Shown piece by piece: positions 1 to 64,000 of a DNA stretch of 64,000 nt. This DNA comes from Planctomycetota bacterium. Its GTDB lineage: Bacteria; Planctomycetota; UBA8108; UBA1146. The notes under the pieces were generated by a model. The model ran no database searches. It was not told where the DNA came from and worked only from the letters and a program-made list of their open reading frames with translations. The translations under genes were made by a program, and so were the position numbers. How positions within the stretch are numbered: position 1 is the first letter of the stretch; the number at the start of each line of letters is the position of its first letter. The stretch spans positions 3,907 to 67,906 of the forward strand of contig JAQBGV010000184.1 in assembly GCA_032128395.1 (NCBI GenBank). Reading direction: 5' to 3'.

Positions 1-92
1 GCTACTCACGCCGCGGGCGATCCGTCCCACCTCCGCCGAAGTCGCGAGAAACCCCCGGTCTCGAAGTGCCCGACTCCGGGTGATCGCCCGGC

Positions 93-106
93 GGGGGGGG
101 GGGGGG
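93..106 (+). repeat. Homopolymeric G14 tract a few bases upstream of the first dcw ORF start
   Basis: gcgggggggggggggggcgtcGTGacaccgATG. Confidence 0.6.
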
Positions 107-110
107 CGTC

Positions 111-569
111 GTGACACCGATGAGACTCGTGTTGATCGCGCTCGTCGTGGCGCTGCTCGCTCTCGACCTCGCACGCACGGGAAGTGATGAATTCTCATGT
201 CGGGCCGAAATCGCCCGCGCCGAGGAGGAGATCGGGATCTTGCGACGTCACTGCGACGACCTTCGGGTCGGAACTCAGGTTCGACTGTTCGCCCGAGTGC
301 GCGATACGGAAATCGATCCCGGGGCCGAACTGTCGCCCTTGGAATTGACGCGACGTCCCACCCCTTGGGAGCGTGCAGTGCAGGGCGAGGAGACGGGAAA
401 TCGTGCGTATGCGATTGAGAAGTTGGCACCGCCGCGAGGGTGGCGCCTCGGCGACTGGCTGCGCGCGCGCGAGGGAGGAATCGACGTGCTGTCGAGTACC
501 TATGCGGCGCGGTCCGGGGAACGAGTGGACGTGGCGACCGAGGTCGAGATTCGGAGGAATCGCAGATGA
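111..569 (+). CDS. Small bitopic membrane protein with N-terminal TM helix, immediately upstream of and overlapping ftsI by ATGA; FtsL-like septum protein. Start could be GTG 111 or ATG 120.
   Basis: N-terminal hydrophobic helix MRLVLIALVVALLALDL; position directly 5' of PBP3 gene as in dcw clusters; 4-bp overlap with next gene. Confidence 0.45.
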   Translation: MTPMRLVLIALVVALLALDLARTGSDEFSCRAEIARAEEEIGILRRHCDDLRVGTQVRLFARVRDTEIDPGAELSPLELTRRPTPWERAVQGEETGNRAYAIEKLAPPRGWRLGDWLRAREGGIDVLSSTYAARSGERVDVATEVEIRRNRR

Positions 570-2572
570 GGATCAGTGGACGGCAATTCACTCGGGATCG
601 CTTCTCACTCCGGGTCGGACTCCTCTTCGGCAGCTTTCTCCTGCTCTTCTCGGGAGTTTTCGCGCGCTGCGCCTGGTTGACGATCGCCGAGGCAGATGAG
701 GGTGTCGCACTGCAGGACCGATACGCCCTCTCCCCGGGGTGGGTGCCAGCACGACGTGGGGAGATCACGGACGCGCGGGGGATCACCCTCGCCCGCGACC
801 GTTCCCGCTGGATCGTCGCGATCGACCCCTGGGCAGCCTCCGGTCGGCTCGCCGGGGCGCGAATCCTCGGGGAGACCGCGGCGGCTTTCGAGCGGAATTG
901 TCCGGAACGACTCCGCACGGCGCTCGAGGAGCTGCTTCGGCTCGAGGGATTTCAACCGCTCGCGGATCCGGACGAGATACTCACGCAGCTGATCGAGGAC
1001 CAGAAATTGGCGAGCAAACGTCAGTTTCGGGTGATCGGGCGAATCGACTCGGTCGAATCGTACGAGCGGTTCCTCGAACACCGGCAGCGGGTTCATCGAG
1101 AACGCTGGATCACCTTCCCGATGCCCCGAGAGGAGACGGTACGAGAGTACCCGCTCTGCGGCGTCGCGATGCAGGTCGTCGGGGACACGTCGTCGAAAGG
1201 AACGCCCTACTTCGGAATCGAGGAGCGATTCGACCCCGTACTCTCCGGAATGCGAGGGATCGAGGTTGCGCAGGTCGATGGCATTGGTCGCAACCGATAC
1301 GCGGTCCCCGATGACGCGAACGGAGTCACCGCTCATCCCGGCGCCGCCATCGAGCTGACCATCGAGGTCCCCGCCCAGATCGCCCTCGAGATCATCCTCA
1401 GGGAGACCCTGGAGAAGACCGGAGCAACGATGGTCTCCGGTCTCGTGATGGATCCCCGCACCGGAGCGATCATCGCCGCGGCGAGCGTCCCGACCTGCGG
1501 ACGGGGGACGTACGGAGGGTACTTCCGCCAAGTCATCGCCTCACACTCTGAAGACACTCCGGGCGACGCGGCCGCGCAGATGACCTCGTTCGTGGATCCG
1601 GAGGCGTTCGGTGTCCAGTTGATGGCGAGCCTCTTTCCGATGTCCCCCGGTTCGATCATGAAGCCTCTCGTGCTCGGCCGGGCGCTCGACCTCGGAATGG
1701 TTCGTCTCACCGATCCGGTGCATGTGGACGGGACGCACAATTCGCAGCGGTACGGTCGCGCGGTGCGGCACTACACGGACTCCCATCCGCTACACGACCG
1801 CACCGTGCGTGGGTCCGTGGTCGAGTCGAGCAACGCGGGGATGGGAGAGGTCGGCGCAAAGCTCGGGACCGAACCGCTCCAGGAACTCCTTGCCGACCTC
1901 GAGTTCGGAGCGGGGACCGGGTTCGACCTCAGCGAGGCTTCGGGGCGTTTGCCTGGACAGCGGGGCGCGCTCCCCTGGAACGATCACACCACGCTGTCGA
2001 TCCCGATCGGCTACGAACTCCTCGTCACCCAGGTGCAGATCGCGCGCGGATACGCCGCGATCGCGAATGGGGGTTGGCTCATCACCCCGCACGTCGTACG
2101 TAGGATCGACGGCGTCGCAACACCCAATGCGGCCTCGCGACGGGTCTACTCAGCGGAGACTTCGGAGGCGCTACGGAAGGTGCTCCGCGAAGTGGTGACC
2201 CGAGGAACCGGTCACGAACTCGACGGCGATGCGATTCGACTCGCCGGGAAGACCGGAACGGCCGCGCACTACGACAAGCACGGGAAGATCGAGGGGTGGT
2301 ACACCAGCTCCTTCGCGGGATTCGCGCCGGCGGAGGCGCCGCGGTACGTGGCGGTGGTCACCGTGGAGAGGCCGAGCGGAGAGACCTACTACGCCAGCAA
2401 GACCGCTGCTCCGGCAGTCTTGGAGATCTTGAAGGCACTCCTCGGGGACCCGGGCGGGAACCGGTTCCGCGCCCTCCTCGCCGATGCACTTGCGGGGTCC
2501 GGAGAGGCACCTATCATCGCTCCGGGACTGCATGGGGAGGATGGGAGATGGGGAACTCCCGCAGGGGACTGA
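566..2572 (+). CDS. ftsI: Penicillin-binding protein 3 / FtsI-type class B transpeptidase
   Basis: N-terminal TM helix, then SxxK (SIMKPL), SxN (SSN) and KTG(T) (KTGTA) transpeptidase motifs in order; dcw context. Confidence 0.85.
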   Translation: MRISGRQFTRDRFSLRVGLLFGSFLLLFSGVFARCAWLTIAEADEGVALQDRYALSPGWVPARRGEITDARGITLARDRSRWIVAIDPWAASGRLAGARILGETAAAFERNCPERLRTALEELLRLEGFQPLADPDEILTQLIEDQKLASKRQFRVIGRIDSVESYERFLEHRQRVHRERWITFPMPREETVREYPLCGVAMQVVGDTSSKGTPYFGIEERFDPVLSGMRGIEVAQVDGIGRNRYAVPDDANGVTAHPGAAIELTIEVPAQIALEIILRETLEKTGATMVSGLVMDPRTGAIIAAASVPTCGRGTYGGYFRQVIASHSEDTPGDAAAQMTSFVDPEAFGVQLMASLFPMSPGSIMKPLVLGRALDLGMVRLTDPVHVDGTHNSQRYGRAVRHYTDSHPLHDRTVRGSVVESSNAGMGEVGAKLGTEPLQELLADLEFGAGTGFDLSEASGRLPGQRGALPWNDHTTLSIPIGYELLVTQVQIARGYAAIANGGWLITPHVVRRIDGVATPNAASRRVYSAETSEALRKVLREVVTRGTGHELDGDAIRLAGKTGTAAHYDKHGKIEGWYTSSFAGFAPAEAPRYVAVVTVERPSGETYYASKTAAPAVLEILKALLGDPGGNRFRALLADALAGSGEAPIIAPGLHGEDGRWGTPAGD

Positions 2573-4104
2573 GAATTTCCGCCGAAGTGTACGACGAGCG
2601 GTCGGGACGCCCCGAGGCTCTCCCGAGACCACTCGACGGAGTGGAGATCGTCGCTCGCACCGGTGCGCGACAGCACGGTCCGTCACCGGTTGCAGCGTTC
2701 CGTACCCTCCGAACCGACGACCGCGCGAACCGAGGCGATCTCTTCGTCGCGATTCGCGGCGTTCACTACGACTCGCACCGCTCGATTTCCGAGCTACCAC
2801 GGTCCGGCGTCCTCGGGGTGGTGGCGGAGTCCGCTCCCCCCGCCGGCTATCCCCTCCCGTGGTTCGAGGTCGACGACACTCGCCGAGCCCTCGGGCGGCT
2901 CGAGCACGCGCGTTGGGGAGACCCTGCGCAACGACTGCGAGTCTTCGGAATCACCGGCACCAACGGGAAGTCCTCGACCGTCCGGATCCTCGCATCGATT
3001 TTCGAGGCGGCCGAAAGTTCCTGCGGATTCATGACCACGGTCTCCCGCTCGCTCGCCGGAACGGAGGAGCCGAGCGCGATGACGACCCCGGGGGCGAGCG
3101 ATCTCGCCGAGATGCTCGCGCGCTGCGTTGCCTACGGCAGCCGATCCGTGGTGCTGGAAGTCTCTTCCCACGCACTCGATCAGCACCGCGTCGAGGGGAT
3201 CCCCTTCGCCGGGGCCGCCATTACCCAACTCTCCCGAGACCATCTCGACTATCACGGGGACCTCCGTGCTTATCGAGATGCGAAGCTGCGCATCACGGAG
3301 CATCTGGCCGATGGAGCACCGATCGTTCTCCCGACCGATGAGACATTCCGCTCGGATCTCCCCGATCTTCCGGGGGTGCTCCTCAGGCACTCCATGAATG
3401 CGGAGCTTCTCGCCGGGGAGCGTGGGGGGACGGTGCGCGGAAGCGAGCTCGATGGTGAGGGAATCTCAGCGGAGCTGGAACTCCTCGGTGAGCGGCTCCT
3501 GATTCGAAGCACTCTGCGTGGCCGACACAACCTCGAGAACATCCTGACCGCCTCGACGCTCGCCCGCGCGGTGGGGATTTCGATGGAAGTGATCGCGAGC
3601 GGGATCGAACGGACCCCAGCGGTCCCAGGGCGACTCGAGGAAGTGAAGGGGAAGGTCGGACGGGGGAGGGTGTTCATCGACTACGCGCACACCCCGGACG
3701 CGCTCTCTGCGGTTCTCGAATCGCTGCGCGCGTGGCGTCCTCGACGACTCCTCGTGGTCTTCGGTTGCGGCGGGGATCGCGACCGTGGGAAGCGGCCAGA
3801 GATGGGAGCGGCAGCGGAGCGACTTGCCGACCGGGTCTTCGTGACCTCGGACAATCCTCGCGGGGAGGACCCCGGGGCGATCATCGACGACGTTCTCAGG
3901 GGGATCGAGGACCGCGGTCGTGTCGTCGTCGAGCCCGATCGCCGATCTGCGATCGCCGCGGCGGTGGCGGACCTGGGCGGGGAGGACCTTCTCGTCGTCG
4001 CAGGGAAGGGACACGAGAGGGAACAATGGATCGGCGGGACGAACATTCCCTTCGATGACCGACAGGTGGTCGCCGAACTCCTCGCCGCGGAGCCTCGGTC
4101 TTGA
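2548..4104 (+). CDS. murE: UDP-N-acetylmuramoyl-L-alanyl-D-glutamate--2,6-diaminopimelate ligase (start uncertain; the annotated ORF extends upstream into ftsI)
   Basis: Mur ligase P-loop GITGTNGKSST, C-terminal DNPR motif, position after ftsI. Confidence 0.8.
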   Translation: MGNSRRGLRISAEVYDERSGRPEALPRPLDGVEIVARTGARQHGPSPVAAFRTLRTDDRANRGDLFVAIRGVHYDSHRSISELPRSGVLGVVAESAPPAGYPLPWFEVDDTRRALGRLEHARWGDPAQRLRVFGITGTNGKSSTVRILASIFEAAESSCGFMTTVSRSLAGTEEPSAMTTPGASDLAEMLARCVAYGSRSVVLEVSSHALDQHRVEGIPFAGAAITQLSRDHLDYHGDLRAYRDAKLRITEHLADGAPIVLPTDETFRSDLPDLPGVLLRHSMNAELLAGERGGTVRGSELDGEGISAELELLGERLLIRSTLRGRHNLENILTASTLARAVGISMEVIASGIERTPAVPGRLEEVKGKVGRGRVFIDYAHTPDALSAVLESLRAWRPRRLLVVFGCGGDRDRGKRPEMGAAAERLADRVFVTSDNPRGEDPGAIIDDVLRGIEDRGRVVVEPDRRSAIAAAVADLGGEDLLVVAGKGHEREQWIGGTNIPFDDRQVVAELLAAEPRS

Positions 4105-5477
4105 GGGCGCGCCCGCTCTCCGAGGTGGCCCGCCTCCTCGGCGGCCGCATTCTGGGAAGCCAAGCGGAGCAGTGTCGAGACGTCCTCGCGACGGGCGCGG
4201 CGATCGATTCTCGAATGGTTCACCGCGGGGACATTTTCTTCGCGATCCGCGGTGTGCGGGATGGGACCGAGTTCGCTTCATCCGCAATCGAACTGGGAGC
4301 GATCGCGGCGGTGGTCGGACGCGGGTCCGCGGATCGGGTTGCCGGGCCGGCGATCGAAGTCGACAACCCTCGCGATGCCCTCGGACGCCTCGCCGCCGGG
4401 GTGCGCCGGGAGGAGCGAGACGCCCTCCCCGCGGTCGCGATCACCGGGAGCGTCGGCAAGACCACCGCCTGCGGGTACGTCGCGACCCTGCTCAGCACGA
4501 TCGGTCCGACCCATCGCCCCCCCGAGAGCTTCAACAACGACCTCGGGGTACCACTGACGATTCTCGGGGCTCCGGAGGAGACCCGCTCGCTCGTGATCGA
4601 AATCGGTACGAACGCTCAGGGGGAAGTCGCGGCGCTCGCGGCTTGGACCGAGGCCTGCGTCGGGGTCGTCACCTCGATCGCGCACGCTCACCTCGAGGGG
4701 CTCGGTTCTCTCGCCGGAATCGCGCGCGAGAAACTCTCGCTCTTCGATGCGCTCCCAGCGAGCGCGGTCGGCTGGGTCCCTGTCGCTCACGCAGCAGCTG
4801 CCGCGGCACGGGGACGCACGATCCACTCGTTCGGGCCAGGGGGGGAGAGCGAAGTGATCCCACTTCGCGACGATCCCACCCGGTCGATCTGGCGGCTCGG
4901 GGCAGTGGAGCGCGAGTTCTCGTGGCCCGGTGCCAGGCGTGATCAACGCGAACTGCTCGCAGCGGCGTTCGGGGTCGGATTCACGCTGGGAGCGAATCCC
5001 GAGTTGATGCTCGCCTGCGTCGGGGAGCTCCCGGTGCCGCCGCTTCGAGGCGAGATCCGTCGACACGGAGGGGTGGAGCTCCTCCTCGACTGCTACAACG
5101 CGAACCCTGCCTCGCTCGAAGCCGCGATCGAACGCCTCGAGGAGGAACCCGCCGAGGGCCGACGGCTCTGCGTCATCGGGACGATGGAAGAACTCGGTGC
5201 CGAGGAGGCGAATTGGCACCGAGCTCTGGGTCGCCGTGTCGGGAGCGGTGTCGTGGACGGGGTATTTCTGGTCGGTCGCGCAAGAGAGTGGTACCGCGAG
5301 GGACTTCGCGAGTCCGGACGCGACGGGGAGCTGGTCGAGGTCGACGATCGAGGTGCCCGCCACCTCGCCACAACTCTGCGCCCGGGCGACCGCGTGCTCT
5401 TCAAGGCGTCGCGGCTCGAGGCACTCGAGGTGTTCGCAGGCCGGGTCGCCGCACTCCTCGGCGCGGAGGAACGGTGA
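4101..5477 (+). CDS. murF: UDP-N-acetylmuramoyl-tripeptide--D-alanyl-D-alanine ligase; TTG start overlapping murE stop
   Basis: Mur ligase P-loop ITGSVGKTT, gene order murE-murF. Confidence 0.8.
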   Translation: MRARPLSEVARLLGGRILGSQAEQCRDVLATGAAIDSRMVHRGDIFFAIRGVRDGTEFASSAIELGAIAAVVGRGSADRVAGPAIEVDNPRDALGRLAAGVRREERDALPAVAITGSVGKTTACGYVATLLSTIGPTHRPPESFNNDLGVPLTILGAPEETRSLVIEIGTNAQGEVAALAAWTEACVGVVTSIAHAHLEGLGSLAGIAREKLSLFDALPASAVGWVPVAHAAAAAARGRTIHSFGPGGESEVIPLRDDPTRSIWRLGAVEREFSWPGARRDQRELLAAAFGVGFTLGANPELMLACVGELPVPPLRGEIRRHGGVELLLDCYNANPASLEAAIERLEEEPAEGRRLCVIGTMEELGAEEANWHRALGRRVGSGVVDGVFLVGRAREWYREGLRESGRDGELVEVDDRGARHLATTLRPGDRVLFKASRLEALEVFAGRVAALLGAEER

Positions 5478-6637
5478 AGATCAGCGGCGGCGCAGCGACG
5501 TGGCTTCTTCCCCGTTCTAGGCCGATCCCCGCCCCTGGGCTCGGTTGGCTCGGGGCCGCGCTCCTCCTCCTCGCGATCGGACTCGCGACCGTCTACTCGG
5601 CGAGCTTCTACCGAGCACTGATTCGAGAGGCGGGTGAATTCCACTTCCTGAGGCAACAGCTCCTCGGGGCGGGACTCGGCCTGATCGCGCTCGCCTGCGC
5701 GGCCCGCATCGACCCACGCCGCTGGATCGAACATGCGCCGACGCTCTACCTCGGGACCCTCGCGATGCTGATTCTCGTATGGTCGCCGCTCGGAATCGCT
5801 TCCGGTGGGTCGCATCGCTGGGTGAATCTCGGGGTGGTCGGGGTGCAGTCGTCGGAATTGGCGAAGATCGCGACCCCGCTCCTCCTCATCTGGTACTTCG
5901 GCCGATACGGCGACCTCTCAGGGAAACAGTCCGGGTGGAAGATCCACGTCAATCTGCTCCTCATCGGGACACTCTTCCTGGCCGTCGGTCTGGTCCTCCT
6001 GGAACCGGACCTCGGAACTGCTGCGTTCATCTTGACCGTCGGCCTGGTCGTGATCGTCTGCTCCGGCGCTCCGCTCCGGTACTGGATCGGGTTCGGTCTG
6101 CTCGTCTCGCCGCTCCTCGTGTGGCAGATGAACTCGCGATGGGACCTGATCCAGAACCGATTTCTCGCGGTCACCGCCCCAGAACAGGTCCCGCAGGTCC
6201 AACACGCGCTGACCGCGATCCGGGCGGGTGGAATCGATGGCGCAGGGATCGGGCTGGGGACGGAGAAGACCCTCTTCCTCTTCGCGGAATTCAGCGATTT
6301 CATCTTTGCGGTGTACGCCGAAGAAACCGGACTCCTCGGAATCTCGGTGCTGTTGATCCTCTTCGTCGCGCTCCTCGTATTCGGTTGGCGGATCGTCCAC
6401 CGTTGTCGAATTCCGCTCCTCCGACTCCTCGGCCTCGCCATCGTCTGCAACCTGGTCCTCCAGGCGCTCGTCAACCTCGCGGTGAATACCGCACTCGCAC
6501 CGACGAAAGGTATCGCGCTACCGTTCATCTCCCACGGCTCGACCGGCCTCACCCTCGCGCTCTTCCAAGTCGGAGTGCTGCTCGCGATCTCCCGCATCGG
6601 CACCGAAGAACGCGACTCCGAAGTGGCGCCCTCGTGA
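5474..6637 (+). CDS. ftsW: SEDS-family peptidoglycan glycosyltransferase FtsW; GTG start overlapping murF stop. The annotated ORF from 5213 is an upstream extension inside murF.
   Basis: Multi-TM protein with FtsW/RodA-like motifs (VYSASFY, SELAKI); position between murF and murG. Confidence 0.75.
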   Translation: MKISGGAATWLLPRSRPIPAPGLGWLGAALLLLAIGLATVYSASFYRALIREAGEFHFLRQQLLGAGLGLIALACAARIDPRRWIEHAPTLYLGTLAMLILVWSPLGIASGGSHRWVNLGVVGVQSSELAKIATPLLLIWYFGRYGDLSGKQSGWKIHVNLLLIGTLFLAVGLVLLEPDLGTAAFILTVGLVVIVCSGAPLRYWIGFGLLVSPLLVWQMNSRWDLIQNRFLAVTAPEQVPQVQHALTAIRAGGIDGAGIGLGTEKTLFLFAEFSDFIFAVYAEETGLLGISVLLILFVALLVFGWRIVHRCRIPLLRLLGLAIVCNLVLQALVNLAVNTALAPTKGIALPFISHGSTGLTLALFQVGVLLAISRIGTEERDSEVAPS

Positions 6638-7782
6638 TGCGCCGCATCCTCTTCGCTGGAGGAGCAACGGGGGGGCACCTCTACCCCGGTCTTGCTCTCG
6701 CCGAGGAGTTGCGCAGCCGCGGCGAGGTGGACCCGATCTTCCTGACCGAGGGCGATGAGATCGCTGAGCGCATCCTCGGCCCCCGGGGGATGCGGACCAT
6801 CTCCGCAAACGTGCTCTCGTCGCGACGGCCGTGGCGTTGGGGTATCCGGGGGCGGCAGCTCGCGCGGAGACTCGATCGGGAGCAGATCGATGCCGTCGTC
6901 GCCCTGGGGGCGCGACCTGGAATCGTTCCGGGAGCGTGGACCCGCTGGAATCGTCGGCCGCTCTTCCTCCTCGAACAGAATCGCGTTCTCGGCCGCGCGA
7001 ACCGAGTGTTGCTTCCCTTGGCGACCCGGATCTTTCTCAGCTTTGACGACACCCAACCCGAGGATCGCCTGCGCGATCGCGCCCTCCGACTCGGCTGCCC
7101 CGTGCGCTCCGAGTTCACCCGGGCTGAACTCCCCCCGGGACCACCGATGCTGCTGGTGCTCGGGGGCAGTCAGGGAGCCCGTGACATCAACGAGCTCGCC
7201 CCCGCGGCGCTCGAGTTGATGCCGGCGAAGTCTCGCTGGCGTGTGTTCCACATCTGCGGGTCGGGTAAGGAGAAAGGGATCGAGGAGCGGTATCGCGCGG
7301 CCGGGATCCTTGCCACCGTCCGGGCGTTCCTGCAAGATCCGGCCGACGCGCTCCGGGAGGCATCGTTGGTCCTGGCGCGCGCAGGGGGATCGACCATCGC
7401 CGAATTGACGGCCGTCGGGCGGGGAAGTCTGCTCATCCCGTATCCCCATCATCGCGATCTTCAGCAGTTCCGGAACGCCGAGGCGCTCACTCGGGTCGGG
7501 GCTGCGGAGGTCATCGGGTGCGATTCGATCGGCCTCGCCTCTCGACTGGTTGCGCTCTACGCCGACCTGGGCCGACGGGTCACGATGGCGCGAGCAGCGC
7601 GTGAGGCCGGGAGGCCAGATGCGGCCAAGAGAATTGCGGACGTGATCGCGACGCATCTCGACTGCGATCCCATCCGTCGGCGGGATGCTCGGGGATTGGA
7701 CTGCTCTCCGCACGCGGGGACGGCGGTTGCTCCGAGCGGGGGAGTGGGTCGGCGGGAGATCCGATCGGAGGGGGACCGATGA
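6637..7782 (+). CDS. murG: UDP-N-acetylglucosamine--N-acetylmuramyl-(pentapeptide) pyrophosphoryl-undecaprenol N-acetylglucosamine transferase
   Basis: N-terminal GGxGGH motif (MRRILFAGGATGGHLYPG), C-terminal glycosyltransferase-28 region; 1-bp overlap with ftsW stop; the long 5779 ORF is an artefactual 5' extension. Confidence 0.8.
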   Translation: MRRILFAGGATGGHLYPGLALAEELRSRGEVDPIFLTEGDEIAERILGPRGMRTISANVLSSRRPWRWGIRGRQLARRLDREQIDAVVALGARPGIVPGAWTRWNRRPLFLLEQNRVLGRANRVLLPLATRIFLSFDDTQPEDRLRDRALRLGCPVRSEFTRAELPPGPPMLLVLGGSQGARDINELAPAALELMPAKSRWRVFHICGSGKEKGIEERYRAAGILATVRAFLQDPADALREASLVLARAGGSTIAELTAVGRGSLLIPYPHHRDLQQFRNAEALTRVGAAEVIGCDSIGLASRLVALYADLGRRVTMARAAREAGRPDAAKRIADVIATHLDCDPIRRRDARGLDCSPHAGTAVAPSGGVGRREIRSEGDR

Positions 7783-8411
7783 GCCCGAGCTTCGGGCCCT
7801 GGCTGCGAATTCTCGGCTCGGGGGCGATCGCTACTCTCGGGATCGCAGTTCTCTGGTCCAGCTGGCCCGAGGGAAGTCGGACCGCCGCTGCCCCTCGATC
7901 AGGTCCTTGGACCGTGCCGGTCCAGGCTGGTTGGCTCCCCGATCCTCTCGTTCTAGACCCCTGGGCGGAGCCCCAGCCGGCTCTCATCGAAAATCACCCG
8001 GCTCCGCACGACCCCGCTCCCGTGCTTCCTCCCCCGTCGGACGTCACCTTCATCTATGTCGTGAAACAGAACGACTCCCTCTGGGGCATCTCGGCCCGAG
8101 TCCTCGGTGATCCACTCCGGGTGAGCGAGATCGAACGTTGGAATCCGGGCATCGGTGAGCGGATGCTGCAGCCGGGGATGGAAGTCGTGCTTCCCGGGGC
8201 AGGTTCTTCGAATACTCAGACGCAGGCGCGAACCACGCCTCAAGAGATCCGACACCACCTCGTGAGCAAGGGGGAGAATCTGACCCGCATCGCGAACCGG
8301 TACGGCGTCACCGCGGAGATGATCTTCGAGGGAAATCGTGACCGGCTCCCCTCGATCGATCGAGTCCGCGTGGGCCAACGCCTGCGCATCCCCGAAGGGG
8401 GGGGACGATGA
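7779..8411 (+). CDS. Membrane-anchored protein with two LysM peptidoglycan-binding domains and no evident catalytic domain
   Basis: N-terminal TM segment; two LysM-like blocks (YVVKQNDSLWGISARV..., HLVSKGENLTRIANRYGV...); inserted between murG and murC with 4-bp overlaps. Confidence 0.6.
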   Translation: MSPSFGPWLRILGSGAIATLGIAVLWSSWPEGSRTAAAPRSGPWTVPVQAGWLPDPLVLDPWAEPQPALIENHPAPHDPAPVLPPPSDVTFIYVVKQNDSLWGISARVLGDPLRVSEIERWNPGIGERMLQPGMEVVLPGAGSSNTQTQARTTPQEIRHHLVSKGENLTRIANRYGVTAEMIFEGNRDRLPSIDRVRVGQRLRIPEGGGR

Positions 8412-9790
8412 TCATCGGTCCCAGGCTCCCGGAGACGGTTCACATCGTCGGCGTCGGGGGCAGCGCGACGAGCGGTCTCGCTCGCATCCTTCAGTCGCGC
8501 GGGGTTCGGGTGAGCGGATCCGACCTGACGCGAGAGTCGGTCGGTGCGCTCCACGCTGCGGGGATCACGGTGGAGGTCGGACACCGCACCGAGAACGTTC
8601 GTGAGCGAGTGGAGATGGTCGTGCACTCCGCGGCGATCCCCGAGTCGAATCCGGAGTTGGTCGAGTCGCGCCGACGCGGGGTCGAAGTCCTGAAATACGC
8701 CCAATTCCTCGGGCGACTGGTCGATCAGAGTTTCGGCATTGCGGTCGCCGGCACCCATGGCAAGACTTCGACCGCGGCGATGCTCGCGAGCGTCTGGATC
8801 TCCGCGGGACGGGAACCGTCCGTTCTGCTGGGCGGCCGCCACCCGGACCTGGGAGGGAACTGGCGCGCTGGCCGGGGCCCGGACTTCCTGGTCGAAGCGT
8901 GCGAGTTCGATCGCAGCTTCCACTCCCTCCATCCCCAGGCGGGGATCATCACGAACCTCGAGCTCGACCATCCCGACATCTACGCCGATCTCGGTGCGGT
9001 CCAGGAATCCTTCGGTGCGTTCATCGCCGGGTTCCGACCCCCGGGAATCATCGCTCTCGGGATCGACAGCGAGGGGGCCCGAACGCTCTCACGTCCTCCG
9101 GAGGTGCGGATCGAGACCTTTGGGTTCCGCCCCGACGCGCAGTGGCGCGCCACAATGCGTGAGGGGGGCAGCGCTCCGGTCTTCGAGGTGTACCGCAGAG
9201 GGCGCTCGTGGGGTAGGTTCCGCTTGCGGGTCGCCGGGCGGCACAACGTTCTCAATGCGCTCGGAGTGATCGCGTTGGCGGATGCTCTCGGCGTCGAGCG
9301 CGAGGCGATCGCCTCGGGGCTGGAGCGTTTCCCCGGAGTCGAGCGTCGTTTCGAGCACCGCGGCCGAGCCGGCGGCATCGACTGGGTCGATGACTTCGCG
9401 CACCATCCCACGGAACTTCGAACGGCGATCGCGACCGCCCGGGAGGTCTTCGGAGGGCGACGCCTCTGGGTCTTGTTCCAGCCACACCAGCACACACGCA
9501 TGCGGAGCTTCGGCGCCCAGTTCGCGGAGGAGCTCGCACGCGCGGACGCGATCGGCCTTCTTCCGGTCTACTCGGTCCGGGAGCCGGAGGGACGGGGATC
9601 CCCCGACCTTCTCGAGTCACTGGTCCGGGAGGTCCGTCGGCGCGGGGCACCGGTCGAGAGGTTCTCTTCCTTCGACGATGCCGCGCGCGGTCTTCCCGAT
9701 GTGCTTCTCCCTGACGATGTCTGTCTCGCCTGCGGCGCCGGAGACCTTTTCCTCCTCACTCGGAGACTCATCGAGGATCTGCGCAGATGA
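8408..9790 (+). CDS. murC: UDP-N-acetylmuramate--L-alanine ligase
   Basis: VHIVGVGGSATSGLA N-terminal Rossmann motif, Mur ligase P-loop AGTHGKTSTAAM. Confidence 0.85.
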   Translation: MIIGPRLPETVHIVGVGGSATSGLARILQSRGVRVSGSDLTRESVGALHAAGITVEVGHRTENVRERVEMVVHSAAIPESNPELVESRRRGVEVLKYAQFLGRLVDQSFGIAVAGTHGKTSTAAMLASVWISAGREPSVLLGGRHPDLGGNWRAGRGPDFLVEACEFDRSFHSLHPQAGIITNLELDHPDIYADLGAVQESFGAFIAGFRPPGIIALGIDSEGARTLSRPPEVRIETFGFRPDAQWRATMREGGSAPVFEVYRRGRSWGRFRLRVAGRHNVLNALGVIALADALGVEREAIASGLERFPGVERRFEHRGRAGGIDWVDDFAHHPTELRTAIATAREVFGGRRLWVLFQPHQHTRMRSFGAQFAEELARADAIGLLPVYSVREPEGRGSPDLLESLVREVRRRGAPVERFSSFDDAARGLPDVLLPDDVCLACGAGDLFLLTRRLIEDLRR

Positions 9791-10662
9791 TCCATCACAA
9801 GGTCCCCCTCGCTCCGTGGATGGGATACCGCACGGGCGGGATCGCGCGGTTCTTCGCCGCTCCGCGGACGGAAAAGGAATTCATTGCGGCCTTGCGATGG
9901 AAGGAGCGGGAAGGGACCCCGTGCTTCATCCTCGGCGGTGGGACGAACACGTTGATCGGAGACGATCTCTTCGATGGCCTGGTGATCGCGACCGCCGGCC
10001 TTCGCGCGAAGAGCACCATCTCCGATGGGCGACTCGAAGTGGGGACGGGGAAGACCCTACCCTCGTTGATCGGCGTGACGGTCCACGCCGGGTGGCAGGG
10101 GCTCGAGGGGTTCATCGGGATCCCGGGGACGATCGGCGGCGCGGTGTGGGGAAACGCCGGTGGCGCGGGGGGGGAGATTCAGCGACTCATCGAATCGGTT
10201 CTGGTCATCGAGAGGAATTCTGCCCCCCATTGGATCGAGGGCGCGACGCTCCCGTGGGACTATCGTCACTCTGGAATCGGTGACAGAGCGATTCTACGGG
10301 TACGCCTCCAGTTGCGTCCCGGATCGGAACCGAAAGCGCTCAAGGACCACGCGAATGCGGTACTTGCGCGGAAGCGTGCCACACAACCGCTCCACGCGCG
10401 GAGCGCCGGTTGCGTCTTTCGCAATCCTCCGGGGGATTCTGCGGGTCGACTGATCGAGGCCGCGGGGTTGAAGGGGACGTCACTCGGGGGAGCCCGGGTC
10501 TCCGATCGGCATGCGAACTTCATCGTCAACGAGGGGTGTGCGACCTCGGGAGAGATTCTCGCACTCATCGAGCGCGTGCGTTCCCGGGTCGCCACAAAGT
10601 TCGGAGTCTCGCTCCAGAGGGAGATCGTGAATGCCACCACGACCGAGGGGTGTCATCCATGA
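9787..10662 (+). CDS. murB: UDP-N-acetylenolpyruvoylglucosamine reductase
   Basis: FAD-binding GGGTN motif, C-terminal RSAGCVFRNP motif; overlaps murC stop. Confidence 0.85.
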   Translation: MIHHKVPLAPWMGYRTGGIARFFAAPRTEKEFIAALRWKEREGTPCFILGGGTNTLIGDDLFDGLVIATAGLRAKSTISDGRLEVGTGKTLPSLIGVTVHAGWQGLEGFIGIPGTIGGAVWGNAGGAGGEIQRLIESVLVIERNSAPHWIEGATLPWDYRHSGIGDRAILRVRLQLRPGSEPKALKDHANAVLARKRATQPLHARSAGCVFRNPPGDSAGRLIEAAGLKGTSLGGARVSDRHANFIVNEGCATSGEILALIERVRSRVATKFGVSLQREIVNATTTEGCHP

Positions 10663-11525
10663 TCCGCGCGATCGAGAGTCGAACATCGGGGAGAGCGGTC
10701 GGGGGGCGCTCCCTCTCAGGATCGATCCGGGCGCTCCTCTTGCTGGTCGGAGCACTCTTGGTGGTCGGCGGATCGATGGCGATGGAGCAACGAGTGTCAC
10801 GGAAGCTGGCGGCAACCGAGGGAGACTGGCAGTTCGTCACCTCAGCGCTCCCGCAGTGGTTTCCGGCCGGCTTCACCGGATGCCTCGCTGACCTCGATCG
10901 AATTCCGAACCAGGTCCCCTTGCGGAGCGCGACCTGGCGACGTCGCATCGCCGCTGCACTCCGCAGCAATCCTTGGATCGAGAATGTTTCCAGAGTCGAG
11001 CGCGCGGTGGATGGGATCGCGTTCGAGGCGCAGTTCCTTCGACCGGCGGTCGCGGTTCGGGCCGATGGTGGGTACCTCCTCATCGACTCGGAGGGATGCG
11101 TGATCGATCTCCAGCCTGGTCCCGAACTGCTCCCTTCCTGGGGAGTCCCGGAGTACATCCCTGGCGGTCGTGAGTTTCCGCGTCTTGCATCGGGGACCCG
11201 CCTCGACGATCCCGAATTCGAGGAGTGTCTCTCTCTCGTGCGCGTTCTCTGGGAGAGCCGGACCCTGGATCGATTTCCCGGCGAGATCCTTGCCCTCGAT
11301 GCCTACACGATGACCGACACCCCAGGGCTCCTCTGGCGGATGCACTCCCGCACCGGGGTTGCCCTCTACTGGGGTCGGGCGCCGGCCTCCACGCATGTGT
11401 CACTCCGACCCGCCGAAGAGAAGATCCGCTCCCTACAGGAGGTTCTCCGCCTCGGGGACCGAATCCGCGGCGCCGGGGGAATCACGCTGCACGGAGCGGA
11501 GCCGATGGTCGTCGGTCGCCTGTGA
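10659..11525 (+). CDS. ftsQ: FtsQ/DivIB-like cell division protein (POTRA-containing bitopic protein); the annotated ORF from 10410 is a 5' extension inside murB
   Basis: Short cytoplasmic N-terminus, single TM (LLLLVGALLVVGG), periplasmic POTRA-like region; position after murB; ATGA overlap with murB stop. Confidence 0.55.
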   Translation: MIRAIESRTSGRAVGGRSLSGSIRALLLLVGALLVVGGSMAMEQRVSRKLAATEGDWQFVTSALPQWFPAGFTGCLADLDRIPNQVPLRSATWRRRIAAALRSNPWIENVSRVERAVDGIAFEAQFLRPAVAVRADGGYLLIDSEGCVIDLQPGPELLPSWGVPEYIPGGREFPRLASGTRLDDPEFEECLSLVRVLWESRTLDRFPGEILALDAYTMTDTPGLLWRMHSRTGVALYWGRAPASTHVSLRPAEEKIRSLQEVLRLGDRIRGAGGITLHGAEPMVVGRL

Positions 11526-11705
11526 TCACCACATTCGGGCCCATCGGACCGGGGGATGCCTCGACTCGGTCTGGCCCTGGTCGGTCGGACTCGTTATCTT
11601 GAGCCCTGATCGAGGGGCGATGGCGAGCATCGAGAACGTTTTTCGGGGCATGACTCCGAAGCGAAGTCCCGATTCTGAAACTGACCACGGAAGGGGAGAG
11701 GCACG

Positions 11706-11951
11706 GTGCAGGCCGATGACCGGTACCGGCGCCTGTTCGGTGAGATCGCTCTGGAGAGCGGATTCGTCGATGCGGCTCAGCTCTACGAGGCCCTGACCGT
11801 TCAGGCGAAGCGCCGCGCCGAGGGGAGGGCTGATAAGCTCCTCGGACAGATTCTCCTCGAGCTGGGATACCTCTCACCCGAGCAGCTGCAGGAGGTCATC
11901 GATCACCTGTACCCCCCGGAGCGGGAGAAGAACCCCGCTCTCGATCAGTAG
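11706..11951 (+). CDS. 81-aa protein made of two tandem MshEN/T2SSE_N-type 24-residue motifs (possible minimal c-di-GMP-binding MshEN domain)
   Basis: LFGEIALESGFVDAAQLYEALTVQ and LLGQILLELGYLSPEQLQEVIDH match the (R)LGxxLxxxGxxxxxxLxxALxxQ tandem motif of GspE/MshE N-terminal domains; good RBS (AGGGGAGAGG) before GTG start. Confidence 0.45.
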   Translation: MQADDRYRRLFGEIALESGFVDAAQLYEALTVQAKRRAEGRADKLLGQILLELGYLSPEQLQEVIDHLYPPEREKNPALDQ

Positions 11952-12054
11952 TCACGACTGGAGAGCGATGACCGAGCGCGACGATGGGCGCGCGTTTCGG
12001 CGGCGAGTGCTCTCACCCGAGGCGGAGCGATGAGACCCGACCCGAGGCGGCACG

Positions 12055-14124
12055 ATGAGTGAAGATCCGAAGCCGAAGCGCCCGAAGGCGCCGGTCCCGA
12101 AGGGTCGGCGTGCGCCGGTCCCCGCGCGCAAGCGGCTAGCAGCTCCCGGGGCCGCCCCCCGCCCTGCGACGCCGTCCCCTCAACAACAACCCGCTTCGGC
12201 CGGTTCTCCCGGTGCGAAGCCACCGGCGACGTCACCTCCACCCGTCGATGCGCAACGAGCATCGGCAGAGAGAGCGCAGGCCGCCGCAGAAGCGCAGTCC
12301 AGGGAAGTGGCGCAAGCCACGGCAGAGCAGCAGGCACGGGTTGCAGCTGCACGCCGAGCTGCGGAGCAGGCCGCACAACATGCTGCGCAGCAGCAGGCGC
12401 TCGCCGAGAAGGCCACTCGCATCGCGGCCGCTCGCGAAGCAGCGGCACGCAAGGCCGCGCAGGAGGCCGCAGCGGGCCAGAGGTCTGCACCCGCTGCTCC
12501 CGCGAAGCGAGCGGTCGGCCCCGCGAGGCCGACCCCTGCACCGCAAGCGAAGTCCCCCCCGCAGCGAATTCCATCGAAGGCCGGAACTCCGACTCCGGCG
12601 ACCAGACCACCGGCTCGTCGCCCCGGTTCTTCTCCAACATCTCCGCCCGCCCGTTCCACCCCCGGCGGAGCGCGCACTCCACCTCAACGAGGCGCCCGGA
12701 CCACTCCCCGCCCCGCTCGACACGCTCCGGCCGTTGCCGGAGCGGAGGGGAAGGAGCAACCTCGGGGTGAGCTCGTGCCCCATGGAGGTGGCAGTTCGAA
12801 GGTCCCACTCATCGGCGGAATCGTGGCGGTGGTCGCCGTCCTCACACTGGGTGGGTTCCTCTACTTGGGCGGGGATCCGGAGCCGGTGCCTGACGAGACG
12901 GCGCGCGTCGAGATCCCTCAGGTGGATCCGCGGCTCGAGGCTTCCAAGAAGGCCCTCGAGCAGGCGATCGCCTACGAGAAGGAGAATCCGCGGGAATTCG
13001 TGGAGATGATCATCCAGTACGACCAGATCGCGGAGGTCTTCGCCAGCCTGCCCCCCGCTGTCGAGTCGGCGGAGAGGAAGGCCGCCGCGGTCGACGCCTG
13101 GCGCAGCGCCGTCGATGTGGCCCGCCAGCAACTCTCGACCGATGTGGATCAACTCGTCGCCAAGTTGCGCTATTCCGAGGCCCTTGCGATGCTGGACTCC
13201 CCGGACCAGGTATTCCAAGGAGCGGATGACTTCTTTTCGCCCGACCATCCGGTACTCCGCTGGATCGGTTCTCGCCGGAAGGAGGTCAAGATCCTCGTCA
13301 CCGCCCAGGCTCGACTCCAGGAGCTGGAGGGCAAGGCCGCGAGGTATGGCGAGCACGAGGAGATCGCTCTGGCGATCCTGGCTGCGTTCCCCGAAAAGTA
13401 CGAGACCGAAGCAGCTCCGGTGTGGAGCCTCAAGCAGGAGACCCTCGCCCAGATCAAGCGCGACGGACTGAGTCGTTGGATCGACACCGAGCAGAGCGCC
13501 GAACTCGATAGGGTCGAGACCGCCAGAGTCCAGGCAGTGGAAGAAGAGAGCCGCCGCGCGGCGCGGTGGGCGAGCCTGAAAGACGGCAAGGCGTGGTTCC
13601 CACACCTCGGGAGGCACAACCTCTACAACTGGATCTCGACCAGCGACGCGATCCGACAGGAACCCCAGTGGCGGTTGACCGTGCGCGAGGACCAACCCCT
13701 GTTGATCGCGGACAACGGCTACGGCAACGACATGTGGATCGGGCCTTTCACGAATCACTGGAAGGACTACGTGCTCGAGTTCGAGATGCGTCTCCTCCGG
13801 GGCGAGGTGTCGGTCTCACCTCGCACGACTCTCACCTCAGGGGAGTACGTACGAACGATCGGGGATCAAACGAGCCCGATGTTCGTGTTCTCCGAGGCAA
13901 ACGGTGTCGCGGCCGGGAAATGGGTTCGCGTGACGATCGAGGTGAACGGCACTTCGCTACGAGCGGACGTGGCGGGACGATCCGAGCCACTCGTACTCGA
14001 CCCCGAAGAGTCCCGTATCCCCGAACTGGGCGGATTCATCTTCTGGGTTCCCGATGGCTCTCAGGTCGAGCTGCGCGGAATTCAGAGCAAGCTCATCAAC
14101 TCGACTCGCGACGGTCCCTTCTGA
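12055..14124 (+). CDS. Bitopic membrane protein with a basic Ala/Gln/Pro-rich low-complexity cytoplasmic N-terminal region (~260 aa), one TM helix, and a periplasmic C-terminal beta-sandwich (DUF1080 / concanavalin-like) domain
   Basis: Composition and hydrophobic segment VPLIGGIVAVVAVLTLGGFLYLGG; C-terminal WKDYVLEFEM...GKWVRVTIEVNG resembles 3-keto-disaccharide hydrolase/DUF1080 fold; antisense ORFs here rejected. Confidence 0.5.
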   Translation: MSEDPKPKRPKAPVPKGRRAPVPARKRLAAPGAAPRPATPSPQQQPASAGSPGAKPPATSPPPVDAQRASAERAQAAAEAQSREVAQATAEQQARVAAARRAAEQAAQHAAQQQALAEKATRIAAAREAAARKAAQEAAAGQRSAPAAPAKRAVGPARPTPAPQAKSPPQRIPSKAGTPTPATRPPARRPGSSPTSPPARSTPGGARTPPQRGARTTPRPARHAPAVAGAEGKEQPRGELVPHGGGSSKVPLIGGIVAVVAVLTLGGFLYLGGDPEPVPDETARVEIPQVDPRLEASKKALEQAIAYEKENPREFVEMIIQYDQIAEVFASLPPAVESAERKAAAVDAWRSAVDVARQQLSTDVDQLVAKLRYSEALAMLDSPDQVFQGADDFFSPDHPVLRWIGSRRKEVKILVTAQARLQELEGKAARYGEHEEIALAILAAFPEKYETEAAPVWSLKQETLAQIKRDGLSRWIDTEQSAELDRVETARVQAVEEESRRAARWASLKDGKAWFPHLGRHNLYNWISTSDAIRQEPQWRLTVREDQPLLIADNGYGNDMWIGPFTNHWKDYVLEFEMRLLRGEVSVSPRTTLTSGEYVRTIGDQTSPMFVFSEANGVAAGKWVRVTIEVNGTSLRADVAGRSEPLVLDPEESRIPELGGFIFWVPDGSQVELRGIQSKLINSTRDGPF

Positions 14125-14312
14125 CGCGAAGCGCCGAAGGGCTTCGGTTGCCGCGAAGAATTTTCCTTCGTCGGTCAGGCTCGAAACGGGTAGTGGTAGG
14201 GCCGTCCGGGACCAGCTGCCAGAGCGGCAGGGTGCGGAGCCCGGGGGTGACCAGCCCCTGTCGATCTGGCAGGCGATGCGGCCGCGGTGGTCCCAGCGAT
14301 TCCGTAAGTGGT

Positions 14313-14347
14313 TCTCTGGCAAGAATTTCCGCTCCCCCTCCGCATCT
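14313..14347 (+). promoter_or_regulatory. Possible sigma-32-type heat-shock promoter upstream of groEL copy 1
   Basis: TCTCTGGCAAGAA ... CCCCCTCCGCATCT resembles TCTCnCCCTTGAA-N13-15-CCCCATnT; about 95 bp before groEL start; no CIRCE seen. Confidence 0.3.
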
Positions 14348-14440
14348 CTAGTTGGCCCTCTCTTTGCTCCGCCGCGACGACTCTGGCCCATGATCTGAAG
14401 CTCGGTCCGGAGCGGACTCTCCGGCAAGGAGGAAGCAAAG

Positions 14441-16072
14441 ATGGCAAAGCAGATCACATTCGACGACGCGGCCCGAGAGGCGCTGCTCGCCGGAGTGAGG
14501 AAGTTCGCCCGCGCGGTGAAGTCTACCCTCGGCCCTCGGGGTCGGTACGCGGTCATCGATCGCGGATGGGGTGCACCGAAACTCACCAAGGACGGCGCGA
14601 CCGTCGGAGACGAAGTCGAGCTCGGGGACCCGGTCCAGAACATCGCAGCCCGCATGATGCGGGAGGCAGCCGACAAGACCGCGAAAGAGGCGGGAGACGG
14701 GAGCACCACCGCGACCGTACTCGCGGAGGCGATCTTCCGTAACGGTCTCCGCAACGTCGTCGCCGGGGCGAACCCGATCCTGATCCAACGCGGGATCGCG
14801 GCCGCCGCCACGCGGGTGATCGACCGTCTGCACGAGATGGCATTCGAAGTCGAGGGTGACGAGCTCGTCCACGTCGCTACGATCGCCGCCAACAACGATG
14901 CGGTGATCGGAAAGCAGATCGCGAAGGCGCTCAGCGCAGTTGGCGAAGATGGTGTGATCAGCATTCAAGAGGGGAAGAGCCTCGAGACCACGCTCGACGT
15001 GGTGGAGGGTCTTCACTTCGACCGGGGGTACCTCTCCCAGTACTTCATCACCGATGCTGAAGCGTCGAAGGCGGTCATCGAAGATCCGTACATTCTCATC
15101 CTAGAGGAGAAGATCTCGAACCTCAGCCAGATCATTCCGGTGATGGAAGCAGTGCTCCAGAAGAAGAAGCCGCTCCTTTTCATCGCCGAGGACATCGATG
15201 GTGAGGCTCTCTCGACCCTAGTCGTGAACAACATGCGGGGCGTGCTGCGCTGCGCAGCGGTCAAGGCGCCGGGGTACGGCGATCGCCGGAAGGAGATGCT
15301 GACCGATATCGCGACCGCGACCGGGGGAACCGTGATCTTCAAAGATCTCGGCCTCGAGCCGGACTCGATCACCCTCGCCCACCTCGGTCGGGCGAAGAGG
15401 GTGGAGATCACCAGCAATCAGACGACGATCATCCGCGGGGCTGGCAAGAAGACTGCGGTCGAGGAGAGGGTCCGCCAGATCCGCCTCGAGCTGGAAGAAG
15501 CCCGGAGCGACTACGACAAGGAGAAGCTCCAAGAGCGGCTCGCTCGGCTCGTCGGCGGGATCGCCGAGATTCGCGTCGGGGGGGCCAGTGAGGCTGAGGT
15601 CAAGGAGCGGAAGAAGCGCTACGAGAACGCACTGAGTGCTACGCGATCCGCGGCCGAAGAGGGGATCCTCCCCGGGGGCGGGGTCGCGTTGATCCACGCG
15701 GGCGACGCGGTGTCTGTGATGCGCCTCAAGGACCCTCAGGAGAAGGTCGGAGCGCAGATCCTCGCGGTGGCTCTGGAGGCTCCGTTCCGTCAGCTCGCTC
15801 GAAACTCGGGGGAGGAGCCGAGCCAACTGCTCCGCAAGATTCGGGCTGCAAAAGAGCCGAGCTGGGGATTCGACTTCATGAAGAAAGAGGAGTGCGACCT
15901 GATCGAGTCCGGCGTCATCGACAGCTGCAGAGTCGTCACTTCGGCCCTGAAGAACGCTGTCTCGGTGGCGACGATGATCCTCACCTCGGACGCGGTGATC
16001 ACTGAGATTCCGAAGGAGACCGAGGACGAGCACGACCACGACCACGATGAGGCTGGGTTCGGCGGGTTCTGA
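14441..16072 (+). CDS. groEL: Chaperonin GroEL, copy 1, with His/Asp-rich C-terminal tail (HDHDHDEAGFGGF) instead of a GGM repeat
   Basis: MAKQITFDDAAREALLAGV..., GDGSTTATVLA ATP-binding motif, full-length Cpn60. Confidence 0.9.
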   Translation: MAKQITFDDAAREALLAGVRKFARAVKSTLGPRGRYAVIDRGWGAPKLTKDGATVGDEVELGDPVQNIAARMMREAADKTAKEAGDGSTTATVLAEAIFRNGLRNVVAGANPILIQRGIAAAATRVIDRLHEMAFEVEGDELVHVATIAANNDAVIGKQIAKALSAVGEDGVISIQEGKSLETTLDVVEGLHFDRGYLSQYFITDAEASKAVIEDPYILILEEKISNLSQIIPVMEAVLQKKKPLLFIAEDIDGEALSTLVVNNMRGVLRCAAVKAPGYGDRRKEMLTDIATATGGTVIFKDLGLEPDSITLAHLGRAKRVEITSNQTTIIRGAGKKTAVEERVRQIRLELEEARSDYDKEKLQERLARLVGGIAEIRVGGASEAEVKERKKRYENALSATRSAAEEGILPGGGVALIHAGDAVSVMRLKDPQEKVGAQILAVALEAPFRQLARNSGEEPSQLLRKIRAAKEPSWGFDFMKKEECDLIESGVIDSCRVVTSALKNAVSVATMILTSDAVITEIPKETEDEHDHDHDEAGFGGF

Positions 16073-16121
16073 TCGAGCGATCGTTCACCAGCACAACACA
16101 CTGACCGGATGGATGACGAGC

Positions 16122-17735
16122 ATGTCCAAGCAGATCCTTTTCGACGACGAGGCGCGCCGCCAGATGCTCTCCGGAGTACGCCAGCTCGCCCGGGCGGTCG
16201 GGCTCACGTATGGCCCCTCGGGGCGAAACGTGATGATCAATAAGAGTCTCGGCAAGGTGAGCGTAACGCGTGACGGCCTGAACGTCTCGCGCGAGGTCGA
16301 GATCGAGGAGCCGTTCCAGAACATGGGCGCAAAACTGCTCGGCGAAGTCGCGCAGAGGACCCACAAGGAGGTAGGGGATGGCACTACGAGCGCGGTGATC
16401 CTCGCGGACTCACTGATCCTCGAAGGACAACGATACGTTGGCCACGGCGTCAATCCGATCGCCCTCCGCGTTGGGATCGAGAAGGGCGTCGCGAGTGCGG
16501 TGGCCGCTCTCGAGAAGAGCGCGATTCCGGTCGACCAGCGCAAGATGATCGAACAGGTAGGAACGATCGCGAGCAATGACGCGGAGCTTGGCCAGCTCTT
16601 CGGCGAAGCGATGCACAAGGTCGGACTCCAGGGAGTCGTCACCGTGGAGGAGACCGACGGTGTAGAGACCCTCCTCGACCTGGTCGATGGATTCGAGATC
16701 GACAAGGGCTACGTCTCTCCCTATTTCATCACCGATGCCCAGAACCTAGAGGCGGTCCTCGATGACGTGCTGATCCTCGTCACCGACCGGAAGATTTCCT
16801 CGCTCGCCGAGATCCTCCCTGTGCTCGAGCAAGTGGTCACTTCCGGGAAACCGCTGCTCATCGTCGCCGATGACGTCACCGGCGAGGCTCTCGCCGCGCT
16901 GATTCTCAATCGGCTTCGGGGAGTCCTGAAGGTCGCCGCGATCAAGGCTCCGGGATTCGGAGATCGTCGCAAGGCGCTCCTCGAGGACTTCGCCGTGATG
17001 ACCGGCGGGACCTTCTTCGCGAAGGACACGGGCTTCGAATGGAGCAACACGACGACGAATGACCTCGGCCGGGCGAAGAGAGTCGAGATCTCGAAGGACA
17101 AGACGATCGTCTTCAAGGGGGCGGGGAAGAAGGCCGAGGTCGATGCTCGCTGCCGTCAAATCGAGGCGCAGATCGAGCAGACCACTTCGACCTACGACAA
17201 GGAGAAGCTCGAGGAGCGTCTCGCCAAGATCTCGGGGCAGATCGCAGTGATCCGGATCGGTGGCCATTCGGCAGTCGAGATCAAGGAGCGGAAGGGCCGC
17301 GCCGATAATGCGCTCCACGCCACCCGCGCGGCGATGGAGGAAGGGGTGATCCCAGGGGCGGGGACCGGTTACATCCGAGCTATCGCCGCAGTTCGGGAAA
17401 CACGGACCCGCGGTGACGAGAAGTTCGGGGTCGAGGTGGTCGCGCGAGCGTTGCGGGCCCCGCTGGTCCGGCTCGTCGACAATCTGGGACTCGACGGCCA
17501 GGCGATCGCGGGCGAAGTCGAGGAGCGTGGGGCCAAGGACGAGATTCACCACGGGTTCCTTGCGCAGAGCGGAAAAATTGTCGACCTGGTCCGCGCCGGC
17601 GTTCTCGATGCGGTGAAGGTGAGCCGGGTCTCGCTCCAGAACGCGGCGAGCGTGGCATCCCTCTACCTGACATCGGACACCGCGATCACGAATGTCGAGA
17701 AGAAGTCGGCGCCGGTCGAAGGGGCGATGCACTGA
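16122..17735 (+). CDS. groEL: Chaperonin GroEL, copy 2 (the annotated ORF from 16047 is a 5' extension)
   Basis: [16 protein letters not shown]..., [11 protein letters not shown] motif, full-length Cpn60; 50 bp after copy 1. Confidence 0.9.
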
Positions 17736-17757
17736 TCGTCTCCAGGGGAGTGCTTCG

Positions 17758-18882
17758 ATGAGCCCTCGGGACTACTACGAAGTCCTCGGAGTATCTCGCG
17801 AGGCGGGCTCCGAGGAGATCAAGAAGGCCTACCGTCAGCGGGCCCTGAAACATCATCCGGACAAGAACCCGGGGGATGCGGAGGCGGAGCGTCGATTCAA
17901 GGAGGCCGCCGAGGCGTACGACGTCCTCCGCAACGGTGAGAAACGGTCGGCGTACGATCGGTTCGGTCACGCGGGCCTCACCGGGGCGGGTGCTGCACCA
18001 TCAGGATTCTCGAACGTCGAAGATATCTTCTCGGTGTTCGGGGACATCTTCGGCGGCGGTTCGATCTTCGAGGACATTTTCGGCGGGGCCGGCGGGCGCG
18101 TGCATTCGCAGCAGGGCGAAAACCTGCGCGTCGAGATTCCTATTTCGTTCAATGAAGCGGGAAACGGGACGCACCGGGAACTCGCCGTTACCCGACGTGT
18201 TGCCTGTTCCACCTGCGGCGGCAACGGCGCGCGTCCCGGGACAGAACCGACGGTGTGCAATCTCTGCCGCGGCGTGGGCCAGGTCCAGCAGTCCCAGGGT
18301 TTCTTCTCCATTCGATCGGTCTGTCCGCAGTGCCGCGGGGATGGGATGCGGAACGAGAATCCGTGCCAGGACTGTCGCGGCGATGGTCGTCAGCGACGCA
18401 AGGATGATGTCCGGGTCGAGATCCCCGCCGGGGTTCACGATGGAACCCGCATTCGGGTCACGGGGCGAGGCAACGATGGTCACCGCGGGGGCCCAGCGGG
18501 GGACCTGCACGTCGTGATCCGGCTCGAAGCACATGAGTTCTTCCAGAGGCTCGAGAACGACGTTCTCTTCGAACTGCCGGTTTCATACTCCCAAGCGGTT
18601 CTCGGCGCCAAGGTCGAGGTCCCAACCCTGCGCGGGCGCGCGACGATGTCGATCCCGGGGGGAACCCAGAGTGGGGAGATCCTGCGCCTCCGGGGGCAGG
18701 GGTTCCCGAGCCTGCACGGCCATCGGCCGGGAGACCAGCTGGTCAAGGTGGTCGTGGACGTTCCCAAGAAGCTCAGTAGCGAGCAGGAGGAGATTCTCCG
18801 ACGGCTCGCTGAACTGGAGGAGAAGGAGGTCGGCTCCCGCCGTCACACCTTCTTCGAAAAGTTGAGGAATTACTTCGAGTGA
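17758..18882 (+). CDS. dnaJ: Molecular chaperone DnaJ (type I, four CxxCxGxG repeats)
   Basis: J domain with HPD (KHHPDKNP), Gly/Phe-rich region, [32 protein letters not shown] zinc finger. Confidence 0.9.
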
Positions 18883-18895
18883 GGACTCGGAACCG

Positions 18896-19468
18896 ATGAA
18901 CCTCTCCCATGAACCGCGTCCCCACGAGGACGAACTCGCCGAGGATCAGAATTCGCAGGCCTCCGATGGATCTTCTCCAGAGGGGGAGAGCAGCGACACC
19001 GATCCGATGGACGACCTCGAGGACGAATCTGCGACCCAACTCCTGATGTACATCGACCGACTGCAGAGGCTGCAGGCGGAATTCGACAACTTCCGAAAGC
19101 GGAGCCAGCAAGAGCTCCGGGACCGCGAGGAGCGCACGATCGCGCGGGTGATCCGCCAGATCCTTCCGGTGATCGATGATCTCCGGCACGCTGCCCGCGC
19201 TGAGGAGCAGGCAGGGGAGGGGATCGGCGAGGGATTGCGCATCATTCTCGACAAGGTCGGAGCGTTGTTGCTGGAGCTCTCCATCGAAGAGATTCCGGCG
19301 AAGGGAGAGCCGTTCGATCCTCGCTGGCACGAGGCGATGGTCCATCAGGAGAGTGACGAGGTGTCGCCCGGCGCCGTCCTCACAGAGCTCGAGCGAGGAT
19401 ACCGCCTCCGGGATACCCTCGTCCGACCGGCGCGAGTGATCGTCGCCAAGTCGCCGAAGGGGGAGTGA
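18896..19468 (+). CDS. grpE: Nucleotide exchange factor GrpE
   Basis: Acidic N-terminus, coiled-coil LQRLQAEFDNFRKR, C-terminal GEPFDPRWHEAM motif. Confidence 0.85.
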   Translation: MNLSHEPRPHEDELAEDQNSQASDGSSPEGESSDTDPMDDLEDESATQLLMYIDRLQRLQAEFDNFRKRSQQELRDREERTIARVIRQILPVIDDLRHAARAEEQAGEGIGEGLRIILDKVGALLLELSIEEIPAKGEPFDPRWHEAMVHQESDEVSPGAVLTELERGYRLRDTLVRPARVIVAKSPKGE

Positions 19469-19471
19469 GGT

Positions 19472-19795
19472 GTGCCGACCTACGAGTACGAGTGTGAGGG
19501 ATGTAGCCATCGCTTCGAGCGCTTCCAGCCGATGGGGAGTCCGATCCCGAAGAGCTGTCCAGAGTGCAGGAAGCGAAAGATCCGCCGATTGATCGGGAGT
19601 GGCGCAGGTATCATTTTCCGCGGGAGTGGCTTCTACCAGACCGACTACCGTAGCGCGGACTATCAGAAACGCGCGAAGGAGGACTCGGGAGGAGCGTCGG
19701 GAGGAAAGAGCGAGAAGCCGAAAAAGGCCGACACCGCGAAGGGCGGTGACACCAGTGGCGGCGAGAAGAAGAAGTCCCCCGGGAGCGACACGTGA
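19472..19795 (+). CDS. FmdB-family zinc-ribbon protein with Lys/Gly-rich tail
   Basis: MPTYEYECEGCSHRFE...CPECRK CxxC-x-CxxC pattern typical of FmdB/putative regulatory zinc ribbon. Confidence 0.6.
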   Translation: MPTYEYECEGCSHRFERFQPMGSPIPKSCPECRKRKIRRLIGSGAGIIFRGSGFYQTDYRSADYQKRAKEDSGGASGGKSEKPKKADTAKGGDTSGGEKKKSPGSDT

Positions 19796-20004
19796 TCACG
19801 GTTGCCTGTCCCGCCTGTCGCGAGCGGAAAGTCGATCGGGAGGAACCGACCTTTCCGTTTTGCTCCCCGGAGTGTCGGGATCGAGATCTCACCGGCTGGG
19901 TGGAGGAGAAATACCGCTTCCCAGGGGCTCCCGCCCCATCCGCAACCAGTTTCGGGGATGAAGCGGGGGGTGGAGCTCCATCGGACGAGAGTCTCGAGGA
20001 GTAG
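19792..20004 (+). CDS. yacG: YacG-like zinc-binding protein (DNA gyrase inhibitor family)
   Basis: CPACRER...PFCSPECRDRDLTGWVEE matches YacG CPxC...FCSxRC...DL..W pattern. Confidence 0.5.
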   Translation: MITVACPACRERKVDREEPTFPFCSPECRDRDLTGWVEEKYRFPGAPAPSATSFGDEAGGGAPSDESLEE

Positions 20005-20131
20005 CCACTGGATGGAGAACGGGGTCCAGCCCGCCGTTCGGCGCAGCCGGACCCCGCTACTCCGAGAACTCTCTCCAAGAACAGCTCTTCCCCTCAGTCT
20101 CTTCCCCTCAGTCGCGACTCACTTCGAGCGG

Positions 20132-20731
20132 CTACTGGCTGTTCCCGATCAGACCCTTCGGAATGTCGGTGTCGGGGAATTTCTCCTTGGGAACGAACTT
20201 GCCGCTGTTGTCGGCGAAGTATGCGTTGACGCCGTGCTCGTGGTTTTCGTCGATTCCAGCGTCCTCATCCTTGACCGAGTCATCGCTGACGATGATCACG
20301 GTCCCCTTCGCGCTGTTGGTCTTCTGCACCGCGAGGTAGGCGTAGCTATTGTTCTCTTCGGTCAGGACGAACTTGTTGTCATCGTCGGTTTCCGCCGCGA
20401 TATCCAAGACGGCTGCGGGACAGATGAACTGCTCCGGCTTCAGTTCCCCGGGGAACCGGTCGACAAGTTTCTGGAACGACTCGAACGCGAGAGGGTTCTT
20501 TCCATTGCCGAAGGGGAACCTTCCTGAGTTCCCCGACTCATCTGCGTAGGCGAGTACCATCGCGCCGATCCCTTTGATCTTGCTCAGGCACTCGACTTCC
20601 TTCGCCTTCGTCCGTGCTCGGATGATGTTCGGAACTAGGAAACCAGCGAGCGCTCCGATGATGGCGACCACCACCAGTAGCTCGACCAATGTGAACCCGT
20701 TCCTGCGGGACGCCCCGTGGACCCTACCCAT
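20132..20731 (-). CDS. Prepilin-type N-terminal cleavage/methylation protein with C-terminal H-X9-D(G/N) (DUF1559-like) motif; PVC-type pseudopilin-like protein. The ORF's upstream Met at 20791 is less likely.
   Basis: Leader ...RRNG|FTLVELLVVVAIIGALAG with Phe+1/Glu+5; C-terminal HEHGVNAYFADNSGKFV resembles DUF1559 HxxGxNxxFxDGSV. Confidence 0.65.
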   Translation of the reverse strand: MGRVHGASRRNGFTLVELLVVVAIIGALAGFLVPNIIRARTKAKEVECLSKIKGIGAMVLAYADESGNSGRFPFGNGKNPLAFESFQKLVDRFPGELKPEQFICPAAVLDIAAETDDDNKFVLTEENNSYAYLAVQKTNSAKGTVIIVSDDSVKDEDAGIDENHEHGVNAYFADNSGKFVPKEKFPDTDIPKGLIGNSQ

Positions 20732-21110
20732 TCGTCTCTCCTTCCACTTGCTCCATTTCGATCCGCCCCTTCTCCATCGATCGGCCTCCATGGTTCGGCC
20801 AGGTCGACCGATGAGCCCTCGGCGGGGAACGTCTTCTCTCAGCTACACCCCAGCCGACGAGTTCAGGACGGCGCATGACCCGGATCGGCAGCCAACCCCC
20901 CCTGTACGCCCCAAAAGGAGACAGTTCGCTCGGGGGGGCCCGGGAGGCGATCGGACCAGTCGCGTCGATCGCTATTCTAGTCCGTCGCCCCGATTTTTCC
21001 AACCGCGCCGGGCGTCAAGAGTTCGAACGATGGGACGGGATGATGCTCAGGACGTTGCATTCTGGGCCTCAGGCGACCCCACGATCGCGCCAGCTGCGTC
21101 CTCGGCGACG

Positions 21111-21140
21111 TTGACAGGTCTGCGGCACGGATCCTATAAT
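21111..21140 (+). promoter_or_regulatory. Perfect sigma-70 consensus promoter TTGACA-N18-TATAAT
   Basis: TTGACA at 21111-21116 and TATAAT at 21135-21140; next + strand CDS begins 440 bp downstream. Confidence 0.5.
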
Positions 21141-21589
21141 CCGTCCCCTGCGAGGGTTGGGATCTCCGATCTCCCTTGTTCTCGGGACCCTTCTTGCGGG
21201 GGGCCTTTCCAGATTCGCAGTCTCGCAGGCTGTTGCTCGTCGGATCGGGTTCTCTCGTGTGCTGTGACCCGATGAGGACGATCCTCCCGTAGAGTGTGTT
21301 GTGAGTTCCTTCGCTTTTCGGTCGCGGGTCGTCGGGTCCGTGCAGCCATCGATCGATGGGAATGCCGGCTACGCTCAGCGCGCCAGGCATCGGAAGCAGA
21401 GTTCGGAAAGAGAATCCGGAGCGGCGTCACCCTGCCGAGCGTAGCCCTGATCTTCGGAGGTTCGCACCCGGTGGGTGGTACCTCGCGAAGTCGCCTCGGG
21501 CGATCGCGGTCGTGGGATCCCACTCCCCTTCCCGCCTCATCTCCGGCCGGGCATCCGGCACGGTCGAGGGGTCCTGAAGGAGGTTTCCT

Positions 21590-22282
21590 GTGTTTCGTTC
21601 TCGACGGTGCTTCTGGGCAGTCCCGGTACTTTTCTCGCTGGTGGCGCTGGGACTCGCTCCGATCGCACCATCCTCCAGCGTGCGCGCTGTCCAGGACGCC
21701 TCGGACATTCCGCAGCTCGATTTCACTGCGGGCCAACCGAAGTCGGTCACGATCTACCCCGGTAGCGGCAGCGGGATCGCCCCGGGCGGATCGCTCGAAT
21801 CCGGGCGGCTGTACTGGTACCTGCCCTACACCCTGAAGAACAAAGGCGAGAAGGCCGGCTCGTTCTTTGTCACGGTGCGCGCGTACTCCGACAAAGGCCG
21901 CAGATACAGCGACCTCGCGCTACCCTTCGTCGAGGAGCGCGTCGAGAAACTGGAGCGCCGGAAGCTCTTCTCGAAGGCGGATCTGCTCGCTGAAGGGGAA
22001 GGGATCGGCGCGTACATCCAGTACGCACCGGACTCCGACCGCGAGTGCGTGGCGATCTTCAATCCGATCGACCCGGAAGCGGACGAGATCACGGTCCATA
22101 TTCATGGGCTGATCGATGACATCGAGATCCAGGAACTCCCCAACGGTGGATTCAAGGTCACGGAGCGGGTTCTCGTCCTGAAGTACGAACGCCCGGGGGA
22201 CGAGTTCTACACCTCGCTCGATAGTTTCGAGTTCAAGAGCCGGGAATGGACAAAGCGCACGACGGAGACTCCACCGCAGTGA
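21590..22282 (+). CDS. Secreted hypothetical protein with signal peptide
   Basis: N-terminal signal-like sequence AVPVLFSLVALGLAPIAPSSSVRA; coding-like composition; no recognizable domain. Confidence 0.45.
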   Translation: MFRSRRCFWAVPVLFSLVALGLAPIAPSSSVRAVQDASDIPQLDFTAGQPKSVTIYPGSGSGIAPGGSLESGRLYWYLPYTLKNKGEKAGSFFVTVRAYSDKGRRYSDLALPFVEERVEKLERRKLFSKADLLAEGEGIGAYIQYAPDSDRECVAIFNPIDPEADEITVHIHGLIDDIEIQELPNGGFKVTERVLVLKYERPGDEFYTSLDSFEFKSREWTKRTTETPPQ

Positions 22283-22536
22283 CTGCGGGTCCCCAGGAAC
22301 TCGGGCCTGGAGACCTCAGCCCGGAGGAGCGGATCCTCCTGATCCTGCGGGATGAGCTCTACGACGGTTCTTGGGAGGAGATGCGAGCGGACCTGGTCGG
22401 CCGGAGGGACGGAAAGCCCTTCATCTTCCAGCTAGCGAGCCGAATCGATGAAGATCTGGAGCGGATCGCCCGTCTCGCCCGATATGAGAGTGAGCACGAC
22501 CTCGATCTGGGGGAGCTCCTCGACGACGAGGGGTAA
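22246..22536 (+). CDS. Small acidic hypothetical protein (start uncertain)
   Basis: ORF only; overlaps the end of the previous gene. Confidence 0.25.
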   Translation: MDKAHDGDSTAVTAGPQELGPGDLSPEERILLILRDELYDGSWEEMRADLVGRRDGKPFIFQLASRIDEDLERIARLARYESEHDLDLGELLDDEG

Positions 22537-22582
22537 GCCCAGGCACTCGTCGCAAGCGGCGGCGCCGGAAGGGAACTGAGCT

Positions 22583-23821
22583 GTGCAAGGACGTCGGCCT
22601 GTGCAAGGAAATCGCTGGATCCTTGGCCTCTCGGGAATGATCCTCACGCTGAGCATCGGCTGCAGCGGTGGGACTCCCCAGGGAAAACCGGACGCGGTGA
22701 CGAGCCGGAAGATGACACGGGGGGACTCCTCGGGAGCGATCCCCGAGAGCCGCCTCGAAGAGATCGGATTCCGCACGCTGTGGAAGACCTCTACCGGCGG
22801 TCCGATCGTCCAAGCTTGGTGCGTCGGCAACAACCTCTACGTAGTCCGCACCGGCACGGATGACCCGTTCGTCCTCGAGAAGCTCGACGGCGAGTCGGGT
22901 CTCACCGTGTGGCGCTACGGTCTCCGGGAGAAGCTCGACTACCCTCCGAAGGTGTACTCCTACCCGAGCGAGCTTCGGGCGGTGAACCCAGACGAACTCT
23001 ACATCATCCAAGAGGATGACCTGGTCGGCATCGATGATCGGTACGGCCAGAAGGAATTCGGGGTGACCTTGGGCTTCCCCGTCTCGACCGCCGCGGTCCC
23101 CGACCAGGATCATGTCTACATCGGTTCCTGGAACCAACGGATGTACGCGATCCACAAGAAGACGCGTCTCGAGCAGTGGAGCTACATCACCGACGACTCG
23201 ATCACCGCCGCGCCTGCGGTCGGTAGTGCAAACGTCTACTTCGGGAGTGAGGACCACCTCGTCTACAGCCTCACCCGAGGGGGAGGCTACGTCCCGAGCC
23301 GCTCTTGGACCCTGAAAACCAGCGGCCGTATCACGGCCGAGCCTTTGATCTACGGGGATCGGATCTTTGTCGGGTCGGGCGACTACAAGCTGTACTGCCT
23401 CGAGGATGTCGGAGCAGAAGCGTTCACCCGGTGGTCCTTCCCCTGCGGAGCGCCCGTGGTTCGCCGCCCTTTCGCATTTCGGGACTGGGTCTTCGCGGTA
23501 ACCCAGGAGACCCGCCCTGACGGGTCGCTCCGGTGGAACGTGAACAGCCTCGGCGCGGTGCGTGGGGACAGCCGCTGGGAAGCTGCCGGAGTCACTGAAG
23601 TGCTGGCTGCGGATGCGATTCACTGCTACGGACTCGACGTCGACGGCAACATTCAGGCTCTGCGACTCGATTCCGGGCAAGTGAACTGGACCCTCGAAGC
23701 GAATGGGTTCGGGCTCATCCTGGGACAAGACGCCCGACTCGGGGCAGACAAAGCGTGGTGGGGACGAATGTTCCTAGTCGGCGGCGATGGGCTGGTGCAA
23801 GCGATCCGTCCGCGGCGGTGA
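22583..23821 (+). CDS. Lipoprotein with PQQ-like beta-propeller repeats (BamB-like fold)
   Basis: Lipobox LSIGCSG; repeated VY(I/F)GSxDxxLY(A/C/S)L motifs typical of PQQ/WD-like propeller blades. Confidence 0.6.
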   Translation: MQGRRPVQGNRWILGLSGMILTLSIGCSGGTPQGKPDAVTSRKMTRGDSSGAIPESRLEEIGFRTLWKTSTGGPIVQAWCVGNNLYVVRTGTDDPFVLEKLDGESGLTVWRYGLREKLDYPPKVYSYPSELRAVNPDELYIIQEDDLVGIDDRYGQKEFGVTLGFPVSTAAVPDQDHVYIGSWNQRMYAIHKKTRLEQWSYITDDSITAAPAVGSANVYFGSEDHLVYSLTRGGGYVPSRSWTLKTSGRITAEPLIYGDRIFVGSGDYKLYCLEDVGAEAFTRWSFPCGAPVVRRPFAFRDWVFAVTQETRPDGSLRWNVNSLGAVRGDSRWEAAGVTEVLAADAIHCYGLDVDGNIQALRLDSGQVNWTLEANGFGLILGQDARLGADKAWWGRMFLVGGDGLVQAIRPRR

Positions 23822-23880
23822 TATCGGAGGGGGCATTCGAAGAGCCCCTTGGTCGCAGAAGCGGCGGGCGTGCACAGTCC

Positions 23881-25404
23881 TCAAGTCAGATCGATGGATC
23901 GCGCCTCGGGCATCCCGCGAATCGCAGGGTGCGCCGCGTCGAAGCGGTGAAGTCCCAGCAGGAATCCGATCGGATCCACATCACCTGAGGGAACGACTTC
24001 GACCGTGCGCGTCCCTCCGCTGTTCGGGGGACGGATACCCGGGATCCAGATGACCCCTTCGGTCCCGGCGATCACCGGATACTCGACCCGCCACCGCGCG
24101 GGAATCCCCGCGCTGCGCAAGAGTTCGCCGACCCGATGCGCGATTCCATCAAGGTGGATCCGGTCGTCGGTTCTCGCCCCCCGAACGAACAGATCGGATC
24201 CGGCGGGAAGCCGGGCGGAGAGCGAATTCGTGGGAGAGTCACGCTTTTCGGTACCGGCCCGAATTTGGGCTCCCCGCCATTCGATCGTGCCCCGGTCGGG
24301 GATGAGGATCGGTGGAGTGGCGGAACGGGGTGGACGCGCCGATCCGAACACCAAGACCCAGCCACCGGCGCGATCGATCGAGGCACCTCTCGGCAGATCG
24401 TAGTGATGTCCGTCTCCCACGCCGTCGATGAATCGCCTCCAGATGCGGTGATGGTCTCGCGTCAACGCCCCTGATCTCCCCTGTGACCGACTCCAAACTT
24501 CAAAGAGAACGGTGCTGGCGAGCGCCGGCACGACCTGGAGGACCTCCACGACCGCGGGAGGCAGTGCGGCGTGCGGCGGCGCGATCCGCACTTCCTCGAG
24601 GAGCGGCTCGACCTGGCGTGCCAGCCGCTGGACCTCGGATCGGGCCCCGGTTGCGATCGAAAGGAGTGCGGACTCGGCCGACGGACTCCACTCTCCTCGC
24701 AAGAGCGGGAGGAGCTGGTGTCGGATCCGGTTCCGCCGCGGAGCGAGGCAACGGTTCGATACATCCTCTCGGTGGGGGAGCCCGGCGGAGATGCGATAGG
24801 TGGCGAGCTCCGCGCGGGAGAAGGCGAGACAAGGACGCCACAGTTCCACCTCCGGGAGTCCCGGCAGAGGGCGGCGCGCCGGCATCCCCGCGAGTCCCCG
24901 GACCCCCGCGCCTCGAAGGAGATGCAGGAGGACCGTCTCGACCTGGTCGTCCTGGTGGTGTGCGGTCAAAACCGCGGTGACCTGCTTCTGGCGCCCCCAT
25001 CGTGCAAAAGTAGCGAGTCGTGCCTCGCGTCCCGCAGTTTCGATCGACACCCGGTCGCGAGAGGCTCGGGCCGCCACATCCACTTCCTCGACCGTGCATG
25101 AGACTCCGAGGGAGTGTGCGAGATCCCGGCAGAACTTCGCGTCACCGCTCGACGCCGCCCCCCGGAGTCGATGGTCGAGGTGGCCCGCGGTGACTTCGAC
25201 CTCGGGGTGGTACCGGTCGCGCCAGGCGAGCACGAGAGAGAGGAGCGCGACCGAGTCACTCCCCCCAGAGAGCGCGATGAGCAGGCGGCCCTCGCTCGGC
25301 AAGGGGCCGAGCGCAACGAGGGCCAGGTGAAACCTATCGAGGAGAATCGGTGCGCTCTCAGGTGTCGCCGTTCGCCCGGTCACTCGAGGAAATCGATGCG
25401 CCAC
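23881..25404 (-). CDS. tilS: tRNA(Ile)-lysidine synthetase
   Basis: PP-loop SGGSDS (LLIALSGGSDSVALL), HxxDQxET motif (HHQDDQVETVLLHLLRG), C-terminal TilS_C-like region. Confidence 0.8.
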   Translation of the reverse strand: MAHRFPRVTGRTATPESAPILLDRFHLALVALGPLPSEGRLLIALSGGSDSVALLSLVLAWRDRYHPEVEVTAGHLDHRLRGAASSGDAKFCRDLAHSLGVSCTVEEVDVAARASRDRVSIETAGREARLATFARWGRQKQVTAVLTAHHQDDQVETVLLHLLRGAGVRGLAGMPARRPLPGLPEVELWRPCLAFSRAELATYRISAGLPHREDVSNRCLAPRRNRIRHQLLPLLRGEWSPSAESALLSIATGARSEVQRLARQVEPLLEEVRIAPPHAALPPAVVEVLQVVPALASTVLFEVWSRSQGRSGALTRDHHRIWRRFIDGVGDGHHYDLPRGASIDRAGGWVLVFGSARPPRSATPPILIPDRGTIEWRGAQIRAGTEKRDSPTNSLSARLPAGSDLFVRGARTDDRIHLDGIAHRVGELLRSAGIPARWRVEYPVIAGTEGVIWIPGIRPPNSGGTRTVEVVPSGDVDPIGFLLGLHRFDAAHPAIRGMPEARSIDLT

Positions 25405-26183
25405 TCGAACTCGAGCGGAGGCCTCGCCTCTCGGGGTGGGGCTGCGAGGGGATTCAATGTCGCGATCGCTCGCTCGATGGTGCGAGGATCGAGCCCGCTT
25501 CCGGGAGGGAGTCGCAGTCCGAGATCGTAGATGTAGCCCGAGTCGTCGATGCGGAAGCTCAGAATGCAGCGGAATCGAGCCTGATCCTGACGGACGAAAC
25601 GGGCCCCCGGGTGGACCGACTCCAGAGCGAGTTGGACCCTCTCGCGCACTTCGATGAATCGGTATCGGGTCTCGGCGCTCTGCCTTCGGATCTTCTCCGC
25701 GGTCAGGTCGAGGAGAGCTTCGATGCGGGTCGTGTCGAGGTCGATTGGATCTGACTCAGGAGAGTCCAAGTCCGCGAACGGGACCGAGACCGTGACCGAG
25801 TCCGTGACCGAGTCCGTGACCGAGTCCGTGACCGAGTCCGTGACCGTGTCCGTGTCCGTGCCCGAGACCGAGACCGTTGCCGGGAGATGGTCCGGGACCT
25901 GGTCGGACACGGTTGCCAGGACCGGGTCCGTATCTGTCGCCATGATGGGCTCCTCGACGGCCCTTTCGAACGCCTCTGCTTCGGGCTCTCGCTGTGATTC
26001 CCTGGACACGATCGGGGGGGGAGGCTCAGCCGGCAGCCACTCGACCATGACGGCGATCGATCCCGATTCGCTCGTTTCTCCGGGGCCCGGGACCAACAGG
26101 AAGAACAGCAGATGGAGGCCTAGGGAGACCCACAACGCCACTGCGAGCGTTCGATCCTCCACGCGCAGCGCCCCCTCCACCAA
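25380..26183 (-). CDS. TonB-like energy transducer with an unusual (TDSV)n repeat linker
   Basis: N-terminal TM (LAVALWVSLGLHLLFFLLV), acidic repeat linker encoded by 12-bp tandem repeats, C-terminal region resembling the TonB_C fold (FRCILSFRIDDSGYIYDLGLRL). Confidence 0.4.
   Translation of the reverse strand: MVEGALRVEDRTLAVALWVSLGLHLLFFLLVPGPGETSESGSIAVMVEWLPAEPPPPIVSRESQREPEAEAFERAVEEPIMATDTDPVLATVSDQVPDHLPATVSVSGTDTDTVTDSVTDSVTDSVTDSVTVSVPFADLDSPESDPIDLDTTRIEALLDLTAEKIRRQSAETRYRFIEVRERVQLALESVHPGARFVRQDQARFRCILSFRIDDSGYIYDLGLRLPPGSGLDPRTIERAIATLNPLAAPPREARPPLEFEWRIDFLE
25782..25860 (+). repeat. 12-bp tandem repeat GACCGAGTCCGT (about 5 copies plus variants) inside the TonB-like gene, encoding (TDSV)n on the minus strand
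   Basis: Visible perfect periodicity in sequence. Confidence 0.6.
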
Positions 26184-26208
26184 GGAGCAGCCTCGCGTAA
26201 CGCTCGGC

Positions 26209-28002
26209 TCACTTCTCGAGCCAGCGGCGCCAGGCGTACTCCAGATCTGCCACGCTATCGTAGCCCGCCACCTCGCTCAAGGCAGGCTCCACTCCTCCTA
26301 GAGCCACCCTTTTCGCGAAGACGAGGAGTTCGAGGAGGCCGAGTCTTTCCCGGAGGAACTCGACTATCGACGCAGACGCTGCATAGAAGAGCGGTGCACT
26401 GGCCTCGGGGATCTTCTCCGCGCCGAAGAGCTCCGCCAGGGGGATCTGGACCTCCGAACGGGCTGCGTCGAGCAGAGTCCGACGACGGTGGCGGCGCAGG
26501 AGTTCTGGCTCCTCCGAGCACGCGATCCCCTCCTCCAGCCACGGGGGGAGGACCAGGCCGCGACCGATCCGGTGAGGGAGGAGCAGGTGCACGAGTTCGT
26601 GCGGAACCACGGCTGAGGTCAGCCGCGCCGCATCGCCATTCAGGTGCACCTCCTGACGGACGAGAATCCCGTACCGTCGATCGGTCCTGACGAATCCATC
26701 GCACCCGCTGATCTGGGGGGCTCCTTGCGCCAAGAGCGCCTCACGCCCCGGGTGCAGGAAAACCGCGACTTCGAGATCGGAGGGGAGCGCGGGTTGCCCC
26801 CCGAACCAGCTCGCCTCGAAGTGAGAAAGGTCGCGACGAAGTGCGTCGAGGACACCCTCTGCATCGAAGCCCTCCACGTGGTGGACCACGAACGGGCCCC
26901 CTTGGATCGACCCGCGAAGCTCCAGGTCCGTTCGGCCGACGGGGAGTTCCGGTTCCGCCGAGAACAACAGGGCGACCCCGCGCTGTACGCGCTCGGCCGC
27001 CTTCTGGCGAAGCTCCTCGAGGTATTTCTGCCCTTCGATGGTCTGCTTGTGCTCGCCCGCGAGCTGTGCATAGATCTTCCCCGCTGCGCGGTAGTCCCCC
27101 TTCGCCTCCTCGATCAATGCAAGATGAAAGAGGATGGCGGGATCGTCCGGGAGGATCTCGAGCGCGGCGCGGAGCTCATGGTCCGCTTCATCGAAGCGTC
27201 CCTGTTGAAGGTACGGACGGATCCGCTCGATCTCGCAGAGTGCGAACGGTTCCCGCACGTCGAGGAGGCGGTCCGGGTCGAGTTCGAGGGTCTCGAGATA
27301 GCGCGCCCGCGCGGGTTCGAGTCGACGGCCGAGGAGAGCGTCGTGACCGAGCCTGAGCGCCGCAGCGGCGAGGGGCTTGCGCCACCGCTCCGCACGGTGG
27401 GGGTTCTCCGTTCGGAGCTCTGACCAGAGGCGATGTGCGGTTTCGAACGACCCTTCGTGCCACGCTGCGATCGCCCGTCTCTCCCGCGAAGCCCGTTCCT
27501 CCCGAAGAATCCGGATCCGCTCGCGAATGGGGGACTCGACCGCGGGGTCTCCTCCGAGGGCACGATGCTCGTCGAGGAGTGCCTCCGCATCGCCGAGCCT
27601 GCGGGCCTCGACCCTTTGATCCGTCGCTCGCTCCAGGGTTCGCAGCAATTCCGATCGCCGGCCCGGATCCTCCGGTGCGAGCTCGAACGCTCGGCGGACC
27701 AGATCGAGCGCCTTCGAGACATCTCCCGCCTTGAGGATGCGCTCGCTCGCCTCGCGGAGATATTCGGACTCCCCCGCCCGGGTGATTTCGAGTACGTCGC
27801 GACGGGGAATCGTGATCCGCCCGTACGGAACTTCGACGATGAGCTGCCGGTCGGACTCCGAGATGATTCGACCGCTGACCACTCCGCCGTGTCGTAGCCG
27901 GATCTCGTCCGCGTTCACCGCTCCCGACCGGGCGAGCCCCGCGAGGGTGATCGAAAGCACGAGAATTGCCGACCAGGGTCGGTTGACGCGTCGTCCCTCC
28001 AC
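26209..28002 (-). CDS. Secreted TPR-repeat protein with a C-terminal HExxH (HELVH) zinc-metallopeptidase-like domain; GTG start at 28002 inferred. The annotated 1016-aa ORF extends antisense through purB and is rejected.
   Basis: Signal peptide RPWSAILVLSITLAGLARSGAVNA after GTG with upstream GGAGAGAGAGGA RBS; TPR-like helical repeats; HELVHLLLPH motif. Confidence 0.55.
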   Translation of the reverse strand: MEGRRVNRPWSAILVLSITLAGLARSGAVNADEIRLRHGGVVSGRIISESDRQLIVEVPYGRITIPRRDVLEITRAGESEYLREASERILKAGDVSKALDLVRRAFELAPEDPGRRSELLRTLERATDQRVEARRLGDAEALLDEHRALGGDPAVESPIRERIRILREERASRERRAIAAWHEGSFETAHRLWSELRTENPHRAERWRKPLAAAALRLGHDALLGRRLEPARARYLETLELDPDRLLDVREPFALCEIERIRPYLQQGRFDEADHELRAALEILPDDPAILFHLALIEEAKGDYRAAGKIYAQLAGEHKQTIEGQKYLEELRQKAAERVQRGVALLFSAEPELPVGRTDLELRGSIQGGPFVVHHVEGFDAEGVLDALRRDLSHFEASWFGGQPALPSDLEVAVFLHPGREALLAQGAPQISGCDGFVRTDRRYGILVRQEVHLNGDAARLTSAVVPHELVHLLLPHRIGRGLVLPPWLEEGIACSEEPELLRRHRRRTLLDAARSEVQIPLAELFGAEKIPEASAPLFYAASASIVEFLRERLGLLELLVFAKRVALGGVEPALSEVAGYDSVADLEYAWRRWLEK

Positions 28003-28101
28003 CGGCGATGATCCTCTCTCTCCCCGGCGCGGCGGCCGAGGACGGATTCCATCCTCCGTATCGGCCCGATCGGAGCCGCACTGCTGTTCATTCGCGGGAG
28101 C

Positions 28102-29574
28102 GTGGCAGCTCCGGAGTGGGGAGCCCCGCTGGCCCCTCGGAAGGACCGGGAATTGACCCTCGAGCAGTACATCGACCCGATCTCGGAGCGCTACGCGTCC
28201 GCCCCGATGCGGGAACTGTTCTCGCCGCTCTGCCGTGCGCGGGTCTGGCGGGACCTCTGGATCGCACTCGCGGACGCCGAGCGTGAGTTTGGGCTGCCGG
28301 TCACTGCTGGCCAGGTCACCGAGCTGCGCGAGGCCCGGGACCGGATCGATCTCGACCGCGTCGCGAAATTCGAGAAGGAACTGCGCCACGACGTGATGGC
28401 GCACATCCACGCCTACGGTGAAGTCGCCCCGGGAGCGCGTGGGATTCTCCACCTCGGAGCCACGAGCTGCTACGTCACCGATAACGCCGACCTCATTCTG
28501 ATGCGTCGCGGTCTGGAGTTGATTTCCGAGGAGCTGCTTCGCGCGATCCACGCCTTCGCTCGCTTCGCGCGTGAGCACGCTGCGGTTCCCACCCTCGGTC
28601 TCACCCATCTCCAACCGGCCCAGTTGACGACGGTCGGCAAGCGGTGCGCGCTCTGGGTTCAGGATCTCGTCGATGTCTGGAGCGAGATCGAGGACATTCG
28701 CGAGCGGCTCCCATTTCGAGGCGTGAAGGGGACCACCGGTACCCAAGCCTCCTTCCTCCACCTCCTGGGTGGGGATGCGGAGAAGGTGCGTGCCCTCGAA
28801 CGGCGCGTGGCGGAGTCGATGGGATTCACAACTGTCGTTCCGCTCACCGGCCAGACCTACTCGCGTCTCTGGGATCTTCGCATCATCAGCCGACTCGGCG
28901 AGCTCGGCGCCGCAGCGCACAAACTCGCGACCGACCTTCGGCTCCTCCAAGCCTTCGGCGAGGTGGAGGAACCGTTCGCCGCGAGCCAGGTCGGTTCCTC
29001 CGCGATGCCTTACAAGAGGAATCCCATGCGCGCGGAGCGCGTCTGCTCGCTCGCTCGGCATCTGATGTCGATTCCCCCCGGAATGGCAACCCTCGCCTCG
29101 ACGCAGTGGATGGAGCGCACCCTCGACGACAGCGCCCACCGGCGAGTGGCGATCCCCCAGGCGTTCCTGACGGCGGATGCGGTTCTGCTCACCCTCCACA
29201 ACATCGGATCGGGCCTTACCCTCATCCCCCAGGTCGTCGAGCGTCGGGTCGCCGAGCAACTACCGTTCATGGCGGCGGAGGAGGTCCTGATGGGGGGGGT
29301 GAGCGACGGAGGTGATCGGCAGGACCTTCACGAGCGGATCCGCCAGCTCTCCTGGCGCGCGAAGAAACAACTCGTCGAAGAGGGCGGCGCGAATCCTCTG
29401 CGCGCCTGGCTCGAGGCCGACTCCGTCCTCGGTCCCGTCGTCGAGAAACTCCCCCCGTGGGAACCGACCCGTTTCGTCGGCCTGGCGCCGGAGCAGACGA
29501 TCCGCTACCTCGACTCTGTGGTCGGCGCCCTCCCCGTCCCCCCTGACGAGTCCCCCTCCGATCTCGAGGTGTAG
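28102..29574 (+). CDS. purB: Adenylosuccinate lyase (start codon uncertain)
   Basis: Fumarate lyase family motifs: HLGATSCYVTDNAD, GSSAMPYKRNP signature; colinear with Bacillus-type PurB. Confidence 0.85.
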   Translation: MAAPEWGAPLAPRKDRELTLEQYIDPISERYASAPMRELFSPLCRARVWRDLWIALADAEREFGLPVTAGQVTELREARDRIDLDRVAKFEKELRHDVMAHIHAYGEVAPGARGILHLGATSCYVTDNADLILMRRGLELISEELLRAIHAFARFAREHAAVPTLGLTHLQPAQLTTVGKRCALWVQDLVDVWSEIEDIRERLPFRGVKGTTGTQASFLHLLGGDAEKVRALERRVAESMGFTTVVPLTGQTYSRLWDLRIISRLGELGAAAHKLATDLRLLQAFGEVEEPFAASQVGSSAMPYKRNPMRAERVCSLARHLMSIPPGMATLASTQWMERTLDDSAHRRVAIPQAFLTADAVLLTLHNIGSGLTLIPQVVERRVAEQLPFMAAEEVLMGGVSDGGDRQDLHERIRQLSWRAKKQLVEEGGANPLRAWLEADSVLGPVVEKLPPWEPTRFVGLAPEQTIRYLDSVVGALPVPPDESPSDLEV

Positions 29575-29607
29575 CGAGAGCCCCCTTCGCTCTCGAGCCC
29601 GGGACCG

Positions 29608-30588
29608 ATGGGGCGGCCGGGTTCGATTCTGGCCCGGGGCTCGTCAATAATGCGAGCAGACGGAGGTACATTGGCGAACACCCGGATCGGTCAGGTGATC
29701 TTTCGCTCGAGCCGAGAGGTGATCGTGCTCATCGGTGAAGAGCGTATTCCCTGTGAGTTGCGTGGACTGCTCCGCCGGCGGGGCTCGAACGCGGTGGTGG
29801 TCGGGGACCGGGTAGAGGTGATCTCGGACGGCCCCGACCGGGGTCGGGTCGAAGACGTACTCCCCCGTGACAAGACTCTCTCCCGTCGTCGAGAGTCGGG
29901 GCGAGGGCGCGAGCTCGTGATCGCCGCCAACGTCCACCAGGTCGTCGCGATGCTCGCCGCGCGTCAACCGCGCCCGAAGCTCGGTGCTCTCGACCGTCTC
30001 CTCGTCGCCGCGGCAAGTTCCGATCTCGCGGCGACGATCGTCTTGAACAAGGTGGATCTCGGAGTCCCACCCGACATCGATGACGCACTCGGATGCTACG
30101 CAGAGATGGGGTATCCGGTCGTGAAGACCAGTCGCCTAACGGGTGAGGGTCTCGCGCAGTTCGAGGAGGTCCTCGCCGGGAAGACTACCGTGGTGTCCGG
30201 GCCATCCGGGGTCGGGAAGAGTTCGCTGATCGCCCCGATCATCGGCGTGGATCTGCGGGTCGGAGACGTGAGTCGGGCGAACGAGAAGGGCCGGCACACC
30301 ACCACTGCCGTCACGTGGTATCCACTCCGCGGAGCAGGCGCAGTGCTCGACACTCCCGGATTCCGCGACTACGCCCTCTGGGGGCTCCCGGCGGAAGAGC
30401 TAGCGGAGTGCTTTCCGGAATTCCGGCCCTTCCTCGGTTCCTGCCACTTCACCAACTGTCTCCATCGCGAGGAGCCCCGCTGCGCGATCCAGGATGCGGC
30501 GAAGCGGGGTGAGCTCGATCCGCGGCGATACCATAGCTACCTCGGCATCCTGCAGTCCATCCTCGAGCAGGACCCCACCCGTGGCTGA
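29608..30588 (+). CDS. rsgA: Ribosome small-subunit-dependent GTPase A (RsgA/YjeQ)
   Basis: Circularly permuted GTPase: NKVDL (G4) before GPSGVGKSS (G1) and DTPGF (G3); C-terminal CxxC...H...C zinc finger. Confidence 0.8.
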   Translation: MGRPGSILARGSSIMRADGGTLANTRIGQVIFRSSREVIVLIGEERIPCELRGLLRRRGSNAVVVGDRVEVISDGPDRGRVEDVLPRDKTLSRRRESGRGRELVIAANVHQVVAMLAARQPRPKLGALDRLLVAAASSDLAATIVLNKVDLGVPPDIDDALGCYAEMGYPVVKTSRLTGEGLAQFEEVLAGKTTVVSGPSGVGKSSLIAPIIGVDLRVGDVSRANEKGRHTTTAVTWYPLRGAGAVLDTPGFRDYALWGLPAEELAECFPEFRPFLGSCHFTNCLHREEPRCAIQDAAKRGELDPRRYHSYLGILQSILEQDPTRG

Positions 30589-30714
30589 CGGATTCCGCTC
30601 CCCCGGCGAGGGATCCGTTCTCGACTCGCGTCCTCCTCCCACGTGGGGGATCCTCGGGCCCCGGCACCTCCGGATCGCCAGCTCCACCTCCATCCGACCG
30701 AGCTCGGGACCGAG

Positions 30715-31344
30715 ATGACCGAACGCGAGCCGCGCGGCGATGAGCTCCGGCCGACCCAGCTTCGAGAGCTGGTCGAGCGGGCTAGGAGTGGCGACCGCGA
30801 AGCGTTCACCGAACTGGTGGAACGGCACCGCGGGATCGCCGCGGCGAAGGCGTTCGGGATCCTCGGTGACGTGCACCTGACTGCGGATGCGTTGCAGGAG
30901 GCGTTCCTCAAGGCGTGGCAGAGGATCTTGACCCTGCGCGAACCGGAGCGGTTCTCAGGGTGGTTTCTGGCGATCGTCCAGAGGTCTTCGCTCGACCTTT
31001 CGCGACGACGCGGCCGTGTGTCGCTGCACGAGCAGGGGTGGGAAGAGCTGCCGGGGGAGGACGGAGCCGCTCCGGCGAAAGCGTCGGGGGCGGAGGCCCT
31101 CGTGCAGGAGGAACGCGGAGACCGGATCCGCGTGGCCCTTCGCGCCTTGCCTCCCGAATACCGTGAGGTGATCATCCTGAAGCACGCCGAGGGGCGCTCG
31201 TACCGCGAGATCGCCCGACTGCTCGGTACCACAGTGAAGGCGGTGGAGTCCCGCCTGTTCCGAGCCCGACAGCAACTCGGTCGGATGCTCGAGGAAAAGG
31301 AGCCGCCCGCTCGCGGGCGGCCTCCCAGAAAGGACGAGAGATGA
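30715..31344 (+). CDS. ECF (group IV) sigma-70 factor; alternative start at 30643
   Basis: Sigma-70 region 2 (LQEAFLKAWQRI) and region 4 (EVIILKHAEGRSYREIARLLGTTVKAVESRLFRARQQL). Confidence 0.8.
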   Translation: MTEREPRGDELRPTQLRELVERARSGDREAFTELVERHRGIAAAKAFGILGDVHLTADALQEAFLKAWQRILTLREPERFSGWFLAIVQRSSLDLSRRRGRVSLHEQGWEELPGEDGAAPAKASGAEALVQEERGDRIRVALRALPPEYREVIILKHAEGRSYREIARLLGTTVKAVESRLFRARQQLGRMLEEKEPPARGRPPRKDER

Positions 31345-32390
31345 CGCGGGCGATCTCGTGCGAGCTTGCGGACCGCTGGCTCTCGCGAGCGATCGACGAG
31401 GAGATCACCTCCGAAGAGGAGCAACTCCTCGAGTCGCATCTCGACACTTGCCCTCGCTGCCGCGAGGAGCGGGATCGTCTCGCCGTGGAGATCGGCCGGA
31501 TCGATCGCGGCTTTGCTGGGATCTCCGAGGAGCTCGACGCCCTGCTCAGGGGGCGGATGGGTCCGGAGCAGATCCTCGATGCTGAGATTCGGTCGTCGGC
31601 TGCTCCCCGCGGACGCCGGCTCGGCGCGCTCGCAGCCGTGGTTGCCATGGCGCTTGTCGCCGCTCTTCTGTTCTGGACCCTGCCCGACGGCTCTGCTACC
31701 GCTCCTCGAGTGATCGTCGAGTGGGGGGATGCCGGAGTCGAGTGGACGAGCGACGGAGTCCTTCGGTCGTTCGCTGGAAGTGGCGAGCAGTCGCTGGTAG
31801 CCGGGGATCGACTTCGACTCCCCGCGGGGGGAGATGCCCGGCTCACGTTCCCCGACGGCAGCATCGGCCGCCTCGGCCCCCAGAGCCAGCTCGCGTTCCG
31901 CGCGATCGGAAGCGACGACGAACTCGAGCTGGGCATCGGTCGCGCCGCCTTCGATATCACTCCCCGGGACGACGCACATTTCGTAGTGCTCACTCCCCTC
32001 GTTCGAATCGAAGTTGTCGGAACCCGATTCGGAGTGATTCACGAGAACGGTTGGACCGATGTGACGGTGGAGGAGGGAGAGGTCGTGGTCTCGCGGCGCA
32101 CCCGTGAGCCCGCGTTGATCCATCTCGGACCGGGGGCTGGGCTCAAACTTTCTTCGCAGACGATGTTCTACGACAGCGGTGGTTACATCTTGAGAGAGGG
32201 CGAACCGGATGCACGAATCGATTCGGGACCGCCGAGTTCCGGCCCTGGAACGAATGCGGGGGGGGACGCGGGACCGGACCCCACCGGCACCACCCCGCCG
32301 GGCTCGACTCCGCTGGACGGAGATGGTGAGCGAAAAAGACCGCTCGATATGCCTCCGGGGGAAACGCGGGGGAGTGGCGGCGGAAACTGA
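31341..32390 (+). CDS. Anti-sigma factor with N-terminal zf-HC2-like domain, one TM helix and periplasmic FecR domain
   Basis: HLDTCPRCREE motif, TM LGALAAVVAMALVAALLFW, FecR-like beta region; ATGA overlap with the sigma gene. Confidence 0.7.
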   Translation: MTRAISCELADRWLSRAIDEEITSEEEQLLESHLDTCPRCREERDRLAVEIGRIDRGFAGISEELDALLRGRMGPEQILDAEIRSSAAPRGRRLGALAAVVAMALVAALLFWTLPDGSATAPRVIVEWGDAGVEWTSDGVLRSFAGSGEQSLVAGDRLRLPAGGDARLTFPDGSIGRLGPQSQLAFRAIGSDDELELGIGRAAFDITPRDDAHFVVLTPLVRIEVVGTRFGVIHENGWTDVTVEEGEVVVSRRTREPALIHLGPGAGLKLSSQTMFYDSGGYILREGEPDARIDSGPPSSGPGTNAGGDAGPDPTGTTPPGSTPLDGDGERKRPLDMPPGETRGSGGGN

Positions 32391-32448
32391 CGCGGTGGGG
32401 GAGAGGGTCGTGGGAAGGAGCGCGGGGGAGTTCGCGTCGGTCGAGCTG

Positions 32449-32511
32449 CCGTCCGACCGGGCATGAGCAAGCCGGCGACGTCCGAATCGATGTTTTCCGA
32501 CAGCCTGCTAG
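32449..32511 (+). repeat. About 63-bp intergenic repeat, copy A (about 90 percent identical to the reverse complement of 39181..39243)
   Basis: ccgtccgac(c)gggc..gagcaagccggcgacgtccgaatcga.gtttt.cgac.gcct.ctag aligns between the two loci in opposite orientation; the shared spurious peptide RKTSIRTSPACS in two antisense ORFs confirms it. Confidence 0.7.
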
Positions 32512-33515
32512 TCCTGCGAGAAGAACACCAAACCTTCGATGAGATAGACCTCGCGGTTCTCGTAGATCCACCCCTCGTAGAATGAGTTCCCCTCGCGCTT
32601 CCAGGTGACACGATGCGGGTAGCCCCAGGCGAGGACGACTTCCTCTCGTTTCATCCCCTCCGCGACCTCATGTGACCCCGCCAGTTCTTTGTACTGCGGA
32701 GTGCTGCGCCCTCGGAGGAGGGAAGCTTGTTGGCGCCGCTCGCTCCAGCGCGCGATTTCATCGCGTAGGTGCGACTGATCGAGGGTCATCCGCTCCCCAT
32801 CCCGCTCGATCATGCCGGTCTCGTGCAGAAAAACGGATCGAGGTCGCCACCCCTTGCTCGACTCGATCAGTCCCAGGGACTCGAAGGTGCTCGTGACCGA
32901 GCGCTCGTTGCCGTACTTCTCGGCGAGTTGATTTGCGTAGGCGATCCATCGATCGTCCCCCTCGAAGTGCGGGTGGCCGATCTTGAGCCATGCGACTGCG
33001 GACTCCTGGTCGCGACCAAGTTCATCGGTGGCGAGGTCGGCCCAACGAGAGGCCACCTGTTCGCGGAACTCGATTTGTTCCTCACCGGTGGAGAGGCCGA
33101 GAGCCCAACCGATCACCGCTCGGCGGCGCGGGGACGGGGTCGAATCCAGGCGAGCAGAGAGCCCGGCGAACAAACTATCCGCCGCCGGTGTTCCCTGGAT
33201 GTCCTCCACCCGATACTCCCAACTCCCACCGTTCGATCGATTCGCGCGAGCGTGAATCTCGAGGATCCCTCGGCGGGTCTTCGAGTCCATGAGGACCTGG
33301 AATCGCTTCTCCTCAGGCACGATGAACTTCGCCTCGCACCCCTCGAGTTCCATTCGGACTCCGACTTGTGAGCTGTAGCGGGCGAGGACGCGGACCTGCG
33401 CTCCCTCGGTCGGCGAGAAGTGGGCGAGCTCCTCGGCGACGACCTGGGGTACGGTCTCCTCACCGCCGGGAGGCGCGACGAGGACGATGGCGAGGAGCAG
33501 CACGAGTCCGCTCAT
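32508..33515 (-). CDS. Secreted hypothetical protein, translationally coupled (ATGA overlap) to the upstream large regulatory protein; possible BamE-like C-terminal fold
   Basis: Signal/TM MSGLVLLLAIVLVAPPGG; coding-like; the annotated ORF start at 33626 is an extension. Confidence 0.45.
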   Translation of the reverse strand: MSGLVLLLAIVLVAPPGGEETVPQVVAEELAHFSPTEGAQVRVLARYSSQVGVRMELEGCEAKFIVPEEKRFQVLMDSKTRRGILEIHARANRSNGGSWEYRVEDIQGTPAADSLFAGLSARLDSTPSPRRRAVIGWALGLSTGEEQIEFREQVASRWADLATDELGRDQESAVAWLKIGHPHFEGDDRWIAYANQLAEKYGNERSVTSTFESLGLIESSKGWRPRSVFLHETGMIERDGERMTLDQSHLRDEIARWSERRQQASLLRGRSTPQYKELAGSHEVAEGMKREEVVLAWGYPHRVTWKREGNSFYEGWIYENREVYLIEGLVFFSQD

Positions 33516-36475
33516 CGAACTCTCCCTTCGAAGAGGAGCAGCTGGCCAGTCACGAGGAGGACGAGCACATCTCCGTCGGCAGTTGAGGCCAGACCCACGA
33601 CCGGGGCCGAGACCTGGATCGACCACTGCGGATCCCCGGTGGGGGAGACGCAGTACAGGCGACCATCGCGGCCGCCGAAGAACGTCTCCTCACCCGTCGT
33701 CAGCGGTGGACAGCTGAGGATCGTGGGGGCGGGGAACGCGGTCCACTTCGATCCGTCGAACTCGACCCATCGCCGATCCGTAGTCCCATAGAAGAGAGTG
33801 CCATCCCGTTCGACGACGTCGGTTGCAGGAGCGGGCCACTGCTCCACTCCCTCGGGCGCCTGGCGCGTCCCGTTACGGAGGAGCAGAGATCCATCGGAGA
33901 GAACCGCGGAGATCTCGCTCGGGTAGGCGCGCTCGTGGAGCAGCGCGAGGCCGGGGAGCTCGAGGATCCTCACCCGGTCGGCGCCATCGGTCACGACGAG
34001 CACGTCCCCTCGCACTGCGAGGCTCTTCACAGGGAATCCGGGTTCGGAACGGGCGATCACCCGACCGGTGTTCCGGTCGAGAAGTTGCACCCGCCCCGTC
34101 TCGTCCCCGATCGCCATGTCTCCCCCTGGAATCGAGCTGACCGCGAGTACCGGGGAATCGAGGCGGACCCCCCAACGGGTTTCCCAGCCAGTGGTCTCGA
34201 CGCAGTGGATCTCGCCGTCGTAGCCGGCGATCACGATCACATCTTCTTCCGCCACTACTCTCGCCGAGGGGTGCCCCGGTTTCCCACCGATGAACACCCG
34301 GCGGGCGGTCTTTGTGGCCTCTCGACTGTCGGGGAGCGCATAGACGCGTCCATCCCGACACGGGACCAGGATGAACCCTGGGATCGAGGTTGCGGCGCGA
34401 TCGAGCCCGCCGGGGAGAGCTCCCGCCGCGAGGGGGGCACGGGTCATCTGGATGCGAAGGCGAGCCCGGCCATCGTCGGTGTGTTTTAGCTCCTGGTCTT
34501 CGCAGCCGGGGCGGGACAGACGGATCACGAACGGCTCGGATCCCGGTTCGAAGTGATGGACGTAAGGGGTTCGACCGATGCCGACCCCCGCGACGTCGAT
34601 CCGCGCGCCGGGAGGGTCGGTCTCGATCGAGAGGGGGAGACGGATCTCCGCCTGGACCTCGAGGGGAAGGCTCCGGACCGGCCCCTCGAGGAGGCGATCG
34701 AGGGAGGCTCGCGCCTCCTTGAATCGACCCTCGTTCTCAGCGGTCCTCGAACTGGTGAGCAGCTCCTCTGCGTGCTGACGACGTCGCTCACGCGACTGAC
34801 GGTCGCGTTGCTCGAGGTCCTCGACGCGGGCCTTGTCTTCCTGCCGGAGGCGCACGATACGGGCATCGAGATCCTGGAGTGCGTCGCGGCTCCGTGACGC
34901 GACGGTGGACATCCCGTAGTCGGCGACGATCTCGCGGAGGTGCGCCCGTGCTTCCTCGAGTTGAACGGTCTCGGCCTCGGCGATCTGGAGGCGCAAGCTC
35001 TCCTGGAAGAGGCCCCGTGCACGGGTTTCGTAACGGAGTGCGGGAATCGCGGCGGCAACGATGAGGACGGTCGCGACGGTCAAAACGATGCGGCGAATGC
35101 GGCGAAATTTCTGGACTCCCTCCTCCCTGTGGATGAGGGACTCGAGCTTGTTGCGCAGCCCAGTGATCTCAGGGTCGATCTCAAACAGGAGTCGAGCGGC
35201 GCGAATCGACTCCGGTCGACTCTTCGTCTCTTCAGCGAGTCGGAGTGCCCGCTCGAGGTAGTCGACGGCGAGGCCGATCTGGCCGATCTTCTGGGCGAGT
35301 TCCCCGCGTTCCACCCAATACTGGAACTTGCCGCGTTCGCTCTCCTCGAGCTCAGCGAGAAGTGCTTCTGCCTCGTGGAACTCACCCTGCCGCTTGAGCG
35401 CGTTGAGTAGCTCGACTCGAAGCTCTTCGAGCGAACGAGGGGAGGCGGCACTGCGCAGGGTCCAGAGTTGTTGCAGGACCGCGAGGTCGTTCGGGTGGAG
35501 ATCGCGGAGGACCCGTCCGATCTCCCATGCCTCGGCCATCCGACTCTCGAGGCGGAGGCGCTCGAGCGCCTGGAAGAGGATTGCCGAGGCATCCTTCTTG
35601 CGTCCCACCTCGACCATGTAGCGGCCGACTTCGACCAGGAACGAGGCGTCCCGGCTCTGCGGGATCCCCCACTCCTGGAGGAAGCGGTAAAGATCGGCCG
35701 CGCGATCCCGCTCGTTGTGTTTCCGGTGCTGTCGCGCGACCTCGAGCATTTCGGTGAAGTCGAGGGTGCGGAGCCACCCCTCCTCCACGAACCGGTAGAG
35801 GATCTTCAGGGTCTGGAACCGACTGGTCGGGGCGACCCTTTGGATCTGCTCGACCGGGGCGGACTGCGCGCAGTACCCCCAGATCTCCCGGTCACGGTCG
35901 GAGATCTCGGCCCCGGCGGGAATCGCCTCGACCTGTCGGGCGACCCAGATCTTCGGATCGGGGAGCCGGGTTCTGATGATGCGGGACTCGTCGAGTTGAC
36001 GCAGACCCTCGATGAGCACCGACTGCGGGTCGACCCGGACCTGGGTGTACTTCTGCATGGGTTCGAGGAGATCGGGTGGACAGAAGTCGGGGACGAATTC
36101 GAAGTCCCCCTCTTCCCACATCAGGAGCTCGTAGAGCTCTTCCTCGAACTTGGTTCGGAGTGCGGCCTGGAGGTGTTCCGGCTCGATGACCCCCTGCTCG
36201 ATGAGGATGCGACCGAACAGCTTGTCAGAGTTCTTCTGCTCTTCGACCGCGGCTTCGATCTGTTCCCTGGAGACCACCCCGGCGCGCAGGAGGACCTCTC
36301 CTAGGAGGATCGTTCCGGACCCGGAACCGAGGAAAGCGATCGAGCCGGTCGCGAAGTATATCGTCTTTTTTTCGTGGCGGGAGGTGACGTAGAGGGTGCC
36401 GGTGTGCTGATTGCAGGCCAGGGTCTGGAAGAGTTCTCCCAAACCGAAGTGCTGCAAATGCCCTTTGAGCGCCAT
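33512..36475 (-). CDS. 987-aa multidomain membrane protein: DUF4388-like N-terminus, tandem MshEN/T2SSE_N motifs, helical/TPR-like region, TM helix, coiled coil, PEGA domain, PQQ-like beta-propeller
   Basis: MALKGHLQHFGLGELFQTLACNQHTGTLYV (DUF4388-like); LLGEVLLRAGVVSREQIEAAVEEQ...LFGRILIEQGVIEPEHLQAAL (MshEN motifs); TM VLTVATVLIVAAAIPAL; PEGA-like IDVAGVGIGRTPYVHHFEPG; PQQ blades. ATG at 36475 chosen; upstream 62 codons of the annotated ORF are rejected. Confidence 0.6.
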   Translation of the reverse strand: MALKGHLQHFGLGELFQTLACNQHTGTLYVTSRHEKKTIYFATGSIAFLGSGSGTILLGEVLLRAGVVSREQIEAAVEEQKNSDKLFGRILIEQGVIEPEHLQAALRTKFEEELYELLMWEEGDFEFVPDFCPPDLLEPMQKYTQVRVDPQSVLIEGLRQLDESRIIRTRLPDPKIWVARQVEAIPAGAEISDRDREIWGYCAQSAPVEQIQRVAPTSRFQTLKILYRFVEEGWLRTLDFTEMLEVARQHRKHNERDRAADLYRFLQEWGIPQSRDASFLVEVGRYMVEVGRKKDASAILFQALERLRLESRMAEAWEIGRVLRDLHPNDLAVLQQLWTLRSAASPRSLEELRVELLNALKRQGEFHEAEALLAELEESERGKFQYWVERGELAQKIGQIGLAVDYLERALRLAEETKSRPESIRAARLLFEIDPEITGLRNKLESLIHREEGVQKFRRIRRIVLTVATVLIVAAAIPALRYETRARGLFQESLRLQIAEAETVQLEEARAHLREIVADYGMSTVASRSRDALQDLDARIVRLRQEDKARVEDLEQRDRQSRERRRQHAEELLTSSRTAENEGRFKEARASLDRLLEGPVRSLPLEVQAEIRLPLSIETDPPGARIDVAGVGIGRTPYVHHFEPGSEPFVIRLSRPGCEDQELKHTDDGRARLRIQMTRAPLAAGALPGGLDRAATSIPGFILVPCRDGRVYALPDSREATKTARRVFIGGKPGHPSARVVAEEDVIVIAGYDGEIHCVETTGWETRWGVRLDSPVLAVSSIPGGDMAIGDETGRVQLLDRNTGRVIARSEPGFPVKSLAVRGDVLVVTDGADRVRILELPGLALLHERAYPSEISAVLSDGSLLLRNGTRQAPEGVEQWPAPATDVVERDGTLFYGTTDRRWVEFDGSKWTAFPAPTILSCPPLTTGEETFFGGRDGRLYCVSPTGDPQWSIQVSAPVVGLASTADGDVLVLLVTGQLLLFEGRVR

Positions 36476-36645
36476 GCTTGCTCCGGCTCGACCCACGGTT
36501 CGCCTATGCCGATTCGGCCGGGGCGAACGGAACCGAAGACCGCGGAGCACCCCCCCATTCCCGGACTCCCGCGGAGGAGGATGGTCCTCGACGCCGGGGG
36601 AGGTACGATCCGGGATCGCTCGCCTGCGATCTCCGAGAAGGATAC

Positions 36646-37887
36646 GGCATGACTCTCGCATCGACGAACGAGGAGGGGGACCGGAGCCGCGTCCAACCCC
36701 GAGTTCAGCTCTCCCCGGGGCTCTATGTCCACATCCCGTTCTGTACGGTCCGGTGCTCGTATTGTGACTTTCACGTCGCCGGATTTCGGGAGGGGATCGC
36801 GGTTCGATACGTGGACACGCTCCTCGAGGAGGCGCGAGAATTGTCTGAGGAGGGGTTTCGTCCGCAGACGATCTTCATCGGCGGAGGGACGCCATCCACG
36901 CTCGCGATCCGCGACTGGACGAGGCTCCTCGGTGGATTGTCGGAGTTCTTCGGTGGGGAACAGCTTCTCGAGTGGACCGTCGAAGCAAATCCGGGGACGG
37001 TCGACGGTCCGAAGGCCCGCATCGCTCGGGATGCGGGGGTGGATCGGATCAGTACCGGCGCACAGACCTTCGACCCGGCGGGACTCGCGGTCCTCGGAAG
37101 GCAACATGGAGCCGATGTGGTCGCTGGCGCCCACGAGATCCTGCGCGATGCGGGATTCGAGCGGCTGAGTCTCGACCTGATCATCGGGTGGCCAGGACAG
37201 ACGATCGACTCCCTCGCCGGGGATCTCCGCGCGATCGCAGAGATCGATCCCGACCATGTCAGCCTGTATCACCTCAGCTACGAGAAGGGGACGCTGCTCG
37301 AGCGCAGACGTCTCGCGGGACAAATTGCTCCACTGTCGGACCCCGCAGCGCTCCGGGTCGCGCGTCGCGCATTGGGCGGCTTGGGCGCAGCGGGCTATAC
37401 TCGCTACGAGGTGTCGAACCTCTGCCGATCCGGGCAGGCCTCGCTGCACAACCTCAACTACTGGCAGCGTGGGACCTACCGCGGGATCGGGTCCGGGGCC
37501 GCGAGCTTCGACGGCCGCCTGCGCTGGCGAAACCGACCGGATGTCGGCGCATACCTGCGAGGAGGCGGCCGACCGGAGCGGGTCGAGGTGGAGGAGCTCA
37601 GTGCGGAGACCGCACTCGAGGAGCTCCTCCTCCTCACCCTGCGGCTGACGGATGGGATCACCCTCGACCGGTTCTGGGAGTTCGCGGGCACCTCGCCACA
37701 GGATTTGTGCCGGGAGGCCCTGCCCGAGTTGGTCGAAGCGGGTCTCCTCTGCTGCGACGATGGAACGATGCGGGCCACGGCACGTGGCTTCGAGGTGCTC
37801 GACGCTGTGATCGTGCGCCTCTGGGAAGACTGTCAGCGTTTCGCGAGGCGAAGAGAATGTCCCAGCCGAACTCCTCTCCAGACTTGA
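36646..37887 (+). CDS. hemW: Radical SAM HemN/HemW-family protein (heme chaperone / oxygen-independent coproporphyrinogen oxidase-like)
   Basis: LYVHIPFCTVRCSYCDF CxxxCxxC radical SAM motif, HemN_C-like tail; the annotated ORF start at 36478 is likely an extension. Confidence 0.75.
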   Translation, partial: GMTLASTNEEGDRSRVQPRVQLSPGLYVHIPFCTVRCSYCDFHVAGFREGIAVRYVDTLLEEARELSEEGFRPQTIFIGGGTPSTLAIRDWTRLLGGLSEFFGGEQLLEWTVEANPGTVDGPKARIARDAGVDRISTGAQTFDPAGLAVLGRQHGADVVAGAHEILRDAGFERLSLDLIIGWPGQTIDSLAGDLRAIAEIDPDHVSLYHLSYEKGTLLERRRLAGQIAPLSDPAALRVARRALGGLGAAGYTRYEVSNLCRSGQASLHNLNYWQRGTYRGIGSGAASFDGRLRWRNRPDVGAYLRGGGRPERVEVEELSAETALEELLLLTLRLTDGITLDRFWEFAGTSPQDLCREALPELVEAGLLCCDDGTMRATARGFEVLDAVIVRLWEDCQRFARRRECPSRTPLQT

Positions 37888-38438
37888 TGTTGCTCCTTCG
37901 GATGATCCGCTACCGCGGATGGCTCGAGGAGCCGGAAATCGAGTCCGTTCTTTCCGAGTGTGGAATGCAGGTGAGCGCGGACGAGCTCCTCGAGTTCCTC
38001 TGCGATGGCGAGCACCTCAGCTCGGACCAGGCCGAAGATGCCCGCCGGTTCCTCCGCGAGAAGAGCCGCTCCCTGCGCCTGAACTCGGGGGATCGGTTCC
38101 GGATCGACCGGAGCTTCGGGCAGATCGCGCTCGAGCACGGCTGGCTCGACGCCCCGGGGCTCGAAGCGGCCCTCCTCGAGCAGGAGCGCCTCAGGCGCCT
38201 GCGCCTGAACTTCAGAATCGGTGAGGTCCTGGTTCGACTCGGTTCCCTCCAGGTCGACCAGGTTCGGTCGATTCTGAAGGAGCAGGGATTCGACCTCTCT
38301 TGCTGTCGCGATTGCGACACACTGATCGAGGGCGCCACCAGCGATGTGGGGGACGGGACCTGCCCCGAGTGTGGCGGCGAACTCCGTCCCCCCGTGTTCC
38401 TCGATCCCGTCCCCGCCGACCGCCACAGGTCGAAGTAG
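37857..38438 (+). CDS. MshEN-like tandem-motif protein with C-terminal four-Cys zinc ribbon
   Basis: FGQIALEHGWLDAPGLEAALLEQ and RIGEVLVRLGSLQVDQVRSILKEQ motifs; CCRDCD...CPECGG; the long annotated ORF from 36972 is artefactual upstream of this Met. Confidence 0.45.
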   Translation: MSQPNSSPDLMLLLRMIRYRGWLEEPEIESVLSECGMQVSADELLEFLCDGEHLSSDQAEDARRFLREKSRSLRLNSGDRFRIDRSFGQIALEHGWLDAPGLEAALLEQERLRRLRLNFRIGEVLVRLGSLQVDQVRSILKEQGFDLSCCRDCDTLIEGATSDVGDGTCPECGGELRPPVFLDPVPADRHRSK

Positions 38439-38596
38439 CGGATCGCGTCCCGACCTCGCGCCATCCCTGGCAATTCGCCTGAGAAAGTGCTTCCGATCCG
38501 AACGATCGGAAGCACTCTCTCATCCTAGTGTTGGCACCAGGCTCTTGCTTCCGTCCCGATCCCAGGTTGGCATCGGGGCCGGGACCGAGTCCCGGG

Positions 38597-39184
38597 ATGG
38601 GAGGCGGCATGGATCCGAGAGAACTCTTGCTCGGACGTGAGCTCGTCGCGAGCGAACTTCTGCGCCCTGAGCACCTTCGGATCGCGCTCGACTATCAGGC
38701 CCAGTTGCACGGCCGGCTCGAGGACATTCTGGTCAAGCTCGACTTCATCGACGAGCGGAAGCTGAGTGAGTTCGTCGCCGAGCGCGAGCATATGCGCACC
38801 GTCGACCTCACCAGTCGGGAGATCGACGAACAGCTGATGGAGCGGATCCCTCGCGACGTGATCGAGCGGCACGAAGTGCTGCCGTTCCGACTCGACGCCG
38901 AGACGGTCCTCCTCGCGATGAGCGATCCGACTGATTTCCGGGCGATCGACGAGGTGCAGTTCCTGACGAGTTGCAAGGTCGAGACCGCCATCGCCCCGCG
39001 CACCGCCCTCCGGGAGCGGATCGAACGATACTACGACACCCTCCCTGCACCCCCGCCCGCCCCGCTTCCGCTCGAGGAGCGACTCCTCGAGCGGGTTGCG
39101 GATCCCGCGATGCAGGCGCTGGCCCGGATTCTCCTGCGCAAGGGCGTCATTCAAGCGGAGGATTGGGAGCAGGAGATTCGCTAG
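38597..39184 (+). CDS. Stand-alone T2SSE_N (GspE/PilB N-terminal) domain protein
   Basis: LLGRELVASELLRPEHLRIALDYQ...LEDILVKLDFIDERKLSEFVAE...IDEQLMERIPRDVIERHEVLPFRLDAETVLLAMSDPTDFRAIDEVQFLT matches the GspE N1 domain consensus end to end. Confidence 0.6.
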   Translation: MGGGMDPRELLLGRELVASELLRPEHLRIALDYQAQLHGRLEDILVKLDFIDERKLSEFVAEREHMRTVDLTSREIDEQLMERIPRDVIERHEVLPFRLDAETVLLAMSDPTDFRAIDEVQFLTSCKVETAIAPRTALRERIERYYDTLPAPPPAPLPLEERLLERVADPAMQALARILLRKGVIQAEDWEQEIR

Positions 39185-39243
39185 GAGGCAGTCGAAAAAC
39201 CTCGATTCGGACGTCGCCGGCTTGCTCCCGCCCTGTCGGACGG
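39181..39243 (-). repeat. About 63-bp intergenic repeat, copy B (inverted orientation relative to copy A)
   Basis: See copy A; lies between convergent gene ends 39184 and 39296. Confidence 0.7.
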
Positions 39244-39295
39244 CGGCTCAGATCGAGGGTTCCACCCCTGCGATCGACCTGTCTGGGCCGGGACA

Positions 39296-39964
39296 CTAGT
39301 CGTAGAGATCGTCCCCGCGTGCTCCGCGATCGAGCGTGCCGTTCTCGGAGACGCTCTCGTCGAGGCAATTCGGGCCGGTCGAGTAGACTCGCCAGCTTCC
39401 GTCCTCGGCGAGGAGGCGGTAGGGCGCTCCGAACGGATCGAGCAAGCTACCCACAGGGGAGATCGGAATTCCCTCGAATGCCTTCGGGTCCGCGGCGCGC
39501 AACGTCTCACCCCATCGCTCGATCAGGGGACTCCCGCCGGGGGCCGGCAGGTGCTTCTCGACCGCGCTCTGGATCTTCTCGATCTGGTCGTGGGTCTGGT
39601 CGATGAGCTTGAGTTGAGCTCGCCCCCCCGACAGCGTCCCGATCATGAGCTCCACGGCGAGGAGGAGGACGAAAACGACGCCGATCAGGAACGGGAGAAG
39701 CGCCAGCGAGACACGTCGGGGGTGCCCGCTCGCAGACCGGAGCGGTTCGCGGAACTGGAGATGGCGCGGCGGTGGCGACTCGATCCTGCCGAGCTGCCAA
39801 CGAAGGAGCTCCTGGTCGAGGCGGATCGCGTCTGCAAGCTCCCGGCAACTCCAGCAGCGCTGCAGATGGTCCTCGGCCTCGACCGAGGTCAGATCCTCAC
39901 AGACCCATGCCTCGAGCGCGCGCCGGCACTCCTCCGGGAGCACGCCGGGGGAATTCGTGCTCAT
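39296..39964 (-). CDS. Anti-sigma factor (zf-HC2) fused to a pseudopilin-like TM helix and GspG-like periplasmic domain
   Basis: N-terminal HLQRCWSCREL motif; TM LLLAVELMIGTLSG resembling the pilin hydrophobic helix with Glu; C-terminal DPFGAPYRLLAEDGSWRVYSTGPN...GDDL resembling the GspG DPWGNxYxL...G.DG region; ATGA overlap with upstream ECF sigma. Confidence 0.55.
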   Translation of the reverse strand: MSTNSPGVLPEECRRALEAWVCEDLTSVEAEDHLQRCWSCRELADAIRLDQELLRWQLGRIESPPPRHLQFREPLRSASGHPRRVSLALLPFLIGVVFVLLLAVELMIGTLSGGRAQLKLIDQTHDQIEKIQSAVEKHLPAPGGSPLIERWGETLRAADPKAFEGIPISPVGSLLDPFGAPYRLLAEDGSWRVYSTGPNCLDESVSENGTLDRGARGDDLYD

Positions 39965-40602
39965 TCTCGATCTCCTTCTCCGGAATCTGTCTTTTCGACC
40001 TCCCGCGATTCCCGCGGCAGGGATTCCTTCGCGAGCCTCTCGCGGAGGAGCAGATGCGCACGAAAGATCCGGTTCCGGATCGTTCCCTCCGGCTCTTCGA
40101 GGAGTCGCGCGATCTGAGCCGGGGTCAGCCCCGACCAGTATCTCAGGATCAAGACCGTGCGGTACAGCTCGGGGATCTCCCCGAGAATCGTGCGGAGAGC
40201 CTCTGCTCGCTGCGGGTCGAGCCCAGGCTCGCCAGCGCTCACCTCGGCGGGTTCTTCACGCTCGGGTAGCCGGGTCTCGGGCCTCACCCCGAACCATCGG
40301 TGCGAGTCGATCACCTTTCTCGACGCGATCGCGAGTATCCAGGAGACCGCGCTCTCCGAATTCCGCAGTGAGCCACGCTTCTCCCAGGCCTGGAGAAAGC
40401 TCTCCTGAGTCAGATCCTCGGCTCGCTCTCGGTCCGAAATCCGCTGCCGGATGAAGACGTAGACGAGCCCCCAGAGTTGCTCGACAACCCGGTGGAAGGC
40501 TTCGCGATCCCCCGCGAAGGCGAGCCGGAGGGTATCCGGATCGGGTCGGTGTCGTTTCCCACCCTGCTCGTTGGTCCGATCCTCGGCCTCCTCCGAGCAC
40601 AT
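39961..40602 (-). CDS. ECF (group IV) sigma-70 factor
   Basis: Region 2 EDLTQESFLQAWEK, region 4 VLILRYWSGLTPAQIARLLEEPEGTIRNRIFRAHLLL. Confidence 0.8.
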   Translation of the reverse strand: MCSEEAEDRTNEQGGKRHRPDPDTLRLAFAGDREAFHRVVEQLWGLVYVFIRQRISDRERAEDLTQESFLQAWEKRGSLRNSESAVSWILAIASRKVIDSHRWFGVRPETRLPEREEPAEVSAGEPGLDPQRAEALRTILGEIPELYRTVLILRYWSGLTPAQIARLLEEPEGTIRNRIFRAHLLLRERLAKESLPRESREVEKTDSGEGDRE

Positions 40603-40784
40603 CCTGAGGTCCCTTCGACCGAGGGGAGTCGTGTCGCATCCACCCGCAGCTGGAGACGTTGCGGCGACGGGGCCGTTGCTCCTCCGTTTGACGCCGGCTC
40701 GTACCCCATCATAGGCTTCCTCAAGGAACCATCGATGGATCGAACCTCACCAGATCCTCGGACACAGGATGGGGAACGGGTGCA

Positions 40785-41789
40785 ATGGCGAAGAAGAAGA
40801 AGAGCGAAGAAGAGTTGTCTCCGGCGATGCAGACGGAGGACCTGACCGGTGCATTCCCCCCGGGGGACTTCACCGGCTCCTTCCCGACCGAAGGGCTCGG
40901 CCATCCGGTCGGCGCGACCGGGGAGCATGGGCTCCGGACCGAAGGTCACTCCGGTGACCTTGGCATGCCGACGGAGGGATTCACGGGTGAGCAGCCGATC
41001 CCGACGGAGGGTTTTACTTCCTCCTACGGCATGCCCACCAGCAGCATGACCGGGGACCATGGCATTTTGCCCACGGAGGGATTCATCGCGCATGGAGCAC
41101 CGATGGGAGGCCAGGAGCTCGATGAACTCGATGACGTGCTCGTTCTCCTCCCGGAGGAAGACGACGTACGGGGCTACACCGGCGAGGTGATCCGCACCGA
41201 GGGGATGGGTGATCCGACGATCCAAGCGACGACCGGGTACGTGCCTTCGAGCGAGTCCCCGACCGGGATCGAGGATGTCCAACTCCTTTCACAGCATCCC
41301 GACTTCGGGTTGCACCCAGTCGACACTCTCCCTGACGCGCAGGTCCTCGAAGAGCTCCCCGACATCGAAGATGTCGAGGACATCACCTCCCTCGTCGAGG
41401 AGGCAGTCGCCTACGACCTCCCCCCGCCGATGGCGGACTTCGAAGATGAGTTCGGCGCGATGCCGAGCCGCTCCGGTCGCCGTCGAAGCGGCTTCGGCGC
41501 GTTTCTCCGTATTGCCGCCGCGGCCGCGTTGCTCGTGACCGGGGTTCTCTACGGACCGGAGCTCTACGACCGCTATCTCGAGCAGGGCAACACAGCCCTC
41601 GCGAGCGGCTCGAACGGCGGCGGTGGCACGTCCACGGGCCCACCCGTGGCGATCACCGATCCCGTCACCACTGGCCCGGGATCCGGTGACCCAGGGGCCG
41701 GTGTCCATCCGGTCCAGGTCCAGTTTCGGGATTGGGTCGATGGGGTGTTGGCCGCAAACTTCGGGACCAACGTCCCGTCGGATCGATAG
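40785..41789 (+). CDS. Acidic hypothetical protein with degenerate (P/R)TEG(F/L/H) repeats and a C-terminal hydrophobic segment
   Basis: Six spaced xTEGx repeats mirrored by repeated ccgacggagggattcac DNA units; TM-like FGAFLRIAAAAALLVTGVLYG. Confidence 0.4.
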   Translation: MAKKKKSEEELSPAMQTEDLTGAFPPGDFTGSFPTEGLGHPVGATGEHGLRTEGHSGDLGMPTEGFTGEQPIPTEGFTSSYGMPTSSMTGDHGILPTEGFIAHGAPMGGQELDELDDVLVLLPEEDDVRGYTGEVIRTEGMGDPTIQATTGYVPSSESPTGIEDVQLLSQHPDFGLHPVDTLPDAQVLEELPDIEDVEDITSLVEEAVAYDLPPPMADFEDEFGAMPSRSGRRRSGFGAFLRIAAAAALLVTGVLYGPELYDRYLEQGNTALASGSNGGGGTSTGPPVAITDPVTTGPGSGDPGAGVHPVQVQFRDWVDGVLAANFGTNVPSDR

Positions 41790-41807
41790 AAGGGAGCGAG
41801 GAGCCCA

Positions 41808-42722
41808 ATGAAGCGCTACCTGATCGGGACCACATTTGCCTCTCTGCTGCTCGTCCTCGCCTGCTCGGCCCCGGCCGAGGCGGGAAGCGTCTTCCTGAAG
41901 AACGGCTACATCCTTCAGGGCCGGATCGTCGAGCGCGGCGAGGGAGTCGTCGTCCTCGGATGGCAGAACGGCAGAGTGACGATCCACGATCGATTCATCG
42001 ATGAAGTCCTCCTGGATCCCTCCGAGGAGGAGATGATTCGCAGCAAGCGAGAGCTCGATGCGGTCGAAGCGGAGCAGACCGCCGTCGCGATCGAGGACTT
42101 CACCCTACGAAGCAATGAGGTGATCGCCCTTCCGGTGAGTTACCAGTCGATCCTCACACGCGACACGTCTGATCCGGGGACTCCGATCGGCCCCGGCGGG
42201 GCCATGACCATCGTGGATCCACTCGCCCAGGTGACGACCGATCCCAGGGGATCGACCCCTGGAACCGTGGTCGGAGTCGTCCCGAGTCCCTCCGATTTGG
42301 AAAAAATATTTCCGGCTCTCGGGGTGGCGATCGAGGTCCCCGAAGGGTGGCGGGTCGATGAGAAGCCCGACTCGCTGCGAGTCGGATTGGTGGGGAAGCC
42401 CGCAGTCGCCGCGCTCACCGTCGACCTCTGGCACGGGAAGAACCTCAAGGCACTCGAGGCTCTCCGCATCATCGAAGACAGTCTCACCTCGAGCTTTCCG
42501 TCCGCCTCGATCGAAGCGGGTGCGGAGATGGTCATCGGCGGAAAAGCCGCGATTTCATTGGTCTGCCGCGATACGGAGAGGCGAATCGGGTGCCGTCAAA
42601 ATGTGATCGAGACGTTGAACGGAGTGTTCGTGCTGGGCATGTACCTCCCGCTCGATGCCGATCCGACGATGGCACTCGCACTCGATGATGTTCTGACTTC
42701 GCTTCGCTTCATCTCCGAGTAG
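41808..42722 (+). CDS. Secreted hypothetical protein with signal peptide
   Basis: MKRYLIGTTFASLLLVLACSAPAEA signal; coding-like composition; no recognizable domain. Confidence 0.45.
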   Translation: MKRYLIGTTFASLLLVLACSAPAEAGSVFLKNGYILQGRIVERGEGVVVLGWQNGRVTIHDRFIDEVLLDPSEEEMIRSKRELDAVEAEQTAVAIEDFTLRSNEVIALPVSYQSILTRDTSDPGTPIGPGGAMTIVDPLAQVTTDPRGSTPGTVVGVVPSPSDLEKIFPALGVAIEVPEGWRVDEKPDSLRVGLVGKPAVAALTVDLWHGKNLKALEALRIIEDSLTSSFPSASIEAGAEMVIGGKAAISLVCRDTERRIGCRQNVIETLNGVFVLGMYLPLDADPTMALALDDVLTSLRFISE

Positions 42723-42910
42723 CCGATGGCGCGTGGTGGGGTCGCCGAGTGCGCGACTCCACCACGCGACCGTCGCCCAATCTTCGCGACGCGCACCGAC
42801 GCGAAGCTCCCATCCCAAAACTCCATTGAACCTGCGGGTCCCCTCGTTACGATAACGAGGTCTCGGGAGGGCGTTCCCTCGTGGGTCGCTCGACCGGCGC
42901 ACAGCACGAC

Positions 42911-42956
42911 GCGCGCGCAGCACTTCTTCGCGCGAGTTTTTGGCGCGAGTTTTTGG
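42911..42956 (+). terminator. GC hairpin (CGCGCG arms) followed by duplicated GAGTTTTTGG; candidate intrinsic terminator downstream of the 41808..42722 gene
   Basis: cgcgcgcagcacttcttcgcgcgag + ttttt, with 13-bp unit cgcgagtttttgg repeated twice in tandem. Confidence 0.35.
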
Positions 42957-43601
42957 CGCCAAGTGCAACACGCCGGACTGCGATCTGTCGAGAGTCGTCC
43001 ATGAGCCCGAGGGGCGTGTGGACCCCCGCGAAGGGTCCGCGTCAGGATCGCGGCGTGGGAGAGTCAAGAGATCTCACTCTCGGAGTTCTCACTCTCTCGA
43101 GGGGTCGTCACTAGACGGCACCACGCGGTCGGAGCACAACGGCGCGTTGTCCCGCCGCTGGCTCTCGATCAGGGGAGGACAGCCCCCGGGGGCAGAATTG
43201 CTTCGGAGGAAGAGGATCGCGCGGAGGAAGGACGGGGCTCAGGCCCTGGTTTCCGGATTCTGGGCTCAGGAGGACGCTTCCTTACCCTCTCGGTCCCCGT
43301 GGTCATCCACGGGTGGCCGCGGTCCGGTGCAAATTCGACCGGGCAGAACGACGCGTTTTGGAGTTTGGGGTGCTCCTGTTGTTCCGATGGGCCGCGCATT
43401 CACTACTTGCATCATTGGCACTCGAATCATGGGCCCTCGAATCGACGGCACTCGAGTCATCGGGCTCACATTCCCAACCAGCAGGTGCGCAAGAAATTGC
43501 GCGTCGTCCGTCGGGGGCGACGCCGAGTAACGAATCGTGTCCCTTGTGGGGATACGAGGCATCAGGATTGAGGGGGATTCCCCCTGAAGGAGTGTTTCAC
43601 G

Positions 43602-43901
43602 ATGGCGAAGAAGAGAGCGGCGAAGAAGAAGACTGCGAAGCGGAAGACTGCGAAGCGGAAGACTGCGAAGCGGAAGACTGCGAAGCGGAAGACTGCGAAG
43701 CGGAAGACCAAGAAGAAGGCGGCAAAGAAGACGACCGCCAAGCGTAAGACGAAGAAGAAGGCTGCGAAGAAGACCGCGAAGCGGAAGACCAAGAAGAAGG
43801 CGGCGAGTAAGAAAACCGCCAAGAAGAGGACCGCAAAGCGGAAGACCAAGAAGAAGGCGGCGCGTAAGAAGACCGCCAAGAAGGCGACTACGTCAAAGTA
43901 A
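43602..43901 (+). CDS. Histone H1-like Lys/Ala-rich nucleoid protein (KKTAKRKT repeats)
   Basis: 99-aa protein almost entirely AKK/KRKT repeats, encoded by 15-bp tandem DNA repeats; RBS AGGAG upstream. Confidence 0.65.
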   Translation: MAKKRAAKKKTAKRKTAKRKTAKRKTAKRKTAKRKTKKKAAKKTTAKRKTKKKAAKKTAKRKTKKKAASKKTAKKRTAKRKTKKKAARKKTAKKATTSK

Positions 43902-44087
43902 CGGGGCCCGCCACCGACCATCGTCCCTGGCGGTCCGGGAAGAAGGGAACCTCGACCTCGCCCACGAAGCCGAAGTACGACTTCTGGGGCTACACGGTTT
44001 GAGGTTTCGGATTCCCCGCCCGCCGGGCGAGCGTCGGCTGCGCGGGCGTTCCGGGGTGATTGCGCGAGAGGCCTCGGCCTGTCGCCG

Positions 44088-44128
44088 GAAGGGGTGGGGG
44101 CGTGGTCCCCACCCCTTCTTCCTTTGTG
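44088..44128 (+). terminator. 12-bp perfect GC-rich hairpin followed by T-rich tract; candidate intrinsic terminator downstream of the histone-like gene
   Basis: GAAGGGGTGGGG-gcgtggt-CCCCACCCCTTC followed by TTCCTTTGTG. Confidence 0.4.
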
Positions 44129-44743
44129 CGCCTTGTCCCGGCGCTGTCAACTGAGCCTAATGAAAGTCCGTCTGCGACTTTGCAACGCTTTCTGAACCGC
44201 CGAGTACGGAGCCGTACGCACGGTGGCGCGGGAGCTGAGAGGGGTGACCCCCCCTCGACCAGAACCCCACTCCGAGCCTGCCCCAGTGAGTTGCCCTCGC
44301 CGGACCCGCGGCCACGATCCTCCGCGAAATCCTCCTTGCCCCCTGAGAAACGGTGGGTTCGCCGGGTCCGGCTCCCTCACCATGGAGGAGGGGTACCCCT
44401 GGTGATATGATCCATTTCTGGATCGTCGCTCCCGCTGGAGGGGGCGTGAGCCTTCAGATGTCTTGGGTGCTGATGGACTTGAGTGTGGATGGACTTGAAG
44501 GCTGGTGGAACTGAGCGCGAGTGGACCTGAGGGGGTGTGGATCCCAGGTCCAATCCGGTTTCGAACGCTGCCCGCGCCAGTATCTTGCGAGAGCGGGACT
44601 CGCCCATCTTCGGGAGTTGATCTCGCGGTTCTCAGGTGACTTCACCGAGGCGAAGCCGATCACGAAAGTCGCTCCGCACCCACCATGGCTCGCCGAAGTC
44701 GATCTTCTCTGGACCCATCGAAGAAGGAAGAGAGAGCGATTCC

Positions 44744-46849
44744 ATGCGAGTGTGTTGCCCGACCACGCTCCGATCGCGGCCGCTGTTCCTTTCCGCGGTT
44801 CCGCCTCTCTACCACACTCTGGGGGTGGTGTTCCTTCTCAGCTTCGTCCTCGGCTCGGCACCCGCCGTCGGGCAGACCTTCAACGCGGAGGCGACGCTCT
44901 CGACCGCGGATCCCGACGACATCACTATGCGGATCTTCCAGTCGGGGCACCTCTACATCGCATTCGTCGAGTCGAACGAGGTATTTCTCCAAGAAGGTCC
45001 GAACTTCGCTGAGTTTCCCCCTTCGATGGGTACCCCCGGGGTCGCCCAGCGACACCCTGGGATCGCGATTTCCCTTCCGGGCGCGCTCACTGTGTTCTGG
45101 GAGGAAGACGACGCGAGTCCGGGGGCGACTGGACCGGAGATCCTCTACCGGGTGAGTGTCGGTGGAGGCCTCGGTTCGCCGACGGCACTCGATCCCAGCC
45201 CGCTCCCCGACCTGGAGCCTGCTCTCGCGACGGACGTCGGTTTCGGAAGCCGGGATGTGGTTTGGACTCATGACCCGATCGGGGGGCCCCCCGAGATCTA
45301 CTTCAGCATCGATCTGGCGCCGGGGACCTCGGTCGCAGTGGGGGAGGAACCGGCTCTCGCGACCTTCGATGGCATCGGCCACGAGCTGGTCTACCGTCGG
45401 AGCGGCAGCGTGTTCCAGCGCTCTCGGGTGGGTGGGAATTGGAGCCCCGAGACGCAGATCTCCGGGCTCCTCACCGGGGTGTCTGCACCTCAGGTCGAGC
45501 GCGATGCCTTCGGGGCGGTCCACGCGATCTTCCTCTCCGGCGGAAAAACTTGGTACGTGCGCCGCCCCTCCGGAGGAGGATTCACCGCTCCGATCGAGGT
45601 GACTCCGGGAGTATTCGATGTCACTGAGGCGCAGCTGGTCGTCGAGGATGGCGGGAGCGTTCACGTTTTCTATCTCTCCGGCGGCGACATCTGGCGCCGC
45701 GAGGGTTCGCTCGGGATCTTCGATGCGAACACGAACCTCACGCTCACCCCGGGCGACCCGGAAGACCGCTTCGCGGCCGGGGTGGACGGGCTGGGTTCCC
45801 TCCACCTCGCCTACCGGCGCGCTGGCCTCCTCCGGTACCGCAACAACGCGCCCCCGCCGGTCGCCGCAATCTCGATCGCACCGGCGATCGGCGAGGTGCC
45901 GCACAATGTGACCTTCACGGATCTCTCCACCGGGGAGATCGAGGAGTGGTTGTGGCAGTTCGGGGACGGTGAGGTTTCATCGCAGATCCATCCCACTCAC
46001 GTATACCTGGTTCCGGGGAACTACACGATCACTCTCGAGGTCTCCGGTCCGGGGGGCACCGATTCCATCACTGTGCCATCCGGAGTGCAGGTCTTTCCGC
46101 CGAGCAACGTGATCCGGGTCCCGTCGGTCTCCGTACTGCAGGGTCAGTCGAACGTGACGCTTCCCGTCCTCTCGACCCACGTCGACCCGCTCCAGGGCTA
46201 TCAGAACGGCATGATCTGGGATCCGACCGTCCTTCATCTCCAAGAGGCGACGATCGTCGGGACTGCGACCGAGGCGTTGTTCGCGGAGTTTCTGGTCATC
46301 AACCTGGTCGCTGGGCCGAACGGGCCGGAGGGCCTCACCATGGGAGTGGTGTTCGACACCATTCCTCCGTTCGACGGGCGGGTCATCCTCCCCGGGGTCG
46401 ACCATCGCACTCTCCACCTCGTGTTCGATGTCGACGGCGGGGCTCCGCCGAACGAGACGACCCTGATCGAGTTCGTAGACACGTTCGGCCAGCCGCCCGT
46501 GCTCAATATCTTCATCGTCGGCGGCGTCAGTCAAACTCCGTTCCCGATCGCCGGGGAGATCCTCATCCTTCCGTTCGTGCTGCCTCCCCCGATCGCATTC
46601 CTGCGAGGGGACTTCGAGAGCGATCAGCTGATCGTGATCAGCGACGCGATCAATCTCCTCGCGTACCTCTTCGGCGGCGGGATGCCCCCCTTCTGCGCGG
46701 ACTCCGGAGATGTGAACGATAGCGGCACGATCGACCTCTCCGACCCGATCTATCTGCTCAATTTCCTCTTCGTCGGAGGAAATCCGCCCCCGTACCCGTG
46801 GCCGTCCGGGGGCTACGATCCGACCGCGGACACACTCCCCGGGTGCTGA
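44744..46849 (+). CDS. Secreted beta-rich protein with PKD domain and C-terminal dockerin-like Ca-binding repeat (annotated ORF begins 44636)
   Basis: Signal peptide; PKD signature WLWQFGDGEVSSQIHPTHVYLVPGNYTITLEVSG; C-terminal GDVNDSGTIDLSDPIYLLNFLFVGG dockerin-type repeat. Confidence 0.55.
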   Translation: MRVCCPTTLRSRPLFLSAVPPLYHTLGVVFLLSFVLGSAPAVGQTFNAEATLSTADPDDITMRIFQSGHLYIAFVESNEVFLQEGPNFAEFPPSMGTPGVAQRHPGIAISLPGALTVFWEEDDASPGATGPEILYRVSVGGGLGSPTALDPSPLPDLEPALATDVGFGSRDVVWTHDPIGGPPEIYFSIDLAPGTSVAVGEEPALATFDGIGHELVYRRSGSVFQRSRVGGNWSPETQISGLLTGVSAPQVERDAFGAVHAIFLSGGKTWYVRRPSGGGFTAPIEVTPGVFDVTEAQLVVEDGGSVHVFYLSGGDIWRREGSLGIFDANTNLTLTPGDPEDRFAAGVDGLGSLHLAYRRAGLLRYRNNAPPPVAAISIAPAIGEVPHNVTFTDLSTGEIEEWLWQFGDGEVSSQIHPTHVYLVPGNYTITLEVSGPGGTDSITVPSGVQVFPPSNVIRVPSVSVLQGQSNVTLPVLSTHVDPLQGYQNGMIWDPTVLHLQEATIVGTATEALFAEFLVINLVAGPNGPEGLTMGVVFDTIPPFDGRVILPGVDHRTLHLVFDVDGGAPPNETTLIEFVDTFGQPPVLNIFIVGGVSQTPFPIAGEILILPFVLPPPIAFLRGDFESDQLIVISDAINLLAYLFGGGMPPFCADSGDVNDSGTIDLSDPIYLLNFLFVGGNPPPYPWPSGGYDPTADTLPGC

Positions 46850-46887
46850 CCCTCCCCGATGGAGCTCGCGATCGGGCTCGATCCGAG

Positions 46888-46947
46888 GACTGGGTAGATC
46901 GAGAACTGGGCAGATCGAGAACTGGGTAGATCAAGGACTGGGGTCGG
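46888..46947 (+). repeat. 3.75 tandem copies of a 16-bp unit (g/a)ACTGGG(t/c)AGATC(g/a)AG upstream of the efflux operon
   Basis: gactgggtagatcgag aactgggcagatcgag aactgggtagatcaag gactggggtcgg; 80 bp before the MFP start; a TATACT -10-like element follows at 46959. Confidence 0.6.
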
Positions 46948-47026
46948 AAGGTCCACTCGCGTATACTCGCCTTCCACCGATCCGCGTCCCGGTCCCGAGA
47001 GGACCCCCAACCGGAGATCCCCCCGA

Positions 47027-48496
47027 ATGATGCGGCGACGGCTCTGCGCGCACTGTGTCTCGAGACGGCGCGCCTCGACTCCACCTCACTCCGTCTCGCC
47101 GAGGCGACGGTCGCACGTCTCGGTCCTACCGCCCGCTCGGTCTGGGCTCGCATCGATCACCTTAGCCGTCGCGATCCTTGCCGTCGGTTGCGTGGCTCGT
47201 TCCGCGCCCACCACCGGGCCTCGCGAGGCGGATTCCCCAGAACCCGCCCCGCAGGAGGCCCGCAAGGTCGAAGCGGTTCCATCGCGTCTCGGCGCGGTGC
47301 GCGACACCCTGACACTCTCGACGACTCTCGAGGCACTCCACACGATCGAAGTCCCGACGCAGATCTCCGGAAGGGTATCCGAGGTGATCGTGCGGGAGGG
47401 CGCGTCGGTGCGCAAAGGAGATCCGATCCTTCGGCTCGACAACGAGGAGTTGGTCCTCGCCGTACGGGAGCGCGAACTCGAGCATCACGATGCGGTCGAG
47501 CGTGCTGCGACGGTGCAGCTCGACTGGGAGGAATCGAAGCAGTCGGAAGCGGTGAACGAACTCTCGTTCCTGAAAGCGGAGAGGGAGTATCAACGACTCG
47601 AGCGTCTGCTCACCGACCTGGGACGTCGCCCGGTCTCCGAGGAGGCGGTCGAGGCGAGTCGGTTCGCGATGGATGAAGCTCGGATCCGCCGGGAAACCGG
47701 CTTGCTCATCACGCAGCGGAAGGACCACCTCAGGAAGCTCGCGGAGTTGACCGTCGACAAGACAAAGATCGCGTGGGACCGCGCGCAACTCGATCTCGAT
47801 CGTGCCGTCATCGGGGCGCCGATCGACGGGGACGTGACCTTTCTCGAGATCCGTCCCGGCGAACAGGTCAACGCGGGGGCCCATGTGGTCACCGTCGTCG
47901 ACCGCGGAATCCTCTACTGCAAGGTTCGCATCCCGCAACGTCGGCTCGCGGAGCTCTCCCTCGGCCAGCCGGTCGAGATCGAATCGGAAACCCACCCCGG
48001 TCTGGAGATTCTCGGGCGAGTCGAGGCGATCCTCGCGGTGGTCGACCCGATCGAGGGCACGGTCGAGGCACGGGTCGAAGTCGATGACCCCGACGGAGTT
48101 CTCCGTCCGGGGGCGTTCCTCACCGCCCGGATCGTGCTCTCCGAGCGTCCCGACGCGTTGCTGATTCCCAAGCGCGCCCGTCTCTTCGAGGGGAACCGCT
48201 CGTTGATCTTCGTCGTGCGCGATGATCATGCGGTTCGGCTCGAGGTCGCGACCGGGCTTCTCACCGACGACGAAGTCGAGATTCGCCCCGCTGTGGGGGG
48301 GTTGATCGCAGGCGAGTCCGTCGTGGTCCGCGGTCAATCTCGACTGCGCGACGGGGAGGCGGTGATCATCGCCGGCGAAGCCGACGAGGATCAGCCGCCG
48401 ACGGTGGAGACCGGATCGGAAGCGGCCGAGGTTCCTGCCCCGCAGTCTGCGGTAGGCGAAGGCCCTGCTTCCGGGAGCGCCCCGCGGCAGGGGTGA
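47027..48496 (+). CDS. RND-efflux membrane fusion protein (HlyD/periplasmic adaptor family)
   Basis: Biotin-lipoyl-like ISGRVSEVIVREGASVRKGDPILRLD, coiled-coil hairpin, beta-barrel and MP domains; precedes two RND genes. Confidence 0.8.
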   Translation: MMRRRLCAHCVSRRRASTPPHSVSPRRRSHVSVLPPARSGLASITLAVAILAVGCVARSAPTTGPREADSPEPAPQEARKVEAVPSRLGAVRDTLTLSTTLEALHTIEVPTQISGRVSEVIVREGASVRKGDPILRLDNEELVLAVRERELEHHDAVERAATVQLDWEESKQSEAVNELSFLKAEREYQRLERLLTDLGRRPVSEEAVEASRFAMDEARIRRETGLLITQRKDHLRKLAELTVDKTKIAWDRAQLDLDRAVIGAPIDGDVTFLEIRPGEQVNAGAHVVTVVDRGILYCKVRIPQRRLAELSLGQPVEIESETHPGLEILGRVEAILAVVDPIEGTVEARVEVDDPDGVLRPGAFLTARIVLSERPDALLIPKRARLFEGNRSLIFVVRDDHAVRLEVATGLLTDDEVEIRPAVGGLIAGESVVVRGQSRLRDGEAVIIAGEADEDQPPTVETGSEAAEVPAPQSAVGEGPASGSAPRQG

Positions 48497-48500
48497 GCCG

Positions 48501-51500
48501 ATGGATTCGAGCCCCCACTCCTCTCTTCCGGGCGAATCGCCTCGCAAGGGGGTGATCGAGCTGGCGGTACGTCGGCCGATCGCCCTCCTGATGATCTTCT
48601 CCGCGGTCGCGGTCTTCGGACTGATCTCACTCCGCCGGCTCCCCGTCGACCTGATGCCCGATGTCGACCTCCCGACGATCACCGTGCGCACCGATGTCCC
48701 CGGGGCAGCGCCGGGCGATGTCGAAGAACGGGTTTCCCGTCGCTTGGAAGAGGCACTGAGTGTGGTCGGCGGGCTGCGCCGCATCACCTCGATCTCGCGG
48801 GCCGAGACCTGCGATGTGATCTTGGAATTCGCGTGGGACTCGGACCTGCGCAGTGCGGTCCAAGACATCCGCGAGAAGCTCGACCAAGCTTTTCTCCCCG
48901 ACGATGCCGGGGCGCCGACGGTCTTGCGCTACGACCCTCGCCTCGAGCCGATCCTGCTCGTCGGTCTCGAAGGGCCGACCGATCTCTCCACTTTGCGTCG
49001 CATCGCCGAGGAAGAGGTGGAGCGACGGCTCGAGACGGTCGATGGGATCGCCGCGGTCCGGGTGCGGGGAGGCTTCGAGGAGGAGATCGGGATCCTGGTC
49101 GACGAGGATCACCTGAGAAGTCGCGGAGTCTCGATCGCCCGGATCTCGCAGCGGCTCGCCGAGGAGAACCTCGACCAGGCCGCGGGGCAATTGAGCGACG
49201 GTGAGGTCCGCTACATCGTCCGGACCCGCAACGAGCTCAAGACCCTGGACGAGATCCTCGCTCTCCCGATTCGGGTCGACGGAGAGGCGATCGTCCGACT
49301 CTCCGACGTCGCGACCGTCGTCTCCCGCCCGAAGGAGGAGCGGGTGATCACTCGGATCGATGGGAGACCGGCGGTCCAAGTGGAGATTCTCCGCGAGGGG
49401 GACGCGAACATCGTCGAACTCTCGGAGCAAGTCCGGAACCGACTCTTCGGGACCGAGAAGGAGCAGGCGGCGTTTCTCCGCTGGCTCTCCGAGCAAGAGG
49501 GGCCCATCCCAGCGGCGCCGGCGTCGGACCCAACGGAGACCGGTGGGCGATCGGGGAAGCAGGGCTCTCGCGAGGGGATGGAGGGAATGCCGCGAACCAC
49601 GCCGCGGCCCGACTACATCGCGTCCTGGCTCCCCCCCGATACGCGACTCGTCCTCTTGTCGGACCAGTCGGTGTTCATCGAAGGGGCGATCCGAGACCTG
49701 CAGCAGACTGCGATCCTCGGCGGAGTCCTGGCCATCTTCGTCTTGTTCCTCTTCCTCGGACGGCTCTCGTACACCGCCGTGGTCGCGGTGACGATCCCCT
49801 GCTCCGTGATCGCGACCTTTGCCCCGATGCACCTCGGAGGGATCTCCCTGAACATCATGTCACTCGGGGGGCTCGCGCTCGGGATCGGAATGCTGGTCGA
49901 CTCGAGCATCGTCGTGCTCGAATCGATCTTCCGACGGCAGGAGGATGGTCTGGGCGCGGTCGAGGCGGCGATCACCGGCGCGCGCGAGGTCGCTCCTGCG
50001 GTGATGGCCTCGACGTTGACCACCGTCGCAGTATTCTTCCCGATCGTGTTCGTCGAGGGGATGGCCGGTCGGCTCTTCCGCGACCAAGCGCTCACCGTGG
50101 TGCTCTCCCTCCTCGCTTCGCTGATCGTCGCACTCACTCTGATTCCGATGCTCGCCGCACGGCTCGGGGGAGTCGGGGGTGCGAGCAAGGAGAGGCGAGC
50201 GCTGGTGGGCTTCGGGGGACGCTTCTGGACGGTTCATCGCGTCCGGTCGATTCTCCTTTGGATCCATCGCGGTATCTGGTTGCGCTGGGCTCTCACCCCG
50301 TTGTTCCTCCCCTACGTTCTGGTCTCTGCGCTCATCGACTTCTTCGGGATCGTGATCCTGCTCTCCCGAAGGGCAATTCAGCTCATCGGTTGGTCGCTGA
50401 TCCGCGCCGCCGGTCGCGCCGGCGCCTATTCGGCCACCCCACTCCTTCGCGTTTTCCGCGGCGGGTACACCTGGCTCGAGGATCTCTATCTCCGAGGAAT
50501 CTCGGTCGCGCTCGACCAACGGGGACCGATTCTGGTGGCGACGGCGGGAGCGGTCGCCCTTTCGCTCTGGGCGGTCGCGGGGTTGGGTTCGGAGCTGGTC
50601 CCCGAGGCGTCGCGCGGAGAATTCACGATCCACGTACGTTATCCGGTGGGGACCCCGATCGAGACCACGGACCAATACGCGCGTTCGATCGAAACCGTCC
50701 TCGCTGAGCACCCCTCGGTCGCGACCGTGGCGACGATCATCGGGCGCGATCCGGAGGAGCTGCGGGAGACTCAGGAGGGGGACCACAGCGCACGGTTCCA
50801 GGTGCGACTCGACGTGGGTCGCGACGAGCCGGCGGAGGTCGAAGCGCGGGTCCTTGCCGCCCTGCGTCCCGAGCTCGAGTCGGTCGACGATCACGACTGG
50901 GAGGTGCGACGCCCTGCGCTCTTCTCGACGCGCAGTCCGATCGAGATCGAGATTCGTGGTCCCGATCTCGAGGCCCTTCGTGACATCGAGCGGGAAGTGC
51001 GGATGATTCTCGCGGAGATTCCGGAATTGCGAGAGGTGCGGAGTACCCTCGCTCCCGGGAGTCCCGAAGTCCACCTGCATCCCGATCGGGATGCCCTCGC
51101 ACGTCACGGCCTGACCAGTGAACAGATTGCTCTTGTCCTGCGGCGCAAGAATCTCGGGGAGGTGGCGACGCGTTACCGATCGGGAGATCGAAGGATCGAC
51201 ATGCGGGTGCAGCTGCGCCCGGAAGATCGCGCGTCGATCGATGATCTGCTCTCGCTCATCGTCGCTCCCCGCGAGGGGGGGGATGGAATCCGCCTCGGGG
51301 ATCTGCTCGCTTCCTGGGAATCTCTGGAGGGTCCGGCGGAGATCCGTCGGATCGGCCGGCAGCGGGCGGTGGTGATCTCGGCGGAGATCGAAGGGGTCGA
51401 CCTCGGCCGGATCGCGGAGACGATCGAGACGCGGCTCTACGGGCGGTTGCAGCTCCCACCGGATGTGGTCGTCGAAGTGGTGGGGCAGAAGAAGGAGATG

Positions 51501-52094
51501 GAGCGCTCTCTCGACTCGCTCCTCGCCGCACTCGCGCTCGCGATCTTCCTCGTCTACGTGGTGATGGCGAGCCAGTTCGAATCGCTCCGGCAGCCGTTCG
51601 TGATCTTGTTCACGATCCCCCTCGCTGCGGTGGGCGTGATCGGGACACTCTGGCTGACCGGGACTCCGATCTCCGTGATGACCTTCATCGGCATGATCGT
51701 CCTCGCGGGGATCGTGGTGAACAACGCAATCGTGCTCCTCGACCAGGTGAACCGATTGCGGGTAGGAGGAGCGACCATCCGCGAAGCGCTCGTCGAAGGC
51801 GGGCGCCGCCGGCTCCGTCCGATCCTGATGACCACCTTGACGACGGTGCTCGCTCTTCTCCCGGTGACGGGGATCCTCACTCGAATTCCCCACCCCGCGA
51901 TGCTCGACGCGATTCTCGGCACCGGCGAGGGTGCGGAGATCCGCGCCCCCCTCGCGCTCACAGTGATCGGGGGACTCATCTCGAGCACGCTGCTCACCTT
52001 GATCGTGGTCCCGGTGGTGTACTCCCTCGTCGAGCGAGACCCGCGTCGCGAGGCGCCGCTCGAGCCACCCGAGCCGGAAGGAGTGGCGGGGTGA
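48501..52094 (+). CDS. RND (AcrB/HAE1-like) efflux permease, first of two
   Basis: 12-TM architecture with two large periplasmic loops; N-terminal IRRPIALLMIFSAVAVFGL; 1197 aa. Confidence 0.85.
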   Translation: MDSSPHSSLPGESPRKGVIELAVRRPIALLMIFSAVAVFGLISLRRLPVDLMPDVDLPTITVRTDVPGAAPGDVEERVSRRLEEALSVVGGLRRITSISRAETCDVILEFAWDSDLRSAVQDIREKLDQAFLPDDAGAPTVLRYDPRLEPILLVGLEGPTDLSTLRRIAEEEVERRLETVDGIAAVRVRGGFEEEIGILVDEDHLRSRGVSIARISQRLAEENLDQAAGQLSDGEVRYIVRTRNELKTLDEILALPIRVDGEAIVRLSDVATVVSRPKEERVITRIDGRPAVQVEILREGDANIVELSEQVRNRLFGTEKEQAAFLRWLSEQEGPIPAAPASDPTETGGRSGKQGSREGMEGMPRTTPRPDYIASWLPPDTRLVLLSDQSVFIEGAIRDLQQTAILGGVLAIFVLFLFLGRLSYTAVVAVTIPCSVIATFAPMHLGGISLNIMSLGGLALGIGMLVDSSIVVLESIFRRQEDGLGAVEAAITGAREVAPAVMASTLTTVAVFFPIVFVEGMAGRLFRDQALTVVLSLLASLIVALTLIPMLAARLGGVGGASKERRALVGFGGRFWTVHRVRSILLWIHRGIWLRWALTPLFLPYVLVSALIDFFGIVILLSRRAIQLIGWSLIRAAGRAGAYSATPLLRVFRGGYTWLEDLYLRGISVALDQRGPILVATAGAVALSLWAVAGLGSELVPEASRGEFTIHVRYPVGTPIETTDQYARSIETVLAEHPSVATVATIIGRDPEELRETQEGDHSARFQVRLDVGRDEPAEVEARVLAALRPELESVDDHDWEVRRPALFSTRSPIEIEIRGPDLEALRDIEREVRMILAEIPELREVRSTLAPGSPEVHLHPDRDALARHGLTSEQIALVLRRKNLGEVATRYRSGDRRIDMRVQLRPEDRASIDDLLSLIVAPREGGDGIRLGDLLASWESLEGPAEIRRIGRQRAVVISAEIEGVDLGRIAETIETRLYGRLQLPPDVVVEVVGQKKEMERSLDSLLAALALAIFLVYVVMASQFESLRQPFVILFTIPLAAVGVIGTLWLTGTPISVMTFIGMIVLAGIVVNNAIVLLDQVNRLRVGGATIREALVEGGRRRLRPILMTTLTTVLALLPVTGILTRIPHPAMLDAILGTGEGAEIRAPLALTVIGGLISSTLLTLIVVPVVYSLVERDPRREAPLEPPEPEGVAG

Positions 52095-55000
52095 AAGAGC
52101 CCAGGACCCGAGGCTGGCAACTTGCGCTCGACCGCCCGGTGACGGTCCTGATGCTCCTCTGCTCGATCCTAGTCATCGGAGTGATCGCGAAGCTGGGCGT
52201 GCCGCTCATCCTGTTCCCTCCCGGCATCGTCGCCGGGTCGATCTCGGTGTCGGTGCCGGTCCCAGAGTCGACCCCGCAAGAGGTGATGGAGCAGGTCGCG
52301 GTCCCCGCGGAGGAACTTTTCCGCACCATTCCGGGGACCACCAAGATCAGCAGCTTCTCGGGGGCCTCGTTCTGCCAGATCCGCGTGCAGTACTCGGGCG
52401 GCGCAGATGGGGACGCGATCTACGCGGACATCCGCGACCGGATGGAGCGACTCCTCCCGAGCTTCCCGGAGGGTGCGGACCGGTACCGCATCTTCCGCTT
52501 CAATCTCGACACCGATGTTCAGGTGATGTCGTGCGCCGCCACCTATTCCGACGAAGTCCATTCGCCGGAGACACTTCTCGAGAACGTGATCCGCCCTCGG
52601 CTGGAGGCGACCGAGGGGGTCGCCAGAGCCGATGTTCGGGGGTTGGTGGGCCGGCAGGTCTCGATCGAGTTGATCCCGGAGCGGGTGACCGCCCACTCGG
52701 TGGACGTCCGCGCGCTCGTCGCGAAACTCCGGGGGGAGAACCTGCTCGTCCCGGGGGGCCCGGTCGACGATGGGGGCCGCCGCTGGTTGGTGCGCGTTTC
52801 CCAGCGCTTTCAGGACCTCGACGAGATCCGTTCGCTCCGGATCGACGACGCGCTGACCCTCGGAGACATCGCGGACGTCAGGATCCGACGCGGGGTCGAC
52901 CGCTTCCTGGTCCGGGTCGATGGCGAACTCTGTCAGGTGGTCGAGGTGTTCAAGGAGTCGGAGGCGAACGCGGTCGACGTGTGCAAGCGCCTCCGCCACG
53001 TCTACGAAGAGGAACTGACGAAGGACCCGCGGCTCTCCGGGTTCACCTTCCATATCTTCTTCGATCAGGGCGAGACGATCACGCAGCAGATCGGAAACCT
53101 CCAGAGCACCTGCCTGTGGGGCGGATTGCTCGCGGTGGTGGTCCTCTTCCTCTTCATCCGGCGGTTGCGTCCGACCCTCCTGATCGCCGCGGCGATCCCC
53201 CTCTCGCTCCTGATCGCGGTCGTCTCGCTCTTCTTCCGGGGGGGGACCTTCAACTTCCTCTCACTGACCGGCCTGACCCTCGCGATCGGGATGCTGATCG
53301 ACAATGCGATCGTCGTCTCCGAGAACATTCTCCACTATCGCGAGCGCGGACTGGACCCGCGCGAAGCCGCCGGACGAGGCGTCTCCGAGGTCGCACTCGC
53401 GGTCACCCTGGCCACGTTGACCACGGTCGCGGTGTTCGTGCCGCTCATCTTCCTCGGAGAAGACTCGAACACGCGCGTGATCATGCGTGAACTCGGCCTG
53501 CCGGTCTGTGAGTCGCTCCTCGCGTCCCTCTTCGTCGCCCTGGTGTTCATCCCGACCGGAGCCGCGAAGCTGCTTCCTCTAGGAAGCGTGGCGTCACGCG
53601 CGGTGGGGGCGGATCCGCGCGGAGGAAGGATGATGCGCCTCTACCGCAGGTCGATCGTCTACGGGCTTCGGCATCGACTCCCGCTCCTCGTCCTGCTCGC
53701 CGTCGCGCTCGGGAGCCAGGCGATCCCTCTCGGGCAACTCCAGAAAGAGGGGAAGGGCGGTCGCCCCTCGAACGACCACTACGTCAACGTCGACTTCCCG
53801 GTTCATTCGACGCTGATCGAGGCGGACGAGATCATGGAGAAGATCCGCGAGAGCCTCGAGTCGCTCCGTGAAAAAGTCTCCATCGAGACGATCGTCAGTT
53901 TCTTCGATACGGACGATGGCACGACGATGCTGATCCTCGAGCCGGGGCAGTTGGAGTCACAGGAGGTGATGCAGAGCCTCCTGAAGGAGCGGCTCCCCGA
54001 CATTCCAGGGATCGAGTACCGCTTTCCCGGCGCGGAGGAGGAGCGGGAGGGACGGCGGATCGACATCTCGGCCACGGGTCGCGATCCTTCGATGCTCGCG
54101 GTGATCTTGGCCGACCTCGCGGAGCGTCTCCGCGGCATCCCCGGGATCCTCGCGGTGAGTACTCCCACGGATGACACGAACGAAGAGATCTCCGTGGTGG
54201 TGGAACGGGAACGTGCCCAGCGCTTCGACGTGAACCCGACCCAAGTGTCGGGCATCATCGGCTGGATGCTCCGAGGAGCTCCACTCCCCGACTTCGAGGT
54301 GGACGGGGAAGAGCTCCCGATGTGGATCCGCTTCCAGGAGCAGGAACTCGACGGATTTGGTGACCTGTACCAGGTGCAGGTCTTCAACCAGCAGGGGCAG
54401 TCCCTGCCGCTCGCCACCCTCGCTCGATTCGAGGTGGGGAAGTCGCTGCCGAGCATCCGACGCGTGGACCGGCGCGTGACGAGCCGCCTCGGCGTGACCC
54501 TCGAACCTGGCGCGAAGTTCGAGAACGTCGGTCCGGCGGTGCTCCAGCAGGTCCGAGAGACCGAACTCCCCACGGGATACCACCTCCTCTCGCAGGACGG
54601 GTCGCGGGAGTTCGAGGAGAGCCTCAAGGATGTGAAGGTCGCCGGTATCCTCGGGCTCGTCCTGATCTTCGGCCTGATGGGAGTGCTCTTCGAGAGCGTG
54701 CTCCTGCCACTCTCGGTGATCTGCAGCATCCCGTTCCTGTTCGTCGGGGCGTTCTGGAGTTGCTATCTCTTCGGCGAGACGTTGACCCCCGAGGCGCTGG
54801 TCGGCTTCGTGATCCTGATCGGGATCGTCGTCAACAATGCGATCGTGCTCGTCGACTGCATCAATCGGTTCCGAGCCCAGGGGATGAGCCGCTCGAAGGC
54901 GATCATCGAAGGGTCGCGGGCGCGATTTCGGCCGATCTGGATGACCTCTCTGACCACCATCTGTGGCCTCCTCCCCCTGATCCTCATCCCGGACCGCGGT

Positions 55001-55180
55001 GAGGGGATGAGTTTCCGCCCGATCGGCGTCGTCGTGCTCGGGGGCTTGGCGAGTGCGACGATCTTCACCACCATCGGGGTGCCGATCTTCTACTCCATCT
55101 TCGACGATCTGGGCCGGTGGTTCCTGGGCGACCGAGGCACGTCGACGGACCCCGAACCGGCTCTGGACGAGCGATCTTGA
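52091..55180 (+). CDS. RND (AcrB/HAE1-like) efflux permease, second of two (MdtB/MdtC-like arrangement); GTG start overlapping upstream stop
   Basis: Same family architecture, 1029 aa. Confidence 0.85.
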   Translation: MKEPRTRGWQLALDRPVTVLMLLCSILVIGVIAKLGVPLILFPPGIVAGSISVSVPVPESTPQEVMEQVAVPAEELFRTIPGTTKISSFSGASFCQIRVQYSGGADGDAIYADIRDRMERLLPSFPEGADRYRIFRFNLDTDVQVMSCAATYSDEVHSPETLLENVIRPRLEATEGVARADVRGLVGRQVSIELIPERVTAHSVDVRALVAKLRGENLLVPGGPVDDGGRRWLVRVSQRFQDLDEIRSLRIDDALTLGDIADVRIRRGVDRFLVRVDGELCQVVEVFKESEANAVDVCKRLRHVYEEELTKDPRLSGFTFHIFFDQGETITQQIGNLQSTCLWGGLLAVVVLFLFIRRLRPTLLIAAAIPLSLLIAVVSLFFRGGTFNFLSLTGLTLAIGMLIDNAIVVSENILHYRERGLDPREAAGRGVSEVALAVTLATLTTVAVFVPLIFLGEDSNTRVIMRELGLPVCESLLASLFVALVFIPTGAAKLLPLGSVASRAVGADPRGGRMMRLYRRSIVYGLRHRLPLLVLLAVALGSQAIPLGQLQKEGKGGRPSNDHYVNVDFPVHSTLIEADEIMEKIRESLESLREKVSIETIVSFFDTDDGTTMLILEPGQLESQEVMQSLLKERLPDIPGIEYRFPGAEEEREGRRIDISATGRDPSMLAVILADLAERLRGIPGILAVSTPTDDTNEEISVVVERERAQRFDVNPTQVSGIIGWMLRGAPLPDFEVDGEELPMWIRFQEQELDGFGDLYQVQVFNQQGQSLPLATLARFEVGKSLPSIRRVDRRVTSRLGVTLEPGAKFENVGPAVLQQVRETELPTGYHLLSQDGSREFEESLKDVKVAGILGLVLIFGLMGVLFESVLLPLSVICSIPFLFVGAFWSCYLFGETLTPEALVGFVILIGIVVNNAIVLVDCINRFRAQGMSRSKAIIEGSRARFRPIWMTSLTTICGLLPLILIPDRGEGMSFRPIGVVVLGGLASATIFTTIGVPIFYSIFDDLGRWFLGDRGTSTDPEPALDERS

Positions 55181-55232
55181 GCGATCTTGACACCCCCCCG
55201 GCCCACCCTATGATCGCCGCTCTTCCATCGAT

Positions 55233-55318
<86 letters not shown>

Positions 55319-55360
55319 TTTCAATTTCCGCCTTGGCGGAGATTGAAATGGTGTTTTTTT
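55319..55360 (+). terminator. Intrinsic terminator immediately after tRNA-Leu
   Basis: Hairpin TTTCAATTTCCGCC/GGCGGAGATTGAAA (one G-U) followed by a T7 run. Confidence 0.55.
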
Positions 55361-55532
55361 GCATTTCCGCTGACGCGGAAATCGCCTTTGGATCGGGGTC
55401 GACTATTCCGAATAGGGCCCTGGGAAATGGTGTTTTTTTTGCATTTCCGCTGACGCGGAAATCGCCTTTGGATCGGGGTCGACTGTTCCGAATAGGGCCG
55501 TAGGTCGGGGTCGACTATTCCCGATAGGGCCC
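55345..55532 (+). repeat. Two full (79 and 80 bp) and one partial tandem copy of an AT-richer unit containing a T7-8 run, hairpin ATTTCCGC-tgac-GCGGAAAT and near-palindrome GACTATTCCGAATAGGGCC
   Basis: Direct comparison of 55345-55423 with 55424-55503 (near identical) and the partial third copy 55505-55532. Confidence 0.65.
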
Positions 55533-55665
55533 TTCTTGATTCTCGTGCGGGTCTTGCTCCTCTTGCCTTCCGCCCCTGCTTCCCTTCTTCTCCCTCCACC
55601 GTCTTCCCTCCTTCGTTCTCCCTCCTCCTCTCCCCTTGGCTCCCCAACCTCTCCTGTCTCCGCTA
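55531..55665 (+). other. About 135-bp polypyrimidine (CT-rich) tract immediately upstream of the aminotransferase gene
   Basis: Continuous run of mostly C/T on the + strand: ccttcttgattctcgtgcgggtcttgctcctcttgccttccgcccctgcttcccttcttctccctccaccgtcttccctccttcgttctccctcctcctctcccc... Confidence 0.6.
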
Positions 55666-55690
55666 CGATTCCGTCGGGGGAGGAACCACC

Positions 55691-56860
55691 ATGCTCAGTC
55701 AGCGCGTCCGTACCATCGAGCCGTCCGCGACCTTGGGGATGAACACCGCGATTCAGAAGTTGCGGGCCGCGGGGCAGGACATCATCAACTTCAGCGTCGG
55801 GGAGCCCGATTTCGACACTCCGGAGTTCATCCGGGAGGCGGCGAAGCGCGCGATCGATGCCGGTCAGACCCGGTACACGCCGGTGCCGGGCACTACGGAA
55901 TTGCGCGCAGCGGTCGCGGACTTCGTCGGGTCGGTGCGCGGCGAGTCGGTGCGTCCGGAAGAAGTGATCATCACGAGCGGGGCGAAGCAGGCGCTCGCCG
56001 AAGCGCTGACCGCGCTCTGCGATCCCGGCGACGAAGTTCTGCTTCCTGCACCGTACTGGGTGAGCTACCCCGACGAGATTCGCATCACCGATGCGATCCC
56101 GGTCGTCGTCACCCCACCCGCGGAGACCGGCTTCCGCGTGACACCCGAATCTCTCGCCCCCTACGTCACACCCCGCACCATCGGACTCATCCTGAACAGT
56201 CCGAGCAATCCTACCGGCGCCGTGCTCTCCGCCGACGAGATCACCGCCTTCGTCGAGTTCGCCGAGCAGCACGACCTCTGGATCCTCTCCGATGAGATCT
56301 ACGAGCGCTTCGTCTTCGACGGGACCTTCGCGAGCCCGTTCTCCGGGGAGGGGCGTGCGCGCACGATTCTCGTCAGCGGGCTGTCGAAGTCGTTTGCGAT
56401 GACCGGTTGGCGGATCGGTTGGGCCGTCGCGGATCCCGCATTGATCTCCGGGATGTCGCGACTCCAGAGTCACATCGCTTCGAACGCCTGCTCGATCTCG
56501 CAGGCGGCGGCGCTGGAGGCGGTGCGGAATCCCGATCACCCGGACCTCCTGGCGATGCTCGGTGCATTCGCGGCTCGTCGCACCCGGGCCCTCGAGATCC
56601 TCGGGGAGATCGAGGGGCTCGCCGTTCTCCCCCCCGAGGGTGCCTTCTACCTCTTCGTCGACCTCCGGGCCTTCCTCGGTGCCGCCGGACCGCGTGCAGG
56701 AAGCGCTCTCTGTCAGGAGCTGCTCGAGGATCGCGGGGTCGCGACGGTGCCCGGCGATGCCTTCGGGCTCCCGGGGTGGGCGCGAATCTCGACGGCGCGT
56801 TCGATGGAGGAGATCGAGCGCGGCCTAGGGATTCTGGGGGAGTTTCTTCGAGCGCGCTGA
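55691..56860 (+). CDS. Class I/II pyridoxal-phosphate aminotransferase (aspartate aminotransferase-like)
   Basis: SGLSKSFAMTGWRIGW PLP-lysine region, SNPTG motif; N-terminal MLSQRVRTIEPSATL. Confidence 0.85.
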   Translation: MLSQRVRTIEPSATLGMNTAIQKLRAAGQDIINFSVGEPDFDTPEFIREAAKRAIDAGQTRYTPVPGTTELRAAVADFVGSVRGESVRPEEVIITSGAKQALAEALTALCDPGDEVLLPAPYWVSYPDEIRITDAIPVVVTPPAETGFRVTPESLAPYVTPRTIGLILNSPSNPTGAVLSADEITAFVEFAEQHDLWILSDEIYERFVFDGTFASPFSGEGRARTILVSGLSKSFAMTGWRIGWAVADPALISGMSRLQSHIASNACSISQAAALEAVRNPDHPDLLAMLGAFAARRTRALEILGEIEGLAVLPPEGAFYLFVDLRAFLGAAGPRAGSALCQELLEDRGVATVPGDAFGLPGWARISTARSMEEIERGLGILGEFLRAR

Positions 56861-57051
56861 CCCTCGAGTCTCCCCAAACTCGACCCCGATCCGGGAGCGA
56901 CCGCACGAGTGTCGGATCCAAGTCGGGGTCGGGTTCGCTCCAACCCTGGATTTCACACCCAACTGCCGCTTACAATTCGACTTCGGCGGGTGGTTCACGC
57001 GCGCCGCCCCCGCGACCCGTGTCGACCGATGCCGGTGGAGAGGCAAACACG

Positions 57052-59097
57052 ATGAAGACGCTTCCTGGACGAACTCCTCTTGTAGTGATTCTGTTGCTCG
57101 GAATCACCCTGCTCGTTCCGATCGGAATGCGGGCGGTCGTCGCCGCGACGCCGGACGAGACCGCGATCTCCCTCGACGATGACCTCGAGCAGCTGAAACA
57201 GCGCTTCGAGAACGAGATCGAGAAGATGCGCGCGGAATTCCAGCGCGAACTCGAGCGGGTGCAGGGAACAGATCAGCGCACCGAACTGCGCAGAGCGCGG
57301 GAGCGCATCGAAGAACTCGAGCAAGAGAACGCCAGACTGCGGCGTGCGGTCCGAGAGCTCCGCGGTGCCGCAGGAGCGGGCGGTGAGGCAGGAGCGGAGA
57401 GGGAGCGCTTGCCAGAGCCACGCGGCGAACGTCCTCGCGGGATGCTCGGAGTGACCCTCTCGGGCGCCGATCCCGAACTCGCAGAGAGTCTCCGGGTCGA
57501 TGCCGAGAATTGTGTGCAGATCACCGGGATCCAGGCTGGGAGTCCGGCGGCCCGGATGGGGCTGCGCTCCGGCGACATGATCACTTCGTTCGATGGCAAC
57601 GAGGGGAACCTCGAGGCGTTCGTCGCACACATGAGTAAGAAGCGCGCCGGCGACGAGGTCGTCATCACGTACGCCCGTCGCCAGGAGTCCGGCGACATTT
57701 TGCGAATCACCGGACGCACCGAGTTGATGGCGTGGCGCGAGCCGACTGCGACCGACCTTCGGCCGTTGATCGTGGCAGAGCCTCGCAACGACCCTCCTCC
57801 CTCCAGGGGACCGATCTCTCTCGGGGTCTCCGTCGTCGCGAGCGAAGCGGGGAACGGAGTCGTGGTCACCGATGTGACGGAAGATGGGAATGCCGCCGCG
57901 GCGAAGATCGAGACCGATGACCGGATCGTCCGTTTCGGGGAGAGCACGATCGGTTCGATCGACGATCTGCGCGGTGCGTTGCAGCAAGTCTCCTCGGGGG
58001 ACGCGGTCACGATCCAGTTCGTCCGCGGAGGCGCCCAGTGGCAGAGCCGAGTGCGACTCTCCCATCGCGCTGGCAGCGCCGAGATTCTTCACGGCCCCGA
58101 TCGAGTCGGGGGGGGTGAAGTGCGTGGAGATGGCGGCTCGAATCGCCAGCCCGGATTCCTCGGCATCGCCATCGATCCGGAGGCGGAAGGGCTCGCGGTC
58201 GGAGAGGTCGTGGCGGGGAGCACCGCCGAGGCGATGGGACTCTTGGTCGGAGATCGGATCGTCTCCGTCAACGACTCCCGGGTTCGTACCAGCGCTGAGC
58301 TGAGATCTGCCCTCACCGCCCTTTTCGCCGGCGACCGCATCTTCATGACGGTGCGCCGCGGCGGGGCGAGGCAGAACGTCGAAGGGACCCTCGGGGCGCG
58401 TCCGGAGGAGCGCGAGCAGTCCCGGGTACCGGTGGCGAGCCCGGCGAGGGTTCGCACCGTTGCCGCACGAACGGCTGAGGCCGCTCTCGTGAACGCTGCC
58501 GCTCCCACCGTCGAGCCCCGAGGCGAGCTCGGGGTGATCGTCGTCGAGCGCGAGGGTGCCGTCGTCATCGAGGAAATCCCCCGAGGGAGCGCGGCGGGGG
58601 CCGCCGGGGCCCGGAGCGGCGACACGATCCGCCGGATCGAGGGGCGCACGGTCGACGGATTCGCATCGATCGAGACCGTCCTCACCAGCCGCAGCGCTGG
58701 AGATCGGATCGCGCTCACGGTCGAGAGGGACGGACGGCCGATCGAGCTCCGAGTGACCTTGGCCGGGGCGACTCGAGACGTGCCCCTTCCGAGCAAGCCC
58801 CTCGAGGCCACGACTCCGGTGCGACAGATCGCTCCCGTCGGCACGCCACACCTCGGTCTCGAGGTCGAGGAGCGCGCCGACGGAATCTGGATCGTCGCGA
58901 TCGATTCCGGAGCCCCCGCCGCCTCGGCCGGACTGCGGATCGGGGACCGCGTGCTCACCCTCGGGGGGATCGAGGTCACCGATCTCGGTTCGATGCACAG
59001 AGCGGTCGACGGGCTGCGCGGGCAAGAGTCCTCCGAAGTCACCGTTTGGCGCGGAGACCACGAGGAGCGCCGTGAGGTGACCCCCCAACCGCGGTGA
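57052..59097 (+). CDS. Periplasmic protein with signal peptide, coiled coil and five PDZ domains, no protease domain (annotated ORF begins 56407)
   Basis: Signal MKTLPGRTPLVVILLLGITLLVPIG; five GxxAGLRxGDxI-type PDZ carboxylate-binding/beta blocks. Confidence 0.6.
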   Translation: MKTLPGRTPLVVILLLGITLLVPIGMRAVVAATPDETAISLDDDLEQLKQRFENEIEKMRAEFQRELERVQGTDQRTELRRARERIEELEQENARLRRAVRELRGAAGAGGEAGAERERLPEPRGERPRGMLGVTLSGADPELAESLRVDAENCVQITGIQAGSPAARMGLRSGDMITSFDGNEGNLEAFVAHMSKKRAGDEVVITYARRQESGDILRITGRTELMAWREPTATDLRPLIVAEPRNDPPPSRGPISLGVSVVASEAGNGVVVTDVTEDGNAAAAKIETDDRIVRFGESTIGSIDDLRGALQQVSSGDAVTIQFVRGGAQWQSRVRLSHRAGSAEILHGPDRVGGGEVRGDGGSNRQPGFLGIAIDPEAEGLAVGEVVAGSTAEAMGLLVGDRIVSVNDSRVRTSAELRSALTALFAGDRIFMTVRRGGARQNVEGTLGARPEEREQSRVPVASPARVRTVAARTAEAALVNAAAPTVEPRGELGVIVVEREGAVVIEEIPRGSAAGAAGARSGDTIRRIEGRTVDGFASIETVLTSRSAGDRIALTVERDGRPIELRVTLAGATRDVPLPSKPLEATTPVRQIAPVGTPHLGLEVEERADGIWIVAIDSGAPAASAGLRIGDRVLTLGGIEVTDLGSMHRAVDGLRGQESSEVTVWRGDHEERREVTPQPR

Positions 59098-59642
59098 GTC
59101 CTGCGAGTTCTCGGGGGCTCGCTTCTCGGATCGCGCTCCTCGGATTGCGAGGTTCCGGGAAGACGACGGTCGGGAGGCTCCTCGCAGCCCGTCTCGGCGT
59201 TCCCTGGCACGACACCGATCATTCGATCGCAGCAACGACGCTCGCTTCCCCCGCCGAGCTTCTCTCGAGCGGCAGGATCGCGGAGCTTCGTGCTGCGGAG
59301 TGCCGGGTCGTCGCCGAACTCTCCCAGCTCACCGCGGCCGTCATCTCCCTCGGAGGCGGCGCCGTGGAGAGCCCGGAAGTTCTCGCCGCGCTCCACGACT
59401 GGCGTGCATTTCTTCTCGATGCCCCCGATGCGGAACTCGCTCGCCGCATCGCCGGGGACCCCTCGCCGCGCCCTCCGCTCACCGATCGGACGCCGCTCGA
59501 AGAGATCGCCATCCTGAGAGAACGACGCTTCGCTCTTTACACTGCGCTCGACCCGGTGATCATCGCGACCGCGTTCCGCTCACCGACCGAGATCGTCGAC
59601 GAGATCTTGATACGTCTCGCCGAAGGGGAAGAGTCTTCGTGA
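59094..59642 (+). CDS. aroK: Shikimate kinase; GTG start overlapping upstream stop
   Basis: P-loop GLRGSGKTTVG, DTD motif; size 182 aa. Confidence 0.75.
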   Translation: MSPASSRGLASRIALLGLRGSGKTTVGRLLAARLGVPWHDTDHSIAATTLASPAELLSSGRIAELRAAECRVVAELSQLTAAVISLGGGAVESPEVLAALHDWRAFLLDAPDAELARRIAGDPSPRPPLTDRTPLEEIAILRERRFALYTALDPVIIATAFRSPTEIVDEILIRLAEGEESS

Positions 59643-59712
59643 TCCGTTTGCTGAGTGGAGTTCGGCTGCGGGGGGCTCAGGAGTCGGGGTGTGGTCGGGG
59701 GAGTAGGGGCGA

Positions 59713-60804
59713 GTGACTCCGATCGATCTCTTCACCAGCTTCGCAACTCTCCTCGGAGCGTGTGTCGGCAGCTTCCTCAACGTCTGCATCTATCGCATTC
59801 CCACCGAGGGGATGACGATCGCCCGGCCACGAGGCTCGTTCTGTCCGAAGTGCCGTGCCCCGATTCGTTGGCACGACAACATCCCGATCCTCGCCTGGCT
59901 AGCCCTCGGCGGGAAGTGCCGCGCCTGTCGCGCTCCGATCTCCTGGCGATATCCGGTGATCGAGCTCCTGACCGCAGCCCTCTTTCTCGTCATTTGGCTC
60001 CGCTTCGGTCCCAGCGACGCGACCGAACTCCCATCGCTCGCGATGTGGGGGACGGTGGCCTTCTGGTGGGCGACCTTCGCCGCGATGTTGGTCATTGCGA
60101 TGATCGACATCGACCACCGAATCATCCCTGACGAGATCAGCGTCACCGGCGGTGCGGCGATCCTCCTCGTCGTCCCCCTCCTCCACGGGGTTCCCCCCGA
60201 CCGGTCTGGGCTCGAGACGATCCAGCGGGTGCTCGAGCCGCTCGATCGGGCCATCGCCCCCGGGTCCGGGTCCTGGATCCAGGGCGGACTGGCGTTGTGC
60301 TTCGGAGCGGCGGCGATGGCGGCGATGCGGCGCTTCAGTCGCGACTGGCAGGGGAATCGGCGGACTTGGTGGGGGACCCGCTGGGCCGGCGCGGTCGGGG
60401 CTGTGGCCGGGATCGGGGTCGGAGGGCTGCTCTGCCACACTCTTTGGCTCCATGGGCCGTCCGCGGCCGCGCTCGTTCCCTCTCTCCTCGGCTCGGCGAT
60501 CGGGGCGGGCACGATCTACGCGATCGGCGTCGCCGGGAAGCTGGCGTTCCGAAAAGAGGCGATGGGATTCGGCGACGTGAAGCTGATGGGGCTGCTCGGT
60601 GCATTTCTCGGCCTCCAGTACGTCTTGCTCGCGATCTTCGTGGCGAGCTTTCTCGGATCCGTGATCGGGGTCGGGCTGCGACTCATCACTCGATCGAGCT
60701 ACATCCCCTTCGGGCCGTTCCTCTGCGCGGGAGCCTCGATCTTGGTGCTTGCGAGCGATCAGGTCGACGCCGCGATTCGATGGTATCTCAGTCTGTTCCG
60801 GTGA
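59713..60804 (+). CDS. pilD: Type IV prepilin peptidase (A24 family)
   Basis: N-terminal CxxC...CxxC zinc-binding (CPKCRAPI...CRACRAPI), conserved DIDH... and GFGDVKL motifs. Confidence 0.8.
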   Translation: MTPIDLFTSFATLLGACVGSFLNVCIYRIPTEGMTIARPRGSFCPKCRAPIRWHDNIPILAWLALGGKCRACRAPISWRYPVIELLTAALFLVIWLRFGPSDATELPSLAMWGTVAFWWATFAAMLVIAMIDIDHRIIPDEISVTGGAAILLVVPLLHGVPPDRSGLETIQRVLEPLDRAIAPGSGSWIQGGLALCFGAAAMAAMRRFSRDWQGNRRTWWGTRWAGAVGAVAGIGVGGLLCHTLWLHGPSAAALVPSLLGSAIGAGTIYAIGVAGKLAFRKEAMGFGDVKLMGLLGAFLGLQYVLLAIFVASFLGSVIGVGLRLITRSSYIPFGPFLCAGASILVLASDQVDAAIRWYLSLFR

Positions 60805-60935
60805 CGCTCACGACACCCGGATCGAACATTTCCGACGGCGTCCGAGCCGCTCCCCTTGTCCCCGGAGCGGGCCCTGATTAGAGTGCCACCCCGGCGAAAA
60901 GCCGCGTCCGCACTGAGAAAATCGGTTGGGGAAGG

Positions 60936-61700
60936 ATGGACTCCACGATGCACATGCGCTCCCGACTCGCCTTGATCTCCCTCACGATGGTCGTGCTTCC
61001 TGGTTTTTCCGGGGGGTGCGGAGTGATGAGCCTCCAGAAGGAGGTCGATTGGTACAAGCAGCAGCTCTCGAGCAGCGAGTCGGACCGGCATCGGCTCGAA
61101 CTCGAGCTCGCGCAGAGCGAAGGCTCGCAAAAGGGCTGGTCCGATCGCACCTCCGATCTGAGGGGGGAGCTCGACCGGGCCGAGCAGGAGCTCCTGGCGC
61201 TGCGTGCTCAGCAAGAGTCGCGCGACCTCGAGCCGGTCGATATCCAGCCGGTCTCTGGGACCTTCCCGGGGGACCCTGAGGACTTCGCCGGGATCGAAGG
61301 CGTTCAGGCGACCCGCGGTGAGAACGACGAAATCCGCCTGACGCTCGACCAGCAGATCCTTTTTGCCGCTGGGAGCGTGTCGATTCGGAAGAGCGGAGCC
61401 GAGACCCTGGGTCGCATCGCCGACGTCATCGGTCGGAGTTACCCCGGCCGCGAGCTGAGGGTCGAGGGCCACACCGACAACGCGCCCCCCGAGAAGGTGA
61501 AGGCGCTCTATCCGACGAACTGGGAACTCTCGACCGCCCGCGCCTGCGTGGTCCTGCGAGCCCTTATCGACACCGGCAAGGTCGATGCGCGGCGCGCGGC
61601 TGCGATTGGGTATGCGGATCAACACCCGGTCGCGGAGAACACCACAGATGCCGGGCGTCACCAGAACCGCCGGGTCGAGGTGATCGTTCGCGGGCGCTGA
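60936..61700 (+). CDS. OmpA/MotB-family peptidoglycan-associated lipoprotein with coiled-coil spacer
   Basis: Lipobox FSGGCG; OmpA_C motifs LRVEGHTDNAP, NWELSTARA, NRRVEV. Confidence 0.7.
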   Translation: MDSTMHMRSRLALISLTMVVLPGFSGGCGVMSLQKEVDWYKQQLSSSESDRHRLELELAQSEGSQKGWSDRTSDLRGELDRAEQELLALRAQQESRDLEPVDIQPVSGTFPGDPEDFAGIEGVQATRGENDEIRLTLDQQILFAAGSVSIRKSGAETLGRIADVIGRSYPGRELRVEGHTDNAPPEKVKALYPTNWELSTARACVVLRALIDTGKVDARRAAAIGYADQHPVAENTTDAGRHQNRRVEVIVRGR

Positions 61701-61967
61701 CCGGGGGATCCCGTTCACGGGGGACTTCCAGGGTCTTCGGGAAGCCTTGCAACCCCTCGTGAGCCTCCGTACCCTACCGAACTCGGGCGTGTTTCCACCT
61801 CTCTCGGGCGAGGACGGCTCTGTTCCTCGATCGAAAATGCCCTCGACTCGGCGCGCCGCTCCCGGCGGCGTACTTTCCTCCATCGGTCCAAGCACCGAGG
61901 AGAGTGAGCCGATCGGAGGAGAAGGGTCGACCGCCCCCTCCCGACGGGATGACAGGAGAGGTGCAGA

Positions 61968-63995
61968 GTGGCCCAGAGGATCCGCAACATCGCCATCGCC
62001 GGACACGGAACCTGCGGCAAGACGACTCTGCTCGAAACCCTTCTGGCCCTCGGGCGAGCGATCCCCCGCGTGGGGAAGGTCGACGACGGGACCTCGATCC
62101 TCGACCATTCCTCGGAGGAGCGCTCCCACCGATTCACGGTCGCCGCGACTCCCTGCTACATCGAGCATGATGGGGTTCTCCTCCAGATGCTCGACACGCC
62201 CGGATACGCCGACTTCCGTGGTGCGGTGACCGAGGCATTCGCGGCGGTCGAGACTGCCCTCATCGCGATCGACGGCTCCGCTGGGATCCGGGTGAACACC
62301 CGCAGGGTCTGGGATGACGCCGAGCGCGCCGGCCTCGGTCGAGTGATCGTGATCATGCGACTCGACACCGAGAACGCTCGATTCGACGAGCTGGTCGAGG
62401 AGATCCGCAGCACTTTCGGAAAGCAGTGCGTTCCCCTCGAGTTTCCCGATGAAGCGGGCCCCTCCTTCAGTTCGGTCGAGAACGTGCTCGAGACGGGAGC
62501 GACCGGTTCGGAGCGCTCCCAGCGGATGTTCCAACAGATGCGCGAGGCGATCATCGAGTCGGACGAATCGATGATGGAGCGCTATCTTGCCGAGGAGCAG
62601 ATCTCCGACGCGGAGGTACGAGACACGTTCTCGACCGCGGTCCTCTCGGGTGCCGTCGTGCCGATTCTCTGCTGCTCATCGGTCAAGGGGATCGGGATCA
62701 ACAAGTTGCTCCACTTCCTGGTCTCGATTCCTCCGACCCATGATTCCGCGGTGCAACGAAAGCTGGTCGACGCGGAGGGGAACGAGAGCGTGGGGTCTGC
62801 GTCGGGAAGTGCGAGTGATCCGCTGATCGCCCAGGTGTTCAAGATCGAGCTCGACCCTTTCGTCGGGAAGCTCTCCTACGTCCGCATCCACTCGGGAACG
62901 CTGACTTCGAACACGCCGGTCCAGAACTTGACCCGGCGGGTGAAGGAGAAAGTGAACACGATCCTACGGATGCAGGGGAAAGACCATACGACGATCGAGA
63001 GCGCCGGTCCGGGCGAGATCGTCGCTCTCCCCAAAGTGGAGGAACTTTCGGTAGGGGACTGCCTCGGCGATGGAAAGTCATCGCTTTTCCCGGCGAAGAT
63101 CATCCACCCGAGCTCGATGGTGAAGCTTGCGGTCGAGCCGAAGAATCGGAACGACGAGACCAAGCTCTCCGAAGCGTTGAACAGGCTGCACGAGGCCGAC
63201 CCGACCTTCCAGTCGGCCCGGATCCGCTCTACCCACGAGCTCGTCATCGCGGGGAGGTCCTCCCTGCACCTCGATCTGATCCTCGAGCGCCTGAAGGACC
63301 AGTTCAAGATCGAGGTGGTGACGCACGTCCCGACCACCGCGTACCTCGAGTCGATCGGGGGGAGCTCCGAGGCGCACCATCGCCACCGGAAGCAGACGGG
63401 GGGGCGTGGCCAGTTCGGCGAGGTCTACATCCGTCTCGCCCCCGCCGATCGAGAGAAGTCACTCGTTTTCGTCAACAAGGTCGTCGGTGGCTCCGTCCCC
63501 CGGGAGTACATCCCCGCCGTCGAGAAGGGGGTGGCCGAGACGATGGAACACGGGGTGCTCGCGGGCTGCCCGGTGATCGGGTGCGAAGTGACCCTCTACG
63601 ATGGTGGGTATCACGCCGTCGACAGCTCCGAGATGGCGTTCAGGACTGCCGGTCGCGAGGCGTTCAAGAAGGCGTTTCTCGAGGCAAAGCCGGTCCTCCT
63701 CGAGCCGATCCTCAATCTCGAGGTGCATGTCCCCGGTCAATTCATGGGGGACATCACCGGCGATCTGAACAGCCGCCGTGGCCGGATCCAGGGGATGGAT
63801 CAGGATGGGGACCTGCAGGTGATCAAGGCTCAAGTTCCCGAGGCGGAGATGAAGACCTATTCCACCGATCTTCGCTCGATGACCGGGGGCGAGGGGAGCT
63901 ATTCCGTCGATTTTTCCCACTACGACACGGTTCCGGCGAGCGTCCAGCAGCAGATCGTGGCGGCGATCAAGAAGCAGCAGGAAGAAGCGAGCTAA
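61968..63995 (+). CDS. Elongation factor G paralog (EF-G-like translational GTPase) with divergent G1 and switch II
   Basis: Five-domain EF-G architecture; G1 AGHGTCGKTT (canonical AHIDAGKTT), switch II DTPGYADF (canonical DTPGHVDF), G4 present; GTG start with AGGAGAGG RBS. Confidence 0.8.
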   Translation: MAQRIRNIAIAGHGTCGKTTLLETLLALGRAIPRVGKVDDGTSILDHSSEERSHRFTVAATPCYIEHDGVLLQMLDTPGYADFRGAVTEAFAAVETALIAIDGSAGIRVNTRRVWDDAERAGLGRVIVIMRLDTENARFDELVEEIRSTFGKQCVPLEFPDEAGPSFSSVENVLETGATGSERSQRMFQQMREAIIESDESMMERYLAEEQISDAEVRDTFSTAVLSGAVVPILCCSSVKGIGINKLLHFLVSIPPTHDSAVQRKLVDAEGNESVGSASGSASDPLIAQVFKIELDPFVGKLSYVRIHSGTLTSNTPVQNLTRRVKEKVNTILRMQGKDHTTIESAGPGEIVALPKVEELSVGDCLGDGKSSLFPAKIIHPSSMVKLAVEPKNRNDETKLSEALNRLHEADPTFQSARIRSTHELVIAGRSSLHLDLILERLKDQFKIEVVTHVPTTAYLESIGGSSEAHHRHRKQTGGRGQFGEVYIRLAPADREKSLVFVNKVVGGSVPREYIPAVEKGVAETMEHGVLAGCPVIGCEVTLYDGGYHAVDSSEMAFRTAGREAFKKAFLEAKPVLLEPILNLEVHVPGQFMGDITGDLNSRRGRIQGMDQDGDLQVIKAQVPEAEMKTYSTDLRSMTGGEGSYSVDFSHYDTVPASVQQQIVAAIKKQQEEAS

Positions 63996-64000
63996 GAGGC

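Follow-up and report, generated by a model that had tools for sequence, protein, structure and literature searches.

An eroded dcw operon of an uncultured planctomycete with a LysM gene between murG and murC and two conserved non-canonical genes downstream of an ftsQ-like gene

Loss of ftsZ and ftsA, together with erosion of the dcw cluster, has been documented for the Planctomycetota (PMC5147048, PMC12283558, PMC12673574) and is therefore known biology rather than a new finding. FtsB, too, is reported to be lost from every planctomycete (PMC12673574). FtsZ-less dcw clusters that have undergone erosion have been described in Planctomycetota and Chlamydiota (Pilhofer 2008, as cited in PMC8871954), and the locus presented here shares with them a canonical relative gene order, a lack of both ftsA and ftsZ, and the relocation of some genes. 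It differs from them in three ways. The lineage has neither murD nor ddl in the cluster, and its sub-lineage is also without mraY; a LysM gene is fixed between murG and murC; and two conserved non-canonical genes follow ftsQ. The LysM gene, the pair after ftsQ and the absence of murD, ddl and mraY are not mentioned in the cited dcw papers, Pilhofer 2008 being represented by its account in PMC8871954, and the term "LysM" does not occur in PMC12283558 or PMC8871954.

The window, by which we mean the whole 64-kb stretch of DNA that was analyzed, comes from a Planctomycetota MAG. An earlier note, made from the letters alone, had proposed an FtsZ-less host from the PVC group, which fits both this source and the losses documented for the phylum. 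Homologues of the 81-aa protein that carry names are all "[Planctomycetota/Planctomycetes bacterium]" MAG proteins, and one related locus bears the label Planctomycetia. The features of the locus are as follows.

111..569, plus strand: ftsL-like gene between rsmH and ftsI, product with a TM helix; overlaps ftsI by 4 nt
566..2572, plus strand: ftsI, class B PBP transpeptidase (PF00905 at 5.9e-48; NCBIfam PBP2/FtsI-type matches)
2548..4104, plus strand: murE (TIGR01085, 411 bits against a cut-off of 257)
4101..5477, plus strand: murF, TTG start (top NCBIfam match TIGR01143, 275 bits); 4-nt overlap on each side
5474..6637, plus strand: ftsW, SEDS family, GTG start (PF01098 at 5.5e-66; TIGR02614 253 bits against 201 for RodA)
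6637..7782, plus strand: murG (PF03033 and PF04101; TIGR01133, 190 bits)
7779..8411, plus strand: 2xLysM protein, 210 aa (two copies of PF01476, 71.8 bits)
8408..9790, plus strand: murC (TIGR01082, 382 bits against a cut-off of 335)
9787..10662, plus strand: murB (NF010480, 268 bits against a cut-off of 259)
10659..11525, plus strand: divergent FtsQ/DivIB-like bitopic protein, 288 aa; final gene in the operon's translationally coupled series
11571..11601, plus strand: upstream motif of the 81-aa gene, with columns conserved in six lineages
11706..11951, plus strand: 81-aa alpha-clip protein, GTG start (PDB sequence matches to the MshEN domains of PilF and MshE)
12055..14124, plus strand: 689-aa bitopic protein (assigned from sequence, TM helix, charge and family alignments)
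14216..14367, plus strand: palindromes and sigma-54-type promoter ahead of groEL, at the boundary with the next unit
14441-16072: groEL; 16122-17735: second groEL; then dnaJ and grpE

Positions 111-11525 are the 3' two-thirds of an mraZ- and rsmH-led dcw operon of an uncultured member of the Planctomycetota. The dcw backbone is collinear on one strand in the order mraZ-rsmH-ftsL-ftsI-murE-murF-ftsW-murG-murC-murB-ftsQ, with mraZ and rsmH located 5' of the ftsL-like gene in the source contig. From Pfam and NCBIfam searches and ORF coordinates, the part inside the window was resolved as a ten-gene run on the plus strand (ftsL-like-ftsI-murE-murF-ftsW-murG-2xLysM-murC-murB-FtsQ-like). The gene order and translational coupling that had been read from the letters agree with these results, and all nine junctions between the ftsL-like and FtsQ-like genes overlap, by 1, 4 or 25 nt. 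Some of the operon's start codons are TTG and some are GTG. Mis-assembly was rejected because independent assemblies of the same organism share an identical gene order. The gene identities, the structure of the operon and its conservation are demonstrated.

Neither mraY, murD, ddl, ftsA nor ftsZ was found inside the operon (111-11525) with Pfam and NCBIfam models, and the 31 further long ORFs that were scanned in the rest of the window showed no domain of the MraY, Mur-ligase, Ddl, FtsA or tubulin/FtsZ type. Because the flanking genes overlap by 4 nt in each case, mraY and murD cannot fit between murF and ftsW, and the junction of murB with the FtsQ-like gene has no space for ddl. The absence of these five genes from their usual places, as claimed in the earlier note, is thus upheld by the junctions and by the domain scan alike. 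The note had itself looked to ftsA or ftsZ directly beyond the locus as evidence against its reading; neither was found 3' of the 689-aa gene, where groEL, groEL, dnaJ and grpE follow instead. In more distant relatives (L015-L018), mraY is kept between murF and ftsW, and its absence from the cluster is a feature of the sub-lineage. As we see it, ftsA and ftsZ would be absent since the phylum lost them, and mraY, murD and ddl would have moved out of the cluster, mraY only in this sub-lineage. Since MurG and MurF depend on what mraY, murD and ddl produce, these three genes probably have other locations in the genome.

The 210-aa product of the LysM gene starts at its N-terminus with a segment of moderate hydrophobicity, has a Pro-rich linker and carries two LysM domains; its PF01476 score lies well above the gathering cut-off of 20.9 bits and places it in that family. 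The gene overlaps murG and murC by 4 nt each, is translationally coupled to both, and occupies the same place in 10 of the 10 related loci that cover the interval (L002, L003, L006 and L013-L019). Its product would be an in-operon periplasmic peptidoglycan-binding protein. Along with the 81-aa and 689-aa genes, it makes up the new part of the locus: three conserved, undescribed extras that are candidates for a part in wall building or division.

Two names from the earlier note, ftsL-like and ftsQ, could be retained in part. The start of the ftsL-like gene is uncertain (GTG 111, ATG 120 or TTG 132). Its product has one N-terminal TM helix (residues 3-21) followed by a helical stretch, a coiled coil by eye only, and had no Pfam or NCBIfam match; the name, a tentative one, is drawn from position, TM helix and helical stretch and finds no backing in any family model. 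FtsQ and DivIB proteins are built of a POTRA domain and a beta domain, and the divergent window protein lies beyond the reach of sequence models. No Pfam, NCBIfam or PDB sequence match was obtained for it (a PDB profile search was negative), POTRA_1 (PF08478), FtsQ_DivIB_C (PF03799) and the NCBIfam FtsQ models matched 0 of 12 members of its family at E<=10, and hhalign against E. coli FtsQ gave a probability of 0.7%. In a word-indexed search of 5.8 billion proteins, only 9 relatives were recovered. The protein is bitopic, with one N-terminal TM helix and a predicted periplasmic POTRA plus beta-domain fold, for which TM-scores against FtsQ/DivIB structures (PDB 2vh1, 6h9o, 2alj and 8bh1) were modest (0.34-0.45). 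Topology and predicted fold class are both demonstrated. Identity as FtsQ/DivIB rests on position, topology and predicted fold, whereas every sequence model fails, and we refer to the protein as divergent and FtsQ-like. The FtsL-like, FtsI, FtsW and FtsQ-like proteins would form a septal peptidoglycan synthase core, to which the operon adds MurE, MurF, MurG, MurC and MurB.

Downstream of the FtsQ-like gene the coupling ends, with gaps of 180 nt before the 81-aa gene and 103 nt between the 81-aa and 689-aa genes. About 105-135 nt 5' of the 81-aa gene lies a motif, CTGGCC-N~15-GGAaTCGTTATCTTG, conserved in six lineages, which is a candidate promoter or operator of this gene's own. The motif overlaps a hairpin after the FtsQ-like gene that was scored as terminator-like, and it looks more like a promoter or operator; a terminator scan of 11300-14600 returned three hits versus 1.8 expected, which is not significant. 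The chaperone operon also has its own control elements, since two CTGCC-N5-GGCAG palindromes and a conserved sigma-54-type TGGC-N7-TTGC promoter precede groEL. A CIRCE/HrcA operator was sought 5' of groEL and was absent.

All related loci retrieved (L002-L007 and L011-L019) have the 81-aa gene after the dcw cluster, with the contig of L005 stopping short of the upstream dcw genes. In L017 the 81-aa gene is inverted, the 689-aa gene is missing at this place in L016 and L017, and a SAM_HAT gene intervenes in five lineages. The chaperone operon (groEL-groEL-dnaJ-grpE) comes next in all loci that extend far enough and is as syntenic downstream as the dcw operon is upstream; conserved adjacency therefore does not single out division. 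The earlier note had marked the two genes as candidate lineage-specific division components. Such a role is plausible but unproven because the pair is uncoupled, the 81-aa gene has its own motif and both genes are equally syntenic with the chaperone operon, and the inversion and losses also weigh against regarding it as established. The window further encodes a DUF4388 protein, a prepilin peptidase and a pilin-like N_methyl protein, and an N_methyl gene is also present 3' of the chaperone genes in relatives.

The 689-aa protein begins with a basic, Ala/Pro/Arg-rich, disordered cytoplasmic tail (residues 1-248, net charge +27) that carries a conserved N-terminal peptide. A TM helix (250-268) leads to a periplasmic part in which a helical domain precedes a beta domain that is ConA-like and related to DUF1080, and this tail-TM-helical-beta architecture is kept in eight lineages. 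The family is narrow, with 93 representatives at E<=1e-3 among 1.84 billion, so that the protein is not the widespread one that the earlier note had considered damaging to its proposal. In AF2 predictions from four sequences, the helical part was confident and the beta domain had a pLDDT of <50; the beta-domain model was discarded as unreliable, its best Foldseek E of 0.09 giving no meaningful match. A PDB profile search with the C-terminal domain found no match, and the window protein reached no Pfam threshold (Laminin_G_1 at E 0.25).

The "DUF1080-like" label applied in the earlier note holds for this protein at the level of remote homology, and not as a Pfam match of the window protein itself. 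PF06439 matched 2 of 7 family members at 1.7e-4, and four remote profile matches (P0200, P0207, P0219 and P0222) carry PF06439 on the aligned stretch. With the DUF1080/3-keto-disaccharide hydrolase family (PF06439), the C-terminal 180 residues share the patterns W..dG / W.DYVLEFE / GGF..R. PF06439 belongs to the ConA-like lectin/glucanase clan, the likeness is remote, and catalysis or binding is putative only. By analogy, the protein may be likened to the bitopic, wall-sensing division and elongation proteins FtsN, RodZ and DipM: it has a short, conserved cytoplasmic peptide at its N-terminus, a long low-complexity linker, a single TM helix and a periplasmic region with a putative glycan-binding domain at its end. 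Unlike these proteins, it has no SPOR, LysM, HTH or LytM domain, its periplasmic end is ConA/DUF1080-like, and its disordered region is cytoplasmic; no homology to them was detected.

The 81-aa protein is acidic (net charge -5) and cytoplasmic, and consists of two tandem alpha-clip (MshEN_N-like) helical-hairpin repeats. The closest described proteins are MshE of V. cholerae (PDB 5htl) and PilF of T. thermophilus, which likewise have two helix-turn-helix repeats in tandem, each about 24 residues long; the pattern hG..hh..Ghh....h...h is common to the 81-aa protein and the MshEN_N/alpha-clip module. PDB sequence matches to the MshEN domains of PilF and MshE were obtained at 3.5e-6 and 2.8e-3, respectively. 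In contrast to MshE, PilF and PATAN proteins, members of the 81-aa family are without an ATPase, REC or PATAN body and stand alone at 71-122 aa. At least 508 homologues rule out a spurious ORF. A FumaraseC_C hit on the protein was dismissed as spurious (21 residues, under threshold), and CdgR, a c-di-GMP effector of cell size, was discarded as an analogue on account of its unrelated ComFB-type fold. DUF4388 matched weakly in 60 of 60 members, at profile positions 33-73 (the alpha-clip insert) and under the gathering score of 25 bits; the full PATAN/DUF4388 domain (PF14332) of about 120 positions is not present in the family. Across relatives, identity was 60-72% for the 81-aa protein, 23-47% for the FtsQ-like protein and 56-78% for GroEL, and at long range the 81-aa protein is more strongly conserved than any other protein of the locus.

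Our favored explanation combines an eroded dcw operon, separate conserved transcription units for the 81-aa and 689-aa genes, and a proposal of a linker and its partner; taken jointly, we consider it marginally probable. The 689-aa protein would link across the envelope in the manner of FtsN or RodZ: a glycan in the wall would be read or bound by its periplasmic ConA-like domain, and its long basic tail, with the conserved N-terminal peptide, would recruit a cytoplasmic partner. The 81-aa protein would act as this partner or would regulate the same machinery, and might respond to a nucleotide. We infer that the two proteins may interact with each other and that ligands may be bound. Any division role of the pair is tentative, and we lean toward doubting it. 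A further-reaching version, which we judge unlikely, holds that the LysM, 81-aa and 689-aa proteins are real parts of an FtsZ-independent machine for division or wall growth in a large uncultured lineage of the Planctomycetota, in which the 81-aa protein is a cytoplasmic organizer or switch that assumes some of the tasks of FtsA/FtsZ-side regulators by binding the basic tail, perhaps under the control of a ligand.

It is also conceivable, if unlikely, that the gene order is inherited and meaningless, that the 81-aa protein regulates a type IV pilus or type II secretion-like machine, and that the 689-aa protein is an unrelated envelope protein. The only significant similarities of the 81-aa protein are to the N-terminal domains of MshE and PilF and to the alpha-clip part of DUF4388/PATAN. 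Alpha-clip repeats serve such machines in this way in PilB/GspE/MshE ATPases, where they are N-terminal, and in the PilB- and PilC-binding PATAN regulators, where they are internal, and PATAN domains bind PilB1 and PilC (10.1101/2021.06.11.447907). A true MshEN gene (38483-39184) accompanies the DUF4388, prepilin peptidase and N_methyl genes of the window, and relatives have N_methyl as well. Against this, no secretion or pilus ATPase or platform gene adjoins the 81-aa gene in any related locus, and the gene remains beside the end of the dcw cluster in every context retrieved, across relatives whose MurG and FtsW are only about 35% identical.

That the 81-aa protein is a canonical MshEN-type c-di-GMP receptor, coupling c-di-GMP levels to cell wall synthesis, is a reading that we regard as improbable. 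The two 24-residue repeats are of MshEN type, with conserved Gly and hydrophobic positions and a conserved Gln in the first repeat, and binding by MshE is dominated by hydrophobic residues, Arg9 shifting affinity less than five-fold (PMC5013675). The published motif consists of two copies of [RKPN]hGxxhhxx[GAS]hhxxxxhxxxhxx[QNKRYWST] with a spacer of about 5 residues (PMC5013675), and only 1 of 60 family members has any copy of it, in relaxed form. Position 1 of both repeats is hydrophobic, with a basic residue one position earlier; the residues at this position are L, M, F or Q, and the motif calls for R, K, P or N. The second repeat ends in L or V in place of the motif's Gln, and the spacer is 10-11 residues in the family versus 5 in MshE. 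PF05157, the MshEN model, matched 0 of 60 members at E<=1, whereas the window's own true MshEN protein matched it at 1.6e-23 in the same library; hhalign against that MshEN protein gave a probability of 1.9%. The "MshEN" label of the earlier note was replaced with that of a degenerate alpha-clip.

That the 81-aa protein, and possibly the 689-aa protein, belongs by function to the groEL-groEL-dnaJ-grpE heat-shock operon, say in its regulation or in sensing envelope stress, is quite improbable: the groEL operon does follow in every sufficiently long locus, and the 81-aa gene adjoins groEL in L016 and L017 (divergently in L017, a typical regulator-target layout), but the sigma-54-type promoter and palindromes of groEL point to an enhancer-binding ATPase and not a helical protein of 75 aa, the 81-aa protein is without a DNA-binding domain, and its upstream motif is unlike the groEL elements.

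The value of the eroded operon and its extra genes is limited because all members so far come from metagenome assemblies and the functional link is one of synteny alone. Genes that have kept their place at the dcw operon across deep divergence, and that are conserved better than GroEL, provide a short, concrete list of candidates for the components missing from the picture of FtsZ-less division in planctomycetes, namely the alpha-clip mini-protein, the operon-coupled LysM protein and the trans-envelope ConA-like protein.

Searches of the plus-strand ORFs from 111 to 14124 against Pfam and NCBIfam bore out the gene list that the earlier note had read from this interval, in a window with a G+C content of 62-68%. 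The genes with family matches were as follows.

566-2572, + strand: ftsI (Transpeptidase, 5.9e-48)
2548-4104, + strand: murE (TIGR01085, 411 bits)
4101-5477, + strand: murF (best match TIGR01143, 275 bits)
5474-6637, + strand: ftsW (TIGR02614, 253 bits, scoring above RodA)
6637-7782, + strand: murG (TIGR01133)
7779-8411, + strand: LysM protein (210 aa, two LysM domains)
8408-9790, + strand: murC (TIGR01082, 382 bits)
9787-10662, + strand: murB (NF010480, 268 bits)

The flanking ORFs, ftsL-like (111-569) and FtsQ-like (10659-11525), matched no Pfam or NCBIfam family. Up to 11525, each of the nine junctions is an overlap (seven of 4 nt, one of 1 nt and one of 25 nt), and the start codons include TTG and GTG. 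As had been claimed, mraY, murD, ddl, ftsA and ftsZ are absent in place: the overlaps leave no space for mraY and murD between murF and ftsW, nor for ddl 5' of the FtsQ-like gene, and the 31 further long ORFs scanned elsewhere in the window contained no MraY, Mur-ligase, Ddl, FtsA or FtsZ/tubulin domain. Downstream of 11525, gaps of 180, 103 and 316 nt precede the genes for an 81-aa protein (11706-11951), a 689-aa protein (12055-14124) and groEL, respectively. Directly beyond the locus lie groEL, groEL, dnaJ and grpE rather than ftsA or ftsZ. On contig JAQBCW010000248.1, 5' of the stretch that corresponds to the window, the order is mraZ, a 90-aa ORF, rsmH and the ftsL-like ORF, and this mraZ-rsmH-ftsL-like end is the canonical start of a dcw operon. 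In locus L008 (1-5952, upstream of the window), the genes 5' of mraZ lie on the opposite strand and encode a YggS-like PLP-binding protein (Ala_racemase_N, 233 aa), DnaE and a Ser/Thr kinase with an FHA domain.

The non-canonical dcw layout is confirmed. Identical proteins in identical order occur on contig JAQBCW010000248.1 (NCBI MAG GCA_032124895.1) and in independent Logan assemblies, which excludes mis-assembly. Homologues of the 81-aa protein with a source name are all hypothetical proteins of Planctomycetota or Planctomycetes bacterium MAGs, and one related genome is labelled 'uncultured Planctomycetia bacterium'. The dcw cluster of Planctomycetota has been described as eroded and fragmented (PMC12673574; PMC12283558). 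The headline of the earlier note is thus a correct recognition of documented biology, the layout without ftsA and ftsZ being already known for the phylum; its interpretation is supported in part, the synteny of the two 3' genes being ambiguous as to a division role.

Among related loci, mraY (PF00953) is kept between murF and ftsW in L015, L016, L017 and L018 and is missing from that interval in the window, L002, L006, L013, L014 and L019, so its loss from the cluster is a sub-lineage event. None of the loci seen has murD or ddl within the cluster. MurG requires lipid I and MurF requires D-Ala-D-Ala, from which we infer that mraY, murD and ddl are encoded elsewhere in this genome. Other variants of the cluster include a murC-murB fusion gene (L013 6726-9065, 779 aa) and an unusually long FtsW (L018 520-3249, 909 aa).

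The FtsQ-like product (288 aa) has a single TM helix at residues 23-41. Only nine relatives, none with a Pfam domain, came out of a word-indexed search of 5.8 billion proteins; POTRA and FtsQ models matched none of 12 family members, distant ones included, even at E<=10, and profile searches of PDB sequences were negative. An AF2 model built from nine sequences was usable (pLDDT 75.7, pTM 0.70), and its top three Foldseek matches were E. coli and Yersinia FtsQ (E 1.4e-4 to 1.7e-3, probability 1.0), with the fourth falling to probability 0.2. Alignment to E. coli FtsQ by hhalign was insignificant (probability 0.7%), with 'NPWIENV' and 'LPWIKQV' still in register. We therefore accept the label ftsQ, on which the sequence models are silent, for a highly divergent FtsQ/DivIB-like protein, given its position, its topology and its predicted fold.

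The LysM gene overlaps both murG and murC by 4 nt, and its product has an N-terminal segment of moderate hydrophobicity, a linker rich in proline and the LysM domains. It lies between murG and murC in 10 of the 10 related loci covering the interval, even where the relatives' MurG is only 35% identical, and of the three extra genes it is the one most firmly tied to wall synthesis by operon structure. The term 'LysM' is absent from two papers on dcw synteny (PMC12283558, PMC8871954).

The acidic 81-aa protein (net charge -5) lacks a TM segment. PDB sequence searches matched it to MshEN domains, that of T. thermophilus PilF at 3.5e-6 with the repeats summed, and that of V. cholerae MshE at 2.8e-3 (residues 6-63 against 5-56). 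Pfam detected MshEN in none of 60 family members at E<=1, and all 60 gave a sub-threshold match to DUF4388 positions 33-73. DUF4388 is the PATAN domain, and these positions are its alpha-clip insert, which makes the protein a stand-alone alpha-clip, an MshEN_N-like helical module. Such a module could serve pilus or secretion regulation, although we consider this unlikely. Alternatively, the protein might be a canonical c-di-GMP receptor, a reading that overlaps our main model; in MshE, hydrophobic contacts dominate binding of the ligand (PMC5013675). Against it, a copy matching the relaxed motif (PMC5013675) occurs in only 1 of the 60 members, repeat 2 ends in L or V instead of the motif's Q, and the spacer is 10-11 residues versus 5 in MshE. 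Both repeats have L, M, F or Q at position 1, and the basic residue stands one position before it. Canonical c-di-GMP binding is thus not predicted from these sequences, and the receptor reading seems improbable. The 'tandem MshEN-motif' label is best read as two repeats of a degenerate alpha-clip. The window also encodes a genuine MshEN domain in a 233-aa protein (38483-39184, + strand; PF05157, 1.6e-23) and a 1120-aa protein that combines DUF4388/PATAN, TPR, PEGA and beta-propeller regions (33512-36874, - strand), so the genome has canonical alpha-clip proteins beside the mini-protein. The family of the 81-aa protein has at least 508 matches, the best 120 of which are all 71-122 aa.

Residues 1-248 of the 689-aa protein (27% Ala, 18% Pro, 12% Arg) have a net charge of +27, the sole TM helix spans 250-268 and the remainder has a net charge of -20, so the topology is N-in. 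Alignments of the family show a conserved N-terminal peptide (MSExPxxKRPKAPxPKxRRAPVPARKR), then a variable (AAAQ[QK])n run, sequence rich in Pro and Arg, the TM helix, a periplasmic helical domain that AF2 predicts confidently, and, at the C-terminus, a beta domain (~180 residues) in which the motifs W..W, N.W.DYVLEFE, SPR and GGF are invariant. In several relatives the automatically called gene starts at the TM helix, and in-frame upstream extension restores the basic peptide, (AAAQQ)n run and Pro/Arg-rich tail, which means that database entries for the family often lack their N-terminus. The places concerned are listed below.

L006 8438-9473: large gene, N-terminal truncation
L007 1462-2233: large gene, N-terminal truncation
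L013 10294-10954: large gene, N-terminal truncation
L014 10455-10980: large gene, N-terminal truncation

In L013 the opposite strand carries a called shadow ORF, and the L015 protein has a Zn-ribbon-like N-terminus in place of the basic tail. The family is narrow, not widespread: word-indexed search gave 4 matches, and an exhaustive profile search gave 93 representatives among 1.84 billion at E<=1e-3, 54 of them reaching 1e-10. PF06439 (3-keto-disaccharide hydrolase, formerly DUF1080) was matched by 2 of 7 members (1.7e-4) and Laminin_G_1 by 3 of 7; the weakest profile matches, to the beta domain only (P0200, P0207, P0219 and P0222), carry PF06439. Remote homology therefore supports the proposed lectin/DUF1080-like (ConA-like) assignment. 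In the AF2 model the beta domain was unreliable, and a fold search with that model was uninformative. Another profile match, P0161 (421 aa), joins the N-terminal half of Cpn60 to this beta domain and is probably a frameshift or assembly chimera over the large-gene/groEL junction.

The 81-aa gene lies 3' of the dcw cluster end in every related locus retrieved, and the large gene follows it in the window, L002-L007 and L011-L015; at that position L018 carries a 696-aa gene with no Pfam match. Identities to L002, L013, L014 and L015 are 72, 60, 61 and 70% for the 81-aa protein, 78, 68, 67 and 56% for GroEL1, 47, 42, 38 and 23% for the FtsQ-like protein and 65, 48, 44 and 35% for MurG, the 81-aa protein being the best conserved of the locus at the longest distance. 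Gene order outside operons is usually lost at such divergence. A SAM hydroxide adenosyltransferase-like gene (PF01887/PF20257) separates the FtsQ-like and small genes in the five more distant lineages listed below; the window's sub-lineage lacks it.

L015 8969-9784: SAM_HAT-like
L016 9095-9880: SAM_HAT-like
L017 2335-3171: SAM_HAT-like
L018 8946-9764: SAM_HAT-like
L019 9124-9948: SAM_HAT-like, overlapping the FtsQ-like gene by 4 nt

The 180 and 103 nt gaps leave the two 3' genes uncoupled from the operon; the small gene is inverted in L017, and in L016 and L017 the large gene is missing here, with groEL following directly. A non-coding motif, CTGGCC-N~15-GGAaTCGTTATCTTG (11571-11601), about 105-135 nt 5' of the small gene, is kept in six lineages, which suggests a promoter or operator specific to this gene; the spacing within the motif is not that of sigma-54. 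It overlaps a hairpin scored as terminator-like by a simple scan. The groEL-groEL-dnaJ-grpE block is as syntenic as the dcw genes, so adjacency does not separate a dcw link from frozen order or a chaperone link. Upstream of groEL are a sigma-54-type -24/-12 promoter, TGGCCCTCTCTTTGC (14353-14367, a TGGC-N7-TTGC match that occurs nowhere else in the 64 kb window), and two CTGCC-N5-GGCAG palindromes (14216-14230 and 14258-14272), all conserved in six lineages, and no CIRCE element; these features suggest that sigma-54 and an enhancer-binding protein control the heat-shock chaperones of this lineage. Linkage of the two genes to the chaperone operon, which shares their synteny, is very unlikely given groEL's own conserved promoter and palindromes.

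Other genes in the window include the following.

20132-20842, - strand: pilin-like N_methyl protein just beyond the chaperone genes (place kept in L002 and L013-L015)
30589-32390, + strand: ECF sigma factor and adjoining zf-HC2/FecR anti-sigma-like protein
39961-40746, - strand: second ECF sigma factor
46898-55180, + strand: HlyD-type adaptor, then two large AcrB-family RND transporter ORFs
55232-55319: tRNA-Leu(GAG)
59707-60804, + strand: prepilin peptidase (A24)

We tentatively propose that the small and large proteins may act in division or wall growth. The operon would provide the SEDS-bPBP synthase (FtsW-FtsI), its FtsL-like and FtsQ-like partners and the cytoplasmic lipid II steps, and the LysM protein would tether to, or sense, peptidoglycan. 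The 689-aa protein would be a trans-envelope linker whose ConA-like domain binds wall glycan and whose basic tail and N-terminal peptide recruit a cytoplasmic factor; the acidic alpha-clip protein may be that factor, or a switch on the same machine. FtsN and RodZ offer a functional comparison for such a linker, and no homology of the 689-aa protein to either was found. What is new is not the layout but the conserved LysM, alpha-clip and bitopic ConA-like genes. All members seen come from uncultured organisms, and the evidence for these genes is one of genomic context; they make a short set of candidates that can be tested for a part in FtsZ-independent division.

Follow-up and report, generated by a model that had tools for sequence, protein, structure and literature searches.

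What is the RNA made from the exact TTGACA-N18-TATAAT promoter at 21111 to 21140 in the 64-kb stretch of Planctomycetota DNA analyzed here (the window; GC content, 65.5%)? A first-pass annotation, drawn up from the letters alone, placed about 440 nt of structured noncoding sequence behind this promoter; suggested that it may be a leader (riboswitch or attenuator) of the genes that follow or an independent small RNA (sRNA), with a vague and unconfirmed resemblance to SRP RNA domain IV; and proposed an Rfam scan and covariation analysis as checks. A strong promoter followed by a long 5′ untranslated region is in itself ordinary bacterial biology. Promoters and posttranscriptional control in uncultivated Planctomycetota, however, are almost unstudied (a literature search on Planctomycetes promoters found nothing specific), and the envelope operon at this locus, which is specific to the lineage and carries a BamB-like lipoprotein gene, is preceded by an undescribed leader and motif. 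Here, we identify the RNA made from the promoter as the 5′ leader of that operon and not as an SRP-like RNA, a recognizable riboswitch, or a small-protein gene; most probably, it is not an independent sRNA either. Our preferred reading, to which we give a probability of roughly 0.55, is a strong sigma-70-type promoter and an mRNA leader with a small recognition element for a putative trans-acting factor.

Loci and gene neighborhood

The features of the locus are collected in Table 1. Upstream on the plus strand lie groEL (two copies in the source record), dnaJ (17758 to 18882), grpE (18896 to 19468), and an FmdB-type zinc-ribbon gene (19472 to 19795). An intergenic region of ~860 nt separates the pilin-like gene from p230, and a convergent, minus-strand tilS lies beyond the lipoprotein gene. 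The lipoprotein matched Pfam PQQ_2 above the cutoff (55 bits); Pfam returned no family for p230 or p96. The AlphaFold model of p230 (pLDDT, 83.6) is a generic beta-sandwich, and a PDB fold search with the model gave no significant neighbor. An in-frame TGA at 21575 closes the frame upstream of p230. The ribosome-binding site (RBS) block CCTGAAGGAGGT (21577 to 21592) is invariant in a four-sequence alignment of the window clade and near-identical in the other window-clade loci.

Table 1. Features of the promoter, leader, and neighboring genes (window coordinates)
Feature	Position	Strand	Remarks
Pilin-like gene	20132–20731	−	Prepilin N-terminal methylation motif
Back-to-back promoter-like site, TTGGAA-17-TAGAAT	20974–21002	−	Faces pilin-like gene
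−35 hexamer, TTGACA	21111–21116	+	Exact consensus; invariant in 37/37 orthologous loci with intact upstream sequence
18-bp spacer	21117–21134	+	18 bp in 36/37 loci, 17 bp in L038
−10 hexamer, TATAAT	21135–21140	+	Exact consensus
GC-rich discriminator, probable start site, and initial transcribed block, CCGTCCCCTGCGAGGGTTGGGATC	21141–21166	+	Conserved across window clade
5′ untranslated leader of p230 operon, ~440 nt	21147–21589	+	No coding periodicity, conserved ORF, or Rfam family
Irregular 80-nt hairpin (helix of the first-pass annotation)	21367–21446	+	Predicted apical loop GGAAAGA
Conserved motif, TCGGAAAGA (YCGGAAAGA)	21403–21411	+	Predicted apex of hairpin 21367–21446
Shine-Dalgarno (SD) sequence, AAGGAGG	21577–21583	+	6 nt 5′ of GTG; near-identical in window clade
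p230 start codon, GTG	21590–21592	+	Called gene
p230	21590–22282	+	Signal peptide; secreted beta-sandwich protein, no family
p96	22246–22536	+	Small protein, no family
BamB-like PQQ_2 beta-propeller lipoprotein	22583–23821	+	412 aa

Orthologous loci were collected with a profile of 46 p230 homologues, which gave 33 loci from species-representative genomes, and exact-protein lookups added L038, L040, L041/L042, L043/L044, and L046. Promoter elements were counted in 37 loci with intact upstream sequence (31 from the profile search and 6 others), across which p230 identity runs from 79% down to about 44%; L012 (100-N gap at the site) and L024 (only 62 nt of contig ahead of the gene) were left out. 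A metagenome scan with the p230 protein returned a single incomplete locus. JAQBCW010000248.1 (GCA_032124895.1) and two Logan assemblies match p230 and the 1,001 bases from 20700 to 21700 without a difference. Essentially all loci keep the synteny from groEL to tilS, and because gene order is the same, the intergenic regions can be treated as orthologous. Promoter, leader, and operon were conserved jointly in every orthologous locus examined, which bears out the suggestion in the first-pass annotation of a long 5′ leader for the secreted-protein, small-protein, and PQQ-lipoprotein genes.

The promoter

The site matches the sigma-70 consensus at 12 of 12 positions with an 18-bp spacer. A search of the 64-kb window for exact TTGACA/TATAAT pairs with spacers of 16 to 19 nt found this one match, and 0 of 100 dinucleotide shuffles of the window contained any; from base frequencies, we estimate a chance expectation of ~0.001 per window. 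The exact consensus claimed by the first-pass annotation is thus present, unique in the window, and retained in orthologous loci. Its rarity likewise stands, although the 70% GC on which that remark was based does not.

Orthologous loci carry TATAAT (n = 14), TATGAT (n = 22), or TATCAT (n = 1) as the −10 hexamer, and in the TATGAT loci a TGC just 5′ of the hexamer makes an extended −10. Among window-clade relatives, the spacer keeps its length and not its sequence. Since the hexamers and their spacing are retained while flanks and spacer sequence have diverged between clades, the site is a phylogenetic footprint; it sits upstream of p230 in the same orientation, with the hexamers under purifying selection and the flanks diverged. 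On this comparative sequence evidence, 21111 to 21140 is a genuine primary-sigma (sigma-70/sigma-A) promoter, functional and strong, with transcription probably starting at about 21146 to 21150. It would drive the p230/p96/BamB-like operon (21590 to 23821), presumably as one cotranscribed unit.

Only two sites in the whole window match at least 10 of the 12 consensus positions, the second being the promoter of tRNA-Leu(GAG) (TTGACA-16-TATGAT, 55187 to 55214), ~17 nt 5′ of the tRNA. Both have GC-rich discriminators (CCGTCCCC at 21111 to 21140 and CGCCGCTC at tRNA-Leu). Near-consensus promoters are rare and the other one drives tRNA-Leu, so they may mark highly expressed genes in this organism. 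Near-consensus sigma-70 promoters with a GC-rich discriminator typically serve stable RNAs and other highly expressed genes, as in Escherichia coli rrnB P1. The promoter described here resembles that type in its consensus or near-consensus hexamers, its GC-rich discriminator, and its extreme conservation across the lineage. It differs in its spacer (18 bp rather than 16 to 17 bp), in having a GC-rich −40 to −60 region with no A/T-rich UP element, and in leading through a long leader to a protein-coding envelope operon instead of a stable RNA. By this analogy only, stringent or growth-rate control might be imagined. A 6-bp inverted repeat (ACGGAT/ATCCGT) astride the −10 hexamer (21127 to 21144) was considered and rejected, as it is not conserved in relatives.

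The locus offers a phylogenetically validated strong primary-sigma promoter of the lineage, TTGACA-N18-TATRAT with or without an extended −10, a pattern that can serve annotation and the construction of genetic tools. For window-clade loci, the corresponding DNA search pattern is TTGACAN{18}TATAATCCGCCCCC.

A noncoding leader of variable length

From 20810 to 21590, the spread in GC content between codon positions is at most 0.23, compared with 0.3 to 0.55 in the flanking genes, and tblastn and tblastx of the leader ORFs against ~40 related loci found no protein-level conservation. The translated matches to L046 cover the promoter region, which is conserved as DNA, and occur on both of its strands; the others were antisense to the N terminus of the pilin-like gene. 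An unannotated small protein, for instance one encoded by the 73-codon ORF at 21356 to 21577, is scarcely credible given these two results; that ORF shares the p230 frame and is closed by a TGA before the SD sequence, 12 nt ahead of the start codon, but at 65% GC, spurious ORFs are frequent.

The distance from the −10 hexamer to the start codon ranges from 97 to 751 nt, with most loci at 160 nt or more and none shorter than 97 nt. Leaders are 382 to 751 nt long in the window clade, which is high in GC (window, L046, L004, L005, L006, L038, L040, L041, and L043), 162 to 225 nt in the marine clade (14 loci), and about 370 to 410 nt in the third clade. Going by these loci, a long leader is a feature of the whole lineage. 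In the window clade, the alignable parts are the promoter with the first ~25 transcribed nt, the RBS, and one internal block; the remainder cannot be aligned even to L046, whose p230 is 79% identical, and several orthologous leaders contain recent tandem duplications. An unalignable body with tandem duplications is hard to square with a riboswitch, a ribozyme, or another compact functional RNA. In most window-clade members, the initial transcribed block (consensus, CCGCCCCCTTCGGAGGTTGGRAC) has the potential to fold into a small GC hairpin, as judged by eye and with register shifts.

Scanning with Rfam 15 at the gathering threshold returned only the tRNA at 55233 in the whole window and nothing in 20 orthologous loci. 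With the threshold relaxed to an E value of 10, the interval from 20500 to 21900 gave no match as good as 0.25 and no SRP family. The scan proposed at the first pass therefore matched nothing in the leader, and the likeness to SRP RNA domain IV did not survive it: all the two have in common is a hairpin with an internal purine-rich segment.

These results also bear on whether the promoter makes an independent, abundant noncoding RNA (an sRNA, or a housekeeping RNA that Rfam misses), the operon being served by read-through or by another start. The sole other near-consensus promoter in the window does drive a stable RNA, and the 5′ end of the present transcript is conserved. We nevertheless consider such an RNA quite improbable: no Rfam family appears in the window leader or the 20 orthologous loci; the 97- to 751-nt promoter-to-CDS distance leaves no conserved body of constant size; no conserved terminator was found, the sole terminator-like hairpin (21154 to 21173) being weak and absent from relatives; and between 21141 and the CDS at 21590, the plus strand has no further promoter-like site. 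The sRNA option of the first-pass annotation is set aside for want of a terminator, a constant size, and a second promoter.

Predicted structure

Folded whole, the window leader is no more stable than its dinucleotide shuffles (z = −0.72 on the plus strand and −0.82 on the opposite strand). The mean z over 27 leaders is −1.4, with 24 of 27 folding better than their own shuffles; the window-clade average is about −0.75. By these tests, the window's own leader is only weakly structured, so that of "structured noncoding sequence" the second word holds and the first is poorly borne out.

The complementary arms reported around 21375 to 21455 exist, slightly to the left (21367 to 21376 and 21437 to 21446), and extend to 13 nt at 92% complementarity (21367 to 21379 and 21434 to 21446) around a 54-nt loop. 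Taken alone, the 86-nt hairpin, a region picked post hoc, has a local minimum free energy (MFE) of −36.9 kcal/mol and a z of −1.95 to −2.2, and 7 of 200 shuffles fold as well, so that support for it is nominal. The window contains 28 perfect inverted repeats of at least 10 bp with loops of up to 100 nt, compared with ~11 in shuffles, so finding one within 450 nt is not unusual. The hairpin was not recovered in relatives: anchored alignment of five window-clade leaders around the motif, followed by RNAalifold, yielded no consensus structure.

The marine-clade leader behaves differently. Its consensus structure has 91% of cells paired (32 to 55% in slid controls) and nine pairs with double changes, compared with 3.3 in shuffles, none of 500 of which reached nine, although the structure was derived from the same sequences on which it was tested. 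Covariation, the other check proposed at the first pass, is thus found in the marine-clade leader and in a third-clade hairpin (described below) but was not demonstrable in the window clade.

That covariation-backed structure, a few invariant unpaired nucleotides, and the position of a long leader ahead of an operon are what a metabolite-binding riboswitch or a transcription attenuator would share with this locus. We regard either as very unlikely. Only ~9 internal nt are common across clades, the marine core model does not transfer between clades, and neither a conserved terminator nor a supported SD-sequestering platform is present; Rfam gives no match, and the downstream genes encode envelope proteins, not metabolic or transport functions. 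The riboswitch or attenuator suggested at the first pass is further at odds with a leader that cannot be aligned outside its first ~25 nt, a 9-nt motif, and the RBS, that spans 97 to 751 nt, and that has no conserved terminator-like hairpin. Riboswitch, T-box, and attenuator leaders likewise separate the promoter of an operon from its first gene; unlike them, this leader has no conserved multihelix core, no terminator/antiterminator pair, and no Rfam match, and it is highly variable in length and sequence.

Pyrimidine tracts complementary to the SD sequence occur in leaders of all clades: in the window, CCCCUUCC at 21526 to 21533 or ACCUC at 21481 to 21485, and in relatives, a 5′-terminal CCUUC or an internal ACCUC. 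If they sequestered the SD sequence, the leader might act as a structure-based translational switch, either an RNA thermometer or a three-element anti-SD/anti-anti-SD device. RNAalifold indeed pairs an invariant CCUC, or a 5′ CCUUCC, with the SD sequence in the marine clade; L022 shows a matched double change (CUUC with GAAG); and in the window, CUUCGGAGGU (21463 to 21472) can pair with ACCUCGCGAAG (21481 to 21491), the latter also being complementary to the true SD sequence. The conserved neighbors groEL, dnaJ, and grpE are heat shock genes, but they form a separate transcription unit beyond the divergent gene. Partition-function calculations on 20 leaders placed SD accessibility within the shuffle distribution (between 0.16 and 0.94 of the shuffles were no more accessible than the real leader); as accessibility is indistinguishable from that in shuffled leaders, structure-based translational control is without thermodynamic support. 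The anti-SD elements, moreover, vary from clade to clade, with no conservation in L005, L006, or L046, and helix 1, which joins the 5′ end to the SD sequence, shows no covariation. Such a switch is, in our judgment, improbable.

A short motif shared by divergent leaders

Alignment with L046 revealed a common TCGGAAAGAGAA block inside the leader. Besides those of all 14 marine-clade loci, the leaders that carry the motif within it (YCGGAAAGA or the near-identical TCGGAAAGC) are those of the window, L046, L004, L038, and L040. The motif is absent from window-clade L005, L041, and L043 (L006 has a variant only) and from the intermediate loci L007, L008, L030, L035, and L036; in L034, a related CGGAAAG lies beside the RBS. 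With the motif fixed beforehand from the marine clade, CGGAAAG occurs in five of nine window-clade leaders; 2,000 dinucleotide shuffles average 0.44 such leaders and never exceed 3. The sequences tested are related, but their surroundings are already randomized.

In the window, the motif has a predicted unpaired probability of 0.89, with GGAAAGA as the apical loop of the MFE fold, and the predicted value is 0.7 to 0.96 in 9 of the 13 motif contexts tested. The place singled out at the first pass was therefore well chosen, in that the predicted apical loop of its hairpin holds the sole internal conserved element, but the reason given for choosing it was wrong.

In the marine clade, an invariant ACCUCGGAAAGA is followed by a covarying hairpin. 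A covariance model of this core (motif and adjacent hairpin) found no match in the window leader; by this comparison, the window and marine leaders share the 9-mer only and not its surrounding structure. In the third clade, the p230 leader has no motif. It occurs instead on the other strand, ~20 to 30 nt into the presumed pilin-like transcript, and caps a long hairpin there as an invariant apical loop of 12 nt (NNCGGAAAGAAA). The stem of this hairpin covaries (GGGG/CCCC versus GGGA/UCCC), and the outer stems differ between genomes yet stay complementary. An invariant loop on a covarying stem favors an element acting at the RNA level over a DNA operator.

Several other readings of the motif and its surroundings were tried. 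Taking ACCTCGCGAAG and the hairpin at 21481 to 21510 as the counterpart of the marine core ACCUCGGAAAG and its hairpin had no covariance-model support, and the alignment with L046 pointed to TCGGAAAGA at 21403. An apparent second copy of the marine-like core on the minus strand (37919 to 37967; E = 0.32) lies amid overlapping long putative ORFs and was treated as chance. Reading the motif as an ECF-sigma or second promoter was dropped after inspection by eye showed that no −10 recurs at a constant distance. That the motif pairs with the 3′ end of 16S rRNA was rejected on sequence, the tail used being the generally conserved form rather than this organism's own 16S.

Whether the leader does anything at all can be weighed against these observations. 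It might be a passive spacer behind a real promoter, with no role beyond the RBS, its short constant pieces reflecting promoter-proximal constraint, chance, or ancestry. That would sit easily with a leader unalignable at 79% protein identity, with a nearly eightfold variation in length that arises partly through tandem duplications, with a window-clade whole-leader z of about −0.75, with the lack of the motif in several clades, and with unremarkable SD accessibility. It accounts less well for the lack of a short leader in any locus (minimum, 97 nt; most, at least 160 nt), for the enrichment of the motif over shuffles, for its place as the invariant loop of a covarying third-clade hairpin, and for the covariation of the marine-clade leader. 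On balance, we think a passive spacer unlikely.

Proposed mechanism and comparison with known leaders

Under our preferred reading, of a strong promoter and a leader with a recognition element, the promoter at 21111 to 21140 would transcribe the ~2.7-kb envelope operon from a start near 21147, and the first ~440 nt of the transcript would be an untranslated mRNA leader rather than a compact ligand-binding RNA. The body of this leader would be free to drift in sequence and length, with three short pieces held constant. The first, the 5′-proximal GC-rich block with its small hairpins, may protect the 5′ end or affect promoter escape. The second, YCGGAAAGA, would be presented unpaired at a hairpin apex and bound by a trans-acting factor (an RNA-binding protein or a small RNA), which would tune translation or stability. 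The third would be the very strong SD sequence.

Leaders regulated by CsrA/RsmA carry GGA motifs in hairpin loops, with one site overlapping the SD sequence. The comparison is a functional analogy only. The present leader is similarly long, appears to carry a GGA-containing purine motif at the apex of a hairpin (as predicted for the window and the third clade), and has a second GGA inside its SD sequence. Its motif, however, is GGAAAGA after YC and not the A(N)GGA or CANGGAUG consensus, and in the window it lies ~170 nt from the SD sequence, far beyond the usual spacing of paired sites. Nor do the leaders bear a CsrA-sponge-like signature, GGA triplets being unenriched (327 observed versus 294 expected); TCGGA is weakly, ~1.7-fold, enriched in the leaders overall.

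The ompA leader, in which 5′-terminal stem-loops protect an abundant envelope-protein mRNA, offers a second parallel. Here, too, a long leader precedes an envelope-protein operon, and GC hairpins can fold from the conserved 5′-proximal block, within ~40 nt of the 5′ end. The hairpins of the present leader, though, were judged by eye and shift in register between relatives, and there is no sequence similarity to ompA.

The window and marine clades carry the motif in the leader of p230, the third clade in that of the pilin-like gene. The hairpin with the GGAAAGA(A) loop may conceivably be an undescribed, lineage-specific RNA element through which an RNA-binding protein or sRNA coregulates the pilin-like gene and the p230/p96/BamB-like operon and which has moved between their divergent leaders, a suggestion that we offer tentatively and hold to be doubtful. 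If the hairpin were a factor-binding site common to two divergent mRNAs, it would give an entry to envelope and pilus regulation in the phylum.

The promoter-like site that faces the pilin-like gene shows some conservation of its own. Its hexamers (ATTCTA and TCCAA as read on the plus strand) and an adjacent block at 21019 to 21042 are kept in L038 and L046, and its minus-strand equivalent in marine and third-clade loci is a TATCAT/TATGAT element.

Throughout the lineage (window 16047-25404 and all of L004-L036, related loci carrying p230 orthologues), genes kept the arrangement groEL-dnaJ-grpE-FmdB zinc ribbon-(pilin-like)-p230-p96-BamB-like-(tilS)-p267, which persisted where p230 identity fell to ~44-50%. 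No family was found for p230 in Pfam or NCBIfam; its AlphaFold model (pLDDT 83.6) was a beta-sandwich, for which no significant neighbour was found in the PDB. The p96 open reading frame overlapped the 3' end of p230 by 37 nt (window 21590-22536), an overlap through which the two genes may be translationally coupled.

Besides the main p230 promoter, only the tRNA-Leu(GAG) promoter, which has a GC-rich discriminator, matched at least 10 of 12 consensus positions in the window. The main promoter stands back to back with a promoter-like site facing the divergent pilin-like gene. Between the two, the blocks GAGTTCGAACGATGGGACGGGAT (21019-21042) and CGTTGCA (21054-21060) were kept in two relatives (L038 and L046) and may form an operator or activator site common to both promoters. 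A 6-bp inverted repeat (ACGGAT...ATCCGT, 21127-21144) spans the -10 hexamer; relatives did not conserve it. The 79-aa gene call of the public record, which overlaps the -35 hexamer, is probably spurious, because its conservation was confined to the conserved promoter DNA, with both strands scoring. The L012 locus was uninformative on the promoter, its MAG having only a run of 100 N as the orthologous intergenic region (L012:3837-3936; scaffold gap or mask).

In six third-clade loci, the leader of the pilin-like gene had a long hairpin at its 5' end, with covarying stems and an invariant apical loop, NNCGGAAAGAAA. The motif in this loop is that of the p230 leader in the window, though it is carried by the divergent transcript. 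Orthologous leaders of the marine clade (L009-L033; 162-225 nt) had a multi-hairpin structure with covariation support (e.g., L013:3289-3456) and no Rfam entry. ACCUCGGAAAGA was invariant in these leaders, and in L022 this element and the locus's own SD showed a matched CUUC/GAAG change. Within the window, ACACTCGGAAAGAACGGACTCGATTTCCGGCTCCTCGAGCCA at 37919-37967 (minus strand) resembled the marine-clade core motif (covariance model R1 of the leader core, E = 0.32); given this E value and its position amid overlapping long open reading frames, the match was taken as chance.

Coordinates of promoter, hairpin and gene-call features
Feature	Location	Strand	Remark
Pilin-like leader hairpin, third clade	L014:2992-3040	minus	
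Pilin-like leader hairpin, third clade	L021:3423-3471	minus	
Pilin-like leader hairpin, third clade	L025:3453-3501	minus	
Pilin-like leader hairpin, third clade	L026:3346-3394	minus	
Pilin-like leader hairpin, third clade	L029:3443-3491	minus	
Pilin-like leader hairpin, third clade	L031:3455-3503	minus	
tRNA-Leu(GAG)	window 55232-55319		TTGACA-16-TATGAT upstream at 55187-55214
Promoter-like site TTGGAA-17-TAGAAT	within window 20974-21060	minus	faces pilin-like gene
79-aa gene call	window 20875-21114		overlaps -35 hexamer

Recent tandem duplications were found in leaders, comprising a 17-nt unit in 3-4 repeats (L019:3790-3860), ACTCACGRATTC units (L032 and L033) and two copies of GGCAGGGGCAATGCTCC (L005:3780-3830), which suggests slippage as a route of leader lengthening.

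Follow-up and report, generated by a model that had tools for sequence, protein, structure and literature searches.

The window analysed here is a stretch of 64,000 nucleotides from a bacterium whose nearest named relatives, judged by an EF-G-like protein encoded at the right edge of the window, are Planctomycetota MAGs (62% identity). Inside it, a block of five genes lies between two ECF sigma factor operons, and the gap at each end of the block holds one copy of an inverted repeat; these are called copies A and B, and a gene whose 3′ end carries a copy is called its host. The gene layout given below was compiled from the ORF listing, Pfam, and gene calls on public contigs.

30715-31344, plus strand: ECF sigma gene of the left flank, upstream of the anti-sigma gene
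31341..32390, plus strand: zf-HC2/FecR anti-sigma gene, outer neighbour of copy A
32508..33515, minus strand: 335-aa gene without a Pfam match, host of copy A
33512-36475, minus strand: 987-aa gene (DUF4388/TPR/PEGA/PQQ beta-propeller), inside the block
Inside the block, plus strand: HemW-like radical-SAM gene (radical SAM/HemN_C by Pfam)
Inside the block between the HemW-like and MshEN genes, plus strand: 193-aa gene
38609..39184, plus strand: MshEN-domain gene of 191 aa, inside the block, host of copy B
39296..39964, minus strand: 222-aa gene, outer neighbour of copy B, overlapping the end of the ECF sigma gene
39961-40602, minus strand: ECF sigma gene of the right flank, upstream of the 222-aa gene
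61968..63995, plus strand: EF-G-like GTPase gene of 675 aa, host of copy C (described below), at the right window edge

The 335-aa and MshEN genes are the ends of two divergent operons, with their 3′ ends directed outward. A Pfam scan of ten proteins (five from the block and five flanking it) found sigma-70 regions and FecR, DUF4388/PEGA/PQQ, radical SAM/HemN_C and MshEN domains, and no recombinase or transposase domain in the block. The window showed neither a TnpA nor a TnpB gene. The 222-aa protein is weakly similar to the zf-HC2 anti-sigma protein, at its N-terminus alone.

The two copies that bracket the block are placed as follows.

32443..32511, minus strand: copy A, 69 nt, nhmmer E 3e-28; its minus-strand start is the C-TAG that ends the 335-aa gene
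39181..39265, plus strand: copy B, with a 69-nt core at 39181-39249; its start is the C-TAG that ends the MshEN gene

Aligned with the reverse complement of 39181-39249, the segment 32443-32511 is identical at 61 of 69 positions (88%), far above chance. An inverted-repeat search of the window returns the two as arms of 69 nt, 88% complementary and spaced 6669 nt apart. They form by far its longest and best inverted pair, all others measuring 30-46 nt at 71-83%. The initial annotation had reported an inverted pair of about 63 bp and roughly 90% identity, each copy in a gap between convergent gene ends; the pair is real, with 56 identities over those narrower 63-nt coordinates, and the gaps around A and B are both convergent. 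A 26-nt core, GAGCAAGCCGGCGACGTCCGAATCGA, runs uninterrupted through both copies and occurs exactly twice in the window even when up to three mismatches are allowed, and not once in 100 dinucleotide-preserving shuffles. The nhmmer profile made from A and B recovers both copies at E of about 1e-28. At the CTAG end, each copy overlaps the TAG stop of its inner gene. At the other end, the outer parts of the two gaps have no significant similarity to each other (270 of 2000 shuffles score equally well), and a longer element common to A and B was rejected on this ground; the outer 16 nt of B are still family sequence, as similarity at the family level continues to 39265 and the stretch 39250-39265 is exactly common to a fragment, E, that lies beside copy C. 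A coding reading of the element was likewise rejected, its frames containing stops or lacking a codon-position pattern.

Further copies were found away from the block, in the window and past its right end.

63992..64000, plus strand: first 9 nt of copy C, CTAAGAGGC, at the TAA stop of the EF-G-like gene
60810..60846, minus strand: copy D, a marginal, decayed partial copy that matches the element in its 5′ half at about 69% identity
L163 (MAG contig JAQBCW010000113.1) 8991-9014, inverted: fragment E, 24 nt, identical at 24 of 24 positions to window 39242-39265

The last bases of the window, TAAGAGGC, already resemble the element, and the rest of copy C past the window end was read in Logan contig L162 and at 8907-8985 of L163. 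With the profile from A and B alone, copy C is found at E 8.6e-9 (nhmmer); it aligns across all 69 nt, with 72% identity to A and 76% to B. Copy D reaches E 0.28 with that profile and 0.009 with one made from A, B and C, has CTCG in place of CTAG, and adjoins no stop codon. Fragment E begins 5 nt past the aligned end of copy C and, since it is identical to 39242-39265, copy B must reach at least to 39265. The family therefore has at least three full copies in about 64 kb of genome, where one fragment and one decayed copy were also seen; all are extragenic, and the first 32 kb of the window holds no copy. Copies elsewhere that are unlinked to the block undo, in kind, the proposal of the initial annotation that the repeat is a boundary specific to the block.

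The three full copies all start in a common register, C-TAR-[G/C]AGGC[A/T]GTCG, in the sense orientation of the host gene, and each has either CTAG or CTAA where it meets the stop codon. The stop of the 335-aa gene falls at the same aligned position as in its orthologues and that of the MshEN gene at the same position as in its closest orthologue; because these host proteins end at the residue where their orthologues end, the copies follow native stops and have truncated no gene. Stop usage among 37 genes of the organism is TGA in 28, TAG in 8 and TAA in 1, the only TAA-terminated gene being the EF-G-like host of copy C, and with such usage, finding TAR in all three hosts has a p of about 0.014. 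The 64 kb contain 27 CTAG and 3 CTAA, against 204 and 104 expected from base composition. No target-site duplication was found at the outer ends of A or B. The outer boundary of copy A has no matching CTAR or TA (there is no TA in 32391-32442), and at copy B the only other CTAG is the stop of the neighbouring gene, 46 nt past the 69-nt boundary. That the element adjoins the stop exactly, and does so in three independent gaps, suggests a specific target site and not selection acting on position.

The initial annotation had suggested folding each copy as RNA, and no significant hairpin appears in A or B. Fold z-scores for A, B, both strands and the whole gaps range from -1.2 to +2.1, no better than dinucleotide shuffles. 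In self-complementarity, 1713 of 2000 shuffles do as well as copy A and 1048 of 2000 as well as copy B. For terminal inverted repeats, the first 22 nt were aligned with the reverse complement of the last 22 nt, and shuffled sequences scored at least as high locally in 1634 of 5000 cases for A and in 4281 of 5000 for B. Neither strand has a terminator-like site in 32391-32507 or 39185-39295, and the GTTTT[C/T] run is preceded by no hairpin conserved between the copies. In Rfam 15 the element has no match at the gathering threshold, the sole match in the window being a tRNA-Leu at 55233-55318.

These results bear on the first reading given by the initial annotation, that of a REP-like bidirectional terminator. 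REP-like palindromic units, whose hairpins would serve as bidirectional terminators or mRNA stabilisers between convergent genes, would be expected to be dispersed, intergenic and at gene 3′ ends, as the copies here are. The outer end of copy C can also pair with fragment E, in a stem of 16 positions that contains two mismatches and closes a 15-nt loop (z about -2); this arrangement recalls the doublets of REPs. The hairpins of A and B are, however, insignificant and their self-complementarity is at shuffle level, neither gap has a hairpin followed by a T-run, and the 69-nt unit is much longer than the 20-40 nt typical of REPs. What stands of this reading is the dispersed repeat, given copies C, D and E elsewhere; what falls is the palindrome and the terminator, given the folds, the shuffles and the lack of any terminator-like site in the two gaps. 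It is right in spirit, the element being a dispersed extragenic repeat, and fails on the defining palindrome, with terminator activity unsupported; as an explanation of the pair we consider it improbable.

All three full copies begin strictly at the stop codon and run in sense with the gene, which would also suit a functional 3′-UTR RNA module (a protein or RNase site, or a stabiliser) that co-regulates the ends of the inner operons and the EF-G-like gene. In the consensus fold that RNAalifold computes for the gene-sense strand from all three copies, a predicted 8-bp stem closes the element, with G-U pairs that are possible on that strand alone, and A and B have an identical core of 26-32 nt. 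Against this, RNAalifold gives a covariation term close to zero, folding is about as good on the opposite strand, and fold energies do not surpass those of shuffles. With 8 differences over 69 positions, an unbroken match of 26 nt is not unusual (p of about 0.15-0.2 by a rough estimate), and of the within-species SNPs across 13 kb, the one located in a repeat is inside the element. No relative (described below) has the element in its orthologous gaps, so it is no conserved regulator of the block. A module of this sort is unlikely, with a small share of our belief left to it.

The same locus is found, with 2 SNPs in 13 kb, on contig JAQBCW010000211.1 of MAG GCA_032124895.1, and also on short Logan contigs from runs ERR5010711 and ERR5010722, the latter run being cited in a Baltic Sea metagenome study. 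Position 32491, in copy A, is T in the window and G in three other assemblies, as it is in copy B; with G at this position the exact core of A and B lengthens to 32 nt and their identity rises to 62 of 69. Logan contigs, which are built from 31-base words, end inside the repeats (L004 and L005 at 32493, L019 at 39215 and L002 at 39238), as is expected of a 32-nt exact repeat in such an assembly, and the repeat accounts for short-read assembly breaks at these two points. The Logan ends fall 1-10 nt short of the two-copy prediction for 31-base words, which may be an indirect sign of more copies or of variants, and we do not rely on it.

Relatives of the MshEN protein are 66-78% identical to that of the window, and the contigs examined for the locus are L009 (JGI metagenome), L011-L016 (NCBI MAG, ENA and JGI) and L017 (Logan). 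All related contigs have one gene order, which extends from ADSL and RsgA across both sigma modules, and in all of them the block is oriented as in the window; in six loci from three diverged relatives, with MshEN proteins 66-76% identical to that of the window, the order reads sigma/anti-sigma, 335 aa, 987 aa, HemW, 193 aa, MshEN, anti-sigma/sigma. The element is absent from both gaps, and from the remaining fetched DNA, of L009, L011-L016 and L017. Orthologous sites thus have a presence/absence polymorphism, the gaps being empty in relatives despite the synteny. Gaps measure 37 and 46 nt in L011, the most distant relative, about 70 nt in L017, and 141 and 421 nt in L009; those of the window measure 117 and 111 nt, which leaves 48 and 42 nt once 69 nt are taken away. 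The gaps of L009 are filled with other repeats and hairpins, and in this closest long relative the orthologous gap has a G+C-rich hairpin with a T-run, of unrelated sequence. No inverted pair links both orthologous gaps in L009, L011 or L017. Because relatives without copies keep the gene order and orientation, the block is ancestral in place and the repeats are later arrivals. Sequence comparison thus indicates two separate gains of the element in this lineage, one per gap.

The second reading of the initial annotation, in which a mobilised or invertible segment of 6.7 kb has the pair as its terminal inverted repeats, must be weighed against this history. Inverted copies with an exact core of 26-32 nt do bracket a discrete gene block, and Logan short-read contigs do break in them, but such breaks are expected from a 32-nt exact repeat and 31-base words. 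Block position and orientation are the same in every relative, all of which lack the repeat, and a single orientation is found across the window, the NCBI MAG contig and all longer assemblies of the organism. The Pfam scan gave the block no recombinase or transposase domain, and a third copy lies elsewhere. Inversion would moreover be without consequence, since the four flanking genes all have their 3′ ends towards the breakpoints: the junctions would remain convergent throughout, and no promoter or coding sequence would be swapped. On the synteny in repeat-less relatives, the lack of a recombinase in the block, the third copy and the junctions that stay convergent after inversion, we reject the invertible segment. 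This reading is close to refuted already and very improbable.

The locus is symmetric, both flanks having an ECF sigma gene and an anti-sigma gene that read inward, and the pair could be taken for what is left of an ancient segmental duplication, in inverted orientation, of a sigma/anti-sigma module whose tail gene conversion had kept alike. The two flanking sigma factors are, however, only 31% identical, and their partner proteins have in common a short N-terminal match and little more. The 88% repeat is therefore far better conserved than its coding neighbours, which argues that it is no remnant of a duplicated module. Relatives have both modules and no repeat, and copy C lies elsewhere; a segmental duplication is thus already contradicted by the relatives, and we hold it to be extremely unlikely.

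The same neighbourhood, A and B each lying downstream of an ECF sigma/anti-sigma operon, might instead mean that the element is a promoter or operator for the neighbouring ECF sigma factors, common to both modules. The outer flank of B contains GGAAC-N16-CGTCC, with a spacing like that of the ECF consensus, and the element has two CGTCCGA motifs. The -35-like box, however, is outside the conserved part and is not kept in A, and copy C is behind the EF-G-like gene, with no ECF operon among the called upstream genes. Relatives with the same ECF modules lack the element, and the motifs conserved upstream of their sigma-2 gene (GAAGCCTATGATGG...CGTCAAA) and of their sigma-1 gene are not found in it. 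The idea was rejected on the footprints upstream of both sigma genes in four species, which are unlike the element, and very little probability attaches to it.

Searches outside the organism gave no further member of the family. The exact 22-mer core has no match among GTDB species representatives (a collection outside which the MAG of this organism lies) and none in JGI metagenomes. A looser 16-mer gave at least 120 metagenome matches and 22 IMG/VR matches; the 142 matches listed were set aside as chance, with flanking identities of at most 39 of 69 and a mean of 31. Among plasmids and phages the best E was 0.07 (distant blastn with a 101-nt query). A six-frame peptide search of 5.8 billion proteins returned nothing at E <= 10, a weak negative for copies in called ORFs. 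The 987-aa protein matched only Pyrinomonadaceae fragments among the species representatives, at 28-31% identity.

Taken as a whole, copies A and B are probably members of a short, lineage-specific family of dispersed intergenic repeats that sit behind stop codons, and they bracket the block by accident. Each full copy lies directly 3′ of a C-TAG or C-TAA stop and lengthens an already short gap by some 69-85 nt; the opposite directions of their host genes explain why A and B are inverted to one another. The most likely mechanism would be that of a small non-autonomous element, spread by copy-and-paste through an enzyme encoded elsewhere. Its mobility would be target-site-specific, with a preference for the rare (C)TAR tetranucleotide, a target that in a 65% G+C genome would be tolerated almost solely at stop codons. 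The insertions would be neutral for the host, and any consequence for it (a longer 3′ UTR, for example) would be secondary. That A and B both lie beside ECF sigma/anti-sigma operons could hint at a common function rather than chance.

Several known systems invite comparison with such a dispersed family. REP/BIME/REPIN sequences (RAYT, Y1 HUH) are likewise short, non-coding and dispersed at gene 3′ ends, often directly after stops. Their copies diverge by 10-30%, and they have a conserved end tetranucleotide (GTAG at one end in enterobacterial REPs, CTAR here) and mosaic or inverted partial arrangements, as in copy C with fragment E. The present element differs in that its unit has no significant palindrome, is 69-85 nt long, and was seen in a handful of copies. 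Intrinsic bidirectional terminators also lie between convergent gene ends; the element, however, has no G+C-rich hairpin with a T-run on either strand. Correia/NEMIS, ERIC and RU-1/2/3 are bacterial MITEs (reviewed in PMC2229807). MITEs are similar as small, non-autonomous intergenic repeats of one lineage, with empty sites in relatives and insertion-site preferences, but the element has no supported terminal inverted repeats and no outer target-site duplication at A or B, and is G+C-rich. Membership among MITEs fails on the terminal inverted repeats and the target-site duplication. With neither terminal inverted repeats nor a palindrome that is statistically supported, neither the classical MITE model nor the classical REP model fits. 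Elements of the IS200/IS605 type insert 3′ of a specific tetra- or pentanucleotide, with no duplication and no terminal inverted repeats. The C-TAR junction, the lack of a target-site duplication and the lack of terminal inverted repeats are in keeping with these single-strand transposons and their derivatives (PATEs), whereas the subterminal hairpins that define them at both ends are not evident here. By analogy, the presumed insertion behaviour of the element most resembles IS200/IS605- or RAYT-type insertion 3′ of a short target.

We give a slim chance to the stronger proposal that the element belongs to a new type of small mobile element, without palindrome or terminal inverted repeats, that inserts one way at C-TAR stops and makes no target duplication. 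If true, an uncultivated lineage would possess an unrecognised mechanism, by transposition or akin to retrohoming, that targets stop codons. For annotation, the pair should not be taken as the boundary of a genomic island, a transposon or a phase-variable segment: the conserved ECF-flanked block is ancestral and the repeats are later passengers. The wider interest lies in the exact, oriented anchoring at C-TAR stops in three of three full copies. Were this anchoring to hold genome-wide, it would make a clean case of target-driven repeat build-up at gene ends in a high-G+C genome, and would offer a handle on the enzyme responsible.

Tandem arrays were found at several places in the window, both between and within genes.

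Tandem arrays in the window
25782-25877, within ORF 25380-26183 (- strand): 12-nt unit GACCGAGTCCGT, 8 copies, 89% matches
43600-43890, + strand: AAG/GCG-rich array with a 15-nt period
46884-46942: 16-nt unit CGAGAACTGGGTAGAT, 3.7 copies, 88% matches
55345-55533, directly 3′ of tRNA-Leu(GAG) (55232-55319): 80-nt unit

The array following the tRNA gene holds two tandem copies of its unit, 97% identical to each other, after which the unit's final 29 nt recur as a third, partial copy. A short hairpin preceded by a T-run (TTTTTTTGCATTTCCGCTGACGCGGAAATCGCC...) marks the start of both full copies, and the array may represent the duplication of an att-like or terminator region. L162, a Logan contig of the same organism that continues past the right edge of the window, starts within it. 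The 16-nt direct repeats lie in the gap 5′ of ORF 47027-48496, which is followed by the two large paralogous ORFs 48501-52094 and 52091-55180, which look like RND-type transporter genes; the array could be an operator-like direct-repeat set.

Other repeats lie in ORFs or in potential coding sequence. The 12-nt array is a short peptide-repeat region of its ORF. On the + strand the AAG/GCG-rich array would translate as a lysine/alanine-rich low-complexity protein (MAKKRAAKKKTAKRK...), and both the contig of the same locus in the NCBI MAG and one Logan contig terminate within it. The neighboring ORFs 14441-16072 and 16047-17735 have 72-74-nt blocks in common, at 73-74% identity and a constant offset of 1681 nt; the translation of one such block looks GroEL-like, and the two ORFs appear to be tandem chaperonin paralogues.

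The gap orthologous to gap B, the convergent intergenic gap holding the right-hand inverted repeat copy, was found in L009 (10580-11000), a metagenome contig of a relative at 76% identity. Its repeat set differs, including a 29-nt near-perfect palindrome and a unit of ~110 nt, rich in GGCTCGCTCGCTCGCC, in 2-3 tandem copies. The convergent gaps of this locus thus seem to accumulate lineage-specific repeats. Between the window and the NCBI MAG contig there are only two differences in 13 kb, at 30644 and 32491, both intergenic. Position 32491 is inside copy A, the left-hand inverted repeat copy, and is T in the window and G in three other assemblies, the G state agreeing with copy B. The T may reflect a simple mutation in the strain that the window comes from, or else gene conversion or an error in the consensus.

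Pfam searches (E <= 0.01) of the block that the inverted copies bracket bore out two labels of the initial annotation only partly. The large protein (33512-36475), described there as DUF4388-MshEN-PEGA-PQQ, kept DUF4388, PEGA and PQQ/beta-propeller, and TPR was also detected; MshEN was not found in it at this threshold. The label of two GspE-N proteins was reproduced only in part, the 193-aa protein (37857-38438) yielding no Pfam domain at the same cutoff.

A four-species comparison gave conserved blocks in a divergent promoter region, between an ECF sigma gene (39961-40602) and a 334-aa gene (40785-41789).

40640-40730, - strand: conserved blocks GAAGCCTATGATGG and CGTCAAA

Lying upstream of the sigma gene, these blocks are a candidate ECF-type autoregulatory promoter. 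Distinct ECF sigma operons at 30715-32390, which includes a FecR-type anti-sigma gene, and at 39296-40602 both point inward at one five-gene block (335 aa, 987 aa DUF4388/PEGA/PQQ, HemW, 193 aa and MshEN). Since this mirror-image arrangement is kept in every relative fetched (L009 and L011-L017, contigs without the inverted repeat), it suggests that the ECF operons and the five-gene block form a functional unit that does not depend on the repeat.
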